A stretch of DNA of 64,000 bases from an uncultured Acidobacteriota bacterium (GTDB lineage Bacteria; Acidobacteriota; Vicinamibacteria; Vicinamibacterales; 2-12-FULL-66-21). Below are positions 1 through 64,000 of the stretch, piece by piece. A program made the position numbers and the translations under genes. Within the stretch, counting starts at the first letter, position 1, and every line of letters starts with the position of its first letter. The stretch spans positions 238,021 to 302,020 of the forward strand of contig CAVVIH010000001.1 of the NCBI GenBank assembly GCA_963748295.1. Direction: 5' to 3'. Under the pieces are notes generated by a model. The model saw nothing but the letters and a program-made list of their open reading frames with translations. It was not told the origin of the DNA and made no database searches.

Positions 1-65
1 GGCGCAGGCCAGGCCGATGCCGGACGAAGCGCCGGTGATCGCGGCGACGCGGTTCGCGAGCGTCA
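1..65 (-). CDS. short-chain dehydrogenase/reductase (SDR), N-terminal fragment; the rest lies left of the window
   Basis: Minus-strand ATG at 65..63 followed by MTLANRVAAITGASSGIGLACA, which contains the TGxxxGxG Rossmann motif of classical SDRs. Only about 21 codons are visible. Confidence 0.55.
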
Positions 66-95
66 TCTGGCGATGATACAGTCTGGCCGACTGGC

Positions 96-1234
96 ATGGA
101 TCCGTCCATCTCGCTCCTGCGGCATCTCGTGTCCATCGACTCGGTCAATCCTTCGCTCGTGCCGGCGCGCGAGGCGAAGGGGCGATCGCGGCGGTGGTTG
201 CCGAACACATGCGCCGGATTGGCCTCGCGGTCGAGATCAGGAAGTCGCGGCGGGACGGCCGAACGTGATCGGCGTGCTGGAAGGGCGTCGTCAGGACGCT
301 CGCTGATGTTCTGCGGACACATCGATACCGTCGGCGTCGACGGCATGGATCGTCCGTTCGCGCCGGACGAAAACGGACGGCCGCCTCTACGGCCGCGGTG
401 CGCAGGACATGAAGGGCGGCGTCGCCGCCATGATCGACGCCGCGCGCGTCGTCGCTGAGCGGCGGACTCGGACGCGGCAGGTCTGATTGTCGCGGCGGTC
501 GTCGACGAGGAAGTACGCCAGCATCGGCGCCGATGCGCTCGTGTGCGCGTGGACGGCGGATGCGGCGGTGGTCACCGAGCCGACCGATCTGCAGATCGGC
601 ATCGGCGCACAAGGGATTCGCCTGGCTGGAAATGGAAACGCGCGGCCGCGCGGCGCACGGCAGCCGGCCGAAGGACGGCCGCGACGCGATCCTGCGCATG
701 GGACGCGTGCTCGGCCGTCTTGAAGCGCTCGATCGCGACTTGCAGTCGCGTCCGCCGCATCCCGTCATCGGCGACCGGATCGCTGCATGCGTCGATCATC
801 AACGGCGGACGGGAGTGGAGCAGCTATCCGGATCGCTGCCGCCTGCAGGTCGAGCGCCGCACCATCGCCGGGGAGGATCGGCGACAGCGCGCTCGACGAG
901 ATGCAGCAGATTCTCGACGCGCTCGCCGCAGACGATCCGGAGTTCGAAGCGTCAGCGCCGATTGAATTTCTCGCGGCCGCCTTACGAGGTCGCGTCGGAT
1001 CATGCGCTGCCGGTGACGCTGGCCGCTGCCGCGGCAGCGCAATCGCTGGACACGCGGGATGGTGGGAATGAGCTTCTGGACGGATGCCGCGGTGCTGGCG
1101 GGGCGGGGATTCCCTCGGTGCTGTTCGGCCCGGGGGGCGCGGGCCTCCACAGCACCGAGGAATACGTGAATGTGGCCGACGTGCTCGCCTGCCGCGATAC
1201 GCTTGCGCGGCTTGCGGTCGACTGGTGTGGATAA
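96..1234 (+). pseudogene. M20 family metallopeptidase (ArgE/DapE-like deacylase), frame broken many times as assembled
   Basis: Pieces of one M20 enzyme are spread over all three + frames: LLRHLVSIDSVNPSLVP (from 96), EVAAGRPNVIGVLEGRR (frame of ORF 73..306), LMFCGHIDTVGVDGMDRPF, EEYASIGADALVCAWTADAAVVTEPTDLQIGI (ORF 487..723), HKGFAWLEMETRGRAAHGSRP (ORF 533..1234), SLHASIINGGREWSSYPDRCRLQVERR (ORF 543..965), IPSVLFGPGGAGLHSTEEYVNV (end of 533..1234). There are at least six frame changes. Confidence 0.7.
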
Positions 1235-1292
1235 TCAGCTGTCAGCCATCAGCCGCCCTGAAGCTGACAGCTGATAGCTGAGAGCTGATGGC
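1234..1292. repeat. nested inverted repeats between convergent genes (possible bidirectional terminator)
   Basis: Perfect 13-bp inverted repeat ATCAGCTGTCAGC (1234..1246) / GCTGACAGCTGAT (1263..1275), plus GCCATCAGC (1245..1253) / GCTGATGGC (1284..1292). No clear U-tract. Confidence 0.3.
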
Positions 1293-1300
1293 TTTGAAAC

Positions 1301-1602
1301 CTACGCGCTCTTGCGAAGCACCAGTCGCGGCTTCGAGAGCAGATGGCGGTGCGGATCGCCCTCGAAGCGGCGCCGCGGGCCGCGCCCGCTGACTTCCCAC
1401 CCAGGCGTGTCGTGGCCGCACGACGTGCAGCGCATCATCACGCGGTTGCCCTCGAAGTGCAGGATGGCGTCGTGCCCGCGAAGGCCGCAGAAAGTCTGGC
1501 CGAGCCGGCTGATGATGCGTCCGACGAAACCGCCGTTCGAGGCGGTGGCTTCAGAACTGACGTCGATGACGCCGCGAGCTGCTGGGGATAGTTCGTAACC
1601 AT
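1301..1602 (-). CDS. small hypothetical protein (about 100 aa, single CxxC) with one frame break
   Basis: Minus-strand ATG at 1602 is preceded by GGAGG. It reads MVTNYPQQLAASSTSVLKPP..., then after a 1-nt shift VGRIISRLGQTFCGLRGHDAILHFEGNRVMMRCTSCGHDTPGWEVSGRGPRRRFEGDPHRHLLSKPRLVLRKSA, stopping at 1301. The ORF is absent from the track because each piece is shorter than 60 aa or lacks a start codon. Confidence 0.35.
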
Positions 1603-1865
1603 TGGGCGCTCCTGGATCCTCCGATAAGCCCGATCTCTAGGACGCGTCCGTTTTTCGATCCGTCTCCGCCGCGTCCGTGGCTCATGAATATCAAGAGATA
1701 TGCCACGGCTGGGTCATTCCCGTATCTCGAACTGAGCAAGGGACTTGGCGTGAAATCACTGATTCCGCGCGACTGACGGGTTATGTAGTCGTCCGGCTAA
1801 CTGATTGACTCTCAGCGGCTCCTGAGGGGGACAGTGGGGCCAGCCGGCGGCCGAGTGGAAGACAC

Positions 1866-2804
1866 TTATCCTTCTCGCAGTAGACTTCTGATGACAAATC
1901 CGACATTTGCGGGACGTTCTCCCAGCCGACGCATGAAGTACGGGAACCATTCGCGACCGAATGGGACGTATACGCGGAGCCCGTAGCCGTCGCGGACGAG
2001 GGCGGTCTGGAGGTCGCGGCTGATGCCGTAGAGCATCTGGAACTCGCACGATTTCGGAGCAATCTGCTGTTTTGCCGCGAAATCGCGCGTCGCGGCAATC
2101 ATCGCCGGATCGTGCGTGGCGATGGCCGGGTAGGTGCCACCCGTCAACAGCACCTTCATGATGTCCACGAATGCTGCGTCCACGCCGGCCTTGTCTCTGA
2201 TACGCGACGCCGCGCGGTTCCTTGTAGGCGCCCTTCACCAGCCGCACACGCGCGCCGAGCTCGTTCAGGCGCCGCGACGTCTTCGACGCTGCGCGGCAGA
2301 CAGGACTGCAGCACCACGCCGACGCTGCGATAGCCCTGCTGCCAGATCGTCTCGAACACGTCGAGCGTGACCTGGGTGTACGGCGAATTCTCCATGTCGA
2401 TGCGCACGAAGAACTCGTGAGTGCCCGAGGCGTCGAGAATGCGCCGCAGGTTGTCGACGCACGTCGCGCGATCGACCGTCAGCCCGAGTTGCGTCAGCTT
2501 GAGCGAGATGTTCCGGCCGATGCCGGCTTTCGCGATCGCGCTCGATCACCGTCAGGTAGGCGCGCGTCGCCTGATCGGCCTCGGCGATGCTGCCGACGCT
2601 CTCGCCGAGGTAATCGAGCGTCTGCGTCTTCCCATCCGCTTCGATCGTCCGCGCCGCGGCGATCGCTTCGTCGACGGTTTCTCCGGCGATGAAGCGCCGC
2701 GCGAAACTCTCGGCGCTGCGCATGCCGTACCGGGATGCCATTCGTTGAAGCGTCTGGCTGCCTGCGAGCGAGTGGAAGAGCGCCTTCGAGAGGCTATCGA
2801 TCAT
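1866..2804 (-). pseudogene. proline dehydrogenase (PRODH domain), at least three frame breaks as assembled
   Basis: N-terminal part in ORF 2265..2804 (FIAGETVDEAIAAARTIEADGKTQTLDYLGESV). Middle parts in ORF 2156..2407 (RIDMENSPYTQVTLDVFETIWQQGYRSVGVVLQSCL) and ORF 1756..2247 (RLVKGAYKEP). C-terminal part in ORF 1866..2183 (GTYPAIATHDPAMIAATRDFA...EFQMLYGI...GYGLRVYVPFGREWFPYFMRRLGERPANV). Confidence 0.75.
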
Positions 2805-3938
2805 CAGTGGGTTCGCGGAGGTCGCCGTGGCCCCGTGAGCAGATGCTGCAGCGTGCGCGCGTAGTAGCGAAGGACGGTGCGCTCGCGGACCCGGAAACGT
2901 CCACCGCGTTCGACGTGGATGATGTTGCGGGCGGCCAGCGGCTCCGCCCCTTCGTCGACCGCCTGTCTGCCGGACGTGACGCCGAGGTTTGCCCCCGCCG
3001 CGCGCAGCGTTTCAATCAGCGCGTCGGCGCGGGCGATGAGGTCGTGCCGCCGGATCGACGGCCGCATCGCGGCCGCGACGACGGCGGTCGGCAGCACCTT
3101 GTGCATCGCGCCGATCGTGTCGCGGATCTGGTGCGCGAGCGCCATCACGTCGCGCCGCGACTCGGCGTCGTAGCCGCGCAGCGGAACCGGCGCTCCGAAC
3201 GTGACGAACGCGCGCGATTGATAGCCCACCGCGTAGCGCACCATCTCGGCCACTTCCCGCGCGAACGGCCGCTGCCGCCGTTTGGAGCCGAGATGCGCCA
3301 GGATGTGGTCCTCGAGCACCAGGTCGTAGGCGATCGCCATCGGCACGACGACGAGGTCGCTGCGATGCGACTGCATCGCGGCATGCAGCAATCCGGTTTT
3401 CGGCGTCTTGAGCTCGCCCGAGTAGCTGCGGCCCCCTTCGATGTAGAACATCAGGTCGTGGCGCCGGAGCAGTTCGGCGACGTAGGCCTTGAGCGTGACG
3501 AGGTAGGCGGGGTCCTTCGTGTTGCGGCGGATCGGAATCGCGCCGGTCACATGGCGGTGCAGCAGGCCGAGCGGCCCGCCGAACAGGTTGATGCCCGCCG
3601 CGATCACCGGCGGCCGCACGCCGTTGTCGTCGAGCACGAGCGGCTCGACCAGATAGTCGAGATGGCTCTTGTGATTCGAGATGTAGATGATCCGCCCGGC
3701 GCGGGTCGCATCCTGCGCGATCCGCGACGCCTTCGTCGATGCGCTCGACCTTGCGGAGAATCGGATAGAGCGGGTGCTTGAGCGCGCGGTAGATCGGATA
3801 CCGCTGCGTGGTGCGAAGCTCGTCGAGATACGCGTGGATCCGCTCGCGTGCCTGGAGCTCGGACTGGCCGTGGCCGCCGCGCAGGTACCGCGCTACATCC
3901 TCGCGCGCCAGCACGGCCTGCGTGATGTCGTCGAGCAT
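2804..3938 (-). CDS. PlsB-like glycerolipid acyltransferase (one frame break near 3700)
   Basis: N-terminal part in ORF 3012..3938 (RERIHAYLDELRTTQRYPIYRALKHPLYPILRKVERI). The rest is in ORF 2804..3637 (PVIAAGINLFGGPLGLLHRHVTGAIPIRRNTKDPAYLVTLKAYVAELLRRHDLMFYIEGGRSYSGELKTPKTGLL). The HX4D block (NHKSHLDYL) is readable at the frame junction. Confidence 0.65.
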
Positions 3939-3952
3939 TGCGCCGCACTATA

Positions 3953-5002
3953 TCACCCCTTCGTCTTTCGATCGCCGGAGGCCGACGCTCGTCTGTGCGG
4001 GGCGAGTTCCGCGCAAACCGCCTCGGTGAATTCGGTGGTGGTGGCGGTGCCGCCGAGATCACGCGTCCGCACCCGTCCTGCCGCGAGCACGCGGTCCAGC
4101 GCGGCGCGGATGCGCGCGCTCTGCTGCTGCTCGCCGATGTGATCCAGCATCATCAAAGCCGACAGCAGCAGCGCCGTCGGGTTCGCCATGTTCTTGCCGG
4201 CGATGTCCGGCGCGCTGCCGTGAACCGCTTCGAACACCGCGCAGTCCGTCCCCAGGTTCGCTCCCGGCACGACGCCGAGGCCGCCGACCAGACCGGCGCA
4301 GAGATCCGACACGATGTCGCCGTAGAGATTCGGCAGCACCAGCACGTCGAACATCTCAGGGTGCATCACCAGGTGCATGCAGGCGGCGTCGACGATCCGC
4401 TCGTCGTACGACACGTCGGTGAACTGCGCGGCGACTTTCCGGCAGCTCTCCAGGAACAGGCCGTCCCCGAGCTTCATGATGTTGGCTTTGTGGATCGCGG
4501 TGACGCGTTTGCGTCCGGTCGCCCGGGCGTGCTCGAAGGCGAACCGGGCGATCCGCGTCGACGCACGCTCGGTGATGATCTTCAGGCTCTCCACCACGCC
4601 GGGCACGACCTCGTGCTCGAGGCCGGAATACAGGTCTTCGGTGTTCTCCCGGACGATCACCAGGTCGACGCCGCTGAAGCGGCTCTCGATGCCGGCCAGG
4701 TTCCGCACCGGCCGGAGGTTGGCGAACAGATCGAGCGCCTTCCGCAGCCCGACGTTCACGCTGGTGAATCCCTCGCCGATCGGCGTGGTGACCGGCCCCT
4801 TCAGGGCGACCTTGTTCCTCTTGATCGATTCCAGCAGCTCGGCCGGCAGCGAGGTCTTGTGGCGTTCGAACGCCGTCACCCCGGCGTCGTGCCGCTCCCA
4901 TTCGATGTCGAGGCCCGCCGCGGAGAAGATGCGGACGACGGCGGCGGTGACCTCGGGACCGATGCCGTCACCGGGGATCAGCGTGATGACGCGATGTGCC
5001 AT
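3953..5002 (-). CDS. isocitrate/isopropylmalate dehydrogenase family, NAD-IDH-like
   Basis: MAHRVITLIPGDGIGPEV..., NLRPVR, IVRENTEDLYSGLEH, LVLPNLYGDIVSDLCAGLVGGLGVVPGANLG, AVFEAVHGSAPDIAGKNMANPTALLLS. Internal Met of ORF 3953..5392. Confidence 0.8.
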   Translation of the reverse strand: MAHRVITLIPGDGIGPEVTAAVVRIFSAAGLDIEWERHDAGVTAFERHKTSLPAELLESIKRNKVALKGPVTTPIGEGFTSVNVGLRKALDLFANLRPVRNLAGIESRFSGVDLVIVRENTEDLYSGLEHEVVPGVVESLKIITERASTRIARFAFEHARATGRKRVTAIHKANIMKLGDGLFLESCRKVAAQFTDVSYDERIVDAACMHLVMHPEMFDVLVLPNLYGDIVSDLCAGLVGGLGVVPGANLGTDCAVFEAVHGSAPDIAGKNMANPTALLLSALMMLDHIGEQQQSARIRAALDRVLAAGRVRTRDLGGTATTTEFTEAVCAELAPHRRASASGDRKTKG

Positions 5003-5471
5003 TGGAATCAGGATGCGTGAGTAGGGAGCCGTGGGCGCCAGCAGCGCGGCGACCTTCTCGAGGAGCGCGCGATCGGCGGGACCGAACGCGGCCGGCTTGT
5101 CGCTGTCGATGTCGATCTCGCCCAGCACGTCGCCGTCCAGCATGATCGGCGTGACGATCTCCGACTTCGTCTCGATGCTGCAGGCCAGGTATCTCGGATC
5201 CGCGCTCACGTCGTCGACGATGATCGTCGTGCGCTCGGTGGCGGCGGCGCCGCAGATGCCGCGGCCGAGCGGGATTCGCGTGTGCGGCGACGGCTTGCCG
5301 ACGAACGGGCCGAGCACGAGCTCGTTGCCGTAAAGAAGATAGATCCCCACCCACGTGTAGTCGGGGTGCTCGGCCTGGAGGGTCCGAACCACCGTCTTCC
5401 ATCGCCGGCGTGCCGGACTCGCGGCCGATCAGCGACTCAATCTTGTCGAGCGTCTTCTGGTGCTTCTGCAT
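5003..5471 (-). CDS. GAF-domain protein (free methionine-R-sulfoxide reductase-like), in frame with the downstream dehydrogenase; frame break near 5400
   Basis: The ATG at 5471 gives MQKHQKTLDKIESLI. After a shift it reads VRTLQAEHPDYTWVGIYLLYGNELVLGPFVGKPSPHTRIPLGRGICGAAATERTTIIVDDVSADPRYLACSIETKSEIVTPI...GEIDIDSD. No stop codon precedes the IDH Met at 5002. Confidence 0.6.
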
Positions 5472-5482
5472 TTTGGTCCGAA

Positions 5483-5971
5483 TCAGTCCTTCAGCTCGAA
5501 CGCGAGCAGCAGCAGGCTGCCCACGAGCGGTACGATCTGGATGGCGCTGGCCTGCGCGTGCAGGCGGCCGAATCTGACGCGGCGATCGTCGTCGGCGCGC
5601 AGGCTCGACGGCGCGGCGCCGATCTCCTGCCGCAGCTGGTCGATCTGTCCCCGCAGCACGAGTCCCGAATAGAGCGACGCCGCGAACATCGCGGCGATCA
5701 GTCCGGCGCGAAGCGCGAAGCGCCTGGGCCTGGGTCCGAGGACCGCGCGCGCGACGAGCGACGCGAGCGCGACCACCGCGCATCCGTAGCTCACCAGGTG
5801 GAACCGGCGCAGGATCTCGCCGACCACCGCGCCGGACAGGACCCGGGGATCCGCGACGTGCTGCGCGGCCATCGTGTCGAAGACCGCGGGCGCAACCAGC
5901 GCGCCGAGCGTCAGCAGGCCGCCGAACCAGACTGCTGCGGCCAGCAGGCCGGCGAACCGCAACGCAAGCAT
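5483..5971 (-). CDS. DUF4149/TMEM205-like integral membrane protein
   Basis: Internal Met of ORF 5483..6304: MLALRFAGLLAAAVWFGGLLTLGALVAPAVF..., with four hydrophobic segments. GAGGAG lies just upstream of the ATG at 5971. Confidence 0.5.
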   Translation of the reverse strand: MLALRFAGLLAAAVWFGGLLTLGALVAPAVFDTMAAQHVADPRVLSGAVVGEILRRFHLVSYGCAVVALASLVARAVLGPRPRRFALRAGLIAAMFAASLYSGLVLRGQIDQLRQEIGAAPSSLRADDDRRVRFGRLHAQASAIQIVPLVGSLLLLAFELKD

Positions 5972-6016
5972 CTCCTCATTATAATTGACGTGTCTCGTTC
6001 CCACCGGATCCTGATC

Positions 6017-7421
6017 ATGTCCATCCCATGGCTGCCGTGGAGCGCCGATGCCTTTGCGCAGGCGCGCGTCGCGGCGAAGCCGGTCCTGCTCTTCATCTCC
6101 GCGACGTGGTGCCGCGGCTGCGACGACATGGAGCGTACGACCTACGCCGACCCGTCGGTGCAGAAGCTCCTCGCCGACCGCTTCGTGGCGGTGCGCGTCG
6201 ACGCCGACCGCCGACCGGACATCTTCGAGCGCTACACGCTCGGCGGAGTGCCTACCACCGCGTTCCTTACCGGCGACGGGATCATCTTCGGCGGCGGAAC
6301 GCACGTTCCGGCGGATCGGATGGTCGGAGCGCTCGAGCAGGCTGCCGCCGCGTTCGCCTCGCGACGAGATGAAATCGAGCAGCGCTGCTCACGGGGTTGG
6401 CCGTGCGCCCGCCCCGCACTCCGCGACCGCGCCGTCCTCGAACGACCTGATCGCGGGCGTCTTCGAAACGTACGACACCGAGCACGGCGGCTTTGGATCG
6501 GGCGGGAAGTTCCCGATCACGTCGCCGCTGCACCTGGCCCTCGCGCTCGGCGCCGAGTCCTCCTCGCCGTTCCGCGGCATCGTCGAACACACACTCGACG
6601 CGATGCGTGGCGGTGCGCTGTACGACGCGGTCGACGGCGGGTTCTTCAGATGCGCGGCGACCCGCGACTGGCAGAACGCGAGCCAGGAAAAACTGCTCGA
6701 GGTGAACGCCGCGCTGCTGCGCTTGTACATCGAGGCGGCTGACGTGCTGCAGTCCGAGCGATATCGCGAGACCGCTGTCGACGTGCTGCGATACGTCCAG
6801 ACATGCCTGTCCGATCCGGTTGATGGGGGATGGGCTGGGTCTCAGCGCGGGGACACGGTCGATCGGACGATCTACTCCGGCTGGAACGCGCAGATGGCGT
6901 CGGCGGCCCTGCGCGCCGCCCGATCGCTCGACGATCCGTCGCTCGGCGAGTTCGCGGTGAAATCGCTCGAGCGCGTGCTGCTGGCGGGCTATCGGCCTGG
7001 CGCCGGGGTGGCGCACTGCGACGATGCCGATGCCCAGGTGCGCGGCCTGCTCGACGATCAGATCCAGATGGCGGCCGCGTCGCTCGACGCATTCGACGCG
7101 ACCGGCAACGTCGTCTATTCGATGATGGCTGAAGAGCTCGGCCACTATGTGCTGCGGACGATGTGGGATGACGCCGAGCCGGGGTTTCTGGACCGCGTCG
7201 GCGGAGACGACGAGGTGGGGCTGCTCAAGCAGCGGGCGAAGCCGTTCGTGTCGAACTGCGAGGCCGCGTCGCTGATGGGCCGCCTCGCCGCGGCGTCGGG
7301 CACGCACGAGTTTCGCGAAAAAGCCGAGGCTGCACTCTCGAGCCTGGCGGCCGCGGCGCCGTCGCACGGACCGCTGGCGGCGCACTATCTCCTCGCGGTG
7401 CGCGAGTGCGGCCTCCGGTGA
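6017..7421 (+). CDS. thioredoxin-domain DUF255 / YyaL-family protein (frame break near 6380)
   Basis: MSIPWLPWSADAFAQARVAAKPVLLFISATWCRGCDDMERTTYADPSVQKLLADRFVAVRVDADRRPDIFERY (frame of ORF 5282..6742), then FETYDTEHGGFGSGGKFP...ALYDAVDGGFFRCAATRDWQNASQEKLLEVNA (ORF 6048..7421). Confidence 0.7.
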
Positions 7422-7438
7422 TAAACTCCGCTTCTGCC

Positions 7439-9313
7439 ATGGCTGACAATTCCGCCACAATGCTTTCCGCTCTTCGCAACATCGCCACCGACCTGCGCAT
7501 CGACTCGATCCGTTCGACCACGGAAGCGGGCAGCGGTCATCCGACCACGTGCCTTTCGGCCGCCGAGATCGTCGCGACGCTGTTCTTTGGCGAGATGCAT
7601 TTCAATCCAAAGGATCCGCGCAATCCCGACAACGACAGGTTCGTGCTGTCGAAAGGGCACGCGGCGCCGATCCTCTACGCCGCCTGGGCCGAGGCCGGGT
7701 TGTTCCCGCGCGAGGAGCTGCTGAAGCTCCGCCGCATCGATTCGGACCTCGAGGGGCATCCCACTCCCAGACTGAATTTCGTCGACGTGGCCACCGGCTC
7801 GCTCGGTCAGGGGCTTGCGGCCGGCGTCGGCATCGCGCTGAACGCGCGCCGCATCGAGTCGCAGTACCGCACCTACGTCCTGCTCGGCGACGGCGAGATG
7901 GCCGAGGGGTCGGTCTGGGAAGCGGTCTCGATGGCGGTGCACTACAAACTCGACAACCTGTGCGCGGTTGTCGACGTCAACGGCCTGGGACAGAGCCAGG
8001 CCACGCAGTTCGATCACGACATGCAGCGGATCGCCGCACACTGGGCCGGATGGGGATGGCACACGATTACCGTCGACGGACACGACATCCAGCAGCTGCT
8101 CGACGCATACGCATCGGCGCGGAACACCGCCGGACGACCGACGGTGATTCTCGGGAGAACGCTCAAGGGCAAGGGCGTGCCCTCGATCGAAGGCAAGGAC
8201 GGCTGGCACGGAAAAGCCCTGAAGAAGGACGAAGCCGAGAAGGCGATCGCCGAGCTGCAGGGTCAGATGCAGCAGGGCGTCGCCAGGCCGTCGATTCCGG
8301 CTCCCCGATCGACGTCGAAGAAGCCCCCGGCACCCGATTATTCAAAGGTCCCGGCCCCGGCGTACAAGAAAGGTGACCTGGTGGCGACGCGCGAGGCCTG
8401 GGGCACCGCGCTCGCGGTGCTGGGCGGCGTCGATCCGCGCGTCGTCGCGCTCGACGCGGACGTCAAGAACTCCACGTTCAGCGACAGGTTCGAGAAGGCG
8501 CACGGATCGAGATTCTACGAGGCGTTCATCGCCGAGCAGGCAATGGTGGGCGCATCGATGGGGCTCGCGGCGCGCGGCGCGATTCCGTTCCCCTCGACGT
8601 TCGCGTGCTTCCTGACGCGCGCCGCCGATTTCATCCGCATGTCGGGCATCTCGTTCGTGAACGTCAAGCTCGCCGGATCGCACGCGGGCATCTCGATTGG
8701 CGAAGACGGGCCGTCGCAGATGGCGCTCGAGGATCTGGCGATGTTCCGCGCGGTGCCGAACTGCACGGTCCTCTATCCTTCCGACGCGGTCAGCACCGAA
8801 CGGCTCGTCGTGGAGATGGGGAAGACCGAGGGGCCCGCCTACATGCGCACTTCGCGTCCGAAGACCCCGGTTCTCTACAGCAGCGACGAACAGTTCCCGA
8901 TCGGGGGCTGCAAAGTGCTGCGGCAGAGCGATTCGGACGTCGCGACGGTCGTGGCCGCGGGCGTCACTGTTCATGAGGCGCTGAAGGCGGCCGACGCGCT
9001 GCAGAAGTCCGGCATCAACATCCGGGTAATCGATTTGTATTCGGTGCAGCCGGTCGACGCGGCGACGCTGATCGCCGCCGCGCAGGCGACCGACGGCATC
9101 GTCTTCACGGTCGAGGATCATTACGCCGCGGGTGGAATCGGCGACGCGGTGAGTGAGGCGCTGGTGCCCGCCGGCGCGGTGGTCCGCCGCCTTGCCGTCC
9201 GCGAGATTCCCCGCAGCGGTCAACCCGACGAGTTGATGGATCGATACGGTATTTCCGCCGGCCATATCGCGGATGCCGTGCGCAAGACGCAGCTCTCGGG
9301 AGTGCACAACTGA
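7439..9313 (+). CDS. tkt: transketolase
   Basis: Intact ORF. Motifs: GSGHPTTCLSAAEIVATLFF, DRFVLSKGHAAPILYAAWAEAG, LEGHPTP, GSLGQGLAAGVGIAL, VLLGDGEMAEGSVWEA, FIAEQAMVGASMGLA, GSHAGISIGEDGPSQMALEDLAMFR. Confidence 0.85.
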   Translation: MADNSATMLSALRNIATDLRIDSIRSTTEAGSGHPTTCLSAAEIVATLFFGEMHFNPKDPRNPDNDRFVLSKGHAAPILYAAWAEAGLFPREELLKLRRIDSDLEGHPTPRLNFVDVATGSLGQGLAAGVGIALNARRIESQYRTYVLLGDGEMAEGSVWEAVSMAVHYKLDNLCAVVDVNGLGQSQATQFDHDMQRIAAHWAGWGWHTITVDGHDIQQLLDAYASARNTAGRPTVILGRTLKGKGVPSIEGKDGWHGKALKKDEAEKAIAELQGQMQQGVARPSIPAPRSTSKKPPAPDYSKVPAPAYKKGDLVATREAWGTALAVLGGVDPRVVALDADVKNSTFSDRFEKAHGSRFYEAFIAEQAMVGASMGLAARGAIPFPSTFACFLTRAADFIRMSGISFVNVKLAGSHAGISIGEDGPSQMALEDLAMFRAVPNCTVLYPSDAVSTERLVVEMGKTEGPAYMRTSRPKTPVLYSSDEQFPIGGCKVLRQSDSDVATVVAAGVTVHEALKAADALQKSGINIRVIDLYSVQPVDAATLIAAAQATDGIVFTVEDHYAAGGIGDAVSEALVPAGAVVRRLAVREIPRSGQPDELMDRYGISAGHIADAVRKTQLSGVHN

Positions 9314-9357
9314 AGCCTGCCGCAGTCGCGCGGGCGATTGACAGCGGGCGATGGCGG

Positions 9358-12207
9358 ATGAGCCGCGTTCTGCTGCTGGCCGCGGCGGTTTGCGTGTCGC
9401 TGTCCGCGCAGACCGTCTCCCCGTCGCCGCGAGGCGCGCGCGATCCGGCGTGGTCTCCCGACGGCCGCAGGCTCGCGCTCTCGTTCCTCGATCAGATTTG
9501 GATCTCGTCACCCGAAGGGCGCGATGGGCGCGCGCTGCGCGCGGCCGAAGCCGCCGTGGAACGCGATCCGGCGTGGTCGCCTGACGGGAAGTCGATCGCG
9601 TTCGCCGCCGACAGCGGTCGCGGATTCGACATCTTCGTTGCGCCCGCCGGCGGCGGCGTCGCGAAGCAGATCTCCAGGCTCGACGGCGACGAACGGTGGC
9701 CGGGCTGGACGCGCGACGGCCGGCTCGTGTTCTCGCACCGCGACGCCGCCCGCTGGCGGCTGTTCGCCGTCAACGCCAGCGGCGACGGTCAGCCGCAGCC
9801 GCTCTTCCCTGACACCGCGAACGACGACGAGCGCGAAGGCGAAGTATCGCCCGACGGCAAGCGCGTCGCCTACGTGTCCGATCGCGATTCGGAAGACGGC
9901 GACTCCGATCTGTGGGTCGCGGATCTCGCGCTGGGGCCGCGCGATCGCGTGAACAGGACGCGCGTCGCCCGCATACGCGGACTCGAGGGATATCCAACCT
10001 GGGCGCCTGACGGCGGACGCATCGCCTACTTCGCCGTCCGCGAGGGCCTCGGATCGGTCTGGGTGTCGCCGATCGAAGACACGCCGGCGCGCGACGAGGA
10101 GTCCACCGCGCCGGCGCGGCCGAGGCCGGCGGCGCAACCGGTGCTCGTTTCGCGGCGAGGCGGCATGCCGGCGTGGTCGCCTGACGGCAAACGCCTCGCG
10201 GTGTCGCAGCTCCCGGCAGCCGACCCGACCTACAACGGCAATCCCGAGCGCAACGGCGACGACCCGCCGCCGCTGTTTGCCTCGCCGGAAGCATTCCGTC
10301 TCTGGCTCGTCGACGCGCCGCTGCCGGTTGACGCCGGCGCCCGTGAAATCACCTCCGCCGCGCCTCGTCCCGAGCAGCTGGCTGGCGCGTTCGATCGCGT
10401 CTGGGAGACGCTGCGCAAGCTCTATTACACCGACGGACCGTCGGCCGCCGAATGGCAGCAGCTGCGGTCGAAGTACCGGCCGCAAGCGGCGGCGGCACGC
10501 GACGAGGCCGCCGTCGAAACGGTGATCGACGCGATGATCGCGGAGCAGCCGCTGATCAAACCGGCGGTCAGCTCTGAGCGCGCCGTCGTGGTTTCCGGCC
10601 ATCCGCTTGCGTCGCGCGCAGGTCTCCTCGCGCTGCAGCGCGGCGGCAACATCGTCGATGCGGCGATTGCCGCCTCGTTCGCCCTTGGCGTCGTCGAACC
10701 GGACGCGTCGGGAATCGGCGGCGACGGGATGGCCGTCGTGTATCTGCGGGGGATGGCGGAACCGGTCGTCATCGAATACAAGGACCAGGTTCCGATTCAC
10801 GCAACGCGCGAAAACCCGCTGCTGACGGCGGGCACCGGCGACGGACCCGCGGCCGCGAACATTCCCGGCGTCGTGGCGGGCCTCGACGCGCTCTATCGGA
10901 AGTTTGGCAGCAAGAAAGTTGAGTGGGCGGAGCTGATCGCACCCGCGATCGAGTACGCGGAGAAGGGATATGCGCTCGACGAAGCGCTGCCGACGTCGAT
11001 CGCCGAGGGACGGAGCTACTTCCAGAAGTATCCGGCGGCGGCGCGCATCTACTTGCCCGGGGGCAAGCTGCCGCGGCCCGGCGATACGTTCGTGAACAAG
11101 GACTACGCCGCGACGCTGCGCACGATTGCGAACGAAGGGGCCGACGCGTTCTACCGCGGTTCGATTGCCCGCCGCATCGCCGACGACATGGCGAAGAACG
11201 GCGGGCTGATCACGCTCGACGATCTCGCGCAATACCGCGCAATCGAGCGGCGTCCCCTCGTCGGGCGCTACCGCGATCACGTCGTCTACAGCGCGCCGCC
11301 GCCGGTATCGACCGGCGCGCAGCTCGTCGAAACCCTCCAGATCCTGCAGAACTACGCGCCGAACGGCGCCGCTTACGCCGCCAGCGCGGACTTCCTCCAT
11401 TACGCGATCGAATCGTGGAAGGTCCGCGATCAGTCGCCGCGCATCGCCGATCCCGGTCTGTTCGAAGTGAGCCTGGGTCCGCACCTCGATGCTGCCCACG
11501 CCGCGTCGCTGTTCAAGCGCATCGATCCGAAGAAGGCGTCACGCGATCGCAATCAAGCAGGCGACGGCGAGAGGCCCGAGCGGATCGGCCGCGGGACGAC
11601 GGCGTTCGCCGTCGCCGATGCCGAGGGCAACATGATTGCCGTCACGCAGACGCTCAGCACGTGGGGCGGCACGTTCTACGTGTCCGACGGCCTTGGGTTC
11701 CTCTACAACAATCATCTGCGGTTCGGCGGCGGCGGAGCGCCCGGACGCTTCCTTCCGCTCGCGCGCTCATCTTCAACGAGTGTTCCGACGCTGCTGTTCC
11801 GCGCGCCGGCAACCGGAAATGGACCCGGCTCTCCCCGGCTGGCGGTTGCGGCCGCCGGCAACGCATGGATCCCAGCGTCCGTGTACGAAATCATCCTCAA
11901 CGTCGTCGACGGGGGGATGCCGGTGCAGAAGGCGATCGAAGCGCCGCGCTTCCTGATCGGCCGCGATCCTTCGGAGCCGGGCGCGAGCCGCATGCAGATC
12001 GAGGATCGGATCCCGCGCGGCATCCTCGAGGACCTCATGGCGCGGGGCCACCGCTTCCAGAAGATCGGACGCAAAGGCGAAGTTCGCTACGGGTACGCCG
12101 CTGCCGTCACCGTCGATTCGGACGCTCGCCGTGTTCACGGCGGAGCCGAGCCGCGCCGATCCCACGCCGCGGCCGGCATGGGCGCGTCCCCCTCCAGCAG
12201 CCGCTAA
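9358..12207 (+). CDS. signal peptide + PD40/TolB-like beta-propeller + S41-N-like helical segment + gamma-glutamyltranspeptidase (fusion)
   Basis: Intact 949-aa ORF. PAWSPDG-type motifs recur (DPAWSPDGRRLA, DPAWSPDGKSIAF, EVSPDGKRVAY, PTWAPDGGRIAY, PAWSPDGKRLAV). A middle segment reads FDRVWETLRKLYYTDGPSAAEWQQLRSKYRPQAAAARDE. The GGT core has VVVSGHPLASRAGLLALQRGGNIVDAAIAASFALGVVEPDASGIGGDG and the nucleophile region GRGTTAFAVADAEGNMIAVTQTLSTWGG. Confidence 0.8.
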   Translation: MSRVLLLAAAVCVSLSAQTVSPSPRGARDPAWSPDGRRLALSFLDQIWISSPEGRDGRALRAAEAAVERDPAWSPDGKSIAFAADSGRGFDIFVAPAGGGVAKQISRLDGDERWPGWTRDGRLVFSHRDAARWRLFAVNASGDGQPQPLFPDTANDDEREGEVSPDGKRVAYVSDRDSEDGDSDLWVADLALGPRDRVNRTRVARIRGLEGYPTWAPDGGRIAYFAVREGLGSVWVSPIEDTPARDEESTAPARPRPAAQPVLVSRRGGMPAWSPDGKRLAVSQLPAADPTYNGNPERNGDDPPPLFASPEAFRLWLVDAPLPVDAGAREITSAAPRPEQLAGAFDRVWETLRKLYYTDGPSAAEWQQLRSKYRPQAAAARDEAAVETVIDAMIAEQPLIKPAVSSERAVVVSGHPLASRAGLLALQRGGNIVDAAIAASFALGVVEPDASGIGGDGMAVVYLRGMAEPVVIEYKDQVPIHATRENPLLTAGTGDGPAAANIPGVVAGLDALYRKFGSKKVEWAELIAPAIEYAEKGYALDEALPTSIAEGRSYFQKYPAAARIYLPGGKLPRPGDTFVNKDYAATLRTIANEGADAFYRGSIARRIADDMAKNGGLITLDDLAQYRAIERRPLVGRYRDHVVYSAPPPVSTGAQLVETLQILQNYAPNGAAYAASADFLHYAIESWKVRDQSPRIADPGLFEVSLGPHLDAAHAASLFKRIDPKKASRDRNQAGDGERPERIGRGTTAFAVADAEGNMIAVTQTLSTWGGTFYVSDGLGFLYNNHLRFGGGGAPGRFLPLARSSSTSVPTLLFRAPATGNGPGSPRLAVAAAGNAWIPASVYEIILNVVDGGMPVQKAIEAPRFLIGRDPSEPGASRMQIEDRIPRGILEDLMARGHRFQKIGRKGEVRYGYAAAVTVDSDARRVHGGAEPRRSHAAAGMGASPSSSR

Positions 12208-12316
12208 AGCGTGGCGGGGTCCCCCGCCGATTGACGTTCTACCGGTTAGCGGGCCGGCGTCGATCCAGGCTCGTCTTCAATCCGATGTGTGGATTGAATG
12301 CGCAAGGGAGGGACCC

Positions 12317-12917
12317 ATGGTTCGGCGCTCGGTTCTCGTGCAGTGTGTCGCTGGCGTTCTAGTAGTTTGGCTGGTTTCCGCGTCGCTGGCATCCGCGCGC
12401 GAGACAACCAAACAGATACTCCAGAGAATCGAAGAGACGCTGGCGCAGATCATTACGCTGGTCACCCCGCCTCCACCTCCACCACCGCCGGTGGCGGTGA
12501 ATCGGTACGAGGCTGTTGTTCCCGTTCGTCACCAACCAGGCTGGATGGGACACGGCTATCACCGTGGCGAATACGGGCAGAGACAGCACGGGTGTCGTTG
12601 GCGTTGCCGGACTCTGCGCGATTCACTACTTCGGTGCAACTCCGACTGGGTCTACATTTCCTCGGCAAACGACGAGCACCCCGATTGCGGTCGGCGACCA
12701 CCTGCGCCTCACTATCAGTGGTGGCGGCAGCCACGGGATTGCGGCCACGCCGAATTTTCAGGGGTACGTCGAAGTGGACTGCCAGTTTCCGTACGCCCAC
12801 GGCTACGGGCTTGTGACCGATGGACCGGTAGGCTCGGCCAGGATCGGCGGCACGGTGCAGGCCCTGGTGCTTCCGCATACGCGAACGAGGTTCGCCGCGG
12901 AATCCCTCGGACAGTAG
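12317..12917 (+). CDS. secreted hypothetical protein with a Pro8 tract (frame break near 12500)
   Basis: AAGGGAGGGA lies upstream of the ATG at 12317. It reads MVRRSVLVQCVAGVLVVWLVSASLASA (signal-like) ...LVTPPPPPPPPVAVNRYE. The shifted frame (ORF 12516..12917) then gives FPFVTNQAGWDTAITVANTGRDSTG...FQGYVEVDCQFPYAHGYGLV. Confidence 0.5.
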
Positions 12918-12938
12918 AACGCCGCGCGCAAGGCCGCG

Positions 12939-15900
12939 TTACGCCGGCACGGCGTCCGCGGCCCTGCCCATCTTGAACAACCCTTCGAAGACCTGCCGCA
13001 GGAGATCGGGACGCTCGCCGAGCGCCTCGATGAGGTCTTCGTGATCGATCCGCAGCGCGACGCCGCCGCGACGAATGTCAGCCGAGCGGCCGAGCGGACG
13101 TCCAGCCATCGTGACGATCGAGCCGATGACGTCGCCGGATTTCGCCACCACCGAGGGGGCCCCCGACGAGCTCTCCAGCGACACTTCGCCCGACATGATC
13201 AGCCAGAGTGCCGGCGCCGCAGATTCCGGGAAGAGCGCCTCCCCGGCTTTCATGTTCACTGTCTTGGCGATGTTGGCCAGATGCCGCATCTCGTCCGCCG
13301 AGACGCGCGAGAAGAGCGGAATGTGCTGCAGGGCGAGCACCTTCTCGATTGGCGAGAGCCCGGCCCCTGCCAGCAGCTCGAGATCGCGCGCGCCCGACAC
13401 GGCGTGCACCGGAACGTCGGGTTCGGTGAGCCGGTCGGCGAGCGTCGCGAACAGTCCGCTCACGAAGTCGCCGTTGTCCGCCAGCAGCGTGCGAAGCTCG
13501 TCGACGGTGAGCACGAGCGTCACCGCCACACCGTTGGCGCGGACGGTCTCGGCGCTGGGCGTGCCCTGCAGCGCCTCCGCGAAGCCGATTGCGGAGGGCG
13601 CATGCAGCGTGCGCGGTTGCCCGGCGCGGCTCGAACAGGTGACCTGTCCGTCGAGCAGCAGGTGAGACGCGGTGGGCACCAACCCTTCCTGCACGAGCAC
13701 GGTGCCGGATTCGTGCCGCACCTGGCGGGAAGCACCCGCGACGCGGAAGAGCTCATCGACGGTCACCGACTTGAAGAGCGGCAGGTCGCGGAGACGAACC
13801 GCCAGCTCCGCGGCCGGCAGCGGCTCGAGCCAGAGCTCGCGGCGGCGTTCCGCCGGCATGCGGAACTCCGCCAGCGTCCATGACGCGGCCTCGAACACGT
13901 ACCAGTCGCGGACGTCGCGGTGCGCCAGCACGTGCTCGATGTCGTCTGACAGCGAGGTGATCTTCTGCTGGCGCGCGACCTCGATCGCCGAGGCCGCCAC
14001 CACCTGATCCTCGTCGTTGATCAATTGCAGCAGCGTCTCTTCGACGTCGCGGGGCCGCGTTCTCAGCAGCACGTTGGCGCGGCGGACTTTCTCCTCGAGC
14101 GGCATCTCCTCGAGCACCGGCATGATGCGCTTCCGCAACTGGCCGCCGAGGACGTTGTCGAGATACTCCGACGCACTGGCGCGGCTGCGCGAGTCCCCGT
14201 GCTCGATCGTCCATCGTGCCGCCACGATGTCCCGCCAGGGATACAAAAGCTGGAGCAGCAGGTAGGTCCGATTGATCATGCGCTCCATCTTCTGCGAGAG
14301 CGCCTGCGAGAGCAGCGAGTCGGCGGAAAGGCCGCCCTTTCCGAACAGGTTGTAGTGCAGCGACAGGTACTCGAAATACGTTCTCGACTGCTTCAGAGCC
14401 AGAGCCTCGACCGGCTCGCGGCGGAACGTCAGCTCCGGATGATCGCGGCGCAGTTTCGCCAGCGCCGAAACGACCTTGTAGCGGAGGAAGCCGTCGGGTT
14501 CCTCCAGCGCGCCGATCAGGACGTCGACGCTCTTCTGTGCGGGAATCTGCGCGAGCGTGGCGGGAATGTGCCGGCGCACCCAGACATCCTCGTCGGGATC
14601 GCGCATGAAATGCGCGAGGGCGTCGACCACGGGCTCACCGTAACTGACGAGCACCGCCCTGGCGCGTCCCTTCAGGCGCCTGTCGCGGAGCAGCGACACG
14701 AGCGTCGGGACGAACACGAAGTCGTTCGAGCCGGCGGCGCGCACGCTTTCCATCGCCTCGTCGGCGACCTCGGGCGCGGAGTCGTAGAGCAGTGGAATCA
14801 GCAGCCGCCTGAACCGCGGGTTTGCTATCTGCCTGACCGCGGCCGCCACATCGCGCCGCGCATCGCGCGCGCTGTCCTGCGCATCGCCGGCGAGCGTAGC
14901 GAGCGCCGACTCGGCGGCATCGACATCATCGGCCCGATCGCTGCCGGCGAGCGCAATCGCCGCGGTCGCCCTGACCCGCGGATCCGGCTCCGCCATGAGC
15001 GGCCGCGCCAGCGACGGCGCGTCCTCGCTGCTGATCGACGACAGCGCCCCGATCGCCGCCGCCCGGACAGCCGAATCGGGATCGCCGAGCATCCGGCGGA
15101 TCTGCGGCACCCACTGTGCGGCGATGTCGCTGCGGACCGAGCCCAGCGCCGCCAGCGCACGCGATCGAACGCTCGGCGAGCCGTGATACAGCAGCAGCGG
15201 CGTCACCAGGTTCCGCTTGTCGAGCGATTCGAGCACGTCGATCGCATAGACGACGCGCCCGGGATCGGGATGGGCCAGCTCCTCGACCAGCGTTTCGATC
15301 GTCGAGAGGTCGGCGCCGCTCAGCCGCACGAGCTCGGGCTGCACGACCTTCTCCTGGATGCTGCGACGGAACGCCTCGACGTATCCGCGCTTGGCGCGCA
15401 GCGCCGCCGCAATCCAGAGACCCATCACCGCCAGGCTCGCGTAGCTGATCTGGTACCACGTGAGGTTCAGACCCCAGGGCTTGATCAACACCAGCAACAG
15501 CAGCGCCGCGGCGGCGCGGCCGAACCGGTCCACGGTGACGTCGACAAACGGCTTCGCCTTCTGCTTGATCTCGGGCGGCAGCGGCAGGAACAGAATCTCG
15601 CGCGACGTCTTGTCGACGGTATAGCGCAGCGACTTGTCCAGGACCCGCGCGAACATGGGTGCCCACAGGGCGGGGTAGAGCAGAATGGTCACGGCAGTGA
15701 TGCCGAGACCCACCGGCAGGATCATCAGCGCGAAGCCGACGCCGAGCAGACGGTGAATCCGGCTCGTCAGCCATACCTGGATGACGAATCCAATTACCGA
15801 AACCCACACCTGGACCTGGGCGAGCGTTTCTGTGATCGCGTCCGTTTCGCCGCGTCCCTTGAATGCCTCGACCGCCATGTTGAGCTGCTGGTCGATGATC

Positions 15901-16641
15901 CCCGCGCCGATCGACATCATGCGCGATCGTCAGCGCGATGATCTGGAGGTGCTTCGATTGGCGGAGCATTCGAAACGCTTCTCCGCCGCCGACCCCTTTC
16001 TCTTCCCCTGCGCTCTCGAGCCCGACGAAGTCCACGCTGCCGACGCGGCGGATGATGACGACCACCAACAGCGCGCACAGGGCGAGCAGGATTGCGCTGA
16101 CCAGTACCAGTTGCCGGCTGCCGATCTCCTGCGCGAAGAATGCGGACAGACTGGCGCCCGCCGCGCCTCCGGCGGTGGAGCCGCCGCCGATGAATCCAAA
16201 CAGCCGCTTGGCGGCGCGCGCGTCGTAGATCAGGTTGGCCAGCGTCCAGAACTGGCTGATGAGCAGCACCGCGTAGATCTGCCCGAACAGGTAGAACGCG
16301 ACATCGACCCAATCCTGGCCGGCTGCCAGCATGATCCAGAAGAAGAGCAGCAGCCCGACCATTCCCGCCTGAGTGAGCGGAACGATCCAGCGGCCCGGCA
16401 GTTTGCTTCCGAGCTTGCTGTAGCCCTGCATGATCAGCCCGACGATGAATGCCGAAACCAGCAGGATGTAAGGCAGGTTTTCAGAGCCGAGCGAGCTGAT
16501 GAACCGCGAGCGCGTAATCGGCTGCACGATGTTGTAGGCAGCCATCGCGAGAAACGAGTAGCCGAACATCATCAGCGCGCCCGTGACTTCTTCGCGTCGC
16601 AGCTCGACGACCGGCGACAGGAGCTTTTGCAGCAGAGACAT
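12939..16641 (-). CDS. TLC/Npt1-like polytopic transporter + HEAT repeats + two cyclic-nucleotide-binding domains (frame break near 15915)
   Basis: N-terminal part in ORF 14926..16641 (VELRREEVTGALMMFGYSFLAMAAYNIVQPITRSRFISSLGSENLPYILL...FWTLANLIYDARAAKRLFGFIGGGSTAGG). The rest is in ORF 12939..15920: more TM segments, then HEAT-like units (SPSVRSRALAALG, DPDSAVRAAAIGAL, DPRVRATAAIALA, DEDVWVRRHIPATLA). Two cNMP-like domains follow (LRDLPLFKSVTVDELFRVAG...; LQHIPLFSRVSADEMRHLANI...GEALFPE...WLIMSGEVSL). Confidence 0.75.
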
Positions 16642-16739
16642 GATTCCCTCTGAGGAGCGCTCCGGACCTTCTGCTTGTGGTGGATAAAGACCTTACAGCC
16701 TAAGCGATGCGGAAACTGAAGTAAACTGCGGCCCAGCCG

Positions 16740-19565
16740 ATGCTGCAGCGGGTCCGCCGGTTCTTCGATATCAGGCCCGGCGAGGGTCTGCCCACCCTGC
16801 TCACCTTCGTCTACATCGCGGTCGTCGTGGCGGCATACCTGCTCGCCAAGCCGATCCGCAACGGCCTGTTCCTGCAGGAATACGACGCCTACGCGCTGGT
16901 TTACATCTACGCGGCGGTGCCGGTCGTCCTGACCCTCTTCGTTCGCGCCTACTCGCCGATTGTCGGGCGCTTCGGGTCGCGGCTGGTGACGGTAGGGACG
17001 CTCGTGTTCTTCAGCTCGAACGTCGTGCTCTTCTGGCTGGCATTCCGGCTGTTTCCGTTTCCGCTCCTCACCGCCATCTTCTACGTATGGGTCAACTGCT
17101 TTGCGGCGATTGCCCCCGTCCAGGCCTGGAGCTTTACCAACTCGCTCTTCGACACGAGGCAGGCGAAGCGGCTGTTCGGCTTGATCGGATCCGGAGCGTC
17201 GTTCGGCGCCATCACCGGGGGCGTTCTTGCGCGCTATCTGGTCGAGCCGGTCGGCGGATCGATCAATCTGCTGCTGGTCCTCGCGGCGCTCATCCTCGTC
17301 GCGGCGATCGTCGTGCTCGTCGCGCACGCACGCGTGCGCCGGACCGGACTCATACGACTCGGCCGTCCGACCGTGCCCCGGTTCCGGCAGACGCTCGGCG
17401 AAATCGCCGAGAACCCGTACCTGCGATTGATGGCCGTCCTCGTGTTTCTGTCCGCCATCGTCACGCAGTGGGCCGGCATGCAGCTGAACATCGTCGCGGA
17501 CGCGCGGTTCGGCGGCAACGCGGATGAGCTGACGCGGTTCTTCGGCACCTTCAACTTCATTCTGGGTTCGTGCAGTTTCGTCGTACAGCTGTTCGCCACG
17601 AGCAGCGCGCTGCGGCGGTTCGGCCTTGCGGTGACGATTCTCACGCTGCCGCTCTCGCTCGGGTTCGGCAGCCTGCTGATCGTGCTGCTCCCCGCATTCT
17701 GGTCCGTGCTGCTCACCAACGCGTTCGATCAGGCGTTCCGCTTCTCCGTCGACCGCCCCACCTACGAGCTTCTGTATCTGCCGCTCGCGCCCGCCCAGCG
17801 TGTTCACATCAAGAACGCGATCGACATCGTCGTCAACCGGATCGCCGACGCGATCGGCGCGGTGATTTTCGGCGTCGCCACGATCGGATTCTTCTTCCTG
17901 CCGGGACTCGGGCTCGGGCTCACCGGCACCGCCGTGCTCAGCCTGATTGCGATTGCGATGTGGGGCGTCGTGGCCTGGCGGCTGCGCGCCGAGTACGTCC
18001 GCACGATCCAGGAGAGCATTCATCGTCACCGGCTCGATACCGAACGGACCGCGCGCAGCGTCGTCGAGCGCTCGGCCGCCGAGGCGCTTCGAACGAAGCT
18101 GGCGGCAACCGACCCCATCGAAGTGCGCTACGCGCTCGGGCTGCTCGAGATTCAGCAGACACGAAGCTGGCATCCGCTGCTCTCCCAGCTGCTGCAGCAT
18201 CCGGAGCCCGACATCAGGCGCCGTGCGCTGGCGCTCCTCAGCAGCGCGGGCGCCAGGGAGGTTGCAGACGATGTGGTCCGCCTGCTGCGGGATCCGGATA
18301 TCGGCGTTCGGACCGAAGCGCTGTTGTATCTCTCACGCGAAATGGGCATCGATCCGCTCACACGGATCCAGGAGCTCGGCGACTTCGACGATTTCTCGAT
18401 TCGCGCCGGAATGGCCGCGTTTCTCGCCTCGCCGGGGCCGTCGCAGAACCTCGTCGCGGCCCGCGCGCTGTTCGAGGCGATGGCGCACAGGGAAGGCGGC
18501 GCCGGCGTAAGGGATCGGATCGAAGCGGCGCGGCTCCTGGCGCTGGTTCCCAGCGAGTTCGACGATCTCCTTGCCAAGCTGCTGCTCGATGAAGAGGAGG
18601 AAGTGGCGCGCCAGGCGGTGCGCTCCGCGCGCGTTCTCGCGTCCGAAGCGCTCGTTGGGCCTCTGATCGCCACGCTCGCGCGTCAGGAGCTGGCGGACGA
18701 GGCTGCCGAAGCGCTCGCGAGGCTGGGGAATGCGATTGTTCCGGAGATTGCCCGGCGGCTGCGCGACGAATCAGAGAATCTCGAGATTCGCAGGGAGCTG
18801 CCGGGCGTGCTGGTGCGCATCGGGACGACCCAGGCGGAGCACGTGCTGATCGACAGTCTGCTGCACGCGGACACCACGCTCCGGCATCGCGTGGTGGCAT
18901 CGCTCAACAAGATGCGCGCCGTCCATCCCGACGTGCGGATCGATCCGAACACCATCGAGCTGCTGCTCGCGGCCGAGATCGCCGGCCATTACCGTTCGTA
19001 TCAGCTGCTCGGCCCGCTGCAGCGTCAGATGCCGGAGTCGGATCCGGTGCTCCAGGCCATGCGGCACTCGATGGAGCAGGAGCTCGAGCGCATCTTCCGG
19101 CTGATGAACCTGCTCTACACACAGGAAGGACTGCACGACGCGTACGTCGGGCTGCGCGCCTCGAACCCGGCGATTCGCGCGAACGCGCTCGAGTTCCTCG
19201 ACAACGTGCTGAAGCCGGAGCTGCGCCCGCTGCTCGTTCCGCTCCTCGATTCGCAGGTCACGATCCAGGAGCGCATCGCGATCGCTGATCGCCTCGTCGG
19301 CGCGCCGGTCGAGACCGCGGAGCAGGCGGTGGCGACGCTGCTCGCGAGCGAGGACTCCTGGCTGCGATCGTGCGCCGTGTATGCGGTCGGCACCCTGCAG
19401 CTGCACGGGCTCGACGAGACGCTCCGGCGTTTCGAAACGACAGGCGACGTTGTGTTGCGGGAAAGCGTGCGGACCGCGCGCCGGCGGCTCGCCGGAGAGG
19501 CGGAGCCTGCGCCGCTGCAGGAGCCGGCGCCGGCGGATCTGGGCATGGGCGTCGGGGCTGGGTAG
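16740..19565 (+). CDS. TLC/Npt1-like transporter + HEAT repeats (paralog without cNMP domains)
   Basis: Intact 941-aa ORF. DIRPGEGLPTLLTFVYIAVVVAAYLLAKPIRNGLFLQEYDAYALVYIY...AWSFTNSLFDTRQAKRLFGLIGSGASFGA. HEAT-like units include EPDIRRRALALLS, DPDIGVRTEALLYL, EEEVARQAVRSA, NPAIRANALEFLD and DSWLRSCAVYAVG. It is colinear with the N-terminal two-thirds of the divergent neighbour. Confidence 0.8.
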   Translation: MLQRVRRFFDIRPGEGLPTLLTFVYIAVVVAAYLLAKPIRNGLFLQEYDAYALVYIYAAVPVVLTLFVRAYSPIVGRFGSRLVTVGTLVFFSSNVVLFWLAFRLFPFPLLTAIFYVWVNCFAAIAPVQAWSFTNSLFDTRQAKRLFGLIGSGASFGAITGGVLARYLVEPVGGSINLLLVLAALILVAAIVVLVAHARVRRTGLIRLGRPTVPRFRQTLGEIAENPYLRLMAVLVFLSAIVTQWAGMQLNIVADARFGGNADELTRFFGTFNFILGSCSFVVQLFATSSALRRFGLAVTILTLPLSLGFGSLLIVLLPAFWSVLLTNAFDQAFRFSVDRPTYELLYLPLAPAQRVHIKNAIDIVVNRIADAIGAVIFGVATIGFFFLPGLGLGLTGTAVLSLIAIAMWGVVAWRLRAEYVRTIQESIHRHRLDTERTARSVVERSAAEALRTKLAATDPIEVRYALGLLEIQQTRSWHPLLSQLLQHPEPDIRRRALALLSSAGAREVADDVVRLLRDPDIGVRTEALLYLSREMGIDPLTRIQELGDFDDFSIRAGMAAFLASPGPSQNLVAARALFEAMAHREGGAGVRDRIEAARLLALVPSEFDDLLAKLLLDEEEEVARQAVRSARVLASEALVGPLIATLARQELADEAAEALARLGNAIVPEIARRLRDESENLEIRRELPGVLVRIGTTQAEHVLIDSLLHADTTLRHRVVASLNKMRAVHPDVRIDPNTIELLLAAEIAGHYRSYQLLGPLQRQMPESDPVLQAMRHSMEQELERIFRLMNLLYTQEGLHDAYVGLRASNPAIRANALEFLDNVLKPELRPLLVPLLDSQVTIQERIAIADRLVGAPVETAEQAVATLLASEDSWLRSCAVYAVGTLQLHGLDETLRRFETTGDVVLRESVRTARRRLAGEAEPAPLQEPAPADLGMGVGAG

Positions 19566-19570
19566 GTCGC

Positions 19571-20344
19571 CTAAGGCTTCTGTCCCGGCGTTGGCGCCAG
19601 CTCGCGCTTGTGCTCGGTCGCGCGGATCATCCGTTCGAGGCGCAGCGCGAGCGCTGGCGCCACCGAATCAGGTCCACCGGTCAGATACCGCTCGAGCTCG
19701 GCGTAGGTGAACCCCATCTCTTCCTCATCGGTCTGCCCGAGCCAGAGGCCAGCGCTCGGCGCTTTGTCGATGACGGGCTGCGGGACACCCAGCTCGCGGG
19801 CGAACGACCGCACGTCGCTTTTCAGCAGGTCGCCAATCGGCAGCACGTCGACGCCGCCGTCGCCGTACTTCGTGAAATATCCGATCGTCAACTCGGCGCG
19901 GTTTCCGGTCCCCGCGACCAGATAGTTCAGCGAGTTCGCGACGAAGTACAGAGTTGACATCCGCAGGCGCGGCTTGACGTTGGCGACGGGCACGCGGGAC
20001 TTGATGTCGCCGCTGCCGGGTGTCTCGGGCCACATGTCCGCCGGCAGACTGCGCACGCCGTCGCGCACCACGGCAATCAGCCGGTCGTAGGGATCGCCCA
20101 GGTCCACTCGCACCACCGGCACGCCGAAATGCTCGGCGACCAACCGCGCATCCGCTTCATCACGTGGATCGCTGTGGCACGGCATGATGACGCCTGCCAC
20201 CTGGCCCGGAACCGCCATCTGACACAGCCGCACGACGACCGCCGAATCGATCCCGCCGCTGAGGCCGACGACGAATCCGCGCGCGCCGGCGTCGTTGACA
20301 CGTTGACGTAACCACTCGGCGATCTGCGCCGTCGTTGTGCTCAT
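19571..20344 (-). CDS. nadE: NH3-dependent NAD+ synthetase
   Basis: GFVVGLSGGIDSAVVVRLC (PP-loop SGGxDS), TGNRAELTIGYFTKYGDGGVDVLPIGDLLKSDVRSFARELGVP. Confidence 0.85.
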   Translation of the reverse strand: MSTTTAQIAEWLRQRVNDAGARGFVVGLSGGIDSAVVVRLCQMAVPGQVAGVIMPCHSDPRDEADARLVAEHFGVPVVRVDLGDPYDRLIAVVRDGVRSLPADMWPETPGSGDIKSRVPVANVKPRLRMSTLYFVANSLNYLVAGTGNRAELTIGYFTKYGDGGVDVLPIGDLLKSDVRSFARELGVPQPVIDKAPSAGLWLGQTDEEEMGFTYAELERYLTGGPDSVAPALALRLERMIRATEHKRELAPTPGQKP

Positions 20345-20347
20345 GAC

Positions 20348-21403
20348 TCATCCAATCTGCTGCGACACCGGCGTGCGCTGGATCACGCGCAGGAACGCAC
20401 CGACCAGTGTGGGATCGAATTGACGTCCGCTTTGCCGGCGGATCTCCTCCACGGCGTCCGAGATCGGCCAGGCAGCCTTGTACGGCCGCTTCTGCGTCAG
20501 CGCGTCGAAGACGTCGGCGACCGCGACGATGCGGCCCGCCAGCGGAATCGCTTCGCCGACGAGCCCTTCGTAGCCGCCGCCGTCCCAGTGCTCGTGATGA
20601 CTGAACGCGATCTCCTCGGCGAGGCGCAGCAGGCTGAACCGGCTCCCGGACAGGATTCGCGCGCCAATCGCGGTGTGCGTCTTCACCAGCGCGAACTCCT
20701 CATCGGTCAGCTTGCCGAGCTTCAGGAGGATCGAATCGGGGATGCCAATCTTGCCGACGTCGTGGAGCGGGGCGGCGCGCCGGATCAGCGAAACGGTCGA
20801 ATCGGGGAGTCCTACTTCGCGCGCGAGGAGCGCCGCCATCTGTCCCACGCGCTCGGTGTGATGGCCCGTATTGTCGTCGCGGAACTCCGCCGCGCGCGCC
20901 AGCCGCTCGATGATCTCGATCTGCGCCGACTCGAGCTCGCGCGTCCGCTCGCGGACCTTCGCCTCGAGCAGCTGGTTCTGACTCTGGATCTGCAGATACA
21001 GGAACCGCGTCTCCAGCAGCGTCCGGATCCGCAGCAGCACTTCGTCGCTGTGAAACGGCTTGTTGACGAAGTCCTTGGCGCCGCGCGACAGCGCCTCGCG
21101 CCGCGCCTCGGGCGCCATGTCCCCGGTCAGCATCAGGATTGGCAGGTAGCTCGCCTCGGCGAGCTGATTGAGCTGATCCATCACCGCCAGGCCGTCCATG
21201 TGCGGCATGTGCAGGTCGAGCAGGATGAGATCCGGCCGGAGCCTCACGTACAGCGGGGCCGCTTCCCGGGGATCCGTTGTGCCCTCGACCCGCGTGAACC
21301 CCTGGCGCTCCAGGAGCCGCTGCAGCAGCTCCACGTTCGCGGGCTCGTCATCGACAATCAGGATCCGGGCGTGCTTGAAGGTTCGCGAGGACATCATCTC
21401 CAA
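20348..21403 (-). CDS. response regulator: receiver domain + HD-GYP phosphodiesterase domain (RpfG-like)
   Basis: [14 protein letters not shown]...[16 protein letters not shown] (REC), then [10 protein letters not shown]...[17 protein letters not shown]...[13 protein letters not shown]...[14 protein letters not shown]. Confidence 0.85.
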
Positions 21404-21412
21404 TGAGCGCCG

Positions 21413-22453
21413 CTACCCGCCTGCCGACACGTCCGCATTCAGGATCGCTTCAGCGGCCGGAGAGTCGGGCCACACCACCGCGGGCGCCGCGGTGTATGAG
21501 GCATGGGCGAGCGCACTCTGGAAAAAGGCTACCTCCGAAGAATAGAACAGAAGCTTCAAATAGTGTCGAAACACGATGTAACACTGCCCGAGCGCGAGCG
21601 TCACCCACATCCACAGGCCCGCGCCGGGGGCGCCGGGGTTGACGATGGCATAGAGCAGCACCAGCACGGCGAAGGCGGCGCCGTTCAGCAGATACAGCAG
21701 GACCGCGCCGCGGTTGCGGCGCACGAATCGTGCGCCGGCCAGCAGCGCTCCGATCGCGCTGCGGCGATCCTCGACGACGATGCGGACGCGGGCGTAGTCG
21801 AAGACGAGATTCACGGCGACGAGCAGGATTCCGAACACCAGATAGCCCGCAACGCGCACCGCGAACCCGAGTCGTTCTTCGGTCATGTTCCGCGTCAGCG
21901 CGCCGAACGCACGATCCAGCAGAAGTCCGTGGACCACCGCGAAAAGGAAGTAATACGCCGCGAAGGCGAGGATGCCGAGCCGCAGGAACCGCCAGAAGTG
22001 CGTGCCGCACGCGGCGAAGAAACCGTGCGCGCGCGTGGGCCGCATCCTGGCGTAGCGGTCCAGCACGCCGCCGCTCAGGAACGACCACAGAATCATCCAG
22101 GCGGCAACCGCCGATGCGACGGCCGACGCGAGCGGCAGGTTGTCGAGCAGCCCGCTGATGTTGTCGAGCACGGCGCCGAAGCCGATGATCGACGGGGCGA
22201 ACGTGGCGGCCAGCCCTGAGGCCTGCGCCATGAACTCCTGCCACCAGTCGTAATTCACGCCGGCCGCGACCGTATCCGCTGTCAGGCTCCTTCCCAGGTG
22301 CGACGCGATCGCCTCTCTGACGACGAGCGACAACGGCAGCGCGAACAGCAGCGTGACCGCGCACATGCCGAAGAGCACCAGCGGCGCGCCGTTGACGCGG
22401 CGCACACCCTCGCGGAACGCGCCCGCGGCGCCGATCTCAGATGAAGAATCCAT
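21413..22453 (-). CDS. polytopic membrane protein of unknown function
   Basis: Intact 346-aa ORF with about 6-7 hydrophobic segments. Its start overlaps the 3' end of the upstream M1 peptidase gene by 17 nt. No motif that I recognise. Confidence 0.55.
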   Translation of the reverse strand: MDSSSEIGAAGAFREGVRRVNGAPLVLFGMCAVTLLFALPLSLVVREAIASHLGRSLTADTVAAGVNYDWWQEFMAQASGLAATFAPSIIGFGAVLDNISGLLDNLPLASAVASAVAAWMILWSFLSGGVLDRYARMRPTRAHGFFAACGTHFWRFLRLGILAFAAYYFLFAVVHGLLLDRAFGALTRNMTEERLGFAVRVAGYLVFGILLVAVNLVFDYARVRIVVEDRRSAIGALLAGARFVRRNRGAVLLYLLNGAAFAVLVLLYAIVNPGAPGAGLWMWVTLALGQCYIVFRHYLKLLFYSSEVAFFQSALAHASYTAAPAVVWPDSPAAEAILNADVSAGG

Positions 22454-24485
22454 ACGTCAGCAGCTGATCCTGCAGCCACACCAGCCAGGCGAGCGACCAC
22501 TTGCGCGCGGCAGCGCGGGTGCGCGGCGCGAGCGACATCGAATTATTGGTGTAGTTCAGGTCGAGGAGCAGCACGCGATCCGGATCGACCTGTGCCGAGA
22601 CCGCGCGCACCGGCTTCGTCACCTCGAAGCTCTTCCAGGTATCGCGTCCATCCCACTTCCACCGGACTTCTTCCTGGTTGGCGAACACGACGCGGACGTC
22701 CACGGGGAAGACCCCCTCGGCGTAGCGGCGAACGACCACCGTCGTCCGGTATCCGCGATCCGAGGGCGCGCTGGCGAACGCGCGGGCGTCGCCGTCCCCG
22801 AAATATCCGGATTCGAGCGGCCGTTCGCTCTCGAGCTCGGCGATGCCGTAGTCGAACGCGTACGCGTTGCGATGAACCTGGTCGAAGAACCAGGTCAGGT
22901 CGCGCCCCGAGGCCTCGTTGACCGCCGCAAAGAAGTCATCCGGCGCCGGATGGCGGAACGACCACCTCGCGAAGTAGGTGGACATCGCGCGCTGGAGCGT
23001 GTCCCATCCAAGCATCCGCTCCAGCGTGTTCAGCCACAGCGCGGTCTTGTTGTAGGTGATCGAGCTCGCGCTGCCGGGCCAGTACCGCCAGGTCTCCTTG
23101 TTCTGCGCGTCCATCCGCGCGTTGGGCCGGTATCCCGACAGCCTGTTGCCGTCGGTCGCGCGGCTGAGTGTCACGTCGCGGAACACCCACGGCACGAACC
23201 CGCCGAAGTACCGCTTCGCATAATGCTGCGGTCCGAAGAACTGGTCGAGCGTTCGCGCCGTGGAAAACGTGTTCAGTCCCTCGTCCATCCAGGCATGCTC
23301 GAACTCGTTCGACGCGACGATGCCATACCACCACTGATGACCGGCTTCGTGAACGGTGACGCCCTCGGGCTGCGTCACGCGCCGTGGCGCAATCCAGCGC
23401 GCGCCGGCCGTGAAGAGCGTCGGGTACTCCATGCCACCTGCGCCGCTCTGCCAGGCCGGATCGACGATCGTCAGATTGGGGTAGGGATACGGACCGTACC
23501 ACTCGCCGTAGTACTTCAAGGTTGCCGCCGTCGGCCGTGAAGTGCCGCTCGGCCTGGCCGGCATGCTCCGGCTGCAGCAGCAGCCGCAGCGCGACGCGGG
23601 GCAGCGTCGGGTGCTCGAAAACGGCGGTCCGCTCCAGGAAATCCGGGCTCGTCGTCCACGCGAAGTCGTGCACGTCCTCGGCACGGTACTGGTGCGTCGT
23701 GGTTCCGTCCCCCTCGTCGCGCCGGCTGCTCTCGACGCCGCTCGCGCCGACGATCCAGCCGTTCGGTACGGTCAGCCGCACGTCGTAGACGCCGAAGTCG
23801 GCGAAGAATTCGGTCGCCGAGTGGAACTGGTGCGCCCGCCATCCCGCATCCGACAGCACGCCGACCTTCGGAAACCATTGCGCCAGGAAGAAGAAGTTGC
23901 CGATGGCGCCGGTTCGTGAGAAGGTTCGCGGCACGCGCGAGGACCACGCCACGTGCACGTTGACGATTTCGCCGGGCCGGACCGGCGCGTCGAGCTGAAC
24001 CTCCGCCAGCGTCCGATCGTCCGCGTTCCCGTCGTCGGGCGCGATGAATCGCAGCCGTGACGTGAGATCGACCGGCGTGCCGCCCGGCCCGATCACGCGG
24101 AGATTGGTGACGTCGATCGATCCCCAGTCCTGTTCCGGCCGCCGCGCCGTGTCACGGTCGCCTGCCAGCAGGCTTTCGCGAATCCAGGACGAGCGGGTGT
24201 TGCGCCAGGCGTTGTAATAAAGGTGGAAGCGCAGGCTCGCCGCGGGGCTGGACGTCACGTTGCGCCACGTGATCAGCTCGTCGCCTTTGAGCGTCCGGCT
24301 CGCCGGATCCAGACGGGCGGTGATGGTGTAGTTGGCGTTGCGCGGCGACCGCGCCGGGAGGCCGTCCTCGGTGCTTCGGCCGCGGGAGTAGGCTGGTTCC
24401 CTGCAGGCGACTGTGCGGGGACGCCTGCCCGGCCGGACGCCACGATGATTCCGAGCGCCACGATCACCAGAGATCGTGCTGGCAC
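22437..24485 (-). CDS. M1 family zinc aminopeptidase with signal peptide (two frame breaks, near 24370 and 23520)
   Basis: Signal-like MPARSLVIVALGIIVASG (ORF 24273..24485). N-domain in ORF 22936..24525 (NANYTITARLDPASRTLKGDELITWRN...). Catalytic part in ORF 22437..23684, with GGMEYPTLF, VHEAGHQWWYG (HExxH) and WMDEGLNTF. Confidence 0.75.
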
Positions 24486-24566
24486 GCGCCAATCCTACAC
24501 CAAGTGCGCGGAGGGTATAATTCACGGATCGGCACTCATACTTTCTTTTCGTGAGGAGCAGCGTTT

Positions 24567-25586
24567 ATGGCAGCAGCGTCGGGCCCCATCAAGGTTCTGC
24601 ATTTCGGTCTCGGGCCGATCGGTTCGGCGTCGTACGGCAGGTGGCCGGCCGCAAAGGGATTCAAGATCGTCGGCGCGGTCGACATCGACCCGGCCAAGGT
24701 CGGCCGCGATCTCGGAGAAGTCGCGGGGCTCGAACGGCCGCTGCGCGTCAAGGTGTCGGGCGACGCGAAGAAGGGCATCAAGTCGGCGAAGCCTGACGTC
24801 GTCGTGCTGTGCACGAGCTCGTCGATGAAAAAGGTGATGGATCAGATGGAGACGATCCTCGCCCTCAAGGTCCCGATCGTCTCGACGACCGAGGAGCTCG
24901 CCTACCCGACGAAGAACAACATGCGCTACGCGCGCGCGATCCATCAGCTCGCGAAGAAGCACAAGGTGGCGGTGCTCGGCACCGGCGTCAACCCCGGATT
25001 CGTGATGGACGCGCTGCCCATCATGCTGACCGGCGTCTGCGAGCGGGTCGAGGCGGTGCGCGTGGATCGGATTCAGGATGCGCGCATCCGGCGCCTGCCG
25101 TTCCAGCAGAAGATCGGCGCCGGCCTCACCCGCGAGCAGTTCCAGCGCAAGGTGGACGATGCGAGCGTGCGGCATGTCGGGCTGGCGGAATCGATCTCGA
25201 TGATCGCGGACGCGCTCGGCTGGAAGCTCGATCGCATCACCGACGAAATCCAGCCGCGGATTGCGACCGAGACCGTCGCCAGCGAGTTCCTGGCGGTCGA
25301 TCCGGGTTACGTCTGCGGCATCATCCAGGACGGCGTCGGCTACCGCGAGGGGAAGCCGGTGATCACGCTGCACATGGAGGCGTACCTGGGGGCGCCCGAG
25401 TCGTACGACGCGGTGGAGATCACCGGATCGCCGGCGTTGAAGGTGAAGCTCGCGGGCGGCGTGCACGGCGACATCGCGACCGCGTCGATGGTGGTGAACT
25501 CGATTCCGAAGATCCTCGACGTCACGCCGGGGCTGCACACCATGCGGGACATGCCGCTGCCGTCGTTCTTCGGGGGCAATCGGTAG
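24567..25586 (+). CDS. DapB-like NAD(P)-dependent amine dehydrogenase family (2,4-diaminopentanoate dehydrogenase-like)
   Basis: IKVLHFGLGPIGS, VVVLCTSSSM, KVAVLGTGVNPGFVMDALPIMLTG, DRIQDARIRRLPFQQKIGAGL, HVGLAESISMIADALGW. GAGGAG lies 8 nt upstream of the ATG and a TATAAT at 24516..24521. Confidence 0.6.
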   Translation: MAAASGPIKVLHFGLGPIGSASYGRWPAAKGFKIVGAVDIDPAKVGRDLGEVAGLERPLRVKVSGDAKKGIKSAKPDVVVLCTSSSMKKVMDQMETILALKVPIVSTTEELAYPTKNNMRYARAIHQLAKKHKVAVLGTGVNPGFVMDALPIMLTGVCERVEAVRVDRIQDARIRRLPFQQKIGAGLTREQFQRKVDDASVRHVGLAESISMIADALGWKLDRITDEIQPRIATETVASEFLAVDPGYVCGIIQDGVGYREGKPVITLHMEAYLGAPESYDAVEITGSPALKVKLAGGVHGDIATASMVVNSIPKILDVTPGLHTMRDMPLPSFFGGNR

Positions 25587-25610
25587 GAGCTTCTGAAACG
25601 AGGAGCAGCC

Positions 25611-26147
25611 GTGGATCCCGCGCGCGCCAGACACCTCGAGCGGTTGCGGCACATTCGCGAGTCGTTTGCCGAAGCGAACGAGCGGCTGGTCGCCCGGCTG
25701 CGGCGGGTCGAGCATGGCGCCGCGGAGCGCGGCCCCGAGGGTGGCGGCTGGTCGGCGGCGCAGATCGGCTGGCACGTCGCCGCGGTCACGACCCGGTTCG
25801 CGAGCCTGGTGTCGGGCGACGCGGCGGGTCTTCAGCCGCTTCCCCAGGACTTCGTCGAGCGCGACTGGAGCACGATCGGCAACATCATTTCCTCGAGGCT
25901 TCAGGCGCCGAGAGGAACCGAGCCGCCGGCGCGCGTCAGCCGCGACGAAGCAGTGGCGGCGCTCGAAGCGTCGGGCCTCCGGCTCGCCCAGGCGCTCGAC
26001 CAGGTGACGCCCGAGCGCGGAGCGGGGTTCGGGCTGAACAGCCCGATCGTCGGCGGCACGATTAACGTCTACCAGATCGCGGAGTGGGCGACGGCCCACG
26101 TGATCCGGCACAACCGGCAGGCCAAGCGGGCGCTCGGCGAGGGCTGA
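25611..26147 (+). CDS. DinB-superfamily protein
   Basis: 178 aa. GGWSAAQIGWHVA ... QIAEWATAHVIRHNRQ, the His-containing helix pattern typical of DinB_2-type four-helix bundles. Confidence 0.65.
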   Translation: MDPARARHLERLRHIRESFAEANERLVARLRRVEHGAAERGPEGGGWSAAQIGWHVAAVTTRFASLVSGDAAGLQPLPQDFVERDWSTIGNIISSRLQAPRGTEPPARVSRDEAVAALEASGLRLAQALDQVTPERGAGFGLNSPIVGGTINVYQIAEWATAHVIRHNRQAKRALGEG

Positions 26148-26154
26148 GCAGGCG

Positions 26155-27660
26155 TCAGGAGGCCTGCTGCAATCCCCAGCGGCGCCGCTTCAGGAACAGG
26201 CCCTTTCTCGAAATCCCCAACAACCGCGCCGCCTCTTCGACGCGGCCGTGCGTCCGTTCGAGCGCCCGCCGGACCAGCGTCTGTTCGAGCAGTTCGACCG
26301 CGGCCGGCAGCGGCTGATCCAGCGCGAGGTGGATCTCGGGCTCTCCCGGCGCCGAGGCGGGAATCGTGCGGCGCGACGCCTGGATCTCGGACGACAGCAA
26401 CGCCGGGGTCAGCGTCGAGCCCGGCTCGGCGAGCGCCACCATCCGGCGCACCTCGTTGGCGAGCTGACGGATATTTCCCGGCCATGAATACAACAGCAGG
26501 TATTCGAGCGTCTCGTCGCTCAGCGTCAGCGGGCCTTTCTTCTGCTCGTCGCTGTAGCGGCGGATGTAGTGCTGCACCAGGGTCGGGATCTCCTCGCGGC
26601 GCTCGCGCAGCGGCGGCACGCGCAGCTGGATGACGTTGAGGCGGTAGAGCAGATCCTCGCGGAAGCGGCCCTGCGCCACCAGCTGTTCGAGGTTCGCGTT
26701 GGTGGCGGCGATGATGCGCACGTCGACGCGGGTCGGCTGCGACTCGCCGAGCGGGTGGACCTCCTGGTGCTCGAGGAACCGCAGCAGCTTGGGCTGGAGA
26801 TCGAGCGGGATGTCGGCGATCTCGTCGAGGAACAGGGTGCCGCCCGCCGTCGCGCGGATGACGCCCGGGAACGAGAACTCGGCGCCGGTGAAGGCGCCCT
26901 TGCGATAGCCGAACAGCTGGCTTTCGAGCATGTCGCGCGGCACCGCGCTGCAATTGAACGGCACCAGCGCGCGCTCGGCGCGGTCGGACGACTTGTGGAT
27001 CGCGCGCGCGAGCATCTCCTTGCCGGTGCCGGTTTCGCCGGTGAGCAGCACCGGCAGCGGGGTCGCGGCGATGCGCCGGGCGATCGACAGGATCTCCGCG
27101 GCCTGCTCCGAGGCCCAGATGCTCTCCGGATCGCCGTCGAGCGCCTCGGCCGGCCAGAGCGCCGTGCGCTGCTTCTCGTCACGGCGGTAGCGGTCCAGGG
27201 TGACCGCGGTCGCGAGCAGTTTGCGGATCGCGGCGAGGGTGCACCGCTCGTCGAGGCCGGCGCGCGGCCGCGCCAGCAGGTGCCAGGTTTCCTCGCGGTG
27301 GACGCCGACCGTCATCAGATCGTCGGGCGTCGCCGCCCGGGCCGCCGCCAGCGCCTCCTCCATCGTCCAGCCGTCAGCCTCGATGACGCGGTGCTCCTTG
27401 CCGCCGGTGGCGACGAGCGCGACGCTCTCGGCGCAGCGTGTGTCCTGCACCAGCGCGAACGCCTCGCGGCCGAGGATGTGCGGGTGTCCGGCGAGCTCGA
27501 GGAGCGCGACGGCGCTGTCGAGGTAGGTGGCGGAGTCGGGATCCGGACCGGAATCGGAAAACGACGCTCGTCTTGGTCGCTTCAGCCGCAGCGTCGAAAT
27601 CACCAGCGCTCTCGAAAAGCCTGGATGCTCGTCTCGTATGTCCAGCGGCGCGCATTGCAT
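26155..27660 (-). CDS. sigma-54-dependent enhancer-binding protein (AAA+ plus Fis-type HTH), no receiver domain
   Basis: LLTGETGTGKEMLARAIH (Walker A), GAFTGA (sigma-54 contact loop), GTLFLDEI (Walker B), RIIAATNANL, FREDLLYRLNV, WPGNIRQL. C-terminal HTH: GRVEEAARLLGISRKGLFLKRRRWG. Confidence 0.85.
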   Translation of the reverse strand: MQCAPLDIRDEHPGFSRALVISTLRLKRPRRASFSDSGPDPDSATYLDSAVALLELAGHPHILGREAFALVQDTRCAESVALVATGGKEHRVIEADGWTMEEALAAARAATPDDLMTVGVHREETWHLLARPRAGLDERCTLAAIRKLLATAVTLDRYRRDEKQRTALWPAEALDGDPESIWASEQAAEILSIARRIAATPLPVLLTGETGTGKEMLARAIHKSSDRAERALVPFNCSAVPRDMLESQLFGYRKGAFTGAEFSFPGVIRATAGGTLFLDEIADIPLDLQPKLLRFLEHQEVHPLGESQPTRVDVRIIAATNANLEQLVAQGRFREDLLYRLNVIQLRVPPLRERREEIPTLVQHYIRRYSDEQKKGPLTLSDETLEYLLLYSWPGNIRQLANEVRRMVALAEPGSTLTPALLSSEIQASRRTIPASAPGEPEIHLALDQPLPAAVELLEQTLVRRALERTHGRVEEAARLLGISRKGLFLKRRRWGLQQAS

Positions 27661-28852
27661 GTCCCCCCTGCAGGAAAGCTAAACCCAAAAGCCGATGCAG
27701 ACACGCTATTTGACTAATGGGCCAATGATTGCAAGTTTCCAAAATCGGTAGCTGAACGTCGTCCACTCTAGTTCCAGCCGCTATCAACGCTTCCTGTCGG
27801 TGGAGTTCAAATGCATTTGCGAACAGATCCAGATGGCTCGACCGAGCGAGCGCCAGCGAGGATTCTGCCTGACGAATTGCATCGCTCCAATTATGTTGGG
27901 ATAGCATCATCCGAACGCGCGTCTGATGCGCATTCAACCGGTACCACGGTTGTATGCCTTCTCGGTCCTCGGCCTCGTCGAGAATCTTCAACGCAGATTC
28001 GTAGTCACCGGACGCCATGACAGTCCGAGCTTCGGTATCCGAAAGACTAAGCGCATAACTCGGATTGTCCAAAGGCTCACGGCGAGCCGCCTCAAGTTGC
28101 TCTCTCGCTTCCGACAGTCGACCGAGAGAGGAATATAAGAACGCTCGCGATGCAGCCGCCGCCATCTTGCCTCTGGACCAGCCACTTGCTGCAGCCTCCG
28201 CAGCACCGATTTCAGCTAAAGCCAAAGCTTCAGGGAGATTCCCCATCAACGTGAGAAGAGAAGCCTGATTCAACGCCGCACATGCAGCCAGGTGATGATT
28301 TGGTTCTGTGAGCAATAACCTCCGTGCAAGGTCGAAATGTTTATCCGAAATTGACGCCCGTCCGTTCTTTCCTTCTAACCTGCCAAATGTGATGTGAACC
28401 AAGGAGGTGGCATGGACGTCCCCACATCGCATTGCATATTCGCGGACACGTTTCGCCAGCGGCAACGATCTACTGAAGCCTTCACTGTCACAAACTCGCT
28501 CTAGAAGCTGCGCGGCCGTCTTGCACAACTGCGTATGATCACGAGCCTGTTCGGCAAACAGGATTGCCCGCCGGGTCATTTCGATCGCAATGGATGGGTG
28601 CCCAGAATGCCACTCAGCCTCTGCCATGAGTGACAGGGCCCGGCATTTGTACGCGGTCGTGAGCGTCGATGATGCCAGTATTCGCTTCGCTTCGCTGACG
28701 GCTTCCGAAGTTCTCCCGCGATATAACAGCAACTCTGCGCGCAAGATGGAGTGGTCGGGATCGCTCTTAACACGAACGGTCTCGAGAAGACCCAGAGCCT
28801 CTTCAAATCGACCTTCACGAACCGCTCGGTGGATAACGCTTTCTTCCGCCAT
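27374..28852 (-). CDS. TPR-like helical-repeat protein. The meaningful part is 27661..28852. The 3' 287 nt overlap the bEBP gene in another frame and probably reflect a 1-nt error in the C6 run at 27663..27668.
   Basis: ORF 27374..28852. Helical repeats are rich in A/L/E with TPR-like spacing (GRFEEALGLLE, YRGRTSEAVSEAKRIL, GNLPEALALAEIG, GRLSEAREQLEAA, GDYESALKILDEA). G+C is much lower than in the flanks. The sequence after ...LAFLQGG is Arg/Pro-rich frame noise inside the bEBP gene. Confidence 0.55.
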   Translation of the reverse strand: MAEESVIHRAVREGRFEEALGLLETVRVKSDPDHSILRAELLLYRGRTSEAVSEAKRILASSTLTTAYKCRALSLMAEAEWHSGHPSIAIEMTRRAILFAEQARDHTQLCKTAAQLLERVCDSEGFSRSLPLAKRVREYAMRCGDVHATSLVHITFGRLEGKNGRASISDKHFDLARRLLLTEPNHHLAACAALNQASLLTLMGNLPEALALAEIGAAEAAASGWSRGKMAAAASRAFLYSSLGRLSEAREQLEAARREPLDNPSYALSLSDTEARTVMASGDYESALKILDEAEDREGIQPWYRLNAHQTRVRMMLSQHNWSDAIRQAESSLALARSSHLDLFANAFELHRQEALIAAGTRVDDVQLPILETCNHWPISQIACLHRLLGLAFLQGGHAMRAAGHTRRASRLFESAGDFDAAAEATKTSVVFRFRSGSRLRHLPRQRRRAPRARRTPAHPRPRGVRAGAGHTLRRERRARRHRRQGAPRHRG

Positions 28853-28857
28853 AGTAG

Positions 28858-31228
28858 TTAATGAACTGATGTGCCGGGAGGCTGCGGGAGTATTGGCTGC
28901 TCGCGTCCAATCGCGCTCCGCATGAGAATCTCGAGGCTTGAACCATCAACTGGAGCACTTGCCACGCCAATAACGAGCTGGAGATGGGTAGCTAGCTCGT
29001 TAGAAAGCTCCTGTGACAACAGTGCCGAGACGCGAGTGGCAACGCCGAGAGCATCTGACAAGCCAGTCTGCGGTAGCAGCACCAAAAACTGATCTGTCTT
29101 ATGCCGGAGCAGCAGATCAACCGTCCGTAACCCTTTCTTAATGCCCTCGGCAATGCGATCGAGATCAGCACTTGAACCTTCATCGCGAAAACTGTCGGGC
29201 CGATGAGATATTTTCACAGTTACGACGATAATCGATACGTCGGACGCGGGGGTGAAGTCCGTAGTAACGAATCCCGGCTGAACCGTAGCTTGCATTCCCG
29301 ACGTTGAGAGCTTGCTCTCGATCGGCGGCTCAATCTTCAATGACGGCGCAACTTGTTTCACAATGCCTTCAACGATGCGGCGATGGTCTTCTCCGAATCC
29401 AGCCTCACTAGTCGAGTAGAGCGTTAGTACACCAATCAGATCATCTCCAGAGATCATTGGTGTATCCAGGCAGTTTTGAAGTGGTCTCAACCTCCGACCC
29501 ATATCGCCCAAATCAAGGACTGGATCCGAATTGACGATAGTTCGCTTATTAGCGGCAACCCAGCCGGTCAAACGTTCGCCACGATGAATGCGCAGCCCTA
29601 ACACGTGAGTTGAGTACCTCACCATTGGCTTGCGTGGCTACAAGATCATCGGTGGTTACTTCATACCTATAGAAAACGGATGTCGTCGCTGGAACCAGCC
29701 GCCTCAGGTGCGTAAACACTTCCTCAATGACCTGCGCACCGTCTGACCGACCAGACAAGGCTATGGCAAGGTCATACAAGACCATCATCTCTTCTGTGCT
29801 CGCGGCGATATCATTCAGGCGCGTTGTTCGCCCTGTCTGATCGGATGAAGTGCCGCCGCGAGCAATGCTTGAGAAGGCAAGTGTAGTGGTCGCAGCCGCA
29901 CGAAGTTCCTGACGAGCAACTGAGTGAACTTCGATGAAGGCGTCAACGATGATGGGATCGTACATAGAGCCGCGTCTATCGAGCAGGATTTTTATGGCGT
30001 CAGCGTCAGGTAGGCGCGGGCGATAAGGACGGTCTGATGTAAGAGCGTCAAAACAATCCACGACAGAAAGGATACGGGCGCCGATCGGAATCTCCGCGCC
30101 TCTCAGACCATCAGGATAGCCAGAACCATCCCAGTTCTCGTGGTGATGTCGAACGATCGGGACGACCGGGTATGGGAAATCGATCGCGGACAGAATATCT
30201 GCTCCGACGCTGGCGTGAAGCTTCATCTTCTCAAATTCCGCAGCGGTCAACTTACCTGGCTTGTTCAAGATATATTCAGGGACTGCAAGTTTTCCCATGT
30301 CGTGAAGAAGTGAGGCCGCTTCTATTGCGCTGATTTGAATCTGCTCTTTTACTCCAATATGTTTGGCAAGTTGGACCGCGTATTGCTGCACTCGCCTAAT
30401 GTGCCCGTGGGTGATCTGATCCTTGGCGTCGATCGCCATGGCCAGCGTCTCGATCGTCGACAGGTAGAGCTTATTGAGTTCGCTCAAGTGTCGATTCGCA
30501 TCGTCGACGCGGCCCAGGGCTGCCTTGAAAGTCAAATAAAAAATGAGGAGAACCGGAAGCAAAACACCAGTGACGTAGAGGAAGGCATCATAAGTGTTCG
30601 CCTGTAGCAAGTAGGGCAGGAGAAGCGCAGCGACCGAAGCCCCGCTGAAGTAGTTGAGAGACAGCCATAAGAAATTCTGTTTCCAAATCGTAAATGCTGC
30701 TTGTCCCTTCTGGAACGACACAGCAAACGCTACCAGCCAGCTGTTCAGCAGAAAATACAGCGCGGCCAATCCAAAGAGCGGAAGAACCACTGATAATACT
30801 GGTTGAGGCGTAACAGAGAGGGGATCTATCCGCGCAACTACGTAGAAGCCAGTGGACGCCGTCCAAATCGCTACAGCTGCGGCTGCGACGTTAAAGAAAA
30901 CTCTCGAAATTGGAATCGAGCTACGTCCCAGCCAGAAAGAAATGACTAAGGTGTCAAGTACTACAATCATGGTTGCGGCTGCGGGACCAAATAGAAGGAC
31001 AGCCGCAAATACAAACGTGTCTGAGACGGATAGTCGAGCGGAGACTCCAGGAATACGAACAGTGAAGGACCCACTCAATAGAGTGAGCACTGCTAGCATC
31101 GCCCATTGCGGCGGAATCGGTCTTTGGGCCAGCGACCAAATTGAATGCAGTACCGCAAAGACGCCGGCTAGAACGACGCTTGCTACATAAATACGTCCGG
31201 CATCTCCGAGTTTCTCTCGGGCGCGCAT
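28858..31228 (-). CDS. multi-TM sensor + HD-GYP phosphodiesterase + GAF + degenerate GGDEF domain (frame break near 29620)
   Basis: ORF 29549..31228 has about 7 TM segments, then HGHIRRVQQYA...LLHDMGKLAVPEYILNKPGKL...HHHENWDGSGYPDGL...VDCFDALTSDRPYR, then the start of a GAF domain (MMVLYDLAIAL...VFYRYEV). ORF 28858..29625 continues the GAF (GERLTGWVAANKRTIVNSDPVLDLGD). A GGDEF-like fold follows, with KTDQF where GGDEF is expected (DLLLRHKTDQFLVLLPQT). Confidence 0.75.
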
Positions 31229-31320
31229 TCGAACTCCCTGTAACCCTAGTCTCCCCAGATGATAAGTCGGCTCATCTGTTTGCTCCTTCTAGTATAGGGA
31301 CCATTGGTTGAAGTGCGGCT

Positions 31321-32993
31321 TCAATCAGCACGAACAACAGCGTCAGCCCAGACGATAGTGTCGGCCCAGACAATAGTGTCAGCCCACACGATGGTGTCGG
31401 CCCAGACGATTGTGTCCGACCACACCAGCGTGTCGGCCCAGACGATGGTGTCGGCCCAGACGATGGTGTCGGCCCAGACGATGGTGTCAGCCCAGACGAT
31501 GGTGTCAGCCCAGACGATAGTGTCGGCCCAGACGATAGTGTCGGCCCAGACGATGGTCTTAGCTCTCGATTTCTGAGAAATCGCGTATCGAGGGAGGAGT
31601 CCTTGTGGAGTGGATGCGTCATTGAATGCCAGACCCGACCGAAGGACTATCTCTCCGCCGATACTGATCGGCCCGCGATAAGTTTCTTCGCCAGCCCCAC
31701 CGCCGCCAGCGCATTCAGGCTCCCCGCCCCCGCCTCGATCAGCCCGGCCCCCTTCACCCGCGAGCTCGTGACCTGCAGGATCAGCTTGATCTCCGCCGGC
31801 GACAGGTTCGGCCGCGCCTCGAGGACCAAAGCGGCGGCGCCCGAGACGACGGCGGTCGACATGCTCGTGCCGCTCATCTCCATGTAGGCGCTGGTGCCGT
31901 CGCTCGTCACCACCCGCTCGGGATAATCCCGCGCCAGCGTGCTCGAGGCCATCACCGCCGACACGATGCGATTGCCCGGCGCCGCGAGCTCCGGCTTGAG
32001 CACGCCGTCGATCACGGACGGACCGCGCGAGCTGTAGGTCGCCATGATGTCGTCGGACCGCTCGGCGGTGCCGCGCGTGTTGAGCGCCCCCACCGTCAGC
32101 GCGAACGGCGAGTTGCCCGGCGACACGATTCCGCCCACCACCGGCTTCCCGTCGTCGGTCTTGCCGAAGTTGCCGGCCGCCGCGACGACGAGGATGCCCT
32201 CTTCGGTCGCCCGCTGCACGGCCTGGCACAGCGGATCGTCCTTGTACGACTCCAGCACCGGCTTGCCGAGCGAGAGGTTGATGATCCGGATGTTGTATTC
32301 GCGCTGGTGTGCGACGGCCCAGTCGATCGCTTCGATCACGTCGCTGGTCGTGCCCGACCCGTCGTCGCTGATCGCGCGGAGGCTGACGATGTGCGCGCCC
32401 GGCGCCACGCCGCGTTCACCGGCGGCGCCGCCCGAGATGATGCCCGCGACGTGCGTGCCGTGGCCGTAGCCGTCCGGATCGCCCGAGGACGAGTCCGTGA
32501 AATCAACCGACGCCACCACGCGGCCCGCGAGGTCGCGGTGATTGCCGACGCCGGAGTCGATGATCGCGACGCCGATGCCGCGGCCGGAATACGCGGAGAT
32601 GCCCTGGAGCGCCCCGCTCCACACCTGGTCGGCGCCAATCGCGCTGGTCGTGACGGCCATCATCCGCCGCACCGGCGCATCGCTCGAAACGGAGTCGACC
32701 TCGGGGTCCTGCGTCAGCGCATCCAGCTGACCGCCGCTGACTTCGAGAACCGCGCCGTTCCGGAGCGTCTTGAGGACGCGGACGCCGTACCGGGTCGCGA
32801 GCGTGTCGATCTGCTCGCGGCTGCCCGAGACGATGACCCGAGTGCTCGACTGGTCCCCAGCCGCCAGTCGGTCGACAAGATCCTTCGACAGCCGCGCCCG
32901 CCGAGGGCCGGCCTGTGCCGCCGCAACCACCAGTAGCGCGATCGCCAGGGTGGCGAGGCTGCGGAGAAACGTGCGTCGAACGAGAGTCATCAT
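31321..32993 (-). CDS. secreted S8 subtilisin-like protease (signal peptide, I9-like propeptide) with a C-terminal (TIVWAD)n array (frame break at the C-run 31672..31674)
   Basis: ORF 31647..32993: MMTLVRRTFLRSLATLAIALLVVAAAQA; VAIIDSGV (Asp), HGTHVAGII (His), GTSMSTAVVSGAAAL (Ser). After ...GLAKKLIAG, a 1-nt shift joins the frame of ORF 31321..32229: PISIGGEIVLRSGLAFNDASTPQGLLPRYAISQKSRAK(TIVWAD)n. Confidence 0.8.
31324..31557 (-). repeat. 13 head-to-tail 18-bp units encoding TIVWAD (one TLVWSD, last unit AVVRAD)
   Basis: Directly visible: GTCGGCCCAGACGATGGT-type units with mostly third-position differences. Open in several frames (ORFs 31272..31622, 31304..31576, 31321..32229). Confidence 0.95.
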
Positions 32994-33051
32994 GTGACCG
33001 CCGCCTAAGTTATTCAGTCAGCAGGGAAATCAGGTGGACGCGGGTAATGAA

Positions 33052-33067
33052 GGCACGCGACGTGCCA
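33052..33067 (-). promoter_or_regulatory. candidate sigma-54 (-24/-12) promoter upstream of subtilase 1
   Basis: The minus strand reads TGGCACGTCGCGTGCC, against the consensus TGGCACG-N4-TTGCW. GG and GC are correctly spaced, and 10 of 12 specified positions match. It lies about 60 nt upstream of the ATG at 32993. The element is palindromic (GGCACG cga CGTGCC). Confidence 0.4.
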
Positions 33068-33312
33068 CTCTCATCAATTGATGCCGATCGCCGATCGGCG
33101 GCGGGCGCTGATATGTCAGGAACGAACTCTTTGGTGCAGTTTAGTTGCGAGGAAGAAAACCTGTCGGCTACCATGTGCACATCCCGGAATCACGTGCGCA
33201 CGGTGATCAGCCAACAAGTTGGCCGCCCCGGCCAAAATCGGCATCTGGGTAGCGCTTACCCGCCGAAATAGCTAGGAAAACCCGCATTTGGCACCGGGCA
33301 AGTAATTGGCCG

Positions 33313-35068
33313 GTGAGTTCATTAGTGGCCCGAACATCGAAGACGCTCGGTCTCATCGTGATCCTCGGGATCGCCGCCGGCGCCGCGTGGCGCTTCAGGA
33401 CGCACGCGCCGGACGCGGTGCCGGACCGCGAAAACCTGCGCATTGTTCGCGGCGGCGAGCTGGTCGCCTCGCTTCGATCCGATCCCGCGACCTACAACCG
33501 CTACATCCGGCCGGGGGCCAGCGCGGCGACCGAGGTGGTCACGCAGCTCGTTCACGCGCGGCTGATCCGGGTCAACAGGTCGACGGATGAAATCGAGCCG
33601 TCGCTCGCCGAATCGTGGACCCGATCGGACGATGGATTGACTTACACCCTCCGGCTGCGCCGGGATGCGGCCTTCTCGGACGGGATGCCGTTCACGTCGG
33701 CTGATGTCCTTTTCTCGTTCCGCGCAGCGTACGACGAGGGGGTGAAGAGTCCGATTCGGACGTCACTGGAGGTCGCCGGCAAGCCGTTGCAGGTTACCGC
33801 GCCGGATTCGAACACGGTGGTGATCGTGTTTCCGCAGGCGTTTGCGCCCGGCCTCCGGCTGCTGGACAACCTGCCGATTCTCCCAAAGCACAAGCTCGAA
33901 GCGGCCCTCAACGGCGGCACGTTCGCCGAGCAGTGGGCCCCATCGAAGCCTCTTGGCGACATCGCCGGCCTGGGTCCGTTCACGCTCGTCGAGCACGTGT
34001 CGGGCCAGCGGCTGGTGTTCGCCCGGAACCCGCGATACTTCCGCAAGGACGACCGGGGTGAATCGCTGCCGTATCTCGATCGCCTGACGCTGGCAATCGT
34101 TCCGGACCAGAACACCGAAGCGCTTCGCCTCGAGGCGGGGGAGACCGACCTCATGGTGAATGGCGAGATCCGGCCGCAGGATTACGCGGCGTTCAAGCGC
34201 GCCGCGGACGAAGGCCGCGTCCGGCTCCTCGATGTCGGGGTCGGCCTCGACCCTGATTTCCTGTCATTCAACCTGCGGGCCGCGAAGCAGGCCGATCCGC
34301 GCTGGGGGTGGCTCGGACGCCGCGAGTTCCGTCAGGCGATCGCGTGGGGGGTCGATCGGCAGGCGATCGCCGACACGGTGTACCTCGGGGCGGCGGTTCC
34401 CATCTCGACGCCGGTCTCGCCCGGCAACCGGACCTGGTACTCGAAGGACCTGCCGGCGTTCAATCACGATCCGGCGCGGGCGCGGCAGCTGCTCGCGTCG
34501 CTCGGCCTGCGCGATGCGAACGGGGACGGTACTCTCGAGGACAAGTCCGGCGCGCCCGTGCGCTTCTCGATCCTGACCCAGGGCGGTCACAACCGCGAGC
34601 GAGTCGTCTCCGTTCTGCAGTCGCAGCTGGGCGCCCTCGGAATCGCGATCGACATCGTCGCGCTCGATCAGGGAGGCCTCTTCCAGCGGTGGAGCTCCGG
34701 CGACTACGACGCGATGTACTTCGGTCTCCAGGCCAGTTCCACCGACCCCTGGCTCAATCCCGAGGTACTGGCTCAGCTCCGGAGGATTTCACTTGTGGAA
34801 TCCGGCGCAACCAGCGCCGGCGACCGATTGGGAGGCCCGCATCGATACGCTGATGCGATCGACGGCCGGCGCACCGGATCTGGCCGCGCGCCAATCGGCA
34901 TTTGCCGACGTTCAGCGCATCCTGATCGAAGAGCTGCCCGCCATCTACTTCGTGACCCCGCGGCTGACCCTTGCGACGTCGCACAAGGTGGTGAACCCGA
35001 CACCGGCGCCGCAGAGTCCGCAACTGCTCTGGCGTGCCGAGACCCTCGCCTCGGCCGGCGCGCGCTGA
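33313..35068 (+). CDS. ABC transporter substrate-binding protein, family 5 (peptide/nickel, DppA/OppA-like) (frame break near 34760)
   Basis: ORF 33313..35160: IEPSLAESWTRSDDGLTYTLRLRRDAAFSDGMPFTSADVLFSF, GLGPFTLVEHVSGQRLVFARNPRYF. C-terminal part in ORF 34793..35068: WNPAQPAPATDWEARIDTLM...ELPAIYFVTP. Confidence 0.8.
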
Positions 35069-35069
35069 C

Positions 35070-36017
35070 GTGCCTCCAGGTTTCCTGCGCTTCGTCGTCC
35101 GCCGCACCATTTTTGCCGCGCTTCTCGTCGTGGTGGTGTCGTCGGCCGCCCTGGCGTTGATCTCGGCGGCCCCCGGCGGGCACCTCGCCGGCTTCGACCT
35201 GACCCCCGAGATCGTCGCCGCGGAGCGGGCGCGCCTCGGACTGGATCGGCCGTTCATCCAGCAGTACGCAGACTGGCTCGGGAAAGCGATCCGGCTCGAC
35301 TTCGGCGAATCCCTCAGATATCGACGGCCGGTTCAGGATCTCGTCAGGGAGCGCGCCTGGAACACCGTGGTGCTTGGCAGCGCCGCACTCCTGCTCGCGA
35401 CGGTGCTCGGAATTCCGGCGGGGATTTTCACCGGCAGCCGCACGAGCGCGCTCGCATCGCTGATGCGAGGCGTGTCGATGGTGCTGCTGTCGGTGCCGCC
35501 GCTGGTGACGTCTTTCTTGCTGCTGTACATCGCGGCGCGGACGCGCTGGCTGCCGGTCGGCGGGTTCGGCGGCGGCGCGCCGTCGAACGGCGCCCAGATG
35601 CTTCTGTATCTCGTCTTGCCGTGCCTCGCGCTGGCGATGCCGATGGCGGCGACGCTCGAACGCCTTCAATCACAGACGATGCGCGACGCGATGATGGAAC
35701 CGAGCATCGAGGCGGCACGCGCGCGCGGATGTTCGATCGCCCGGGTGATCTGGCGGCACGCGCTGCGCCTTTCGCTCAAGCCGGTCGTCGCCCTCTACGG
35801 GATCTTCCTCGGCAGCGTGCTGAGCGGATCGTTTGCGGTTGAAATCATCATGTCGTGGCCGGGGCTTGGCGCGCTGACGTATGAGGCGCTCGTCGCGAGA
35901 GATCTCTTTCTCGTCGCCGGCTGTGCCGCGGCCGGCGCCGCCTTCCTCGCCGCCGGCGTACTCGTATCCGACATTGCGCTCGCCGTCATCGATCCACGCG
36001 TCACGGAGGCGCATTGA
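35070..36017 (+). CDS. ABC transporter permease (DppB/OppB-like)
   Basis: The GTG at 35070 lies 2 nt after the SBP stop. FLRFVVRRTIFAALLVV..., LGLDRPFIQQYADWLGKAIRLDFGESL, six TM segments. Confidence 0.8.
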   Translation: MPPGFLRFVVRRTIFAALLVVVVSSAALALISAAPGGHLAGFDLTPEIVAAERARLGLDRPFIQQYADWLGKAIRLDFGESLRYRRPVQDLVRERAWNTVVLGSAALLLATVLGIPAGIFTGSRTSALASLMRGVSMVLLSVPPLVTSFLLLYIAARTRWLPVGGFGGGAPSNGAQMLLYLVLPCLALAMPMAATLERLQSQTMRDAMMEPSIEAARARGCSIARVIWRHALRLSLKPVVALYGIFLGSVLSGSFAVEIIMSWPGLGALTYEALVARDLFLVAGCAAAGAAFLAAGVLVSDIALAVIDPRVTEAH

Positions 36018-37039
36018 CACGCCCTGCGCCGCGCGCGATCGGCATCGCGATCATCGCCCTGCTTGCGGCCGCCGCCGCCGGAGCGAACGTCATTCGCGTC
36101 AATGCTCCCGATCGGCAGTTCTCCGATTTCGTATTCGCGCCGCCCATGCCGATCCGAATCTTCGATCGCGATGGCACGCTGCGGATGCCGTTCGTCTATC
36201 CCTTGCGTCTTCAGAGCCGGCTCGAACGCACCTTCGCCGAAGACCGTGATCATCCGATGCCGCTGCGGTTTTTTTCGGGGGGCAAGCTGATTACCACGGC
36301 TGACAGCGGGTCGCCATGGTTCCCGCTCGGAACCGACGCGCTCGGCCGGGACGTTTTCGCGCGGCTCGCCACCGGCAGCCGCCTCTCGCTCGGCGTGGCG
36401 TTCGCGGCCGCCGCGGGCGCGTTGCTGATCGGCGCGCTGGCCGGCGCGATCGCCGGACTCCTGGGCGGGCGCATCGACGACGTGCTGATGCGTGTGTCGG
36501 AATTCATCCTCGCGCTGCCGGCGCTCTACGTGGTCCTGGCACTGCGGGCCGCGGCGCCGCTCATCCTCAGCACGGCGCAGATCTTCTGGATCATGGTCAC
36601 CGTCTTCGCGCTCGTCGGATGGCCCTTCGCGGCGCGCGGCGTCCGCGCCATCGTTGCCGCCGAACGGACACGGGAGTACGCAGAAGCTGCGCGATCGATC
36701 GGCGCTTCCCGTACGCGTTTGTTGCTACGTCACCTCCTGCCTGCCACGCGTGGCTTTCTCGTCGTGCAGGCAACCCTGCTCCTCCCGGCGTTCATCCTGG
36801 CTGAAGCGACTCTGTCCTTTGCAGGTCTTGGATTTGGCGAGCCGACACCGAGCTGGGGAGTGATGCTTCAGGAGGCGGGCAGGGGGCGCACACTCGCCGA
36901 TGCTCCCTGGCTCCTGGCCCCCGCCGGCGCGATTGCCGCCCTCGTTTTTGCCGTCAACCTCTTCACAGGAGCGACCGTTTCTGCACACCCGCGCCTGACG
37001 TCATCAGATAAATCACGCGTTATCAATGATTTATCGTGA
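36014..37039 (+). CDS. ABC transporter permease (DppC/OppC-like)
   Basis: Overlaps the upstream stop codon. PLGTDALGRDVFARLATGSRLSLGVAF, EYAEAARSIGASRTRLLLRHLLP (EAA-like loop). Confidence 0.8.
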   Translation: MTRPAPRAIGIAIIALLAAAAAGANVIRVNAPDRQFSDFVFAPPMPIRIFDRDGTLRMPFVYPLRLQSRLERTFAEDRDHPMPLRFFSGGKLITTADSGSPWFPLGTDALGRDVFARLATGSRLSLGVAFAAAAGALLIGALAGAIAGLLGGRIDDVLMRVSEFILALPALYVVLALRAAAPLILSTAQIFWIMVTVFALVGWPFAARGVRAIVAAERTREYAEAARSIGASRTRLLLRHLLPATRGFLVVQATLLLPAFILAEATLSFAGLGFGEPTPSWGVMLQEAGRGRTLADAPWLLAPAGAIAALVFAVNLFTGATVSAHPRLTSSDKSRVINDLS

Positions 37040-37266
37040 CTGTCTCAAGAGTGTTCCAGACCTGACATCGGTGTGACGGAATTGAACATAGGGGTAACCC
37101 ACTAATTGCTTGCTATTTAGCCTTCCGTCAAAGACAAATTACAGCCTTGTATGTTCCAGGATGGTGCACGATGATCGTCCTGAGGCCCGGTCCAACAGTT
37201 CCGTATTTCTCAGCAAGTCTCAGTTCGGCAAGTAGATAGCTCACCTTTGCGCAAGCCCGGCCGTCG

Positions 37267-37282
37267 TGGCCGACGCCTTGCT
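37267..37282 (+). promoter_or_regulatory. candidate sigma-54 (-24/-12) promoter upstream of the GNAT-subtilase-GNAT unit
   Basis: TGGCCGACGCCTTGCT against the consensus TGGCACG-N4-TTGCW. GG and GC are correctly spaced and TTGCT is a perfect -12 element. It lies 70 nt upstream of the ATG at 37352, in a 310-bp lower-GC non-coding spacer. Confidence 0.45.
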
Positions 37283-37351
37283 CTGCCGGTGGCTGTCAAC
37301 AAGGTGTGTCTTCGCCGCCCGCGGGCGCACACACCCAGGAGCAAAAAGACC

Positions 37352-38005
37352 ATGGCGACCTCGATGTCAGACCCCGTCGGACAGCAGCTCGCGACGAACG
37401 TGATTCCGGCGGCAGTCCAGGAAAGTGACTGGCGCAAGCGGCTCCCGGTGATCGCGGGGCGCGGCGTCACCCTGCGCGAGTTGCGGGCCGGCGACGCGCC
37501 GGCGTTGCTCGAGTTGCTCGCGACCAGCGAGGTCGCCCAGTTCATTTCGCCGCCACCGACGACGGTCGACGGGTTCGAGCGCTTCATTTCATGGGCGCAG
37601 CAGGAACAGCGGGAAGGCCGCTACGTGTGCTTCGCGGTCGTGCCCGAGGGCATGTCGACGGCGGTCGGGATCTTTCAGGTTCGGAAGCTCGAACCGCAGC
37701 TCGGCACCGCCGAGTGGGGTTTCGCGCTCGGCCGCGCCTACTGGGGCTCGGGAATCTTCGCGGCTTCGGCGCGGCTCGTCGTCGACTTCGCGTTCGAGAC
37801 CGTCGGCGTGCATCGTCTCGAAGCGCGTGCGGCGGTCGCGAACGGGCGCGGCAACGGCGCGCTCGCGAAAATCGGCGCGGTGAAGGAAGGTCTGCTGCGC
37901 AGGAGCTTCCTGCGGCACGGGCAGTATCACGACCAGACGCTCTGGTCGATCGTGCGGGAAGACTGGCGGCGGTCGAAAGCAGTGTGGGGGGACGTGGTGC
38001 ACTGA
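37352..38005 (+). CDS. GNAT family N-acetyltransferase (RimJ/RimL-like)
   Basis: Internal Met of ORF 37247..38005. VTLRELRAGDAPALLELL, EWGFALGRAYWGSGIF, GVHRLEARAAVANGRGNGALAKIGAVKEGLLRRSF. No signal peptide. Confidence 0.8.
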   Translation: MATSMSDPVGQQLATNVIPAAVQESDWRKRLPVIAGRGVTLRELRAGDAPALLELLATSEVAQFISPPPTTVDGFERFISWAQQEQREGRYVCFAVVPEGMSTAVGIFQVRKLEPQLGTAEWGFALGRAYWGSGIFAASARLVVDFAFETVGVHRLEARAAVANGRGNGALAKIGAVKEGLLRRSFLRHGQYHDQTLWSIVREDWRRSKAVWGDVVH

Positions 38006-38111
38006 TTCCGAAAAGCTCTTTGACCCACCGCCCGCGAAACGGGCGGGTATCCAGAGCGGCGACAACGTGACCACTTCCGGAAGCGACGGAAGGTATAGAA
38101 GGGACGGAGTG

Positions 38112-40191
38112 ATGCAGTTCCGATGGGTTAACCGAACGTGGGCGGTCAGGATCCTGGCCCTCGCGTGCTTGACGGGGGTGATTGCCCCGCCGGCAGCGCA
38201 GGCCGAGAGCTACCGCAACCGCCAGCTCGAAAAGCAGCTCGAGCAGATCGAGAGGCAGGCGAAGGAGCAGGAGGACGCGCAGTACGGAAAGCGCGGACGG
38301 CTCCACGACCTGAAGTCGCTGCGCGAGAAGGGCCGGATTCGCGTCCTCGTGATGCTGAAGCCTGGCTCGGATGGCTCTCAGCTCGACGAAGCAGCTTGGC
38401 GGCCGCCTCGCCCGGGAGTTCCGCTTCTCGAACTTCGCGGCGCTCGATCTGCCGATGGGCCAGCTGAAGAAGCTCGCGCGTTACAGCGACGTTCTCTCCG
38501 TCCACCTGGATCGCGACATCGCCGGCGACATGACCCGCGAGATGAGCGCGATTGGCGCACGCTACGTCCAGGAGCAATACGGCTTCGACGGGAGGGGCGT
38601 GGGCGTCGCGGTGATCGACTCGGGGATCACCGGATGGCACGACGACCTGACCTATCAGGGCACTTCGGCCAAGGTGCGCGTGGTGAATGGCCAGCGCGTG
38701 GCGGCGTTCGTCGACTTCGTCGAAGGCACGACGACGCCGCATGACGACTTCGGCCACGGCACGCACGTCGCCGGCATCATTGCCGGCAACGGCTACGACT
38801 CGGACGGCGCGCGCGCCGGCGTCGCCCCCGCAGCGCACATCGTCAGCCTCCGCGTGCTCGACGATCAGGGCTTCGGCGTGATCAGCGACGTCATGGCGGC
38901 GCTCGAGTGGGCGGTAGCGAACAAGGCGGCGCACAACATCCGCGTCATCAACATGTCGGTGGGCGCGGGCGTGCACGAATCCTACAACACCGACCCGCTG
39001 ACGCTTGCGGCGAAGCACGCGGTGGAGTCGGGCATCGTCGTCGTCGCGGCCGCGGGCAACCTCGGCAAGACGAGCGACGGCAAGATCCTCTACGGCGGCA
39101 TCTGCGCGCCCGGCAACGCACCCTGGGTGCTGACGGTCGGCGCGTCGGACACGAAGGGCACGGCGACGCGATTCGACGACTCGGTCGCGCCGTACAGTTC
39201 GCGTGGGCCCTCGCTGATTGATCACGCCGCCAAGCCCGACGTCGTCGCGCCTGGCACCAGCATCGTTTCGCTTGCGGATCCGAACAGCCTGCTTTACACC
39301 GCACGGGCCGGATCCCTCGTTCGCGGCACGCACCCGATGGCGACCAAGCCTTACCTGTCGCTGACCGGCACGAGCATGGCGGCGCCGATGGTGTCGGGCA
39401 CGGTCGCGCTGATGCTGCAGGCGAACCCGACGCTCACGCCGAACCTCGTCAAGGCGGTGCTGCAGTTCACGGCGTTCGACAGCGGTGACGCAGATCCGCT
39501 GACCGAAGGCGCCGGCTTCCTGAACGCACGCGGTGCGGTCGACCTGGTGCGCTACTTCAAGACTGCGACGTACGGGTCGCGGTACCCGGTCTCGAGCAGC
39601 TGGAGCCAGCAGATTCTGTGGGGCAACTACCAGCTGAGCGGCGGCGTGCTGTCGCCGACCGCGAGCGCCTGGGGCCTCGACATCGTCTGGGGCACCGCAC
39701 TTGACCGCGAGGGCCGGAACATCGTCTGGGGCACGCTCTGCGACGACGACTGCGAAAACATCGTGTGGGGCACGGACATCGTGTGGGGCACGGACATCGT
39801 GTGGGGCACGAACATCGTCTGGGGCACCTACGGTGACGGCGAGAACATCGTCTGGGGCACCCTCGATGATCTGGGCAGCAGCCGCAACATCGTCTGGGGC
39901 ACGCTTTGCGAGGGCCGCAACTGCCGCGACATCGTCTGGGGCACCGACATCGTCTGGGGCACGGACATCGTCTGGGGCACCGACATCGTGTGGGGCACGG
40001 CGCTCGACCTCGAAGACGTGGTCTGGGGGACGATGGCCGATTTCGAGAACATCGTCTGGGGCACGAGCGGCGCCGACGAGGACGGACCGATGTATGACGA
40101 CCCGGAGGGGACCATAGGGATCTTCCCGCTCCTGCCGGATGAGGAAATCTCCATCAGCCTGACGCTGATGCCAGCCGGGGGAGGTCTCTAA
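38112..40191 (+). CDS. secreted S8 subtilisin-like protease with a C-terminal xIVWGT repeat array (frame break near 38370)
   Basis: MQFRWVNRTWAVRILALACLTGVIAPPAAQA (frame of ORF 38067..38744), then ORF 38371..40191: VAVIDSGI (Asp), HGTHVAGIIAG (His), GTSMAAPMVSGTVALM (Ser), followed by 15 xIVWGT units. Confidence 0.8.
39679..40064 (+). repeat. 15 (D/N)(I/V)VWGT hexapeptide units, some contiguous and some separated by 5-8 aa spacers
   Basis: DIVWGT ALDREGR NIVWGT LCDDDCE NIVWGT DIVWGT DIVWGT NIVWGT YGDGE NIVWGT LDDLGSSR NIVWGT LCEGRNCR DIVWGT DIVWGT DIVWGT DIVWGT ALDLE DVVWGT MADFE NIVWGT. Confidence 0.9.
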
Positions 40192-40859
40192 TGGAGAAGA
40201 TGCCTTTCCACGAGTCAGAACAAATCGGCGACGTGCACGCCGTGATGATGGCTGCGTCGACGGAGCAGGTGACGACGAGCGACTGGCGTCAGAAGCTGCC
40301 GGTGCTCACCGGGTCGATGGTCACGCTGCGCGAGCTGCGGCTGTCGGATGCGCCGTCGCTGCTGTCGATGCTCTCGACCGAGGAAGTGGCGCGATTCATC
40401 TCGCCGCCGCCGACGACGATCGAGGGGTTCGAGCGATTCATCGCCTGGACGCATCGTGAGCGGGCGGTCGGCGCGTATGTCTGCTTCGCGGTGGTTCCGC
40501 ACGGCATGGACACTGCCGTCGGGATCTTCCAGGTGCGTCAGCTCGATCCTGGATTCAGCACCGCCGAGTGGGGCTTCGCGATTGGATCCCCGTTCTGGGG
40601 CACGGGCGTGTTCGTCGACGGCGCGAAAATGGTGATCGACTTCACCTTCGAGGTCGTCGGGTCGCACCGGCTCGAAGCGCGTGCGGCGGTGGCCAACGGC
40701 CGCGGCAACGGCGCGCTGCGCAAGATGGGCGCGAGCCAGGAAGGGGTGCTGCGCAAGTCGTTCCTGAGGGATGGCGAGTATCTCGATCAGACCCTCTGGA
40801 CGATCGTCGAAGACGACTGGCGGCGGAACCGGACGCCCGGCACGCCGCGCGTCCACTGA
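40191..40859 (+). CDS. GNAT family N-acetyltransferase, paralog of 37352..38005
   Basis: The ATG shares one nucleotide with the subtilase TAA (TAATG), and GGGGGAGG lies 8 nt upstream. VTLRELRLSDAPSLLSML, EWGFAIGSPFWGTGVF, GSHRLEARAAVANGRGNGALRKMGASQEGVLRKSF. Colinear with the first GNAT. Confidence 0.8.
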   Translation: MEKMPFHESEQIGDVHAVMMAASTEQVTTSDWRQKLPVLTGSMVTLRELRLSDAPSLLSMLSTEEVARFISPPPTTIEGFERFIAWTHRERAVGAYVCFAVVPHGMDTAVGIFQVRQLDPGFSTAEWGFAIGSPFWGTGVFVDGAKMVIDFTFEVVGSHRLEARAAVANGRGNGALRKMGASQEGVLRKSFLRDGEYLDQTLWTIVEDDWRRNRTPGTPRVH

Positions 40860-40886
40860 CGCCTGGTCCATCGTTTGGGAGGAGAG

Positions 40887-40921
40887 GGGCCGAAGCAGTG
40901 AAAGCTGCTTCGGCCCTTTTT
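40887..40921 (+). terminator. rho-independent terminator
   Basis: 12-bp GC-rich stem GGGCCGAAGCAG / CTGCTTCGGCCC, 6-nt loop, then TTTTT. It lies 28 nt after the GNAT stop codon. Confidence 0.75.
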
Positions 40922-40944
40922 GCGTTCGTGTTAGTCTGCCTCCG

Positions 40945-41843
40945 ATGAACCTCGAGGCCGTTTTCCCGCCGATTCCCACTCCGTTCGCGGGCGACGACAT
41001 CGACGCGGCGGCGATCAGAGCCAACGTCGGCAGGCTGATGGAAACAGGCTCTCGGTGGAATCGTGGCGCTCGGCTCGAACGGCGAAGCGCCGTTGCTGGA
41101 CGAAACCGAATCGGATCGCGTGATTGCCGCGGCGCGCGAGGCGACGCCTTCGGAGCGCACGCTGATTGCCGGCACGGGACGCGAGTCCACGCAAGCCACC
41201 ATCGCCGCTTCGAAGCGGGCGGCGGCGCTCGGCGCTGACGCGGTGCTGGTTCGGACGCCGTCGTACTACAAGGGCGCGCATGACGTCCGATGCGTTCGTC
41301 GCCCATTACACGGCGGTGGCGGATCACTCGCCGGTGCCCGTGTTGATCTACAACTATCCCGCCGTGACCGGCGTCAACATCGCCGCGGCCGCGGTCGGCC
41401 GGCTGTCGCGGCATGCGAACATCGTCGGCATCAAGGAGACCGGCAGCGACACCGCCCAGGTTGCCGATTTCGTGGCGGCGTCGGCCGGGAGCTTCACGGT
41501 GATCGCCGGGTCCGCGCCGACGTTCTACTCGTCGCTGTGCGTCGGGGCGCGCGGCGCCATTCTGGCGGTCGCGTGCGTGCTGCCGGATATCTGTGTCGCG
41601 CTGCTGGAGCATTACCGCGCCGGCCGTCACGGCGAGGCACGCGAGCTGCAGCGGCGGCTGACGCCTCTCGCGAAGCTCGTGACGACTGTCCACGGCGTTC
41701 CCGGGCTCAAGGCTGCGCTCGATCTGGCTGGATACACTGGCGGGCTGCCGAGACCCCCGCTCGCGCCGTGTTCGCGGGAAGGCGTCGAGGAAATCCGCCG
41801 CGAGCTCGCAGCGGTGCAGTCCTTCGCGGCAGCTGGGCGATGA
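40945..41843 (+). CDS. DapA/N-acetylneuraminate-lyase family aldolase (two frame breaks, near 41050 and 41285)
   Basis: MNLEAVFPPIPTPFAGDDIDAAAIRANVGRLMETG, then IVALGSNGEAPLLDETESDRVIAAAREA...LIAGTGRESTQATIAASKRAAALGADAVLVRTPSYY, then FVAHYTAVADHSPVPVLIYNYPAVTGVNI...IVGIKETGSD. Confidence 0.7.
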
Positions 41844-42985
41844 CGATTCCCGAACGGCTCCTGCTCGGCCCCGGCCCAAGCCCCGTTTCCGCGCGCGTGT
41901 CGAACGCGCTGACGCAGCCGGTGCTCAGCCATCTCGATCCCGCGATGATGGCAATCCTGGACGACGTCCGTGCGCGTCTCGGGCGCGTGTTCGGCGCGTC
42001 GGACAAGGCGTTCAGCCTGGCCGTCTCGGGCACCGGCACCGCGGGCATGGAAGCGGCGGTCGCCAATCTCGTGTCGCCGGGAACGCACGCGGCGGTAATC
42101 GTCAACGGCTACTTCGGCGATCGGCTCGCACGCATGATCGGGTCGTACGGCGCCGACGTCATGCGCGTCGAGGGCGAGTGGGGCCGCGCCTGCGATCCGG
42201 CGGCGCTCGAGCGGACGCTGCGCGCGGCCGCGATCGATCTGGTGGGCGTCGTCCACGCGGAAACGTCGACCGGCGTGCTGAATCCGCTGCAGGATGTGTT
42301 GACGGTTGCTGGAAAGGTTGGCGCGCTGACCATCGTCGACGCGGTCACCTCGCTGGGCGCCATCCCGCTCCGCGCGCAGGAGTGGGGGGTGGATGCGTGC
42401 TATAGCTGCACACAAAAAGGACTCGGCGCGCCTTCCGGTCTCGCGCCTCTGACTTTCTCTCCACGCGCGAACGAGCGCCGCGTGGCATCGCGGAGCTTCT
42501 ATTTCGATCTGGCGCTGCTCGAAGACTATTGGCTGCGGCGCAAGTACCACCACACGATCTCGGCGCCGTTGATTTATGCGCTTCGCGAGGCGCTCGCCGT
42601 GGTCGAAGAGGAAGGTCTCGACGCGCGCTGGGATCGGCACCGCCGAAACCATCTGGCGCTGGTCGCGGGTCTCGAGGCGCTCGGTCTCGATCTCTTGCCG
42701 GCGCCGGGCGAACGGCTCTGGACGCTCAACGCGATCCGGGTGCCCGACGGCGTCGACGAAGCGGACGTTCGCCGGCGTCTGCTCGACAGCCACGGCATTG
42801 AAATAGGCGCGGGACTCGGGCCGCTGGCCGGACGCATCTGGCGCGTCGGCCTGATGGGCGCGGGATCCACCATCGAGAACGTCGAGCGATTTCTAACCGC
42901 GCTCGAAGCTGTGCTTACCGAAGCCGGGCTTCGACTCCCGCAACGCGGTGCCGCAAGCTCTGCGGCCCGGCACGCTATCAGTTGA
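41840..42985 (+). CDS. class V aminotransferase (alanine-glyoxylate / serine-pyruvate type)
   Basis: ATGA overlap with the upstream gene. LLLGPGPSPVSARV, AVSGTGTAGMEAAVANL, VVHAETSTGVLNPL, DAVTSLGAIPLRAQEWGVDACYSCTQKGLGAPSGLAP. Confidence 0.8.
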   Translation: MTIPERLLLGPGPSPVSARVSNALTQPVLSHLDPAMMAILDDVRARLGRVFGASDKAFSLAVSGTGTAGMEAAVANLVSPGTHAAVIVNGYFGDRLARMIGSYGADVMRVEGEWGRACDPAALERTLRAAAIDLVGVVHAETSTGVLNPLQDVLTVAGKVGALTIVDAVTSLGAIPLRAQEWGVDACYSCTQKGLGAPSGLAPLTFSPRANERRVASRSFYFDLALLEDYWLRRKYHHTISAPLIYALREALAVVEEEGLDARWDRHRRNHLALVAGLEALGLDLLPAPGERLWTLNAIRVPDGVDEADVRRRLLDSHGIEIGAGLGPLAGRIWRVGLMGAGSTIENVERFLTALEAVLTEAGLRLPQRGAASSAARHAIS

Positions 42986-43057
42986 ACTCCGCGGTACGCC
43001 GGTTGCACTGACCGTCATCTGAGCCGCGCCGCGCCACATGCGGACGGCGGAGGTGGA

Positions 43058-44527
43058 ATGATGACGCGTCAACCGCAGAACCGGCGGCTCTCACGGCGCG
43101 CGCTGCCACTGGTAATCCTTGCGACGGCCGCGGCGTGCGCCACGAACCCCGCCACCGGCAAGCGGGAGTTCTCGCTGATGAGCGAGGCGCAGGAAATCCA
43201 GATCGGCAAGGAGATGGACGTCGAGGTCCGGCGGCAGATGGGCCTTTACGAGGACGCCGCGCTGCAGCGGTATGTCGAGGAGGTCGGCATGCGGCTCGCC
43301 CGCGCGTCCGAGCGGCCGAACCTTCCCTGGCACTTTGCGGTGGTCGATGCGCCGGCGGTGAACGCGTTCGCGCTCCCGGGCGGCTACATCTATCTGACCC
43401 GCGGCATTCTTCCGTTCCTCGACAACGAGGCGGAGCTGGCCGGCGTGCTCGGCCACGAGGTCGGCCACGTCACCGCGCGTCACGCCGCGCAGCAATACAC
43501 GCAGGCCACCAGCGCAGGCGTGGGCCTGACCATCCTCAGTATCTTCGTGCCGGAAGCGAGACCGTTTCAGGGCCTTGCCGAGACTGCCTTCGGTGTTCTC
43601 TTTCTCAAGCACGGACGAGACGACGAGTTACAGGCGGACAAGCTGGGCGTCGGGTACACAGCACGCTCGGGCTGGGATCCCGGCGGCGTGGCGGGCATGC
43701 TCAACACGCTGTCGCGGCTCGACGAGGCGAGCGGAACCCGCAAGGGCGTGCCCAACTGGCTCTCGACGCATCCCGCACCAGCCGACCGCGTGCAGGAGAT
43801 CGAGCCGATCGTTCAGCAGGCGAAGGCGACTGTCGCGGGGACGCCGATCGTCGACGAACAGGAGTTCCTGCAGAGGATCGACGGGATCATCTACGGCGAC
43901 AGTCCGAAAGAAGGCTTCGTCAGGGGCAACCAGTTCCTGCATCCCGAGTTGCGGCTTGGCGTGACGTTTCCGCAAGGGTGGGAGATCGTCAACACGCAGG
44001 CGCAGGTGGGAGCAAGGAAGCCGGACGAGGACGTGTTCCTGATTCTTCAACTCGTTCCGAACGCGCAGGGCTCGTTGGAACAGGTGGCGCGCACGTCGAT
44101 GGCCAACGCAGGCTTCCGGCAGGTGAACGGCGAGCGCGGCGAGATCAACGGCCTCGAGGCATACATCGGCACGTACCAGGGCGCGGTGCAAGGGCTTGGC
44201 AACGTCGGCACCGTGGCTGCCCACATTCTTCACGATCGCCGCGTGTACCTCCTCGCCGGGCTCGCGCCGGTCAACGCGTTCCAGCGCACGCAGCAGGATT
44301 TCTCGCGCACGATGCGATCGTTTCGGCGCCTGAGCGCGAGCGAAGCCGCCGAGATCCGGCCGAACCGCGTCGATCTCATCACGGTTCGCGGCGGAGAAAC
44401 CTGGCAGGGCATTGCCGAGCGGACCGGCAACGTGGTCAAGCCGGCGACGCTGGCGATCATGAACAACTACGATCCGAGCCAGCCTCCACGGCCTGGCGAT
44501 CGGATCAAGGTGGTAGTGGAGGGATAG
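43058..44527 (+). CDS. M48 family metalloprotease lipoprotein (BepA-like) with a C-terminal LysM-like segment
   Basis: LVILATAAAC (lipobox-like), AVVDAPAVNAFALPGGYIYLTRG, LAGVLGHEVGHVTARH (HExxH), DDELQADKLGV. The C-terminal part reads VRGGETWQGIAERTG...PGDRIKVV. Confidence 0.75.
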   Translation: MMTRQPQNRRLSRRALPLVILATAAACATNPATGKREFSLMSEAQEIQIGKEMDVEVRRQMGLYEDAALQRYVEEVGMRLARASERPNLPWHFAVVDAPAVNAFALPGGYIYLTRGILPFLDNEAELAGVLGHEVGHVTARHAAQQYTQATSAGVGLTILSIFVPEARPFQGLAETAFGVLFLKHGRDDELQADKLGVGYTARSGWDPGGVAGMLNTLSRLDEASGTRKGVPNWLSTHPAPADRVQEIEPIVQQAKATVAGTPIVDEQEFLQRIDGIIYGDSPKEGFVRGNQFLHPELRLGVTFPQGWEIVNTQAQVGARKPDEDVFLILQLVPNAQGSLEQVARTSMANAGFRQVNGERGEINGLEAYIGTYQGAVQGLGNVGTVAAHILHDRRVYLLAGLAPVNAFQRTQQDFSRTMRSFRRLSASEAAEIRPNRVDLITVRGGETWQGIAERTGNVVKPATLAIMNNYDPSQPPRPGDRIKVVVEG

Positions 44528-44548
44528 GGCGCCCTTTATAATTGAGGC

Positions 44549-45406
44549 ATGAGCCGTGGGCGGGGACTCTGGCGCCACATCGGTCAGGGCGTGCTTGCGG
44601 TCCTCGCCGTCGCGTTCGGCTGCGCGGCGTACTTGTATCTGACCCTTCCCGACGTGCGTGTTCTGCGCACCGAGAATCCAGAGGAAACAGCATTCATGCG
44701 CTTGCGCGCCGAAGAGGCGCGGCAGGAAGGGCACCAGCCGAAGCGCATGTTCAAGTGGGCGCCATACAGCCGCATCTCCACGCACTTGAAGCGTGCGGTG
44801 CTGGTGGCCGAAGACAGCGCGTTCTGGGTGCACGACGGCGTCGACTACCAGCAGATCAAGGAGTCGATGGAAGTGAACCTGGAGCGGATGGAGTTCGCGC
44901 GCGGCGCGAGCACCATCACGCAGCAGCTGGCGAAGAACCTGTATTTGACGCCGTCGAAGAACCCGGTGCGCAAGGCGCGCGAGCTGGTGATCGCGCGGCG
45001 GCTGGAGGCGGAGCTGACCAAGCAGCGCATCCTCGAGCTGTACCTGAACGTGATCGAGTGGGGCGATGGCATCTTCGGCGCGGAAGCGGCGGCGCGCGCG
45101 CACTTCAAAAAATCCGCCGCGTCGCTCAGCGCCGACGAAGCCGCCATGCTGGCCGCCGCGATCATCAACCCGCGCGTGCTCGATCCGAGTCATCCGAGCG
45201 CGCGGCTGCGCAGGCGGCAGCAGATGATCCTGAGGCGGATGGGCGCCGTCACGCCGCCGCCCGTGGTGGTCGATGTGGGTTTACCCCTCTCCGACGAGCC
45301 TCCAGCGCTGCCGCCGCCGGAAGGCGCGCCGCTGGTCCTTCCCGGTCAGGTCGTTCCAGTCGACAAGCCTCCGATCCCGCCTGTCAAGCCCCCCGGCGGC
45401 CGATAA
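44549..45406 (+). CDS. mtgA: monofunctional peptidoglycan glycosyltransferase
   Basis: VAEDSAFWVHDGVDY, GASTITQQLAKNLYLTPSKN, RKARELVIARRLE, RILELYLNVIEWGDGIFGAEAAA. Confidence 0.8.
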   Translation: MSRGRGLWRHIGQGVLAVLAVAFGCAAYLYLTLPDVRVLRTENPEETAFMRLRAEEARQEGHQPKRMFKWAPYSRISTHLKRAVLVAEDSAFWVHDGVDYQQIKESMEVNLERMEFARGASTITQQLAKNLYLTPSKNPVRKARELVIARRLEAELTKQRILELYLNVIEWGDGIFGAEAAARAHFKKSAASLSADEAAMLAAAIINPRVLDPSHPSARLRRRQQMILRRMGAVTPPPVVVDVGLPLSDEPPALPPPEGAPLVLPGQVVPVDKPPIPPVKPPGGR

Positions 45407-45475
45407 CGGTTTTTGTCCGATCCTGACAATCCTGTAAACCGCTGTATCTCGACTATTAAGCGCCATTTGTTCACC

Positions 45476-45504
45476 TTGACACCGGTCTCGAGAGCCTCTA
45501 TAGT
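45476..45504 (+). promoter_or_regulatory. near-consensus sigma-70 promoter
   Basis: TTGACA (45476..45481), exact 17-nt spacer, TATAGT (45499..45504). It lies about 82 nt upstream of the ATG at 45587. Confidence 0.55.
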
Positions 45505-45586
45505 CGCCAGACACAGCATCACAAAGCTCCCTGATGCGACAAGGACGCGGCCGCCAGCCGTCTGTGCTGCGGTCGCGTGTGTCGGC

Positions 45587-46396
45587 ATGATCAACTACAC
45601 AGAGCGGATCTCGCTCCTGATGCAGGACATTGTCCGCAGGACACCCCTGCTGTCGTTCATTGATCTGTCCGAAGTTCTCGTCTTCGCGAGATTCGGCCGC
45701 TCAGATGCCGAGGGACCGTTCGCCACGTGCCATTGCCTGACGCTGCCGGAGAGCGAGCCCGGGTATTTCTTCTGGCGCGACCGCAACACCGGTGAGCTGA
45801 CACGCCGTTCCGAATGGTTCGTCACCAAGTCGCCGATCGTCCGAATCGGTCCGACCACGATCAAATACCTCATCTCGTTCGTGCTGCCGCGCTACACCGA
45901 TCAGAGTCTCGAGCGATCGCGAAAGGCGGAGTTCTATCCGGACGCGCCCGGCTGGATCGCGAAGCTCGACACGATCTTTCACGAGCTGTATCACATCGAT
46001 CCGGACGAGACAGGGATCCGCCGCTTCGTGCGCGCGGACGGCAGCGACTCGCTGCGCTCGCACGGCCCGCGCTTCTATGAAGAAGTGGCGCAGATGGTGA
46101 GCGACTACCTGGGGTCGAATCCGGATCCCGAACTGTTCGAGTTCCTCAAGGGCGATTTCTCGGAGCTCGACCGCCGATTCGGCGGCGTCTCTGCGACCAC
46201 GTTCCGCAACTTCCCGTCGTTCCCGCAGCGGTACATGGAACCGCTGGAAATGCCCACGCAGGATCTCACGGTCAGAGTGGAGCGCATCAAGCGGCTGTCG
46301 CAGCCGGCGATCTACACGGAGAAGGATCTGCACGTGCGGCAGTTCACCGACGCGAAGGCGCGGCGCCTCCCGCGCCGGCCTCACGTGGCCGCCTAG
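45587..46396 (+). CDS. hypothetical protein with an HExxH motif (possible metallopeptidase)
   Basis: Internal Met of ORF 45413..46396: MINYTERISLLMQDIVRR... It contains FHELYHIDPDE. No family that I can name with confidence. Confidence 0.5.
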   Translation: MINYTERISLLMQDIVRRTPLLSFIDLSEVLVFARFGRSDAEGPFATCHCLTLPESEPGYFFWRDRNTGELTRRSEWFVTKSPIVRIGPTTIKYLISFVLPRYTDQSLERSRKAEFYPDAPGWIAKLDTIFHELYHIDPDETGIRRFVRADGSDSLRSHGPRFYEEVAQMVSDYLGSNPDPELFEFLKGDFSELDRRFGGVSATTFRNFPSFPQRYMEPLEMPTQDLTVRVERIKRLSQPAIYTEKDLHVRQFTDAKARRLPRRPHVAA

Positions 46397-46926
46397 TATC
46401 GTTTCGCGCCCGCGAATCTCGGCGCCCAGTAACTCGATCCCAGACGCTCGACCCGTACTTCGCCCCGCGCGCTCGGCGCGTGCACGAATTCATCCCCGCC
46501 GATCGACATTCCGACGTGCGAGACGAACTCGCCTGCCGTCCGGAAGAACACCAGATCGCCCGGCGCCAGCTGTCCGGGATCCACGTTCACACCCTGCTCG
46601 AACTGCTGCGTAACGGTGCGCGGGACGTCGACACCATGCTGCGCGAACACGTACCAGACGAACCCGCTGCAGTCGAACCCTGAGGGGTCGGCGCCGCCGT
46701 TCCGGTAGGGCACGCCTCGAAGGCCGAGCGCGGTTCCCGCGATGGCGTAGCCGAGGCCTCCGCTGGTTCCCACGGGGTTGGGCGCCCGGGGCGGCGCGGG
46801 GGAGGCGGTCACCGGCGGATCGGGTGAGCCGCCCGGCCGCGGGAACGGTCGCGGGACCGCCCCCGTCGCGGCGCAGCCTGCCAGGAGGGCACAAGAGACG
46901 ACTGTTCCGAACCTGAACATTGCCAT
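46393..46926 (-). CDS. NlpC/P60 family peptidoglycan endopeptidase lipoprotein
   Basis: MAMFRFGTVVSCALLAGC (lipobox), GVPYRNGGADPSGFDCSGFVWYVF (catalytic Cys), GDLVFF...VSHVGMSIGGDEFVHAP (His). Confidence 0.8.
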   Translation of the reverse strand: MAMFRFGTVVSCALLAGCAATGAVPRPFPRPGGSPDPPVTASPAPPRAPNPVGTSGGLGYAIAGTALGLRGVPYRNGGADPSGFDCSGFVWYVFAQHGVDVPRTVTQQFEQGVNVDPGQLAPGDLVFFRTAGEFVSHVGMSIGGDEFVHAPSARGEVRVERLGSSYWAPRFAGAKRY

Positions 46927-47003
46927 GCTTATCGGTGCTGCGCCGGCGCCCCGCCACGCTTCCGCTAAGATACTGTAAACAATCCTGTTAGGGTGCCTTG
47001 ACC

Positions 47004-47032
47004 TTGACACCTCGTGCGGTATCGGGCAGAAT
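47004..47032 (+). promoter_or_regulatory. candidate sigma-70 promoter for the HNH gene
   Basis: TTGACA (47004..47009), 17-nt spacer, CAGAAT (47027..47032). This would give a very short leader before the ATG at 47046. Confidence 0.35.
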
Positions 47033-47045
47033 AACTCAGGCTTTT

Positions 47046-47579
47046 ATGGAGCAGACGCTCCTTCTGAACGCGACGTACGAGCCCCTCAAAGTCGTCCACT
47101 GGCAGAAAGCCATCACCCTTTGGTGCCAGGGGAAGGTTGAGGTTATCTCTACGTACGAGCGGGAGGTGCGCTCCCCGTCGTTCCGGTTCAAGCTCCCGTC
47201 CGTCATCCGGCTGCTGCGGTTCATCCGGATCAAGCGGAACATCGACTACGTGCCGTTCTCCCGCGCGAACATCTACGCGCGCGACGACCACTCCTGCCAG
47301 TATTGCGGGGAGGTGTTCCCCACCTCGGAGCTTACCTTCGATCATGTCGTGCCGGTCGCCCAGGGCGGCCGAAAAGATTGGGAGAACATCGTAACCTGCT
47401 GCATTGCCTGCAATCGCAGGAAGGGCGGCCGCACGCCGCACGAGGCCGGGATGCACCTGATCCGGGTGCCGAAACGTCCCGAGCGGGCGCCCGCGATCCG
47501 AATCACGGTCGGGTTGAAGAACGCTCCGGACAGCTGGCGCGACTACTTCTACTGGAACATGCCGCTGGACGAGACCTGA
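47046..47579 (+). CDS. HNH endonuclease family protein
   Basis: MEQTLLLNATYEPLKVVHWQKAITL..., DDHSCQYCGEVFPTSELTFDHVVPVAQGGRKDWENIVTCCIACNRRKG (CxxC...H-N-H...CxxC). Confidence 0.8.
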   Translation: MEQTLLLNATYEPLKVVHWQKAITLWCQGKVEVISTYEREVRSPSFRFKLPSVIRLLRFIRIKRNIDYVPFSRANIYARDDHSCQYCGEVFPTSELTFDHVVPVAQGGRKDWENIVTCCIACNRRKGGRTPHEAGMHLIRVPKRPERAPAIRITVGLKNAPDSWRDYFYWNMPLDET

Positions 47580-47673
47580 CGTCTCGCGCCCGCGGCCGCC
47601 GGTAGCCGGGCGCCATCTGCCCTCGGAACTCATCCCGCCATACCATCTCAATCACCGAACTGCCGGCGTCCAC

Positions 47674-48690
47674 ATGAACACCACGGCGCGTGCTCGAATC
47701 AGCGCTGTCCAGCCACTCTGGGCAATCGAAGGGGGGCGCGTCACCATTGCGGGCGACGGCCTGTTCGCGGGTCACGACCTTCCCGAGGTCCGCTTCGAAA
47801 GCTCTCTCGCCCGCATTGCTCGCGCCGCGCCGCAATCGCTGACCGCCATCGTTCCCTCCGGACTCGACGGCGGGCGTACCGCGGTCCGAATCGATAGCGC
47901 GCCCGGTGAAACGATCTACGTCGACGTCGGCGCGCCGCTCGCGACCGGCCTGCACCAGGTGGACAGCCCGGCGTTCGACCGCGACGGAAACCTGTATGTC
48001 ACTTACAGCGGGTCGCGGGGCCAGCAGGCGCCGGTCTCCATTTACGTCGTTCGCCGGGACGGCACCCGGCAGCCGTTCGTCACCGATCTTCCGAACCCGA
48101 CGTCGATGACGGTGGGCCCCGACGGCCATTTGTACGTGTCGAGCCGGTTCGACGGCAGCGTGTACCGCGTCGATCGCAACGGCACGGTGTCTACCTACGC
48201 CACGCACCTGGGGGTCGCCTGCGGGATCGCCTTCGGGCCTGACGGCAAGCTCTACGTCGGGGATCGCTCCGGATCGGTGCTCGCCGTGAGCGAGGGGCGG
48301 GCGGCGCAGTTCGCCGCGCTCCCGCCGAGCGTCGCCGCATTCCACCTCGCCTTCGGACCCGACGGATCGCTCTACGTCTGCGCGCCGACGCTGGCGCCCT
48401 GCGACGTGGTGTATCGCATCACGCCCGACGCCGGGGTCGACGTCCTCGCCGAAGGCTTCGGCCGGCCGCAGGGCCTCGCCTTCGACTCGAACGGCGCGCT
48501 CTACGTCGTGGACGCCATCGCCGGCGACAGCGCACTCTACCGATTGAACATCAAGACCGGCGCAAGGGAACGGCTGCTCGAAGGCGGCTCGCTGATCGGC
48601 CTCGCGTTCGATCCGGTCGGCGGCGTCGTGCTGGCGTCGATCGACTCGGTGTACCGCTTCGAAAACGGGCTGCAGCCGCTTTTCGGATAG
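47674..48690 (+). CDS. IPT/TIG-like N-terminal domain + NHL/SMP-30-like beta-propeller protein
   Basis: Repeated blades: FDRDGNLYVT, VGPDGHLYVSS, FGPDGKLYVGD, FGPDGSLYVC, FDSNGALYVVD. Confidence 0.6.
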   Translation: MNTTARARISAVQPLWAIEGGRVTIAGDGLFAGHDLPEVRFESSLARIARAAPQSLTAIVPSGLDGGRTAVRIDSAPGETIYVDVGAPLATGLHQVDSPAFDRDGNLYVTYSGSRGQQAPVSIYVVRRDGTRQPFVTDLPNPTSMTVGPDGHLYVSSRFDGSVYRVDRNGTVSTYATHLGVACGIAFGPDGKLYVGDRSGSVLAVSEGRAAQFAALPPSVAAFHLAFGPDGSLYVCAPTLAPCDVVYRITPDAGVDVLAEGFGRPQGLAFDSNGALYVVDAIAGDSALYRLNIKTGARERLLEGGSLIGLAFDPVGGVVLASIDSVYRFENGLQPLFG

Positions 48691-48703
48691 ACTCTCCGGT
48701 CGC

Positions 48704-50227
48704 ATGTCCCTTTTTCGAGTCAAACGTCTCGATCAACTCGTTGCCGAGTCCGAGCATGGCGAAGGCCGGCTCAAACGATCGCTCGGCGCGGTGCAGCTGA
48801 CATCGCTCGGCATCGGCGCGATTATCGGCGCCGGCATCTTCTCGACCGTCGGCACCGCCGCCGCCGGCGGCCCCGCGCACGTTGGCGCAGGTCCGGCGCT
48901 GATCATTTCCTTCGTCATCGTCGCGATCGCGTGCGGATTCGCCGCGCTCTGCTACGCGGAGTTCGCGGCGATGGTGCCGATCTCCGGCTCCGCGTATACC
49001 TATGCGTACGCCACGCTCGGGGAGCTGGTGGCGTGGATCATCGGCTGGGACCTGATCATCGAGTACGCGGTCGGCAACGTCGCGGTGGCGATTTCGTGGT
49101 CGGGGTATTTTCAGGAACTGCTGCGCGGGTTCGGCATCGACTTCCCGCTCTGGCTCGGGATCGATTACCGCAGCGCGTCCCAGGCCGCGCACCACATCGC
49201 GGAGGCGCAGGCGGCAAATGTGGACCTCGCGACCCTTGGCATCGGCGTCGAGCGCGCCGCCGCCGCGCTGGCCGCCGCACCTGTCGTCGCAGGCATGCCC
49301 ATCGTCTTCAATCTTCCCGCGTTCGTGATCGTGATGCTGGTGACGTGGGTGCTCGTCCGCGGCATCAGCGAAAGCGCATGGCTGAACACGTCGATGGTCG
49401 TGTTGAAGCTCGCGATCATCGCGTTCTTCCTGATCATTGGCGCCTTTTACGTGAAGCCCGAGCACTGGACCCCGTTCGCGCCGAACGGCTGGACCGGGAT
49501 CTCGAGCGCGGCGGCGATCATCTTCTTCGCGTACATCGGCTTCGACGCGGTGTCGACCGCCGCGGAGGAGACCAAGAACCCGCAGCGGGACATGCCGATC
49601 GGCATGATCGCGAGCCTCATCGTCTGCACCGTCATCTACATCGGTGTCGCCATCGTGCTGACCGGGATGGTGCCGTGGAACGAGCTGGGCACGGCCGAGC
49701 CGCTGGCCACGGCGTTCTCCGCGATCGGATTGAACTGGGCGGCCGCGATCATCTCGCTCGGCGCCGTGTTCGCGACGACGTCCGTGCTCGTCGTCTTCCA
49801 GCTCGGCCAGCCACGCATCTTCTTCTCGATGGCGCGTGACGGGCTGCTCCCGCCGTGGGCGGCAAAGGTGCACCCGAAGTTCCACACGCCGCACATCACC
49901 ACGATCCTGACCGGCGTGCTGGTCGCGGTGTTCGCCGGGATCGCGAACATCAACGAAGTCGTCGAGCTGACGAACATCGGCACGCTGTTCGCGTTCGTCA
50001 TCGTCGCGGTCGGCATCCTCGTGCTTCGGCGCACGGATCCGGATCGCCACCGGCCCTTCCGCACACCGCTGGTGCCTCTCGTGCCTTTCGGCGCCATCAT
50101 CTGCTGTGCTTACCTGATGCTGCAGCTGCCGCTGGCGACCTGGATTCGCTTCGTCGTCTGGCTTGCGGTCGGGCTCGTCTTCTATTTCCTGTACGGGGTC
50201 TACCACAGCAGGCTGCGTCCGCGCTGA
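48704..50227 (+). CDS. APC superfamily amino acid permease (cationic amino acid transporter-like)
   Basis: LKRSLGAVQLTSLGIGAIIGAGIFSTVG, FFAYIGFDAVSTAAEETKNPQRDMP. About 12-14 TM segments. Confidence 0.85.
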   Translation: MSLFRVKRLDQLVAESEHGEGRLKRSLGAVQLTSLGIGAIIGAGIFSTVGTAAAGGPAHVGAGPALIISFVIVAIACGFAALCYAEFAAMVPISGSAYTYAYATLGELVAWIIGWDLIIEYAVGNVAVAISWSGYFQELLRGFGIDFPLWLGIDYRSASQAAHHIAEAQAANVDLATLGIGVERAAAALAAAPVVAGMPIVFNLPAFVIVMLVTWVLVRGISESAWLNTSMVVLKLAIIAFFLIIGAFYVKPEHWTPFAPNGWTGISSAAAIIFFAYIGFDAVSTAAEETKNPQRDMPIGMIASLIVCTVIYIGVAIVLTGMVPWNELGTAEPLATAFSAIGLNWAAAIISLGAVFATTSVLVVFQLGQPRIFFSMARDGLLPPWAAKVHPKFHTPHITTILTGVLVAVFAGIANINEVVELTNIGTLFAFVIVAVGILVLRRTDPDRHRPFRTPLVPLVPFGAIICCAYLMLQLPLATWIRFVVWLAVGLVFYFLYGVYHSRLRPR

Positions 50228-50246
50228 GCGGCGCAGGCGGGGTAGG

Positions 50247-50289
50247 TGGTAGAATGACTGTTTGGAATTGCTGCGAAATTCCGGACAGT
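50247..50289 (+). promoter_or_regulatory. extended -10 promoter plus inverted repeat (candidate operator) in front of uvrA
   Basis: TGgTAGAAT (50247..50255), followed by ACTGTTTGGAATT (50257..50269) / AATTCCGGACAGT (50277..50289). 11 of 13 positions are complementary with a 7-nt spacer. The uvrA ATG is at 50294. Confidence 0.4.
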
Positions 50290-50293
50290 AAGC

Positions 50294-53153
50294 ATGGCCC
50301 ACGACTGGATTGCAGTACGCGGAGCCCGCGTTCACAACCTCAAGAATATCGACGTCGATCTCCCGCGCGATCAGCTCGTGGTGATCACGGGTCTGTCCGG
50401 CTCGGGTAAGTCGTCGCTCGCCTTCGACACCATTTATGCCGAAGGGCAGCGGCGCTACGTCGAATCGCTGTCGTCCTACGCCCGGCAGTTCCTCGAGCAG
50501 ATGGAGAAGCCGGACGTCGACCTGATCGACGGCCTTTCCCCGGCGATCGCGATCGAACAGAAAACGACCGGCTCCAACCCGCGGTCCACGGTTGGAACCG
50601 TTACCGAAATCTACGATTACCTCCGCCTGCTGTTCGCGAACATCGGCGTCCCGCACTGTCATCTCTGCGGCCGTGAGATTGCCTCGCAGTCGCTCGATCG
50701 CATCGTCGACATGGTGATGCTGTCGCCTGGCGAGGAGCGCGTGAACGTCCTCGCGCCAATCGTGCGCGGCCGCAAGGGGGAGTTCAAGAAGGAGCTGGCC
50801 GGCCTGCGCGCGCGCGGGTTCACCAAGGCCCGCGTCGACGGCCAGCTGCGGTCGCTCGAGGACGACATCAAGCTGGATCGCCGCAGGAATCACACCATCG
50901 ATGTCGTCGTCGATCGCCTGATCCTGAAGCCCGGCGTCGAACGCCGGCTCACCGAATCGGTGGACATCGCGCTCGGGCTGGCCGACGACATCGTCGTGAT
51001 CAACACGCTCGACGGCGGCGATCGGCTGTTCTCGCGACGCCTGGCCTGCACCTACTGCGGCGTCAGCATGCCCGAGATGACGCCCCGCGCCTTCTCGTTC
51101 AACTCACCTCACGGCGCCTGCACCGACTGTCAGGGACTCGGCGCGGTGTATGACTTCGATCCGTCGCGGCTGGTGCCCGACGAATCGGTATCGCTGCAGG
51201 ACGGCGCCATCGTTCCGTGGGCGCGAGGGGATCGCAAGCTCGTACGCGAAGCGCTTGCCGTTCTCAGCAGGACTTTCGGAATCGACTTGACCGTTCCGTT
51301 CCGCCGGTTGCCGCGAAAGTTGCGCGACATCCTGCTGTTCGGAGCCGGAACCGCGGCACGGCGCGGTGACGCGGACGATGTGCGGCGGAGGAAGAAGCGC
51401 GAAGCCGATCCGTTCGGCGCCGGATTCGAGGGGCTGATCCCCAATCTCCGCAGGCGGTACGAGGAAGGCTCCTGGGCCGATCAGGAAGCGCTCGAACCGT
51501 ACCGCGCGCTTCGGCCGTGCCCGTCCTGTCAGGGGGAGCGGCTGAAGCCGCAGAGCCGCGCGGTCCGGGTGAAAGGCAGGACGATGTCCGAATTCGTCAA
51601 CCTGCCGATTTCGGAGGCGCTGAACGCGATCGACGCGCTTCAGCTTTCCGACCGGGAGCACATGATCGCGAGCCGGATCATTCGCGAGATTCGCGACCGC
51701 CTGCACTTCCTCAACGACGTCGGCGTCGGGTATTTGACGCTCGCGCGCAGCGCGGCAACGCTGTCGGGTGGGGAAGGCCAGCGTATCAGGCTCGCCACGC
51801 AAATCGGCTCCAACCTCACCGGCGTGTTGTACGTGCTGGACGAGCCGTCCATCGGCCTGCACCAGCGGGACAACCGTGCGCTGTTGTCGACCCTCGCGCG
51901 GCTGAGAGACCTCGGCAACACGGTCGTCGTCGTCGAACACGACGAGGAGACGATCCGCACTGCCGACTACATCGTCGATCTCGGTCCGGGCGCCGGCGAG
52001 CACGGCGGACACGTGATTTTTCAAGGCACGCCGGCCGAGCTCCTTCAGGACGGCGCTGGCTCGCTGACCGCCGCGTACCTGAAAGGCGAGCGGGCCATCA
52101 GCACGCCAAAGAATCGACGGCCGGCGTCGCGCGGGGAGGTCGTCATCAAAGGCGCCCGCGCGAACAACCTGAAGGACATCGACATCGCGATTCCTCTCGG
52201 CGTGCTGACGACCGTCACCGGCGTGAGCGGATCGGGCAAATCGACGCTGGTCAACGAGATCCTCTACCGTGCCCTCGCGCGGCTGCTCTATCGCGCGGCC
52301 GACGAACCTGGCGTCCACACGGCGATCGAAGGGATCGAGCTGCTCGACAAAGTCATTCAGATCGACCAGTCGCCAATTGGCCGGACACCGCGATCCAATC
52401 CTGCGACCTACACCGGGCTGTTCACGTTCATCCGGGAACTGTTCGCGATGCTCCCGGACGCCAAGGCGCGGGGCTTCCGGCCGGGCCGTTTCTCGTTCAA
52501 CGTCAAGGGCGGGCGCTGCGAAGCGTGTCAGGGCGACGGGGTGATCGCCATCGAGATGCACTTCCTGCCGGACGTCTACGTGACGTGCGAGCAGTGCAAG
52601 GGACGGCGGTACAACCGCGAAACGCTCGAAATCAAGTACCGCGGCAAGTCGATCGCCGACGTCCTCGATCTGACGGTCGATCAGGCGCTGCCGCTTCTCG
52701 AGAACTTCCCGCCAATCGCGAACAAGCTCCGCACGCTGCAGGACGTCGGACTGGGATACATCGAGCTCGGCCAGTCGGCAACCACGCTGAGCGGCGGCGA
52801 GGCGCAGAGAGTGAAGCTCTCCAAGGAGCTGTCGCGCCGCGGGCACCGGCAAGACGCTCTACATCCTGGACGAGCCCACGACCGGCCTGCACTTCGAGGA
52901 CACACACAAGCTGCTCGACGTGCTCAACAAACTTGTGGATCAGGGCAACACAGTTGTAATCATCGAGCACAACCTCGACGTCATCAAATCCGCGGACTAC
53001 GTGATCGACCTTGGTCCCGAAGGAGGGGAGGCGGGCGGCCGCATAGTTGCGAGGGGGACTCCTGAGGAAGTCGCAAGGAGCCGAGAATCCTTTACGGGAC
53101 GGTTTCTGGCCGATGTCCTGGGCGCTGCGCCGGCCCGCCAGGCGGCGTCGTAG
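50294..53153 (+). CDS. uvrA: excinuclease ABC subunit A (frame break at the G-run 52841..52843)
   Basis: [126 protein letters not shown]. After removing one G it continues [25 protein letters not shown]...[21 protein letters not shown] (ORF 52920..53153). Confidence 0.9.
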
Positions 53154-53421
53154 CGGTCCGAAACGACGGTTTCCGGAGCAAAAACCGTGGGATTGCGGCA
53201 ACTTACAATTTTGAGCGCTGTGGTATCATTGCCACACTCTCAGGCCTCCACACTGTGGCTGGCCGGCCACAATCGTCGCTCCGTGACCCGATTCCGCACG
53301 CGGTTTTCGACACGCAAGACGAACCAAGTCAACAACTTAGGCGCCGTATACCAGATGTCCTGCGGGTGGCAGACTGTTTGCTGAGCTGGGAGAAGCTCTC
53401 CCCCATGCGATCCGAGAGGTC

Positions 53422-54339
53422 ATGAACGCGCAGCGCACCCTCCGTCGAACCGTCTCCTGCACCGGAATCGGCCTTCATTCCGGCAACAAGGTCACTCTGT
53501 CGCTCAAGCCGGCGCCGGCCGATTACGGCATCCGGTTCCAGCGCTCCGACCTGGGGGGACTCGAGATTCCGGCTACCGTCACGCACCTTGGCGGCATCCA
53601 GTACCAGACCGGGCTGACCCGCGAGGCGGTCTCCGTCGAGACGGTGGAGCACCTGCTGGCCGCCCTCACAGCGCTGGGGATCGACAACGTCATCGTCGAG
53701 TTGAACCACCCCGAAGTGCCGATCATGGACGGCAGCGCCGCGCCGTTCGTCTACCTGATCCTGAATGAAGCGGGCGTCAAGCGCCTCCAGGCGCCGCGCC
53801 GGTATCTCAAGGTGCTGCGGCCGATCTCGCTGACGCAGGGCGACAAGCGCATTGCGCTCTACCCGTCCGAGCAGTTCAAGGTCACCTACAGCATCAGCTT
53901 CGATCATCCGCTCCTGCGGCATCAGTCGCGGACGATGCGGATCACCGAGGAGAGCTTCGTCGAGGAGATCGCCCCGGCGCGGACGTTCGGGTTCCTGAAG
54001 GAAGTCGAGATGCTGCGTCAGCGCGGGCTCGCGCTGGGCGGCTCGCTGGACAACGCGATCGTGCTGGGCGAGACCGGCGTCCTGAACAACGCGCTGCGGT
54101 TCGAGGACGAGTTCGTCCGCCACAAGATCCTGGACGTCATCGGCGATCTTTCGCTGGTCGGGCACCCCGTGGTCGGCCACCTGGTTGCGCATCGCGGCGG
54201 CCACGCGCTCCACACGGCGTTCGCGGCCAAGATCCTCGAAGAGACCGACGCCTGGCGTCTCCTCGAAGCTCCGGCTGATCCATCTGTCGTGGCGATTCCG
54301 TCGGCTGCAGCGAAACCTGCGGCGAGACTGGCGAACTAA
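53422..54339 (+). CDS. lpxC: UDP-3-O-acyl-N-acetylglucosamine deacetylase
   Basis: QRTLRRTVSCTGIGLHSGNKV, VETVEHLLAAL, IDNVIVEL...EVPIMDGSAAPFVYL, ARTFGF, GLALGGSLDNAIVL, FVRHKILDVIGDL, HRGGHALH. Confidence 0.9.
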   Translation: MNAQRTLRRTVSCTGIGLHSGNKVTLSLKPAPADYGIRFQRSDLGGLEIPATVTHLGGIQYQTGLTREAVSVETVEHLLAALTALGIDNVIVELNHPEVPIMDGSAAPFVYLILNEAGVKRLQAPRRYLKVLRPISLTQGDKRIALYPSEQFKVTYSISFDHPLLRHQSRTMRITEESFVEEIAPARTFGFLKEVEMLRQRGLALGGSLDNAIVLGETGVLNNALRFEDEFVRHKILDVIGDLSLVGHPVVGHLVAHRGGHALHTAFAAKILEETDAWRLLEAPADPSVVAIPSAAAKPAARLAN

Positions 54340-54348
54340 GCTTCCAGC

Positions 54349-55710
54349 TCAGATCACCAGCAGCGTCTTCGTCGTTGTTGGTGATCCGCACGCCTCGAAC
54401 CAGTCGATTCCCTCGCTGACCAGATCGAACTTCAACGCGTAGCGCCCCGGCTTGTCCGGAGCGGTGAAGCGCAGGCGGACGTCGGCTGTCTCCCCAGGAC
54501 CGACGTTGGCCGGGAGCCAGGCGCGCTCGAAATCCCGGTTGATGACGGTGCTGTCGCGATCGCAGAGCTGCGCGCCAAGGCGGACCAGGCGGCGCCCGTA
54601 GCTGGCCTGGGCCGGAAACGGCCGCGTCGAGAGGTTGCGCACCAGCGTCCGCAGTTCCGTCGGGCGTCCCTTTCGCGCGATCACCGGCAGCGCCGCGAGC
54701 GGACCCTTCACGTCGATCCGCGCCCGCGGCGTCGCACCCGGGATCGCATTTCCCAGATTGTTGTCGTCCCAGATCTCGTGCTTGATCGCGGCGAGCCCCG
54801 GCGTGCCGGGCACGAAGCGCTTCGAGAACATGTCCTCGGGATGATCGGTCAGCTCCCAGCAAAGCCGGTCGATGCCGAGGTCGGCCGCCATCGTCCGCGC
54901 CCGCGTCATCTCCTCGTCGCTGTCGTTGTGCGAGAAGAGAATGTAGCGCCAGTTGATGAACGGCACGTCGCGGCCGTTGCGGCGCTTTTCCTCCGCGGCG
55001 GTTCGAAGATTCGCGATCGCCTTCTCGAACTCGCCGCGGCGCCGGTAGATCGCGTAGCTCTCGGCTGTCGCTCCGTCGATCGAGAACGTGACTTCGTCGA
55101 TTCCGGAGTGCACGAGCCGCCTGACCTGATCCGGCGTGAACGCCAGGCCGTTGGTGCTGGTGTAGAGATACACCTGTGGAAACCGCGACTTGATGTACTC
55201 GCACATCTCGATCGCGCGCTTGTGCAGGAACGTCTCGCCGTAGTTGAAGAAGTCGATGCGAACCAGCGAGGGCCCCGCTTCGTCGACGACGCGGCGGAAG
55301 ATCTCGAAGTCCAGCATGCCGGCCTTGCGGGTCCGCGTGATGCCGGTTTCGGGCGCGCAGCATGCCTGCGCGCAGGAGATGTTGCAGGCGGCGGTGCACT
55401 CGATATACAGCCGGGAGGGCAGCAGCCCGACGTCGAGGGCGCGCTGCGGCGGCGCTTCGTCCTTCTTGAGCGGAAGCTTGAGCGGGCAGTCGCCACAGAA
55501 TTTCGACCCGCCGGCGTTGAGGTCGCGGCGCAGCGTCGACGCCAGGGCGCCGGTCCACACCGCCGAGACGCTCTCCGATTTGACGTCCCCGAGCACGCGC
55601 TTGCCGTACGGGTCGGCGCACCCGCAGACGAGGCGTCCATCGCACAGGAGCACCATCGTGCTCGAGGGCCACGAACAGGTGAAACGCGTGGCGAGGTAGT
55701 TCAGCGACAC
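54349..55710 (-). CDS. radical SAM-like enzyme with an N-terminal SPASM/twitch-like Cys cluster and a C-terminal Ig-like domain
   Basis: N-terminus: FTCSWPSSTMVLLCDGRLVCGC...GDVKSESVSAVW...FCGDCP. Core: LYIECTAACNISCAQACC...IDFFNYGETFLH...TSTNG...VTFSIDG. C-terminus: ...GPGETADVRLRFTAPDKPGRYALKFDLVSEGIDWF. Confidence 0.65.
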   Translation of the reverse strand: MSLNYLATRFTCSWPSSTMVLLCDGRLVCGCADPYGKRVLGDVKSESVSAVWTGALASTLRRDLNAGGSKFCGDCPLKLPLKKDEAPPQRALDVGLLPSRLYIECTAACNISCAQACCAPETGITRTRKAGMLDFEIFRRVVDEAGPSLVRIDFFNYGETFLHKRAIEMCEYIKSRFPQVYLYTSTNGLAFTPDQVRRLVHSGIDEVTFSIDGATAESYAIYRRRGEFEKAIANLRTAAEEKRRNGRDVPFINWRYILFSHNDSDEEMTRARTMAADLGIDRLCWELTDHPEDMFSKRFVPGTPGLAAIKHEIWDDNNLGNAIPGATPRARIDVKGPLAALPVIARKGRPTELRTLVRNLSTRPFPAQASYGRRLVRLGAQLCDRDSTVINRDFERAWLPANVGPGETADVRLRFTAPDKPGRYALKFDLVSEGIDWFEACGSPTTTKTLLVI

Positions 55711-55723
55711 GGACTGGGGCCTG

Positions 55724-55993
55724 CTAGGCTTTTTTCCTGAGCCTCTTCATGTAGGCGCCGAGCCGCTCGTTCTCGTAGGACACGAAATTGAGGAAGAGGC
55801 TCTCGGCGAAGTACTGGCGGCGCTCGTCGTTGTTCATCTGCTCGATCAGGTTCTGAATCTCGCGCACGGTGTCTTCGAACGTGCGATCGAGCTCGCGCCG
55901 GGCGGTCAGCTCGCGATAGAGCGTTTCGAGCAGCGTCAGCAGATCGCCGTCCAGGGCGACCGCGGCGCCGGCGGTCGTTTTGATCGTGTGCAT
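55724..55993 (-). CDS. 89-aa helical hypothetical protein
   Basis: Intact ORF wedged between the STAS gene (4-nt gap) and the radical SAM gene (13-nt gap). No Cys, predicted helical, Lys/Arg-rich tail (MKRLRKKA). No motif that I recognise. Confidence 0.5.
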   Translation of the reverse strand: MHTIKTTAGAAVALDGDLLTLLETLYRELTARRELDRTFEDTVREIQNLIEQMNNDERRQYFAESLFLNFVSYENERLGAYMKRLRKKA

Positions 55994-55997
55994 CGAG

Positions 55998-56339
55998 TTA
56001 GGCTCCGAAGCTTTTGACGGCGCTGGGTTCGTCCGGGTGTACCTCGATGAAGTTCTGCGCCCCGGTCATCGTCAGCATCGTTTCGACGCGCTTCTGGACG
56101 CCGGCGAGCTTGAGGGCGCCGCCGGCCGCGGTCGCCTGCCGGTAGAGATCCATCAGGCACCCGATCGTGGCGCTGTCGACGTAGCCGACCGACGACAGGT
56201 TGACGACCACGCGGCGCTCGCCGGTGGCGATCAGCTGCGTCACGGCCGACGAGAATTCGGAGAGCAGCGGGTACATCAGGCGCGATTCGCCGACGCGCAC
56301 GACCGCAATCCCGTTTGCGTTTTCGGTAGTGAGGTTCAT
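55998..56339 (-). CDS. STAS-domain protein (anti-sigma-factor antagonist, SpoIIAA/RsbV-like)
   Basis: 113 aa. VVVNLSSVGYVDSATIGCLMDLYRQATAAGGALKLAGVQKRVETMLTMTG. ATGA overlap with the sigma factor gene. Confidence 0.8.
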   Translation of the reverse strand: MNLTTENANGIAVVRVGESRLMYPLLSEFSSAVTQLIATGERRVVVNLSSVGYVDSATIGCLMDLYRQATAAGGALKLAGVQKRVETMLTMTGAQNFIEVHPDEPSAVKSFGA

Positions 56340-56989
56340 TCAGACACTCCGGATCGCCGGCCCCGTCCGCGCGCGGTCGAGCCGCGGCGGCGTCGCACGG
56401 CGGGCTGTTTGTCCTGCAGGCGCTTCAACTGGTGCGCCAGCTCGATGCGTCCGCGGTTGATGCGCGACTTGACGGTTCCCTCGGGCAACCCCAGCTGATC
56501 GGCGATCTCCTGGTACGACAATTCCTGCAAGTCGCGCAGGATGACGGCGGTCCGCAGCGTTGCCGGCAGCGCCTGCAGCGCCTGCCGCAGCAGCGCGCGA
56601 AGATCCTGGTGCTCGGCCGCCTGATACGGCCCGCGGTCCGCCGACGCCGGCTGCAGGTCGCCGGTGTCCACTTCGCGCGCGATCGTCTGCCGCTCCTTCC
56701 GGACGCTGCGATAGTGATCGATGCACAGGTTCCGGCTGATGCTGACGATCCACGTCTGAAAATTCGCCCGCCGATCGAACGTCGCCAGCGCCTTGAATAT
56801 CTTCAGGAAGATATCCTGCGTCAGGTCTTCGGCTTCGTCGTGCTTGCCGACGAACTTGTAGGCGACATTGAAGACCTTGCGCCAGTTCTGTCGGACGACG
56901 GCTTCCCACGCCGCCTGGTCACCCTTCAGACACTGCTCGATGAGGCTGTCGGGCGTTGCCGGTTGCCCGGCCGCGGATTCAACAGACAT
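56336..56989 (-). CDS. ECF-type RNA polymerase sigma factor
   Basis: Region 2: KFVGKHDEAEDLTQDIFLKIFKALATFDRRANFQTWIVSISRNLCIDHYR. Region 4: LPATLRTAVILRDLQELSYQEIADQLGLPEGTVKSRINRGR. Arg-rich C-terminal tail. Confidence 0.85.
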   Translation of the reverse strand: MSVESAAGQPATPDSLIEQCLKGDQAAWEAVVRQNWRKVFNVAYKFVGKHDEAEDLTQDIFLKIFKALATFDRRANFQTWIVSISRNLCIDHYRSVRKERQTIAREVDTGDLQPASADRGPYQAAEHQDLRALLRQALQALPATLRTAVILRDLQELSYQEIADQLGLPEGTVKSRINRGRIELAHQLKRLQDKQPAVRRRRGSTARGRGRRSGVSE

Positions 56990-57073
56990 GCGTCATCAGT
57001 GTCGAGCCTGCAGGGTAGGCATGGCGGATCATAACAGTATAACGTGCGCCGCGTATTACAATCACAGCACATC

Positions 57074-58315
57074 GTGACAGGATTTCTCCGACAGCAAGGG
57101 GCCCTTTTCTGCGACGGCGTTCCGCTCTCCCGCATCGTTGAAACAGAAGGCACTCCACTCTATGTCTACAGCGCAGCGACCATCGTCGAACGCTACCGCG
57201 CGATCGACGAGGCGTTCGGCTCGTACCCGCATACGCTCCACTACGCGCTGAAGGCAAACTCGACCCTCGCCATCGTGCGGCTGCTCCGGAGTCTCGGCAG
57301 CGGCGTCGACGCGAATTCCGGCGGCGAGATCGACGTCGCCCTGCGCGCCGGCTTCATTCCTCCGCAGATCGTCTTCACCGGCGTCGGCAAGACCGAGGCC
57401 GAGCTCGTGCAGGCCATCGACCTCGGGGTCAAGACGATCAACGCGGAATCGGACGGCGAGCTCGAACGGATCGACCGGCTGGCGCGGATGCGGCAGACCC
57501 GCGCGCGCGTCGCGCTGCGGGTCAACCCGGACATCGACGCGCGCAGCCACCCGCACATCTCGACCGGATTGAAGATCAACAAGTTCGGCATCGCGATGGA
57601 CAACGCGCGCGAGATCGGCCGGCGCTTCGCGCGCGCCGAGGGAGTCGAGATCGTCGGCCTGCACAGCCACGTCGGCTCGCAGATCGTCGATCTGGATCCG
57701 CTCCGTCGCGCCGCCAGTGCGCTCGTCACGCTGGCGCGCGAGCTGGGTGACGATGGGATCGCGATCGAGCATCTCGACGTCGGCGGCGGCCTTGGCGTGT
57801 CGTACGACGGCGCCGCGGTGCCGACCGCCCGCGAATACGCGGATGCGCTGCTGCCGATCGTGCGCGAATCGGGCCTGGCGATCGTGCTCGAACCGGGGCG
57901 CAACATCGTCGCGCCCGCGGGCGCGCTGCTGTCGCGCGTCGTGGACGTCAAGGAGCGGGCCGGCGGCGTGCTGTTCGTCGTGCTCGACGCCGGCATGACC
58001 GAACTGATCCGGCCGATGCTGTACAACGCCTTCCACCGCATCGAGCCGGTCATCGAGCGCAGCGGCCCCGAAGTGACCTGCGACATCGTCGGGCCGCTCT
58101 GCGAGAGCAGCGATACGCTCGGCAAACAGCGCAGCCTGCCAAGACCGCAGGTCGGCGATCTCTTTGCGATCCTCGACACCGGCGCCTACGGATCCGTGAT
58201 GGCCTCGAACTACAATCGCCGGCCCATGCCAGCCGAAGTGCTGGTCGAGAACGGCGGCTATTCCGTGATCCGCCGGCGGCAGACCGTCGACGACCTCGTG
58301 GCGCTGGAAAGCTGA
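57074..58315 (+). CDS. lysA: diaminopimelate decarboxylase
   Basis: TPLYVYSAATIVERY, LHYALKANSTLAIVRLL (PLP Lys), GVDANSGGE, HSHVGSQI, LDVGGGLGVSY, EPGRNIVAPAG, DIVGPLCESSD, GAYGSVMASNYNRRP. The track ORF starts at 57044, but the GTG at 57074 fits the family N-terminus better. Confidence 0.85.
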   Translation: MTGFLRQQGALFCDGVPLSRIVETEGTPLYVYSAATIVERYRAIDEAFGSYPHTLHYALKANSTLAIVRLLRSLGSGVDANSGGEIDVALRAGFIPPQIVFTGVGKTEAELVQAIDLGVKTINAESDGELERIDRLARMRQTRARVALRVNPDIDARSHPHISTGLKINKFGIAMDNAREIGRRFARAEGVEIVGLHSHVGSQIVDLDPLRRAASALVTLARELGDDGIAIEHLDVGGGLGVSYDGAAVPTAREYADALLPIVRESGLAIVLEPGRNIVAPAGALLSRVVDVKERAGGVLFVVLDAGMTELIRPMLYNAFHRIEPVIERSGPEVTCDIVGPLCESSDTLGKQRSLPRPQVGDLFAILDTGAYGSVMASNYNRRPMPAEVLVENGGYSVIRRRQTVDDLVALES

Positions 58316-58316
58316 C

Positions 58317-58902
58317 GTGACCGGCCATCTGATTGCGTTCGAAGGCCTGGATCAGAGCGGGAAGCAGACCCAGGCCGAACAGCTTCGCGATTACCTGTCC
58401 GCGCGAGGACGCGACTGCCGGCTGCTGTCGTTCCCAGACTACGAGACGACCGTCGGGCGAGAGATCTCGCAGGCGCTGCACGGCGAGCGCGACTACACGC
58501 CGGACGTCATGCAGCTGCTCTACGTGACCAACCGCTACGAGAAGCGGCCGCAGATCCAGTCGTGGATCGACGATGGGACGATCGTGCTCTGCGATCGGTA
58601 TCTGGCGTCGAGCGTCGCGTATGGCGAGGCGCAGGGACTCGATCCCGAGTGGCTCACGCACATTCAGCGCTATCTGCCGGTCCCCTCGCTGACGATCCTG
58701 CTCGACATCGCGCCCGGAGACGGCGGTCCGGCGGAAAGCCGCCGGCCGCGATCGCTACGAGCGCGATCTCGAGCTGCTGTCGCGCGTGCGAAAGAGCTAC
58801 GAGCGGCAGGCACGCGCCGCCGACTGGCTGCGCCTCGACGGCGAGCGATCCAGGGATGACGTTGCCCGGGACATCATCGAGGCGGTCTCGACACGACTCG
58901 TG
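58317..58902 (+). CDS. tmk: thymidylate kinase (frame break near 58730)
   Basis: LIAFEGLDQSGKQTQ (P-loop), LCDRYLASSVAYG, LTILLDIAP. The shifted frame then gives AAGRDRYERDLELLSRVRKSYERQA...DDVARDIIEAVSTRLVPR. Confidence 0.8.
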
Positions 58903-59602
58903 CCGCGGTAATCGCCCGGACGTCGGCAGCCCCCGCCTCCCGCAGCACGCGTGCGCACGATTCGAGCGTCGCCCCCGTCGTGCACACATCGTCGACGAGC
59001 ACGATCCGCAGATCCCTGGCGTCAGCCCGCCACGCGAGCCTGAACGCGCCGCGTACGTTCGCGTGGCGCCGCGCTGCCGGCAGGTCCGTTTGTGAAGGGG
59101 TCGCGCGGCGGCGCCGCAGCAGGTGGCGGACCGGGAGGCCGATCGCGGCGGCAATCTCCTCCGCCTGGTTGAAGCCGCGGCTGCGCTGCCGCCGGCGGTG
59201 GAGCGGCACCGGCACGAGGACGTCAGCCGTATCGAGCACGGCTCCGCACTGACGGCGCATCAGCGCGCCAAGCGGCGCCGCGAGCGAACGCCGGCCATCG
59301 TATTTCAGCGCGTGGAGGATCGCCCGGAGCGCGCCTTCGTAGGCGCCGATGGCCGCGCAGCGCGACAGCGCCGACGGCTTTCGCCGGCAGCGCGCGCATG
59401 AGGCCGCTTCAAGGCTGATGACGCGCCACGACGGGAGAGGATCGCCGCAGCGCTCGCACAACGGCGGCACGAACGGCACGACGGAGGACCAGCATCGGGC
59501 GCAGACCGGACCGCGCGTGGGTTCTTCGAGGCTCGCATGGCAGGCGGCGCACGAGGGGGCGAGGATGACGGTGACGAGGCCGTCCGCTAGCGCACGCAGC
59601 AC
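58874..59602 (-). CDS. comF: ComF family phosphoribosyltransferase-like protein
   Basis: N-terminal Cys pairs (CAACH, CARCW, CERCG, CARC), GFNQAEEIA, IVLVDDVCTTGATLESCARVL. Confidence 0.75.
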   Translation of the reverse strand: MLRALADGLVTVILAPSCAACHASLEEPTRGPVCARCWSSVVPFVPPLCERCGDPLPSWRVISLEAASCARCRRKPSALSRCAAIGAYEGALRAILHALKYDGRRSLAAPLGALMRRQCGAVLDTADVLVPVPLHRRRQRSRGFNQAEEIAAAIGLPVRHLLRRRRATPSQTDLPAARRHANVRGAFRLAWRADARDLRIVLVDDVCTTGATLESCARVLREAGAADVRAITAARVVSRPPR

Positions 59603-59629
59603 GGCGCCCGCCCTCGACCGCCGCGTTCG

Positions 59630-60034
59630 TCAGGCCGGTCTGGCTTCGGACTGTTCGTCGATCGAGATGCGTTCCGCGTCGCCCCACAGGCGCTCGAGCG
59701 AGTAGAACTCGCGCGTCTGCGGCACGAAGACGTGAACGATGAAGGAGAAGTAGTCCATGAGGATCCACTCGGCGCGGTCGTAGCCCTCGACGTGAGCCGG
59801 CTTGATCTTCGCCGCCCGCATTGCGTCCTCGACCGCATCGGCAATCGCCTTCACCTGCCGCGGATTCTGCCCCGAGCACAGCACGAAGAAATCGGTGAAC
59901 GCCGGCGTCTTCCGCAAATCGAGGACGACTACATCCGCCGCCTTCTTCTCGAGCGCCGCGCGTACTGCTTTGCTTACCTCGCCGGTCAACCGCTTACGAC
60001 CGCTGGGTGTTCGCCGAGTCTGAGTTTTTGCCAT
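59630..60034 (-). CDS. rsfS: ribosome silencing factor
   Basis: KKAADVVVLDLRKTPAFTDFFVLCSGQNPRQVKAIADAV, WILMDYFSFIVHVFVPQTREFYSLERLWGDA. Confidence 0.85.
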   Translation of the reverse strand: MAKTQTRRTPSGRKRLTGEVSKAVRAALEKKAADVVVLDLRKTPAFTDFFVLCSGQNPRQVKAIADAVEDAMRAAKIKPAHVEGYDRAEWILMDYFSFIVHVFVPQTREFYSLERLWGDAERISIDEQSEARPA

Positions 60035-60766
60035 GCAAGTGATCTGCCGCTGCGCCGACGCCTTGCGGCGTCGAACCGTCCAGATACAAACGGTGCTGAA
60101 TAATGTGCTGCTCCACCGCCGGCGGCGCCAGGCCGGTCAACGCGTCACCATTGCGAATCCGCCGGCGAATCTCCGTCGATGATACGACGGGTGTTTTCCA
60201 ATCGATCAGGAACACTGCAGGCTTCCCTTCGACTCGCTGCGCTCGCTCAGGGCGGGCCCCTTCGACTCGCTCCGCCCGCTCAGGGCGAATGTGCATCCGG
60301 GACGCGAGCGAGGGGAGCAGCGCCGGGAGTGCCGAAGCCTCGTGTCCGGGCCTGGACACGACCACGAAATGCGCCATGTCGAGGACTTCGGGATAGCGGT
60401 GCCATGTCGCAATTTCTGCGAACGCGTCCGCCCCGGTGATGAAAAAGATCTGCGCCGGCTGGAGACCGGACGCGTGCAGGCGCTCGAGAGTCGACGACGT
60501 GTAGGACGTGCCAGGAGCGGACAACTCGAGATCGCTTGCCTCGAGTCCATCGACGCCACTGACCGCCATCGCCGTCATCGCGAAACGATGGAACGCGGTG
60601 GCGGCCGGCTGCGCGGCGCGGTGCGGCGGGATCCGCGACGGCAGCAGCACGACGCGGGCGAGTCCCAGCACGCGCCTCGCGGCGATCGCCACTTCCACGT
60701 GACCGTTGTGCACGGGGTCGAACGTCCCGCCGAGGACTCCAAGACGGGTCGCGCCCGAATCCGGCA

Positions 60767-60767
<1 letters not shown>
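59994..60767 (-). CDS. nadD: nicotinate-nucleotide adenylyltransferase, with an internal 2 x 11-aa insert
   Basis: LGVLGGTFDPVHNGH, FITGADAF, VSSTEIRRRI, IIQHRLY. As read, the ORF runs 41 nt into rsfS. Confidence 0.85.
60226..60291 (-). repeat. 33-bp tandem duplication inside nadD
   Basis: Unit 1 is 60226..60258 and unit 2 is 60259..60291. 27 of the first 29 positions are identical. They encode RPERAERVEGA / RPERAQRVEGK. Confidence 0.8.
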
Positions 60768-61847
<1,080 letters not shown>

Positions 61848-62111
61848 TCACGCGGTTTCGACCGGGTGGACGCTGATGACCCTGCCGCGGCTGCCGTGAT
61901 CCTCGAACTTCACACGGCCGGCGACCTTCGCAAACAGCGTGTCGTCTTTGCCGAGGCCGACGTTGAGCCCGGGCTTGAACCGGCGGCCGCGCTGCCGCAC
62001 CAGGATGGAGCCGCCAGTGACGACGTTGCCGTCGAAACGCTTGACGCCAAGCCGCTGCGAGTTGCTGTCGCGTCCGTTCCGTGAACTACCCTGTCCCTTT
62101 TTTGTTGCCAT
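61848..62111 (-). CDS. rpmA: 50S ribosomal protein L27
   Basis: [61 protein letters not shown]. Confidence 0.95.
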
Positions 62112-62144
62112 GATCCAACCTGCTGAATGCTTGAAAAGTTAGAA

Positions 62145-62205
62145 GTACGAAGTTAGAAGTAAGAAGTACCCCGTACCTTGTTACTTCTTACTTCTTACTT
62201 CGTAC
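62145..62205. repeat. long AT-rich hairpin built from inverted heptamer arrays in the rplU-rpmA spacer
   Basis: GTACGAAGTTAGAAGTAAGAAGTA (62145..62168) pairs with TACTTCTTACTTCTTACTTCGTAC (62182..62205). 23 of 24 positions are complementary, with a 13-nt loop. The arms are tandem AGAAGTA-type heptamers. Confidence 0.85.
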
Positions 62206-62225
62206 TCGCGGTGACACTTCTTACT

Positions 62226-62541
62226 TCAGACGACTATGTCTTTGATCCGGACCCGCGTGTATGTGCTGCGATGACCCTTCGTCCGGCGCATGCCCTTGCG
62301 GCGCTTCTTCTTGAAGATCCGGATCTTGGGGCCGCGCGACTCGCCGTCGACGACGCCGAGGACCTTGACGTTCGGCGACGAACGGGGAGCCGGCGAGCAC
62401 CTCGCCGCCGTCCTTTTCGAGCACGAGCACCTGATCGATCGTCACTTCGTCGCCGGCATTGGCGTCGAAGCGGTCGACGGTGATGACGTCTCCGGGACTG
62501 ACTTTCACCTGCCGGCCGCCGCTCTGAATGATTGCGAACAC
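62226..62541 (-). CDS. rplU: 50S ribosomal protein L21 (frame break near 62390)
   Basis: The GTG at 62541 gives FAIIQSGGRQVKVSPGDVITVDRFDANAGDEVTIDQVLVLEKDGGEVLAGSPFVA. The shifted frame then gives KVLGVVDGESRGPKIRIFKKKRRKGMRRTKGHRSTYTRVRIKDIVV, stopping at 62226. Confidence 0.85.
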
Positions 62542-62687
62542 TTCACCGCTCCTCGACAACGCCCAACTCCGGTCGCCGGCGCCCAAACGGGCGTAAGACG
62601 AGGGTTTTGGCTGATTACAAAGAATTTAGGATAGCACGGAATCCGGCCACCGGGCCAGGCTGCGCGGCCGGGCGGGCCGCCTCTACC

Positions 62688-63498
62688 TTACTTGAGAAGG
62701 AACGCGTCGCCGCGGACCTTCTGCGTGCTGAGCGCGTTCAGGAAGCTCGGGATGAGCTTGTCCATCAGCTCGAAATAGGACGACAGCGCCGGCGTGTTCT
62801 GCTGGACGTTGTACAGCACTTCTTCGCGGAACTGCTCCGAGTAGAGCGTCGCGCCGGTGCGGCCGTCGATGAAGATGAACTTCGGGGTGAGGATGAAGCC
62901 CTTGCGCTCCATGTAGGTGCGCACCGGACCGGCGGCCGGCGGCCGAACTGGTCGTACGTTTCCCGCTTGCTCGCATCACCAGACCGCGTCGACTGATGCG
63001 GCGTGAAGAGCACCGTGCCGGTGACGATGAGCGGGTTCTGGTATTCCTCGCCGATCCGCTTCCAGAACTCCACGTCGGCGAAGATGCCCTGGTAGCGCTC
63101 GAGATCCTTTTCGTTTCGAATGCGCAGTGGTCGGCCTGGCGGTCTGCGGCACGGGCCGGGCTGACCGTCGGCGCTGCCTTCGGCTGCGCGCCGGCGGTGC
63201 CGTTCGCTGCTGGACCTGCTTCGTGGCGAGCTCGGCGAGCGGCAGCGCCTCGGCTTCGATCACCCGCAGACGTCGACTTGCTTCGCAACTGGCTGCGCAG
63301 CAGCCGCACGGTTTCGAGGTTCGCATCGACGTCCTCGGTGCCGCCGCCGATGAACCCGGCGACCAGCACGCGCTGGAACGCGGACACGTCCATCTTCGGC
63401 TGGATCGGTGTTTCGATCGGGATTTCGTAGAAGTTCGTGCAGGCGAGCGACCCGCACAGCGCGAGGCTAGCGATCGCGGCGACGCTTCGTGCGGTCAT
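62688..63498 (-). pseudogene. hypothetical lipoprotein, at least three frame breaks as assembled
   Basis: MTARSVAAIASLALCGSLAC (lipobox) TNFYEIPIETPIQPKMDVSAFQRVLVAGFIGGG... (ORF 62683..63498). The protein continues in ORFs 62976..63326, 62765..63073 (EFWKRIGEEYQNPLIVTGTVLFTPH) and 62688..62924 (RTYMERKGFILTPKFIFIDGRTGATLYSEQFREEVLYNV...). Confidence 0.5.
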
Positions 63499-63823
63499 TG
63501 AGTTCTTTGAAGAGATCGTAGTTCTGCCGGATCAGCAGGTTGTCAGGGTCGAGCGAGACGGCGTTTTCGTACGCCTTCTCCGCCTCTTCGAAGTTCCCTG
63601 CTGTTCGTAGGCGATTGCGAGATTGTTCCACGCGGACGCGTAGGTGGGATCGATCTGAACGTGCGCGCTGCCAGCGGTAGGCCGCTTCTTTCCAGAGGCC
63701 GTTCTGCGCGACCTTGATTCCGAACTCGACCTGTTCTTTCGCTTCCGAGCGCGCATCGCCGGCCTACGCGAGCGTCGCAAATCCGACGAGCGCTACGGAG
63801 AGCGTGCAGGCTCTGAGATACAT
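63467..63823 (-). pseudogene. small TPR-motif protein with signal-like N-terminus; in-frame TAG plus frame breaks as assembled
   Basis: The ATG at 63823 gives MYLRACTLSVALVGFATLA, then TAG, then AGDARSEAKEQVEFGIKVAQNGLWKEAAYRWQRA. The shifted frames give IDPTYASAWNNLAIAYEQQG and FEEAEKAYENAVSLDPDNLLIRQNYDLF. Confidence 0.45.
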
Positions 63824-63835
63824 GGGTTAGGGTCC

Positions 63836-63863
63836 ACTATAGCACCGCGTCAAGCGGTGGCAA
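63836..63863 (-). promoter_or_regulatory. candidate sigma-70 promoter for the TPR gene
   Basis: The minus strand reads TTGCCA (63863..63858), 16-nt spacer, TATAGT (63841..63836). The spacer contains the palindrome CACCGC ttgac GCGGTG. This would give a nearly leaderless mRNA. Confidence 0.3.
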
Positions 63864-64000
63864 GGGGATTCACGGGGGTCCGTTGAGCAATGCGTGTACC
63901 ACGGTCCGTTACGCCGGCCACGCGAGCTGACAGCCACGTGATCATCGGCCAAATTCGTAAGCGGCCGACGAGCCCGTAATCGCGACGGGTTGGACCGGGC

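Follow-up and report, generated by a model that had tools for sequence, protein, structure and literature searches.

The 64-kb window, the whole stretch of DNA from a soil acidobacterium that we analysed, holds a gene cluster at positions 26155-40921. On the minus strand, the subtilase gene S8-1 is followed by a 9-codon mini-ORF, a gene for a membrane HD-GYP/GAF/GGDEF protein and a gene for a TPR-domain sigma-54 activator. Divergent from S8-1 lie the genes for a family-5 solute-binding protein (SBP) and two permeases, followed on the plus strand by a GNAT gene, a second subtilase gene, S8-2, another GNAT gene and a terminator. Every gene listed in an earlier note was found, from ORFs and Pfam matches, at or near the place given for it. 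The cluster is larger than the stretch first reported: it includes the listed genes, reaches 26155 and adds the HD-GYP/GAF/GGDEF membrane protein and the TPR sensor domain.

Genes, products and frameshifts

Subtilase S8-1 (31321..32993, minus strand; Pfam Peptidase_S8, 1.5e-54) comprises a Sec signal peptide, a pro-region, an S8 domain with the D-H-S triad, a linker and a C-terminal array (31342..31557, minus strand; TRF period 18, 12 copies, 87% DNA matches, score 313). The array consists of 12 tandem 18-bp hexapeptide units, 11 TIVWAD and one TLVWSD, that differ by 13 synonymous and 4 non-synonymous changes. Subtilase S8-2 (38112..40191, plus strand; Peptidase_S8, 1.8e-53) has a signal peptide in the frame of 38112, a pro-region, an S8 domain, an array and a Pro/Thr-poor C-terminal tail that ends in GGGL. 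Its array (about 39680..40040, plus strand; TRF periods 18, 36 and 171) holds ~18 NIVWGT or DIVWGT units, partly in direct tandem and partly spaced by acidic or Cys-containing linkers. Thus, the Trp-hexapeptide arrays claimed for both proteases are real, by TRF and by translation. S8-2 has more than 7900 homologues, the best 120 of which are ~700 aa long, align over 92-100% of the query and share 55-63% identity with it.

The mini-ORF (31246..31275, minus strand), previously overlooked, reads MSRLIIWGD* and encodes one array-like unit. It lies 45 nt past the S8-1 stop and 17 nt ahead of the HD-GYP ATG, with a Shine-Dalgarno sequence, AGGAG, at 31283-31287; no export signal is apparent in it. 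The HD-GYP/GAF/GGDEF gene (28858..31228, minus strand; Pfam HD_5, HD and a weak MASE9 match) encodes an integral-membrane protein of c-di-GMP turnover with at least six TM-like segments in residues 1-240; an intact orthologue of 810 aa carries HD_5, GAF and GGDEF. Its stop lies 3 nt ahead of the start codon of the sigma-54 enhancer-binding protein gene (26155..28852, minus strand; Pfam Sigma54_activat, AAA_lid_14, HTH_8 and TPR), which has a GAFTGA motif at 26898. The receiver-less activator of the earlier note exists, as the C-terminal part of this TPR-AAA+-HTH protein of ~890 aa; in L031, L032, L034 and L056 its orthologues are each encoded by one uninterrupted ORF of 890-932 aa (Pfam domains checked on L034). 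The S8-1 transcription unit runs on into the mini-ORF, the HD-GYP/GAF/GGDEF gene and the activator gene, and no terminator is detectable between them.

On the plus strand, the SBP (33313..35068; Pfam SBP_bac_5, 9e-75; N-terminal anchor or signal) is followed by permeases at 35034-36017 and 36014-37039 (both BPD_transp_1). Of the peptide ABC importer proposed earlier, these three genes hold up. The importer is incomplete at the locus, since a Walker A/LSGGQ motif scan found no ABC ATPase in the 64-kb window except UvrA, and none after the permeases. Peptide specificity of the SBP was only assumed: the closest NCBIfam models are NikA (best), CntA, Opp4A and DppA, all far under cut-off. GNAT1 (37352..38005; Acetyltransf_3, 2.6e-23; RimJ/RimL-like, cytoplasmic) and GNAT2 (40191..40859; Acetyltransf_3, 2.7e-20) are 65% identical, paralogs as had been claimed, and the GNAT2 ATG overlaps the S8-2 stop codon. 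The strong terminator reported at 40887..40921 (plus strand) does close the S8-2 unit: it is an intrinsic hairpin with a GC-rich 17-bp stem (~15 bp perfectly complementary), a 4-nt loop and a TTTTT tail (dG -37.7 kcal/mol, z -3.98).

Single-base frameshifts, frequent in this error-prone assembly, had been missed: the listed genes exist, and three of them, S8-1, S8-2 and the SBP, are broken as sequenced and read through only after single-base repair. In fact, alignment to intact orthologues reveals seven frameshifts within 26-43 kb, the unrelated DapA gene included. In S8-1 the array and the catalytic ORF (stop at 31647) are in different frames, with the switch at ~31670-31690 by alignment to orthologues of 574-615 aa. 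In S8-2 the signal peptide (ATG 38112) is out of frame with the catalytic ORF (38371-), the switch falling at ~38385-38395. The SBP is split at 34758-34766, the HD-GYP gene switches frame at ~29607-29618 and the activator is split at ~27570-27599. Because the affected genes are intact in orthologues, with arrays in frame, these are most likely assembly indel errors rather than marks of pseudogenes.

Conservation and predicted regulation

Synteny of the cluster extends over ~100 Vicinamibacterales genomes and metagenome contigs, and the order SBP5-permease-permease-(GNAT)-S8-2-GNAT recurs in ~100 Vicinamibacterales loci. In virtually all loci a GNAT comes after S8-2, and where duplications occur the two genes are copied together. 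GNAT2, which always follows S8-2, is 68-82% identical across 80 loci, a conservation above that of S8-2; GNAT1 is present in ~22 of 78 further loci. Of 69 metagenome loci, 64 have S8-1 and SBP5 in divergent orientation. Together, these patterns support the earlier claim that the genes form a conserved unit, although gene order alone is weak evidence because the synteny also takes in unrelated DapA and aminotransferase genes. The linkage of S8-2, GNAT and SBP5 that the note proposed to look for thus holds in Vicinamibacterales; outside this order, SBP, GNAT and TPR partners are absent near most array-bearing proteases. Across Acidobacteriota, an HD-GYP homologue lies at most 3.5 kb from the array-bearing S8 gene in 26 of 57 cases, which points to HD-GYP as a signalling partner. 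The TPR domain and the HD-GYP gene (GC 0.52-0.56, kept in orthologues) diverge faster than the rest of the locus, at 24-39% identity versus 66-77% for AAA+, and both are AT-shifted; both features are expected of a co-diversifying receptor.

Each protease unit is preceded by a candidate sigma-54-type -24/-12 promoter: P1 for the S8-1 unit (TGGCACGTCGCGTGCC, 33052..33067, minus strand) and P2 for the (GNAT1)-S8-2-GNAT2 unit (TGGCCGACGCCTTGCT, 37267..37282, plus strand). The GG-N10-GC elements noted earlier are thus present, but the consensus alone is at chance level (21 matches in the window versus 20.5 expected), and it is conservation in orthologues that makes P1 and P2 credible. P1 reads TGGCAY-N5-GTGCY with a variable spacer in 15/15 orthologous loci and the non-palindromic TGGCGC-N5-GTTGCT in more distant relatives; among metagenome loci it scores at least 9 in 35/77 on the forward strand versus 8/77 in the reverse-strand control. 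P2 reads TGGCC-N6-CTTGCT in ~22 of 24 loci, with or without GNAT1.

Between the divergent S8-1 and SBP genes lie two palindromes, GCCAA-N4-TTGGC (33210-33223) and GGGTA-N5-TACCC (33247-33261), which are candidate activator or operator sites; both are invariant in a 15-locus alignment and unique in the window (0.07 and 0.00, respectively, expected by chance). Upstream of P2, an activator-type inverted repeat (TGTTCCAGGATGGTGCA, 37152..37168, plus strand) lies at 115 nt; its pattern TGTNCC-N5-GGNNCA, matched once in the window versus 0.25 expected, recurs at -115 and ~-197 of P2 in nearly all 22 loci. The footprinted promoters, the two upstream activator-type sites of P2 and the GAFTGA activator in the S8-1 unit support, at the level of sequence, sigma-54 control of both protease units. 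A common activator is not established because the upstream elements of P1 and P2 differ.

Two readings of the arrays

The family search of the repeat that had been suggested returned no Pfam or NCBIfam match, for the S8-1 array or for the Trp-hexapeptide arrays as a whole. Throughout Acidobacteriota these arrays are confined to S8 proteases and were never seen apart from the S8 domain. Units from one genome share their protein sequence but not their codons (pooled pN 0.044, pS 0.318): many arrays have zero non-synonymous differences at pS 0.4-0.8, an array of 16 TMVWGS units has 29 synonymous and no non-synonymous differences, and Ser within one array uses both TCN and AGY codons. Between genomes the unit varies (TIVWAD, AMVWTD, SVVWTN, SIAWTD and others). 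Identical units with synonymous divergence that differ between genomes are typical of multi-copy bioactive-peptide precursors.

We tentatively favour, at somewhat less than an even chance, that the locus is a sigma-54-controlled peptide autoinduction and signalling module, with the arrays serving as multi-copy peptide cassettes in an RRNPP-like circuit. Selection on the peptide appears to keep the units identical, arrays often finish exactly on a complete unit with the stop codon right behind it, and some carry two unit types, in blocks or alternating; the arrays also lack both a family match and a confident fold. A stand-alone one-unit mini-ORF also argues for cassettes: all 15 orthologous genomes that span this stretch, and many metagenome loci, keep it with its Shine-Dalgarno sequence, while its codons vary synonymously (Arg CGN or AGA; Ile ATA, ATT or ATC). 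Its post-Trp residue tends to match that of the local array (27 of ~36 distinct pairs versus ~0.31 expected if independent), mostly as a split between few clades, with a small effective number of independent observations. A signalling circuit is favoured by the syntenic grouping of SBP5 and permeases, TPR-fused activator and extracellular S8 proteases, by the sigma-54 elements, by the recurrent HD-GYP neighbour and by the rapid divergence and AT shift described above.

Nearly as probable, and itself doubtful, is a rival reading in which the arrays fold into beta hairpins as a domain for binding or anchoring. Across the phylum the units follow the pattern x-hydrophobic-hydrophobic-W-(G/small)-(D/N/S/T), which resembles a short strand and a tight turn, and the structure prediction called for earlier gave weak beta strands of 4 residues with 2-residue turns (single-sequence AF2, pLDDT only ~50) and no confident fold. 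The alternation of two unit types, seen in three arrays, fits a hairpin period. S8-2 arrays have a structural flavour: in a 44-sequence alignment the N-I-V-W-G-T core and two Cys pairs are invariant, and the core is identical across species while the linkers vary. The constant association with S8 domains also counts against cassettes. Against the circuit stand the NikA/CntA-type best models of the SBP, far under cut-off, and the missing locus ATPase, the differing elements upstream of P1 and P2, the partners mostly absent outside Vicinamibacterales, and the largely clade-split covariation of a mini-ORF that lacks an export signal.

If the arrays are peptide cassettes, we envision that the exported proteases would cut them in cis or in trans, probably after Trp, a good subtilisin P1 residue, freeing many copies of one species-typical hexapeptide, e.g. 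ADTIVW or TIVWAD. The multi-pass HD-GYP protein would sense the peptide at the membrane, with a c-di-GMP output. The peptide may also enter via the SBP5 permease and bind the TPR domain of the activator, which would then drive the sigma-54 promoters in positive feedback. The cytoplasmic GNATs could N-acetylate imported peptides, stabilising or quenching them; cleavage would leave Ala, Thr, Gly or Ser at the N-terminus, residues typical of Rim-type substrates. The mini-ORF peptide may be made in the cytoplasm as a mimic, or may act as a translational sensor, in either case tuned to the array unit. All steps past export, cleavage, uptake and binding alike, we infer.

In agreement with the earlier note, which did not recognise the gene combination, we found no described system that matches it in the literature, Pfam or NCBIfam, and the cluster may be a new, as yet unproven, peptide-signalling system. 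The proposed circuit is similar in logic to RRNPP quorum sensing, and the proposed cassettes to kexin-cut multi-copy pheromone precursors, although in neither case is the likeness one of homology.

Gene content, reading frames and conservation of the cluster

The window (GC ~67%) has its nearest relatives among uncultured Vicinamibacterales (Acidobacteriota), and all the elements that the earlier note had named in it were found by ORF listing and by Pfam and NCBIfam scans. On the minus strand, the subtilase S8-1 (31321-32993) is followed by a 9-codon mini-ORF (31246-31275) read directly from the sequence, by the gene of a multi-pass membrane HD-GYP/GAF/GGDEF protein (28858-31228) and by that of an activator composed of TPR repeats, a sigma-54 AAA+ domain and an HTH_8 domain (26155-28852). 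On the plus strand lie a family-5 solute-binding protein (SBP5, 33313-35068), two permeases (35034-37039), the acetyltransferase GNAT1 (37352-38005), the second subtilase, S8-2 (38112-40191), and a second acetyltransferase, GNAT2 (40191-40859). The intrinsic terminator said to close this series is indeed strong (40887-40921, plus strand; dG -37.7 kcal/mol, z -4).

Both subtilase genes are present as described, but contrary to that description their raw sequence is interrupted by frame switches. In the window as it stands, the catalytic ORF of S8-1 stops at 31647, out of frame with its TIVWAD array; the ATG at 38112 opens a signal peptide (MQFRW...AAQA) whose frame is not that of the S8-2 catalytic ORF, which starts at 38371; and the SBP gene changes frame at 34758-34766. 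Intact orthologues aligned back to the window reveal seven frame switches in the 26-43 kb region that hit six genes, at approximately 27570-27599, 29607-29618, 31599-31683, 34758-34766, 38374-38395, 41039-41049 and 41272-41289, or ~1 per 2.3 kb overall. We treat these breaks as assembly indels because two of the seven fall in an unrelated DapA-like gene outside the cluster, because long-read MAG loci of relatives carry comparable scattered breaks elsewhere in the sequence, and because orthologues are intact, their arrays being in frame with the S8 domain in Illumina as well as nanopore assemblies. The switches point to an indel-prone (long-read) assembly, and large overlapping ORFs, for example 6015-12207 on the plus strand, are possibly affected too.

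Judged from their translations, S8-1 and S8-2 are exported subtilases with intact active sites: the triad motifs IDSG, GHGTHVAG and GTSM(S/A) occur in both, and with Peptidase_S8 (PF00082; cut-off 21.8 bits) they score 185.7 and 182.2 bits. Short-read metagenome contigs often stop inside the array or a few bases past it (many among loci L267-L346, retrieved from metagenomes), and many database entries for array-bearing proteases are marked 'partial' or truncated at about 430-460 aa. This carries a practical warning: gene callers truncate such proteases or tag them 'partial' because the arrays disrupt assemblies and reading frames.

A neighbourhood not conserved in relatives would have counted against the earlier note, but the order of the cluster is in fact kept: the entire arrangement recurs in ~20 species-level genomes found with S8-2 and was seen again in 78 further loci found with GNAT2. 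S8-1 as query brought up 80 metagenome contigs, where SBP5 lies divergent to S8-1 in 64/69 loci and the HD-GYP gene downstream of it in 18/23. A GNAT directly follows S8-2 in essentially all loci, while the upstream GNAT1 occurs in ~22/78. Around 13 loci among L109-L186, and L012 (10001-16323) too, show an S8-GNAT-S8-GNAT tandem duplication, so that the S8-2/GNAT pair behaves as a unit; GNAT2 is conserved at 68-82%, versus 55-63% for the protease S8-2. The terminator is followed by two genes that are syntenic with the cluster in most genomes, one DapA-like (DHDPS family) and one for a class-V aminotransferase (40939-42985). As synteny takes in these two as well, gene order by itself is weak functional evidence.

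The proposed co-occurrence of S8 arrays with a GNAT and an SBP5 held in part: it is common in Vicinamibacterales loci and mostly absent elsewhere. Across the phylum, about half of the array-bearing S8 genes (57 among the matches listed) lie within 3.5 kb of an HD-GYP homologue, whereas a GNAT is near 6/57 and an SBP5 near 11/57 of those listed, both being mostly Vicinamibacterales-specific. The S8 plus HD-GYP pair appears to be the ancient core of the locus. Distant or paralogous loci (L014, 10001-13900, and L187-L266) place an array-bearing S8 beside HD-GYP/GAF/GGDEF genes, without SBP or GNAT, and some of them also have a sigma-54 activator next to the S8 gene. No account of the locus turned up in the literature searches. 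It is a real, conserved feature and, as far as the tools and libraries used show, an undescribed one.

The hexapeptide arrays and the mini-ORF

The S8-1 array consists of 12 x 18 bp. In orthologues it has 5-19 units, uniform within a genome and different between genomes (TIVWAD, AMVWTD, TIVWGD, SVVWTN, TLVWAD, TIVWSD, SLVWTD, SIAWTD and others). A genome scan with an S8-1 alignment, in which the listed matches were mostly generic S8 motifs with at least one true orthologue, revealed analogous end arrays in 57/80 loci among the matches listed. The S8 proteases concerned are 36-52% identical, belong to lineages throughout Acidobacteriota and to a few other MAGs, and bear units such as SVVWGN, NVLWGS, SAVWGS, TMIWDN, NALWGG and GYLWSD.

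Comparison of each unit with the consensus of its array gives pS 0.318 and pN 0.044. Degenerate edge units account for most of the non-synonymous differences, and in many arrays with a pS of 0.4-0.8 there are none; Ser is encoded by both TCN and AGY codons within one array. Runs of identical adjacent units mean that local duplication occurs too. The excess of pS over pN, with so few non-synonymous differences, means that selection keeps all six residues alike in every unit within a lineage, while lineages differ at 4/6 positions. Unlike S8-1, S8-2 has an NIVWGT core that is constant across species, and its units are usually spaced by acidic linkers of 4-8 residues, which hold two invariant Cys pairs; several linkers are absent from the S8-2 of the window, leaving pure DIVWGT hexapeptide runs.

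In a set of five loci, some arrays combine two kinds of unit, either strictly alternating or grouped in blocks (TIIWGN/TMVWGS, SVIWGG/SVLWGT, NLVWGE/NIVWGE and TIVWGE/TIVWAD), and other arrays contain 'punctuation' units such as SHFWGQ amid TMIWDN. Beyond the array, the S8-2 homologues (proteins P0001-P0126; 40150-40188 in the window) all end in ...G-G-(L/F/V) after a variable Pro/Thr-rich linker. This end does not resemble PEP-CTERM and may signal sorting or recognition.

In the search that the earlier note had proposed, the repeat fell into no domain family of the libraries covered: no Pfam or NCBIfam model matches the array segment of the window, and the intact orthologue from locus L001 matches only Peptidase_S8. 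Canonical Hexapep, RTX and cell-wall-binding repeats are ruled out by the lack of Pfam matches. A full HMMER search with the S8-2 tail against 1.84 billion representatives returned 520 proteins only, all of them C-termini of S8 proteases or fragments. Two AlphaFold2 runs gave no confident model for the S8-1 or S8-2 array: full S8-2 with a 44-sequence alignment reached a mean pLDDT of 45.8, the array staying below 30 and the catalytic domain also being poor, and the S8-1 tail as a single sequence reached ~41-50, with 4-residue strands and 2-residue turns.

Between the S8-1 stop and the HD-GYP start we found a new element that the earlier note had not mentioned. This translated-looking mini-ORF (31275-31246) reads AGGAG-N7-ATG AGC CGA CTT ATC ATC TGG GGA GAC TAG and would encode MSRLIIWGD, a single array-like unit. 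An equivalent ORF of 8-10 codons with a Shine-Dalgarno sequence is present in 15/15 orthologous genomes covering the region, and also in many metagenome loci, including relatives only ~50% identical; variants include MRIIIWTD, MRIIVWTE, MQRLIVWGD, MRRLIVWAD, MGKVIVWGD, MKTVIVWD and MRTLIIWGE. Its codons are AT-rich and show synonymous turnover (Arg CGN/AGA, Leu CTN/TTA, Ile ATA/ATT/ATC). That they turn over and differ from the array codons speaks for a translated ORF rather than for simple gene conversion.

The residue following Trp in the mini-ORF is that of the local array in 27 of ~36 distinct pairs, against a fraction of ~0.31 expected if the two were independent: T to T in 14/15, G to G in 9/10, D to D in 2/2 and A to A in 2/5, with S to G (4/4) scored as mismatches. 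This covariation was near-perfect in the first 11-15 genomes and fell to 27/36 with the metagenome loci, with clear clade structure. The mini-ORF thus seems to track the local array residue, a match that is suggestive rather than proven because the pairs are phylogenetically clustered.

Promoters, activator and accessory genes

The earlier note had placed GG-N10-GC elements before both protease units, and these stand. P1 (33052-33067), upstream of S8-1, and P2 (37267-37282), upstream of the (GNAT1)-S8-2-GNAT2 unit, each have the -24 GG and -12 GC exactly 10 nt apart. By consensus alone (TGGCAC-N5-TTGCW) neither is significant, since 21 sigma-54-like sites occur in the window against 20.5 expected, and we used phylogenetic footprinting in place of consensus counting. 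P1 is conserved as TGGCAY-N5-GTGCY in 15/15 loci, the spacer being free. It is near-palindromic, yet TGGCAT and GTGCT variants lose the palindrome and keep the -24/-12 rules, and distant relatives carry at the P1 position a clearly non-palindromic TGGCGC-N5-GTTGCT. Among metagenome loci, P1 scores of at least 9 occur in 35/77 on the forward strand versus 8/77 on the control strand. P2 reads TGGCC-N6-CTTGCT in ~22/24 loci and precedes GNAT1 if present, otherwise S8-2. On the strength of this footprinting in orthologous loci, both units are credibly sigma-54-dependent.

Upstream of P2, activator-type inverted repeats TGTNCC-N5-GGNNCA stand at fixed positions, -115 and ~-197, and the copy at 37152-37168 is the sole one in the window. 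The P1 region has two invariant palindromes, GCCAA-N4-TTGGC and GGGTA-N5-TACCC; no upstream element common to both promoters was found in a search for one. In the window as a whole, the two sites that come closest to the sigma-54 consensus (one mismatch each) both lie outside the cluster, at 53367-53382 on the plus strand (TGGCAGACTGTTTGCT) and at 63886-63901 on the minus strand (TGGTACACGCATTGCT).

What the earlier note had called a receiver-less activator is actually the C-terminal part of a protein of ~890 aa that begins with 420 residues of TPR repeats. The protein carries a GAFTGA motif and is a single ORF in four orthologous loci (L031, L032, L034 and L056). The fusion was established from these orthologous loci, a homology search with the TPR domain having given a single fragment; phmmer against all PDB chains gave 0 matches to this domain at E<=1. 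The activator gene begins 3 nt after the HD-GYP gene, and no terminator is predicted between S8-1 and the end of the activator gene; autoregulation of the activator from P1 is plausible. An RpoN box was not found within the 64-kb window.

Across the HD-GYP/GAF/GGDEF gene and the TPR region of the activator (27600-31228), GC drops to 0.52-0.61 versus ~0.70 in the flanks, and the shift falls even inside the single activator ORF. The dip is present in every orthologue (L030-L034 and L056) and so does not stem from recent horizontal transfer. No other parts of the locus are conserved as poorly as the HD-GYP gene and the TPR domain.

GNAT1 and GNAT2 are 65% identical, and neither has a hydrophobic N-terminus, in agreement with the claim that they lack signal peptides. 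Their Acetyltransf_3 scores are 83.7 and 73.9 bits (cut-off 25.4), their RimL/RimJ equivalog scores 19-30 bits against cut-offs of 184-190, and the closest structure is TTHA1799 (E 4e-13). The peptide ABC importer of the earlier note survives as a binding protein and two permeases (SBP_bac_5 and 2 x BPD_transp_1), but the OppD/OppF-type ATPase pair is missing: UvrA apart, there is no ABC ATPase in the 64-kb window, nor is there one in the orthologous loci. The binding protein also scores below the equivalog cut-offs (DppA 93 bits vs 1005; OppA 37 vs 947; best NikA 145 vs 393). With no ATPases at the locus and an SBP so far under the OppA and DppA cut-offs, we do not assign the genes to the Opp/Dpp importers.

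Readings of the arrays and known systems

The analysis shows a conserved cluster with two promoters of sigma-54 type, exported subtilases whose arrays are under peptide-level selection, a mini-ORF of one unit that looks translated, a TPR-sigma-54 activator and a membrane c-di-GMP enzyme inside the S8-1 unit, and a tightly coupled GNAT. We tentatively favour the possibility that the arrays are cut into many hexapeptide copies, one hexapeptide per lineage, that act as a lineage-specific signal. The hexapeptide would be sensed at the membrane by the HD-GYP protein and, after SBP5-mediated uptake, would also reach the TPR domain of the activator, and sensing would feed back on P1 and P2. The GNATs would modify imported peptides, and the mini-peptide could serve as an internal mimic or sensor. 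We lean towards this reading because of the selection signature, the exact ends of the arrays at unit boundaries, the mini-ORF, and an uptake system beside a TPR regulator.

A near-equal rival, likewise possible, is that the arrays form a structural accessory domain kept on the mature protease, a beta-hairpin, meander or solenoid-like Trp ladder tethering the enzyme to exopolysaccharide, to the cell envelope or to a polymeric substrate. On this view, the cluster would serve matrix remodelling or protein scavenging under sigma-54 and c-di-GMP control, with the SBP5 permease importing products of proteolysis and the mini-ORF serving as an upstream ORF or strand-capping peptide for neighbouring genes. 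Secreted subtilases as a rule have accessory domains at the C-terminus, and HD-GYP regulators such as RpfG are known to control extracellular enzymes. The repeat is confined to S8 proteins, and its pattern of two hydrophobics, Trp and Gly or a small turn-former is kept phylum-wide; arrays are flanked by degenerate 'capping' units, and some alternate two units. The Cys pairs and unchanging core of S8-2 would suit a fold, as would the predicted 4+2 pattern of strands and turns. However, 8-18 units exact at all six positions with near-saturated synonymous sites would be unusual for structural repeats, the same positions vary freely between genomes, the array ends at a unit boundary with no cap, and two AlphaFold2 runs gave no confident fold. 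A tether does not naturally account for a peptide of one unit, translated on its own, whose sequence follows that of the array, and it leaves the TPR sensor and the tightly coupled GNAT unexplained.

We consider improbable an ordinary nutritional module, in which protein digestion and oligopeptide import would be under nitrogen control, the arrays would be labile low-complexity tails of little consequence, and the GNATs and HD-GYP would adjoin merely through gene order conserved in this bacterial order. Sigma-54 commonly governs nitrogen scavenging, the protease genes do adjoin SBP5-permease genes, the synteny takes in the unrelated DapA and aminotransferase genes, and source annotation calls the proteins only 'S8 peptidase/AprX'. 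Yet tails of little consequence would hardly be under very strong purifying selection at every position or persist phylum-wide. Nor would one expect the S8-2/GNAT pair to be duplicated as a unit in ~13 loci, GNAT2 to be better conserved than the protease, the HD-GYP association to be kept in distant lineages, or the mini-ORF to be conserved.

Very improbable is a RiPP-like multi-core precursor whose fused protease would excise the cores and whose GNAT would N-acetylate them, yielding an antibiotic or metal-binding peptide with the SBP-permease for re-uptake or immunity. Identical cores do occur in multiple copies, some RiPPs are tailored by GNATs, enzyme-fused cores are known in borosins, and the SBP is most similar to metallophore and nickel binders. 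However, core-modifying enzymes (cyclase, radical-SAM, YcaO, lanthionine or other) are absent from the conserved cluster and from the genes beside it, the PatA/PatG models reach 44-46 bits where 421 are required, an exporter is absent, and the cores would be exported first while the GNATs are cytoplasmic. Least probable of all is a decaying locus, in which the interruptions of five cluster genes in the window (S8-1, S8-2, SBP, HD-GYP and activator) would be real and these genes pseudogenes: the housekeeping-type DapA neighbour has two more frameshifts, which makes ~1 per 2.3 kb overall, related long-read loci are broken likewise at different places, and GC3 and protein similarity are undiminished across each break.

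The signal reading can be carried further, to an unlikely but wider claim: that Acidobacteriota have an unknown kind of peptide communication, based on multi-copy, lineage-specific Trp-hexapeptide pheromones borne by secreted subtilases. A membrane HD-GYP/GGDEF sensor would read the released peptide into c-di-GMP output and, in Vicinamibacterales, the TPR-domain sigma-54 activator would read it as well, following uptake through SBP5, and close a positive-feedback loop; the mini-peptide and GNATs would be internal modulators, the whole being an independently evolved functional analogue, in diderm bacteria, of the RRNPP systems. Acidobacteriota are among the most abundant soil bacteria, and to our knowledge almost nothing has been characterised of how their cells signal to one another or of their extracellular proteolysis. 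The analysis defines a phylum-wide C-terminal module on S8 proteases, absent from domain libraries and with an unusual selection signature, that in one order sits in a ~15-kb cluster clearly wired for regulation, by a pair of footprinted sigma-54 promoters with upstream sites, by a TPR activator and by a c-di-GMP enzyme. Were the arrays released signals, peptide quorum sensing in diderm bacteria would gain a new route and precursors a new logic, in which an enzyme carries its own multi-copy product; were they a folded tether, both their minimal beta-repeat fold and their way of anchoring an enzyme would be new.

How does the locus compare with known systems? A known anti-phage defence system can be set aside: PADLOC gave only generic catalytic-domain and AAA+ matches (subtilase, IetS, RtcR-like) and no match for the GNATs or the TPR domain. 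The HD-GYP-controlled extracellular enzyme regulon of RpfC/RpfG-DSF and the c-di-GMP-controlled surface proteolysis of LapD/LapG likewise tie a c-di-GMP-metabolising sensor genetically to the output of extracellular proteases or to cell-surface biology, but those systems use another signal molecule and other protease families (LapG is a cysteine protease) and have no repeat arrays, sigma-54 or TPR activator. The Hexapep (PF00132) left-handed beta-helix shares the six-residue period and an aliphatic residue per unit. However, its motif is [LIV]-[GAED]-x2-[STAV]-x as opposed to x-I-V-W-G/A-x here, Hexapep domains belong to cytoplasmic acyltransferases, and hmmscan found no match on the array segment or the intact L001 orthologue. 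Subtilases with accessory or anchoring domains (PPC, P-domain, FN3, beta-solenoid extensions) have the same layout of signal peptide, pro-region, S8 catalytic domain and C-terminal extension, which here is a repeat. It differs in having no Pfam or NCBIfam domain, six-residue units identical within a genome, variable copy number and no confident fold.

Among precursor systems, cyanobactin PatE/PatA/PatG clusters, the analogy drawn in the earlier note, also have several cores in one precursor and S8-family proteases. Here there is no heterocyclase, macrocyclase domain or recognition sequence and the arrays are Sec-exported; with TIGR03895 at 44-46 bits against a cut-off of 421 and neither heterocyclase nor macrocyclase among the neighbouring genes, we rejected this class. 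Also comparable are the kexin-processed precursors, such as yeast alpha-factor and the fungal KEP and dikaritin precursors (ustiloxin, victorin), with their tandem identical short cores of hexapeptide size, fixed at the protein level while codons drift, and their release by the subtilase family. Those are eukaryotic, with dibasic cleavage sites, spacer peptides and a precursor separate from the protease, whereas the array here is the C-terminus of the protease and has no dibasic sites; membership fails in that the precursor here would be the protease itself.

The RRNPP systems (Rap/Phr, PlcR/PapR, Rgg/SHP and AimR/AimP arbitrium) of Firmicutes and their phages are autoregulated. In these, a peptide of 5-8 residues is matured extracellularly by subtilisin-type proteases, imported by an Opp-type family-5 ABC system and read by a cytoplasmic TPR regulator encoded beside a tiny peptide gene. 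A subtilisin-type protease, family-5 import genes, a TPR regulator and a tiny peptide gene are likewise found together at our locus, and the proposed circuit would work in a way similar to these systems and to the kexin-processed multi-copy precursors. We do not count it as an RRNPP member, since phmmer against PDB found no homology to the Rap, NprR, PlcR, PrgX, Rgg or AimR receptors and since its output is a sigma-54 AAA+ protein: the TPR region, with no detectable similarity to solved structures (0 PDB matches at E<=1, RRNPP receptors included), is fused to that activator and not to an HTH or phosphatase. The locus lacks ATPase genes and has a membrane HD-GYP/GGDEF protein and GNATs in addition, the host is a diderm acidobacterium, and the presumed pro-peptide is multi-copy and fused to the protease.

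What the first reader, a model, noticed from the sequence alone, without database searches (positions are those of the whole stretch)
31324..31557. Thirteen near-identical 18-bp units encode (TIVWAD)n at the end of subtilase 1
The units are contiguous with no spacers, and differ almost only at synonymous positions (gatAgt/gatGgt, gtcGgc/gtcAgc). One unit is TLVWSD and the last is a degenerate AVVRAD. DNA identity this high suggests recent expansion or concerted evolution, and makes slippage-driven copy-number change plausible. The motif does not fit the classical left-handed beta-helix hexapeptide rule [LIV]-[GAED]-x2-[STAV]-x, and it places one Trp in every six residues. The array joins the catalytic domain only after correcting a 1-nt indel at the C-run 31672..31674. 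The link is therefore inferred, supported by the parallel architecture of subtilase 2.
Basis: partly seen in the sequence, partly recalled or inferred. Interest (0 to 1): 0.7.

Follow-up and report, generated by a model that had tools for sequence, protein, structure and literature searches.

The report
Tryptophan hexapeptide tail on a secreted subtilase
The 18-bp repeat is real and encodes a (TIVWAD)n tail at the C-terminus of an intact secreted subtilase; the apparent frameshift is a 1-base assembly error, and the tail belongs to a widespread, unannotated repeat family of soil Acidobacteriota proteases whose fold and function are unknown.

Summary
Observation confirmed. Window 31342..31557 (minus strand) holds 12 head-to-tail 18-bp units: 11 TIVWAD and 1 TLVWSD. 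A degenerate AVVRAD unit and the stop codon follow.

The frameshift that separates the array from the S8 catalytic domain is an assembly error. Short-read contigs from four independent public runs carry one extra base after 31682. Adding the base gives one 557-aa ORF. Five more 1-nt indels between 34.7 and 41.3 kb show that the assembly is indel-prone.

The same architecture recurs in about 80 Acidobacteriota MAG loci, in thousands of database proteins and in 117 metagenome arrays: signal peptide, propeptide, S8 domain, a conserved 'IAGE..SG.aF' linker, then x-[IVL]-[IVL]-W-x-[DNE] units. Every array that could be evaluated follows an S8 domain. Copy number ranges from 3 to 27, and each array is homogenised on a species-specific unit.

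No Pfam or NCBIfam model, solved structure or paper covers the tail. AlphaFold2 models it with low confidence. It lies closest to left-handed beta-helix hexapeptide repeats, with Trp at position i+1, but the window's own array is below threshold.

Most likely function, inferred only: a length-variable beta-solenoid module for binding or anchoring. This is a new variant of a known kind, of moderate interest.

The parts
31321..32993 (-). Subtilase 1, complete gene. With one base restored in the T-run 31683-31685 it is a single 557-aa ORF from ATG 32993 to TGA 31321-31323.
   Evidence: ORFs. Corrected translation. Orthologue tblastn switches from frame -3 to frame -2 between 31686 and 31674.
32910..32993 (-). 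Predicted N-terminal signal peptide (MMTLVRRTFLRSLATLAIALLVVAAAQA), with an RR-x-F-L motif that resembles a Tat signal.
   Evidence: Read from the sequence. AF2 draws helix 2-25. The same N-terminus occurs in P0084. Cleavage site and export route are inferred.
31758..32585 (-). Peptidase_S8 catalytic domain (residues 137-412). Motifs: D146 (DSG), H178 (HGTH), N275, S377 (GTSM).
   Evidence: Pfam PF00082, E=1.5e-54. These residues are invariant across the 88 aligned sequences. AF2 pLDDT exceeds 90. The best Foldseek hits are pro-Tk-SP 3afg and subtilisins.
31683..31685 (-). Site of the 1-nt assembly deletion. The window has TTT (AAA on the coding strand); independent contigs have four bases here.
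   Evidence: 'T put in behind 31682' in contigs of X25 (154 nt, no other difference), X27 and X20. An extra base at the same place in X8.
31558..31682 (-). Linker TYRGPISIGGEIVLRSGLAFNDASTPQGLLPRYAISQKSRAK. It contains the family-conserved 'IAGE..x.SG.aF' motif. GC3 is low (about 0.47).
   Evidence: Consensus 'TxIAGExxxxSGxAF' in alignment A1 and in the loci. AF2 draws three short strands, with block-mean pLDDT 89 then 77.
31342..31557 (-). Twelve Trp-containing 18-bp units: TIVWAD x11 and TLVWSD x1.
31324..31341 (-). Degenerate terminal unit AVVRAD, followed directly by the stop codon at 31321-31323.
   Evidence: In 25 of 102 metagenome arrays the protein likewise ends exactly at the last unit.
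38112..40191 (+). Subtilase 2, a paralogue. It has 15 in-frame [QDN][IV][LV]WG[NT] units at 39610..40065, separated by loops of 0 to 17 residues. Its N-terminal signal and propeptide part lies in another frame because of a 1-nt insertion in the window at about 38384.
   Evidence: The indel at 38384 is seen in an X30 contig with no mismatches.
33313..37039 (+). Divergently transcribed peptide ABC transporter: an SBP_bac_5 binding protein (with an assembly indel at 34764) and two permeases. This synteny with the subtilase is conserved.
   Evidence: Pfam SBP_bac_5, E=9e-75. The SBP lies immediately upstream on the opposite strand in all 40 hit rows inspected, each a different related locus. The permease assignment is read from the ORF translations; no domain search was run on them. 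Indel.
28858..31228 (-). Downstream neighbour on the same strand: a membrane HD-GYP / GAF / GGDEF protein. It is a single ORF of 800-833 aa in six relatives (L004, L007, L013, L014, L018, L022) and is split in the window at about 29600-29618.
   Evidence: Pfam. tblastn frame switch.

Best explanation
Subtilase 1 is an intact gene for a secreted S8 serine protease. Its parts in order are a signal peptide, an N-terminal propeptide, the catalytic domain, a short conserved linker, and a C-terminal array of 12-13 hexapeptide units (TIVWAD)n that is translated in frame. The frame break in the window is a 1-base deletion introduced by an indel-prone assembly.

The array belongs to a large, so far unannotated family of C-terminal extensions found on Acidobacteriota subtilases. 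The unit is x-[IVL]-[IVL]-W-[GATSD]-[DNE].

Inferred structure: a beta-strand-rich solenoid of variable length, closest in sequence logic to the left-handed beta-helix hexapeptide repeat. The aliphatic residue at unit position 3 and the small residue at position 1 would point inward. The invariant Trp would sit at the position that normally holds Gly/Ala/Asp/Glu, producing ladders of exposed Trp.

Inferred function: a binding or anchoring (or oligomerising) module. It would hold the protease on a polymeric surface or on the cell envelope while peptides are taken up by the adjacent ABC transporter.

Inferred evolution: unit number and unit sequence change by replication slippage or unequal recombination, with homogenisation within each array.

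Shown: the in-frame link, family-wide conservation, exclusive association with S8 domains, copy-number variation, and homogenisation.
Inferred: the fold, Trp exposure, and the function.
For: In-frame link:
- Four independent runs carry the extra base after 31682.
- The corrected ORF is 557 aa.
- Orthologues are single ORFs whose alignment to the window switches frame at 31674-31686.
- The frame-B linker matches the conserved IAGE..SG.aF motif.
- Five further 1-nt indels were seen against short-read contigs (34764, 37322, 38384, 41050, 41275); four of them (34764, 38384, 41050, 41275) fall where split genes had been predicted.

Family:
- Among the 80 genome loci retrieved, those whose contig continues past the catalytic domain mostly show the architecture.
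- 4539 proteins match at E<=1e-30. They are named only 'S8 peptidase' or 'AprX' and carry only PF00082.
- 1125 proteins match the subtilase-2 type.
- 117 metagenome arrays were found. All 82 evaluable ones follow S8 sequence: 76 by motif and 6 by eye.

Variation and homogenisation: 3-27 units; species-specific unit peptides and synonymous codons.

LbH leaning:
- Hexapep scores E=0.015 on the window tail.
- TMIWDN and GVLVGD arrays of relatives score 46 bits against the gathering cut-off of 27.
- TMIWDN matches solved LbH proteins 4mzu (4.6e-6) and LpxD (1e-5). In those alignments Ile at unit position 3 aligns to i, Trp to i+1 and Thr to i+4. 4mzu itself has Trp at i+1 twice.
- 18-residue super-periods (two W units plus one W-less xxVxxD hexad) occur in L031, L028 and L072.

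Beta character: AF2 places the W units in strands. The first two or three units of subtilase 2 are modelled confidently (block-mean pLDDT 86-94) together with the C-terminal end of the catalytic domain, the only part of that domain included in the model.

Nutritional context: the divergent SBP_bac_5 peptide transporter is conserved in all 40 hit rows inspected, each a different related locus.
Against: - AlphaFold2 gives only pLDDT 53-61 for the subtilase-1 array, drawn as 9-residue strands with period 12 rather than an LbH. For most of the subtilase-2 array pLDDT is below 50, despite alignments of 88 and 121 sequences.
- The window's own array is below the Pfam threshold (15.4 against 27 bits).
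- RIVWGD, SIVWTD, AVLWGD and GIAWSD arrays give no Hexapep hit.
- A profile of 26 arrays finds nothing in the PDB.
- HMMER places GVLVGD one residue out of register with TMIWDN, so Trp could correspond to the inward position i instead.
- W-W spacings of 8-14 residues are as common as 6. That is awkward for a strict hexad prism.
- No experimental or expression evidence bears on function. Retention of the tail in the mature enzyme is not shown.
Confidence: 0.6

Rival explanations
1. The frameshift is genuine. Subtilase 1 would then be truncated at 31647 and the repeat untranslated: a pseudogene tail, or on/off phase variation at the short A/T run.
For: The window as given has the stop at 31647 and no ATG, GTG or TTG in the tail frame between 31701 and the array. 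Several related long-read MAG loci also show the tail out of frame (L011, L021, L041, L062).
Against: Contigs from four independent runs have the extra base, including one identical to the window over 154 nt. The window has at least five other 1-nt indels relative to short-read contigs, four of them where genes appear split. A 3-4 nt run is too short for efficient slippage. The tail frame keeps the conserved linker motif and has no internal stop.
Confidence: 0.04
2. The tail is a C-terminal pro-region. It would be needed for folding, for export across the outer membrane or for latency, and would be removed from the mature protease, as with C-terminal pro-sequences of other secreted subtilases such as aqualysin I (from general knowledge). 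It would not be a functional binding module.
For: It sits at the extreme C-terminus after a conserved linker that could hold a processing site. The length varies freely from 3 to 27 units, which suggests no precise geometry is required. AF2 does not dock most of it onto the enzyme.
Against: Strong purifying selection and homogenisation maintain a Trp in every unit across phylum-level diversity. No similarity to known C-terminal pro-domains was found. No data on processing exist.
Confidence: 0.2
3. The array is not LbH-like. It would adopt a different, undescribed beta architecture. One option is a stack or meander of beta-hairpins with cross-strand Trp pairs. Another is a self-associating cross-beta (amyloid-like) segment that folds only on oligomerisation or ligand binding.
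For: AF2 draws 9-residue strands with 3-residue turns (period 12) at low confidence. W-W spacings of 10-12 are as frequent as 6. Subtilase-2-type tails have a consensus period of 11-14 residues. The family profile has no PDB hit. Half of the residues are Ile, Val or Trp, which argues against simple disorder.
Against: Two family variants pass the Hexapep threshold and align to solved LbH proteins. 18-residue super-periods occur. The AF2 models are too uncertain to support any specific alternative.
Confidence: 0.25
4. The junction at about 31690 is an assembly chimera that joins a high-GC subtilase to a low-GC fragment from another organism.
For: GC falls from about 0.70 to about 0.52 within roughly 100 nt of the frame break. 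A second frame break lies at the other edge of the low-GC block, at about 27550.
Against: The same GC drop directly after the catalytic domain is present in at least 15 related MAG loci from independent assemblies. Short-read contigs cross the junction colinearly. Synteny is conserved.
Confidence: 0.01

Closest known systems
Bacterial transferase hexapeptide repeat (Pfam PF00132), the left-handed parallel beta-helix of LpxA, LpxD, GlmU, gamma-carbonic anhydrase and WxcM-like proteins
   Same: Strict 6-residue period. An aliphatic residue at one fixed position and a small residue four positions later (V and T of TIVWAD). Homologous arrays TMIWDN and GVLVGD exceed the Pfam gathering score and match solved LbH chains at E from 1e-5 to 1e-9. 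Solved LbH proteins occasionally carry Trp at i+1.
   Different: Trp is invariant at the position that is normally G/A/E/D. The units are nearly identical, and their number varies 3-27. The array is appended to the C-terminus of a secreted protease rather than forming an acyltransferase or CA core. The window's array is below threshold. AF2 does not build an LbH.
C-terminal extension domains of secreted subtilases, such as the beta-jelly-roll domain of Tk-SP (3afg) and, from general knowledge, PPC or P-domains
   Same: An accessory domain following an S8 catalytic domain with an N-terminal propeptide. Tk-SP is the best structural match for the catalytic part.
   Different: Those are globular domains of fixed length. 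Here the extension is a short-period tandem repeat with no Pfam model, and nothing in the PDB matches it.
RTX nonapeptide beta-roll repeats at the C-terminus of type-I-secreted proteases (from general knowledge)
   Same: A short Asp-containing tandem repeat at the C-terminus of an extracellular protease. Copy number is variable and it forms a beta-solenoid.
   Different: The RTX period is 9 (GGxGxDxUx) and the repeat is Gly-rich without Trp. RTX substrates lack an N-terminal signal peptide, whereas subtilase 1 has one. No RTX model hit was found.
Aromatic-rich cell-wall or choline-binding repeats (CW_binding_1 type) that anchor secreted hydrolases (from general knowledge)
   Same: Tandem aromatic-bearing beta-hairpin repeats of variable number at a terminus of a secreted hydrolase. 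This is the model for the proposed anchoring role.
   Different: Those repeats are about 20 residues long with a different motif and come from Gram-positive bacteria. No sequence similarity was detected.

Membership tests
Peptidase S8 (subtilase) | Pfam PF00082 match above the gathering score | tested here: met
   185.7 bits against a cut-off of 21.8, E=1.5e-54.
Peptidase S8 (subtilase) | Catalytic Asp-His-Ser in that order, plus the oxyanion Asn | tested here: met
   D146, H178, N275 and S377 are present and are invariant or nearly invariant across the 88 aligned sequences.
Peptidase S8 (subtilase) | N-terminal propeptide (I9-like) and secretion signal | tested here: inconclusive
   No Pfam I9 hit at E<=1. 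AF2 models a confident alpha/beta unit at residues 33-104, and Foldseek aligns 413-433 columns to pro-forms 3afg and 3whi. The signal peptide is read by eye only.
Hexapep / left-handed beta-helix (PF00132) | Six-residue period | tested here: met
   Period 18 nt with no indels. 6 is the commonest W-W spacing.
Hexapep / left-handed beta-helix (PF00132) | [LIV] at i and [STAV] at i+4 | tested here: met
   Met in the register V-W-A-D-T-I. The same register is used in the phmmer alignments of the window tail to LpxD and of TMIWDN to 4mzu and LpxD.
Hexapep / left-handed beta-helix (PF00132) | [GAED] at i+1 | tested here: not met
   Trp occupies i+1 in all 12 units.
Hexapep / left-handed beta-helix (PF00132) | Score above the Pfam gathering threshold | tested here: not met
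   The window tail scores 15.4 bits against 27, E=0.015. Related arrays TMIWDN and GVLVGD do pass at 46 bits. RIVWGD, SIVWTD, AVLWGD and GIAWSD do not.
Hexapep / left-handed beta-helix (PF00132) | Three-sided left-handed helix with 18 residues per turn in 3D | tested here: inconclusive
   AF2 confidence on the arrays is low (pLDDT 35-61) and the drawn geometry is not an LbH. There is no PDB relative.
RTX beta-roll | Nonapeptide GGxGxDxUx | tested here: not met
   The period is 6 and the units contain no Gly. No model hit.
Autotransporter subtilase | C-terminal outer-membrane beta-barrel domain | tested here: not met
   No autotransporter model matched subtilase 1. The EprS model gave only a weak hit confined to the N-terminal (catalytic) part of subtilase 2. 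The tail has only 78 residues of repeat and varies from 3 to 27 units.

The most novel reading that the evidence does not exclude
The x-[IVL]-[IVL]-W-x-[DNE] arrays form a previously undescribed beta-solenoid, either a Trp-laddered variant of the left-handed beta-helix or a new hairpin stack. The fold would be present on thousands of Acidobacteriota secreted proteases. Its length, set by slippage, would tune binding avidity or reach on soil polymers or on the cell surface. AlphaFold2's failure on deep alignments would then mark a real gap in known fold space.
Probability: 0.3. Interest if true: 0.65.

Novelty: new variant of a known kind. Interest (0 to 1): 0.45.

Why it matters
Vicinamibacterales and other Acidobacteriota are among the most abundant soil bacteria, and secreted proteases drive soil nitrogen turnover. 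A dedicated repeat module is attached to thousands of their S8 proteases, yet it has no Pfam or NCBIfam model, no solved relative and no confident AlphaFold model. It is therefore a concrete and easily expressed target for structural and binding studies.

Two practical points follow. These arrays often coincide with short-read contig ends: several genome contigs stop within or just after the array, and in 14 of 15 metagenome loci whose array-bearing ORF runs off the locus end the array touches that end. Separately, at least seven of the 80 related genome loci show the subtilase gene itself broken by a frame change. The family is therefore likely to be systematically truncated or mis-annotated in MAG catalogues.

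Tried and rejected
1. Homology search with the tail alone. It gave one hit, and repeat-only queries appear to score poorly. It was replaced by full-length and tail-plus-catalytic-end queries.
2. First read-laying on four runs left 31558-31698 uncovered. A second run search restricted to the junction found runs that do cover it.
3. Chimera hypothesis for the GC step at about 31690. Rejected because relatives show the same step.
4. Programmed frameshift or phase variation. Rejected by the four-base allele in four runs and by the other indels.
5. Exact 25-mer from the linker against JGI metagenome contigs, to compare copy number within the species. No match. Copy number in the source population therefore remains unverified.
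6. Adjacency test for recent local duplication of units. Adjacent units are no more alike than random pairs (permutation p=0.62).
7. Profile of 26 arrays against PDB sequences. No hit.
8. Foldseek of both AF2 models. Only the S8 part matches.
9. Literature searches by motif strings and by keywords. Nothing on this repeat; the 'RIVW repeat' of Methanosarcina is an unrelated 42-aa repeat.
10. Outer-membrane barrel or autotransporter reading of the tail. Rejected by reasoning: an Asp sits in the middle of every putative strand, the tail is too short, and the unit number is too variable.
Full report
WHAT IS IN THE SEQUENCE

Tandem Repeats Finder reports one outstanding array, at 31342..31557: period 18, 12.0 copies, 87% matches, no indels, score 313. 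On the minus strand it reads TIVWAD x7, TLVWSD, TIVWAD x4, followed by a degenerate AVVRAD and TGA at 31321-31323.

The 11 TIVWAD units differ only at synonymous sites. TLVWSD carries the only two replacements.

Upstream, ORF 31647..32993 (minus strand, 448 aa) is a Peptidase_S8 protein (PF00082, E=1.5e-54). It ends ...GLAKKLIAGRSVSAER*. The array lies in a different frame, which has no start codon of its own between 31701 and the array.

THE FRAME BREAK IS AN ASSEMBLY ERROR

Orthologues from related genomes are single ORFs. Their tblastn alignment to the window runs in frame -3 down to about 31686 and continues in frame -2 from 31674.

The frame-2 translation ISIGGEIVLRSGLAF matches a linker motif conserved across the family (consensus TxIAGExxxxSGxAF).

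Contigs of public short-read runs cross the junction:
- X25: 154 nt, identical to the window except for one gap.
- X27: 311 nt.
- X20: 213 nt.
- All three carry one extra T after 31682.
- A fourth run from another study, X8, also has one extra base there.

The missing base is therefore in the T-run 31683-31685 (AAA on the coding strand, truly AAAA). Restoring it yields one 557-aa ORF reading ...AVGLAKKTYRGPISIGGEIVLRSGLAFNDASTPQGLLPRYAISQKSRAK(TIVWAD)n....

The window is indel-prone in general. Laying the same kind of contigs on 26.5-43 kb shows further 1-nt indels at 34764, 37322, 38384, 41050 and 41275. Four of these (34764, 38384, 41050, 41275) fall where I had predicted split genes:
- the C-terminus of the SBP_bac_5 protein;
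- the N-terminus of subtilase 2;
- DHDPS, split at Pfam profile positions 111|114.

A further frame switch sits at about 29600-29618 in the HD-GYP/GAF/GGDEF gene, which is a single ORF of 800-833 aa in six relatives. A genuine pseudogene, phase variation and programmed frameshifting are thereby essentially excluded.

A CHIMERA WAS CONSIDERED AND REJECTED

GC falls from about 0.70 to about 0.52 within roughly 100 nt of the frame break and stays low until about 27550. That suggested a mis-join. However, at least 15 related MAG loci from independent assemblies show the same drop directly after the catalytic domain. Short-read contigs also cross the junction colinearly. The low-GC block is therefore a conserved property of this neighbourhood, and it remains unexplained.

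THE FAMILY

A scan of one genome per species returned 80 loci, nearly all from Vicinamibacterales or other Acidobacteriota MAGs. Where the contig continues, the S8 domain is followed in frame by the linker and by units of the form x-[IVL]-[IVL]-W-[GATSD]-[DNE]. Unit variants seen include:
- TIVWAD (L007, L012, L013, L021);
- SIVWTD, SVVWTD, SLVWTD, AMVWTD, SIAWTD;
- RIVWGD (up to 27 units), QILWSD, GIAWSD, GVLWGD;
- TLIWDN and TMIWDN in Solibacteraceae;
- Trp-less GVLVGD and GVLMSD in Blastocatellia-type genomes.

A protein search found 4539 relatives at E<=1e-30. They are named only 'S8 family peptidase' or 'serine protease AprX', and PF00082 was the only recurring precomputed domain (two of the 120 listed proteins carry one extra, unrelated Pfam entry each). 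The tail of subtilase 2 has 1125 relatives at E<=1e-10.

Of 117 arrays:
- 76 follow an S8 motif in the same ORF;
- 34 are cut by the contig end;
- 7 remain, of which 6 are visibly S8 C-termini and one (L154) follows an integrase-like fragment.

The repeat therefore appears dedicated to this protease family.

Complete tails hold 3-27 units. In the metagenome set the range is 3-24, the median is 10, and 25 of 102 proteins end exactly at the last unit. Several genome contigs stop within or just after the array. In 14 of 15 metagenome loci whose array-bearing ORF runs off the locus end, the array touches that end.

EVOLUTION OF THE ARRAY

The mean pairwise identity of the window's units is 0.876. 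If the peptide is fixed and codons are drawn from the usage of the catalytic domain, the expectation is 0.884. Using the low-GC neighbours it is 0.818. Adjacent units are no more alike than random pairs (p=0.62). The DNA identity here therefore does not by itself show recent expansion.

The family does show concerted evolution. Each array is homogeneous for its own peptide and for its own synonymous codons:
- L021: ATT in 10/10 units and ACG in 9/10.
- L013: GCG in 8/12.
- L062: CTG in 10/11.
- L024: CGC in 27/27, against CGG in 14/15 for L017.

Together with the 3-27 range in unit number, slippage or unequal exchange is the natural mechanism. It was not observed directly. An exact-match search for the same species in JGI contigs found nothing, and short contigs cannot span the array.

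WHAT THE TAIL IS

No Pfam or NCBIfam model covers the window tail. The only hit is Hexapep at 15.4 bits (cut-off 27, E=0.015). No solved structure is similar; the best match is LpxD at E about 0.65.

AlphaFold2 on the read-through protein with 88 aligned sequences gave these results. That read-through used 'LIAG' where the true junction is 'TYRG'.
- The propeptide and catalytic domain are confident.
- The linker has block-mean pLDDT of 89 then 77.
- The array has pLDDT 53-61 and is drawn as 9-residue strands with period 12.

For the subtilase-2 tail with 121 sequences, the first two or three W units are modelled confidently (block-mean pLDDT 86-94), together with the C-terminal end of the catalytic domain that was included. 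The rest of the array is below 50. Foldseek matches only the S8 part.

Evidence that leans towards a left-handed beta-helix (LbH):
- Arrays of two relatives, TMIWDN (which contains Trp) and GVLVGD, score 46 bits on Hexapep.
- They match solved LbH chains at E from 4.6e-6 to 2.3e-9.
- In the TMIWDN alignments, the aliphatic residue at unit position 3 aligns to LbH position i, Trp to i+1 and Thr at position 1 to i+4. The template 4mzu itself has Trp at i+1 twice.
- In that register TIVWAD satisfies two of the three constrained positions of [LIV]-[GAED]-x2-[STAV]-x.
- Some relatives show 18-residue super-periods, with two W units plus one W-less xxVxxD hexad.

Evidence against an LbH:
- Four other array types give no Hexapep hit.
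- A profile of 26 arrays finds nothing in the PDB.
- HMMER places GVLVGD one residue out of register with TMIWDN.
- W-W spacings of 8-14 residues are as common as 6.
- AF2 does not build an LbH.

I therefore treat 'LbH-like solenoid with exposed Trp ladders' as the leading structural hypothesis at roughly 40%. It is not established membership.

FUNCTION (INFERRED)

The protein has a signal peptide with an RR-x-F-L motif, a propeptide and a complete catalytic apparatus. A peptide ABC transporter (SBP_bac_5 plus permeases) lies divergently upstream in all 40 hit rows inspected, each a different related locus. An HD-GYP/GAF/GGDEF membrane protein lies downstream. This fits an extracellular nutritional protease.

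The tail is hydrophobic, Trp-rich, variable in length and specific to S8 proteins. I judge it most likely to be a binding, anchoring or oligomerising module. A removable C-terminal pro-region is the main functional rival.

A soil metatranscriptome contig covers part of the array and linker of a close relative. This is weak evidence for transcription.

VERDICT

The feature is an ordinary, intact secreted subtilase carrying a member of a widespread but undescribed Trp-hexapeptide repeat extension. It is a new variant of a known kind, of moderate interest.

Noticed in passing
window 27550..31690: A block of about 4.1 kb has GC 0.50-0.57, against 0.66-0.74 on both flanks. It covers the TPR / sigma-54-activator N-terminal part, the HD-GYP/GAF/GGDEF gene and the subtilase-1 linker. 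The same drop begins just after the S8 domain in at least 15 related MAG loci, so it is conserved rather than a chimera. The reason is unknown. The TIVWAD array inside the block keeps a high GC3 of 0.92.
   Followed up: partly
window 34764, 37322, 38384, 41050, 41275; also about 29600-29618 and about 27540-27570: The window differs from short-read contigs by 1-nt insertions or deletions at five further sites. These split the SBP_bac_5, subtilase-2 and DHDPS genes. Two more frame switches are inferred from orthologues or from ORF layout. This pattern is typical of an unpolished long-read assembly.
   Followed up: yes
window 37247..38005 and 40191..40859: Two GNAT acetyltransferase genes with the same domain hits (Acetyltransf_3, E=2.6e-23 and 2.7e-20) and visibly similar sequences flank subtilase 2 on the same strand. 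Their relation to the protease was not examined.
   Followed up: no
window 39713..40028: The subtilase-2 array has a 171-bp (57-aa) higher-order repeat: 1.9 copies at 80% identity. Each copy contains a Cys-x3-5-Cys loop (LCDDDCE, LCEGRNCR) between W units. The family consensus keeps these Cys pairs (CxxxC, DCGGADC).
   Followed up: partly
window 26155..28852: The sigma-54 activator ORF (26155..27660: Sigma54_activat, AAA lid, HTH_8) overlaps the end of a TPR ORF (27374..28852) in another frame at a TTTT run. The two are probably one TPR-sigma54 regulator split by another indel. Read data did not cover this site.
   Followed up: partly
L154 (Ga0194132_10006427): This is the only array not preceded by S8 sequence. 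NIVWGD units follow an integrase-like N-terminal fragment in the same ORF. It is possibly a rearrangement or an insertion into a subtilase gene.
   Followed up: no
window 62136..62206: Two adjacent short arrays of 7-mers with complementary motifs (AAGTAAG x4.7, then CTTCTTA x4.3) form an AT-rich inverted arrangement in a GC-rich window.
   Followed up: no
L011, L021, L037, L041, L062, L073, L080: In several related MAG loci the subtilase gene is itself split by a frame change, in most of them between the catalytic domain and the tail. Many members of this family are therefore likely to be annotated as truncated proteins.
   Followed up: partly

Follow-up and report, generated by a model that had tools for sequence, protein, structure and literature searches.

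The repeat array at the C-terminus of subtilase 2 is, from comparison with its homologues, a lineage-specific, non-catalytic repeat module of Sec-exported S8 peptidases of Acidobacteriota. Its elementary unit is a hexapeptide of the order aliphatic, aliphatic, Trp, small, polar, polar, which reads NIVWGT or DIVWGT in subtilase 2 and TIVWAD in subtilase 1, both encoded in the window, the whole stretch of 64,000 nucleotides analyzed here.

The array of subtilase 2 and its gene

The features of subtilase 2 in the window are the following.

38112..38204, plus strand: Sec-type signal peptide MQFRWVNRTWAVRILALACLTGVIAPPAAQA, in the window in another frame than the catalytic ORF
38371..40191, plus strand: subtilase 2 ORF as in the window, 606 aa, with propeptide end, S8 domain, pre-repeat region, array, and tail
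38384..38384, no strand: single extra base splitting subtilase 2 into two ORFs, from DNA and RNA contigs
38590..39489, plus strand: Peptidase_S8 catalytic domain, Pfam PF00082, aa 74-373
39490..39678, plus strand: conserved pre-repeat region including the degenerate first unit QILWGN; family consensus WSxQIxWGNxRLxGGVIxPxANAW
39679..40065, plus strand: array of 14 exact [DN][IV]VWGT units, aa 437-565, in the same ORF as the catalytic triad
39713..40028, plus strand: super-repeat of 171 nt (57 aa), 1.9 copies with 80% matches according to TRF
39736..39756, plus strand: spacer LCDDDCE (C-x3-C), counterpart of the LCGxDCE loop of the family before unit 3
39904..39927, plus strand: spacer LCEGRNCR (C-x4-C), counterpart of the mid-array DCGGADC loop of the family
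40066..40188, plus strand: acidic tail SGADEDGPMYDDPEG...PLLPDEE..., ending in GGGL, from the ORF translation

That array and triad share one translated ORF, as originally predicted, was borne out by metatranscriptome contigs from soil and rhizosphere (92-99% identity), which extended over the gene with its array end and tail and across the junction to the next gene. The original prediction had counted 15 units preceded by a degenerate one and had placed the array at 39679-40064. The start and the degenerate unit (aa 414-419, 39610..39627) were correct, but there were 14 exact units plus the degenerate one, and the array extended one base further. Both Cys-pair spacers and the acidic tail SGADEDGPMYDDPEGTIGIFPLLPDEE were found in the translation as expected. 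The spacers between the 14 units were, in order, 7, 7, 0, 0, 0, 5, 8, 8, 0, 0, 0, 5, and 5 aa long, which placed four units back to back in each of two runs. TRF indicated an 18-nt period in the array, and the 171-nt super-repeat represents an internally duplicated half-array starting with a Cys loop. Seven DNA variants encoded the 14 units, so that the units varied synonymously. When the subtilase 2 protein was shuffled 20,000 times, a mean of 0.00035 units and a maximum of one unit resulted, which excluded chance as the origin of the array.

The PF00082 score of 182.2 bits, compared to a cut-off of 21.8, assigned subtilase 2 to the S8 peptidases, and the catalytic triad was present in the subtilase order of VIDSG (D83, 38617..38619), HGTHV (H129, 38755..38757), and GTSMA (S335, 39373..39375). 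A Foldseek search with the model of a full-length homologue returned only subtilases, with Tk-SP and the subtilisins as nearest matches (E 1e-21 to 1e-30).

Base 38384 was most likely an assembly indel. It was not present in a 283-nt DNA contig (run X1) that was otherwise identical to the window, and one base was absent from RNA contigs, at 38384 in X45 and at 38386 in X42. Removal of this base yielded an uninterrupted protein of 692 aa, and the homologues with signal peptides had about 700 aa. Only after this removal did the pre-pro layout of signal peptide and N-terminal propeptide appear. The signal peptide of the corrected protein ended in ...PAAQA/ES as in the homologues, with peptide and cleavage site judged by eye. 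The presence of a signal peptide means that an oxidizing compartment is available for disulfides, and the Cys-pair loops would be compatible with disulfide closure in the exported protein.

Subtilase 1 and the conserved locus

The second array and the genes around both subtilases are located as follows.

31324..31557, minus strand: subtilase 1 array of 12 T[IL]VW[AS]D units (31342..31557) and the degenerate AVVRAD, with the stop codon at 31321..31323
31647..32993, minus strand: subtilase 1 catalytic ORF with signal peptide and S8 domain, about 42% identical to subtilase 2
31682..31683, minus strand: missing-base site, AAA versus AAAA on the minus strand, which parts subtilase 1 from its array
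33313..37039, plus strand: peptide ABC importer of the Dpp/Opp type (SBP_bac_5 and two permeases, from Pfam), between the subtilases
37247..38005, plus strand: upstream paralogous GNAT, from ORF, Pfam, and related loci
40180..40193, plus strand: GGAGG Shine-Dalgarno site (40180..40184) and TAATG stop/start overlap (40189..40193), inside the last subtilase 2 codons
40191..40859, plus strand: translationally coupled GNAT acetyltransferase (Acetyltransf_3, RimJ/RimL-like, Pfam 73.9 bits), without a signal peptide

The same repeat core had been noted in subtilase 1, and this array was real, but it was in frame with its catalytic ORF only after a correction of 1 nt. The catalytic ORF stopped at TAG in the window as given, out of frame with the TIVWAD array, and one base added to the AAA run at 31682/31683 joined the two into a corrected protein of 557 aa. 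A DNA contig of run X19 (96% identical) contained one base more at this position, and the subtilase 1 orthologues were single ORFs stopping exactly after the last unit. Both frameshifts in the window were 1-nt indels. The nearby DHDPS gene in the window also apparently contains a 1-nt indel.

Eight DNA variants of the subtilase 1 array encoded two peptides in the TIVWAD frame and eight in each of the other frames. As judged from such variants, the peptide of both arrays is under purifying selection at the protein level, in agreement with the original view of the repeats as a selected feature rather than noise.

The order of subtilase 1, peptide ABC importer, GNAT, subtilase 2, and GNAT was conserved. 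For the importer, synteny was kept in >50 related loci, and a GNAT gene was located directly 3' of the subtilase in 79 of 80 related loci. A single RNA contig (40029..40312) bridged subtilase 2 and the GNAT gene. The GGAGG motif was retained in relatives, even where it was read in another frame, and the C-terminus GG[LF] is conserved because the Shine-Dalgarno site of the coupled GNAT gene overlaps it. We also considered whether GG[LF] directs sorting or, resembling a product, docks as a tail into the active site, and rejected both in favor of this ribosome-binding site.

The repeat family and searches for a known fold

A homologue search led to a large Acidobacteriota family of S8 peptidases, which is unnamed and was defined here by the landmarks WSxxIxWGN...ANAW, at least 10 IVWGT cores, two Cys-pair loops, the acidic tail, and a downstream GNAT gene. 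Subtilase 2 of the window displayed all of them, and its C-terminal 213 aa matched the family with E-values down to 4.7e-55 and 41-60% identity. The searches gave 393 hits (90% clustering) and 525 representatives (50% identity), and the GTDB species genomes contributed 407 loci. All hits were from Acidobacteriota, mainly Vicinamibacterales but also Bryobacterales, and a Peptidase_S8 domain was present in 32 of the 33 long family members. Nearly all genomes found were those of uncultured bacteria (MAGs), with soil and rhizosphere as sources. A literature search for the repeat motif and for Vicinamibacterales subtilases retrieved nothing relevant, and no public assembly was on record with the exact sequence of the window ORF.

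Up to 12 NIVWGT units followed each other back to back in S8 ORFs of Vicinamibacterales, Bryobacteraceae, and Terriglobia. In the spaced arrays of the family, the cores occurred at a modal distance of 11 residues with acidic and variable spacers, giving the consensus a-x-D-G-E-N-I-V-W-G-T. Taken together, these two arrangements indicate that the loops are optional and the core is not. The residues N, I, V, W, G, and T of the core were conserved at 87-100% in hundreds of homologues. Two Cys pairs were found in 83 of 120 full-length homologues and one pair in another 34, at fixed unit positions (117 of 120 with a pair), and Cys was 96% conserved in the 14-residue units of the family. The first and last units were degenerate (QIIWGN and EDVTWGS, respectively), the loops were position-specific, and the number of units was between 5 and 24 with a mode of 12. 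The arrays contained 0.1% Pro, 18% D+E, and 0.55% K+R, and were rich in V, I, W, T, N, and G. They were followed by a tail of the type ...SGEDxxLFDDPxAxPVNYDxTPLEDLF, a Pro-rich stretch, and GG[LF].

Within this family, the array of the window was atypical in its zero-length spacers, common to L001/L157 and L043/L144, and in its Asn-to-Asp changes. Asp replaced Asn in 8 of the 14 units, whereas Asn was 89-99% conserved family-wide, which could make the copy of the window a derived form. Some database homologues were frame-shifted translations of arrays of this type, and such arrays give rise to frame-shifted gene calls both in long-read assemblies and in public protein databases.

Searches of Pfam and NCBIfam with aa 374-606 at E-values up to 1 gave no family of known function, and no carbohydrate-binding, anchoring, or PPC family matched. 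The same was true for the P-domain and other known subtilase C-terminal domains at the profile level, and for known solenoid profiles and solved structures compared with the array. A PDB sequence search with the C-terminus of the window protein and with a pure NIVWGT array, at E-values up to 10, retrieved nothing credible. No NCBIfam hit indicated a C-terminal sorting signal of the PEP-CTERM, GlyGly-CTERM, LPXTG, T9SS CTD, or autotransporter barrel type, and subtilase 2 ended in ...MPAGGGL without a hydrophobic helix or basic tail. With 6-11 residues, the units are too short to cross a membrane, which led us to reject an outer-membrane barrel or an autotransporter.

The only curated model that responded to the repeats, and weakly, was PF20853 (WKTW_rpt), a profile of 21 positions. 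Subtilase 2 scored 11.4 bits (E 0.29) compared to a cut-off of 24.7; no hit was obtained with the subtilase 1 array, with TIVWAD arrays in general, or with canonical spaced arrays. Synthetic arrays passed the cut-off with 34.8 bits for (NIVWGT)12 and 26.7 bits for (DIVWGT)12. The response depended on the order of the residues, with no score for scrambled, NAAWGT, NIVAGT, or NIVWAA arrays. A G-to-K change in the NIVWGT array raised the score to 93.4 bits, which means that the profile itself seems to be 6-periodic. Five of 11 natural spacer-less arrays passed the cut-off (relatives with longer spacer-less runs, 25-34 bits), the passing scores being sums over many weak stretches, and subtilase 2 of the window by its score lies at the fringe of this model. 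A described function of, or literature on, PF20853 was not found. In searches for natural members of the WKT type, an NIVWKT query gave no matches, and a period-6 DNA scan for WKT returned only a (WKT)n low-complexity ORF.

AlphaFold2 modeled the region in front of the repeats but not the repeats. The C-terminal 213 aa of the window protein, with an alignment of 117 sequences, reached a mean pLDDT of 53.8 with the repeats below 50, and the repeats were again below 50 when a canonical homologue was modeled over its full length with 121 sequences. In the homologue P0278, the pre-repeat region and first units beside the catalytic domain were predicted as beta strands with a pLDDT of 68-82. According to these models, the repeats could be disordered, or could fold on binding only.

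Possible functions of the array

To explain these data, we tentatively propose, as a reading with a reasonable though limited chance of being correct, that the array is an extracytoplasmic beta-solenoid-like rod, which binds or anchors the protease beside the co-encoded peptide importer. After export, the units would stack into an elongated rod resembling a beta-solenoid or beta-roll, each unit contributing one short I-V-W strand and the residues G, T, and N (or D) forming the turns. At the corners of the rod, the acidic and disulfide loops would stick out, and the degenerate units would cap both ends. The rod would display ladders of Trp and Ile and would remain on the mature protease as a binding or anchoring module. 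The enzyme could thus be held at the cell envelope, at matrix polymers, or at an insoluble substrate, so that the released peptides may reach the Dpp/Opp-type importer. The degenerate end units, position-specific loops, fixed Cys pairs, modal number of 12 units, and very low Pro content argue for a folded repeat domain instead of a string of peptides. On the other hand, C-terminal extensions of secreted subtilases are frequently cleaved off, which counts against a retained rod.

One alternative we regard as unlikely but not negligible: the array may be a C-terminal pro-region or secretion helper, which aids folding or passage of the outer membrane and is subsequently removed. Precedents are the C-terminal pro-sequence of aqualysin I and, in other Gram-negative proteases, the PPC domains. 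Such a function would agree with the position of the array behind the S8 domain of a Sec-exported protein from a diderm phylum, with the conserved acidic tail that follows, and with the end of the protein at the array, clearest in the subtilase 1 orthologues, and the variable number of units means that the length of the array is seemingly irrelevant to catalysis. However, there was no similarity to PPC, P-domain, or known pro-regions, and conservation at the residue level together with fixed Cys loops exceeds that of the usual disposable helper.

Somewhat less probable still is an intrinsically disordered, acidic, and Trp-rich tail that becomes ordered only on binding cations or a mineral or polymer surface, or that simply maintains the enzyme in a soluble or sorbed state in soil. 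The low AlphaFold2 confidence in both runs, the excess of acidic over basic residues, and the origin from soil and rhizosphere are consistent with such a tail, but spacer-less NIVWGT arrays contain no acidic residues, indicating that charge is not a core property. Moreover, the near absence of Pro and the composition of the arrays suit beta structure, and the positional conservation is strict.

We give little credit to a multi-copy peptide precursor, cut by the linked protease or a partner into NIVWGT peptides that would serve as signals, antimicrobials, or re-imported cues, and just as little to the associated assumption that the adjoining Opp/Dpp importer and the cytoplasmic GNAT would process the released peptides. 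A near-invariant core between variable, acidic spacers, a varying copy number, and the absence of a fold in the AlphaFold2 models could be expected of a precursor, as could the co-encoding of a protease, a peptide importer, and a RimJ/RimL-type N-acetyltransferase that is translationally coupled. Against this, the spacer-less arrays have no distinct flanking sites for cleavage or recognition, the terminal units are degenerate in the manner of solenoid caps, and the Cys-pair loops occupy conserved positions. The Bryobacteraceae versions occur without GNAT, and no RiPP-type maturation enzyme was seen in a Pfam scan of the neighboring genes.

A left-handed beta-helix (LbH), as formed by the hexapeptide repeats of bacterial transferases, is improbable to the same degree. 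Back-to-back runs and the subtilase 1 array repeat at exactly six residues, LbH proteins accept loops at their corners, and the TIVWAD arrays gave weak Hexapep matches of 11.6-14 bits (E 0.04-0.24). All these scores were below the gathering score of 27, and subtilase 2 gave no hit. Neither did (NIVWGT)12, whereas a scrambled GVNTWI array reached 28.8 bits with Hexapep_2; since the scrambled and not the native array was matched, the order of the residues is not the [LIV]-[GAED]-X2-[STAV]-X of LbH. In addition, AlphaFold2, which models LbH readily, built none here, although its pLDDT below 50 for the repeats left no usable model of a triangular 18-residue coil or any other fold.

Low-complexity noise, an assembly artifact, or a dead gene, which the indels in both subtilases and apparently in the DHDPS gene and the frame-shifted database translations might suggest, is for practical purposes refuted, because independent short-read DNA and RNA contigs restored both frames, the orthologues are intact, the homologues number in the hundreds, and the peptide is under purifying selection.

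The array can be compared with known systems. Like the array, the LbH repeats (PF00132/PF14602) have a strict six-residue period, keep aliphatic and small residues in register, and tolerate inserted loops, but known examples occur in cytoplasmic acyl- and acetyltransferases and not in the tails of exported proteases, and here every unit contains Trp. The RTX beta-roll of serralysins (HemolysinCabind) likewise consists of short, Gly/Asp/Asn-rich tandem repeats that end a secreted protease, and the acidic turns of the spaced arrays could bind Ca2+; Ca2+ binding as a core property was rejected in view of the spacer-less arrays without acidic residues. Different from RTX (PF00353), the period is 6 or 11 and not 9, neither GGxGxD nor a Pfam hit was found, and the protein possesses an N-terminal Sec signal instead of a type I secretion signal. 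PPC, the kexin P-domain, the beta-jelly roll of Tk-SP, and the C-terminal pro-sequence of aqualysin are likewise non-catalytic modules behind an exported S8 domain, but they share no sequence or profile similarity with the array, which is a short tandem repeat and not globular. Choline-binding repeats (CW_binding_1) and GW modules, which hold enzymes on cell-surface polymers, are C-terminal short tandem repeats with invariant aromatic residues and Gly on secreted enzymes; these repeats of about 20 or 80 residues, however, come from Gram-positive bacteria, and no Pfam hit to them was obtained here. The beta-roll of the ice-binding protein of Lolium perenne is built from the repeat xxNxVxG, each coil having 14-15 residues and each strand 7-8. 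Within N-x-V-x-G, Asn and Val point inward and Gly forms the turns. As a tentative lead, the N-I-V-W-G of the array fits this pattern, with no match at the level of PDB sequences (E up to 10).

It is conceivable, although we consider it doubtful, that the NIVWGT and TIVWAD arrays represent an undescribed, minimal beta-solenoid in which each hexapeptide provides one strand of three residues, Trp forms a ladder, and the corners freely accept acidic or disulfide-closed loops. Such a solenoid would differ from LbH and RTX, would be out of reach of present structure predictors, and would keep the secreted proteases of abundant soil Acidobacteriota bound near the cell. Vicinamibacterales and Bryobacterales rank among the commonest soil bacteria, and their secreted subtilases probably add to protein turnover in soil. 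A solved structure of the module could reveal a new repeat fold, could explain how extracellular proteases and the peptides released by them are retained near the cell, and would improve the annotation of thousands of metagenomic proteins.

The repeat array of subtilase 2

The repeats of subtilase 2 are part of one ORF with Peptidase_S8 and the catalytic triad D83, H129 and S335 (motifs VIDSG, HGTHV and GTSMA), which upholds the original prediction that the array is translated.

38371..40191, plus strand: subtilase 2 ORF, 606 aa, Peptidase_S8 at aa 74-373 (Pfam, 182 bits)
C-terminal part, N- to C-terminal: QILWGN, 17 aa, DIVWGT, ALDREGR, NIVWGT, LCDDDCE, NIVWGT DIVWGT DIVWGT NIVWGT, YGDGE, NIVWGT, LDDLGSSR, NIVWGT
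C-terminal part, continued: LCEGRNCR, DIVWGT four times, ALDLE, DVVWGT, MADFE, NIVWGT, then SGADEDGPMYDDPEGTIGIFPLLPDEEISISLTLMPAGGGL

A total of 14 canonical units (nt 39679..40065) was counted instead of the 15 initially announced, with one degenerate unit upstream as had been stated; in the ORF translation, the spacers and the two cysteine pairs were exactly as described. With these small corrections, the observation of the array is confirmed. At the DNA level the 14 units comprise seven variants, and the mean number of units expected by chance was 0.00035 when the protein was shuffled 20,000 times. Tandem Repeats Finder indicated an 18-nt period and a 171-nt super-repeat, the latter being an internal duplication of a half-array with a Cys loop at its start. 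Long open frames in other frames or on the other strand across both arrays (39701..40117 [+], 39828..40154 [-], 31272..31622 [-] and 31304..31576 [+], reading TSSGA..., PQTMS... or PSSGPT...) are alternative readings of the repeats only. Mis-framed repeat stretches (EHRLGH, RTSSGA) are present within the public homologous proteins P0104, P0107 and P0111.

Reading frames of both subtilases

Both subtilase genes have a broken frame in the window, apparently through sequence error. For subtilase 2, the N-terminal portion read from an ATG at 38112, with the signal peptide and the first part of the propeptide, is in a frame different from that of the catalytic ORF. Base 38384 is missing from a short-read DNA contig that is otherwise identical over 283 nt, and two metatranscriptome contigs contain one base fewer at the same spot. 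Without this base, subtilase 2 has 692 aa and a typical Sec signal, and its size and layout match those of the homologues. Subtilase 1, the other S8 protease, is divided between two frames.

31647..32993, minus strand: subtilase 1 catalytic ORF, ending with a TAG stop
31342..31557, minus strand: array of 12 TIVWAD units, in a frame different from the catalytic ORF

The AAA run at 31682/31683 is one base longer in a 96%-identical DNA contig, and addition of this base yields ...AAVGLAKKTYRGPISIGGEIVLRSGLAFND...SRAK(TIVWAD)12 AVVRAD*. Orthologues from eleven genomes each form one uninterrupted ORF, in which a linker joins S8 to 6-16 TIVWAD units and the stop directly follows the last unit. Because the supporting contig belongs to a relative, the frameshift may be real in this strain. 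The core is common to both subtilases, as proposed, but the subtilase 1 array is in frame only when one base is added.

A third indel, compared to short-read DNA, was located at 38011 just past the upstream acetyltransferase (GNAT) gene, and the DHDPS gene at 40771..41879 appears to be distributed across several frames and joined to an aminotransferase ORF. This suggests that the window is probably a long-read assembly that retained indels, which makes its ORF-based annotation unreliable. The solute-binding-protein (SBP) ORF (33313..35160) and the first permease ORF (35034..36017) overlap as listed by about 127 nt, which may result from the choice of the start codon or another indel.

Family, repeat unit and gene neighbourhood

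Searches outside the window showed that the array belongs to a family. The C-terminal 213 aa retrieved 393 clusters, nearly all of them soil-metagenome fragments with S8 and from Acidobacteriota where named; an exhaustive HMMER search gave 525 representatives at 50% identity, with Peptidase_S8 in 32 of the 33 long ones. GTDB species genomes contained 407 loci, all in MAGs and mostly from Vicinamibacterales. The MAG titles of six loci (L041, L055, L071, L125, L038, L179) name Bifidobacterium, Bifidobacteriaceae, Chitinophagaceae or Alphaproteobacteria despite an Acidobacteriota gene pair, probably due to mis-binning or mislabelling. One long repeat-bearing representative matched Pfam Ice_binding (E 1e-30) and another HemolysinCabind (E 2e-8); these may be genuine fusions or adjacent genes joined through frameshifts.

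Full-length relatives of about 700 aa consist of a signal peptide, a propeptide, S8, a conserved pre-repeat segment (WSxQIxWGNxRLxGGVIxPxANAW), 10-14 units and a tail (...EDVTWGSSGEDxxLFDDPxAxPVNYDxTPLEDLF, followed by Pro-rich and Ser/Thr/Gly-rich parts and GG[LF]). Their cores have a modal period of 11 and the consensus a-x-D-G/L-E-N-I-V-W-G-T, and the composition of the arrays is 18% D+E, 0.55% K+R, 0.1% Pro and 9% Trp. Two loops with Cys pairs have a constant location: LCGxDCE precedes the third unit, and DCGGADC is situated in the middle of the array. Both occur in 83 of 120 proteins and a single one in 34. LCDDDCE and LCEGRNCR of the window are these family loops and, in line with the original reading, probably form disulfide loops.

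Back-to-back units were absent from the best 240 homologues. A DNA scan identified 89 loci with WGT-[DN]-IVWGT in Vicinamibacterales, Bryobacteraceae/Bryobacterales and Terriglobia, almost always in an S8 ORF where the whole ORF was visible. Unspaced runs comprise up to 12 consecutive NIVWGT units, and spaced and unspaced units can co-occur in one array; the nearest relatives of the window (L001/L157, L043/L144) also have unspaced runs, but contain Asn in place of the window's Asp. TIVWAD arrays sometimes contain TIVWGE units. The invariant element is thus aliphatic, aliphatic, Trp, small, polar, polar, and the acidic and disulfide loops are optional insertions.

The array corresponds to no known domain: Pfam and NCBIfam contained no family of known function over aa 374-606, PDB sequence searches were empty, and RTX, PPC, P-domain and choline-binding repeats did not match. 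The sole responding model was PF20853 ("WKTW repeat"), with 11.4 bits for the window protein at a cut-off of 24.7, so that the window copy is formally outside this family, and, of 11 natural arrays with extended runs lacking spacers, 5 scored 25-34 bits. Probing with synthetic arrays demonstrated that the response needs the residue order (no match for scrambled, NAAWGT, NIVAGT or NIVWAA arrays); replacement of G by K raised the score to 93 bits, indicating that the profile itself appears to have period 6. Natural WKT arrays were not found by synthetic query or DNA scan, nor was literature on PF20853.

29549..40859: conserved gene-order block in the window
37247..38005 and 40191..40859, plus strand: paralogous RimJ/RimL-like GNATs flanking subtilase 2, no signal peptide
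40180..40193, plus strand: SD site and TAATG overlap, subtilase 2/GNAT (sequence, 80 related loci)

A GNAT gene (Acetyltransf_3, RimJ/RimL-like) directly follows the subtilase gene in 79 of 80 related loci of the Vicinamibacterales type (L001-L080), usually with a stop/start overlap (TAATG) and GGAGG in the last subtilase codons, and a single RNA contig covers the array end, the tail and the GNAT start. GGAGG is retained even where the frame reads ...GR* or ...GRQ*, so that the ribosome-binding site of the coupled gene, rather than a sorting signal, accounts best for the conserved GG[LF] C-terminus. Tandem subtilase-GNAT pairs are common, each copy with its own GNAT, and GNAT is absent in the Bryobacteraceae versions.

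The order HD-GYP (-), TIVWAD subtilase (-), SBP_bac_5, permease, permease, GNAT, NIVWGT subtilase, GNAT is conserved in many Vicinamibacterales MAGs, with no ABC ATPase gene seen beside the permeases in this block. The GC content is 0.54-0.56 at 28001..32000 (TPR, GAF-GGDEF and HD-GYP genes plus the 3' end of subtilase 1) compared to about 0.67 elsewhere; this stretch is not an obvious recent insertion because relatives carry the HD-GYP gene in synteny.

Fold and possible role of the array

AlphaFold2 with family alignments was run twice, and the repeats were of low confidence in both runs. The window C-terminus reached a mean pLDDT of 53.8 (repeats 26-45). In the canonical homologue P0278, the S8 domain was well modelled, the pre-repeat region and first units formed beta strands (pLDDT 68-82), and confidence fell below 50 for residues 555-681 and was about 60 in the conserved tail. 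Several sequence features nevertheless make a folded repeat domain more likely than a string of peptides: degenerate units cap the array at each end, its loops and Cys pairs are position-specific, one unit number is preferred, Pro is virtually absent, and the composition is rich in V/I/W/T/N/G, as is typical of beta-solenoids. Each hexapeptide might be a short strand plus a turn of a stacked coil, since a loop can be missing from any corner while the six-residue core stays intact.

In the leading, though tentative, reading, the array would be exported with the protease as a disulfide-braced, beta-solenoid-like rod, would stay on the enzyme and could serve to bind or anchor it close to the cell or on the substrate. 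A C-terminal pro-region or secretion helper, cleaved instead of retained, is unlikely. Somewhat less probable is a disordered acidic tail that becomes ordered on cations or surfaces. A self-processed multi-copy peptide precursor tied to the importer and GNAT is improbable. The same low probability applies to a true left-handed beta-helix (LbH), which would be one special case of the fold: the sequence lacks the LbH hexapeptide signature, TIVWAD scored 11.6-14 bits at a cut-off of 27 and NIVWGT not at all, and a scrambled control array does match Hexapep_2. Noise or a dead gene can practically be dismissed, as the array was correctly predicted to be selected: eight distinct 18-nt DNA units of subtilase 1 converge on two peptides in the TIVWAD frame but give eight in each other frame, one of which has stop codons, and N, I, V, W, G and T of the family cores are 87-100% conserved.

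Non-catalytic C-terminal repeat extensions are a known general theme of secreted subtilases, and the feature is a lineage-specific form thereof, with an uncharacterised type of repeat that at present cannot be modelled. The Dpp/Opp-type peptide importer lies between two exported proteases, an arrangement that points to protein scavenging.
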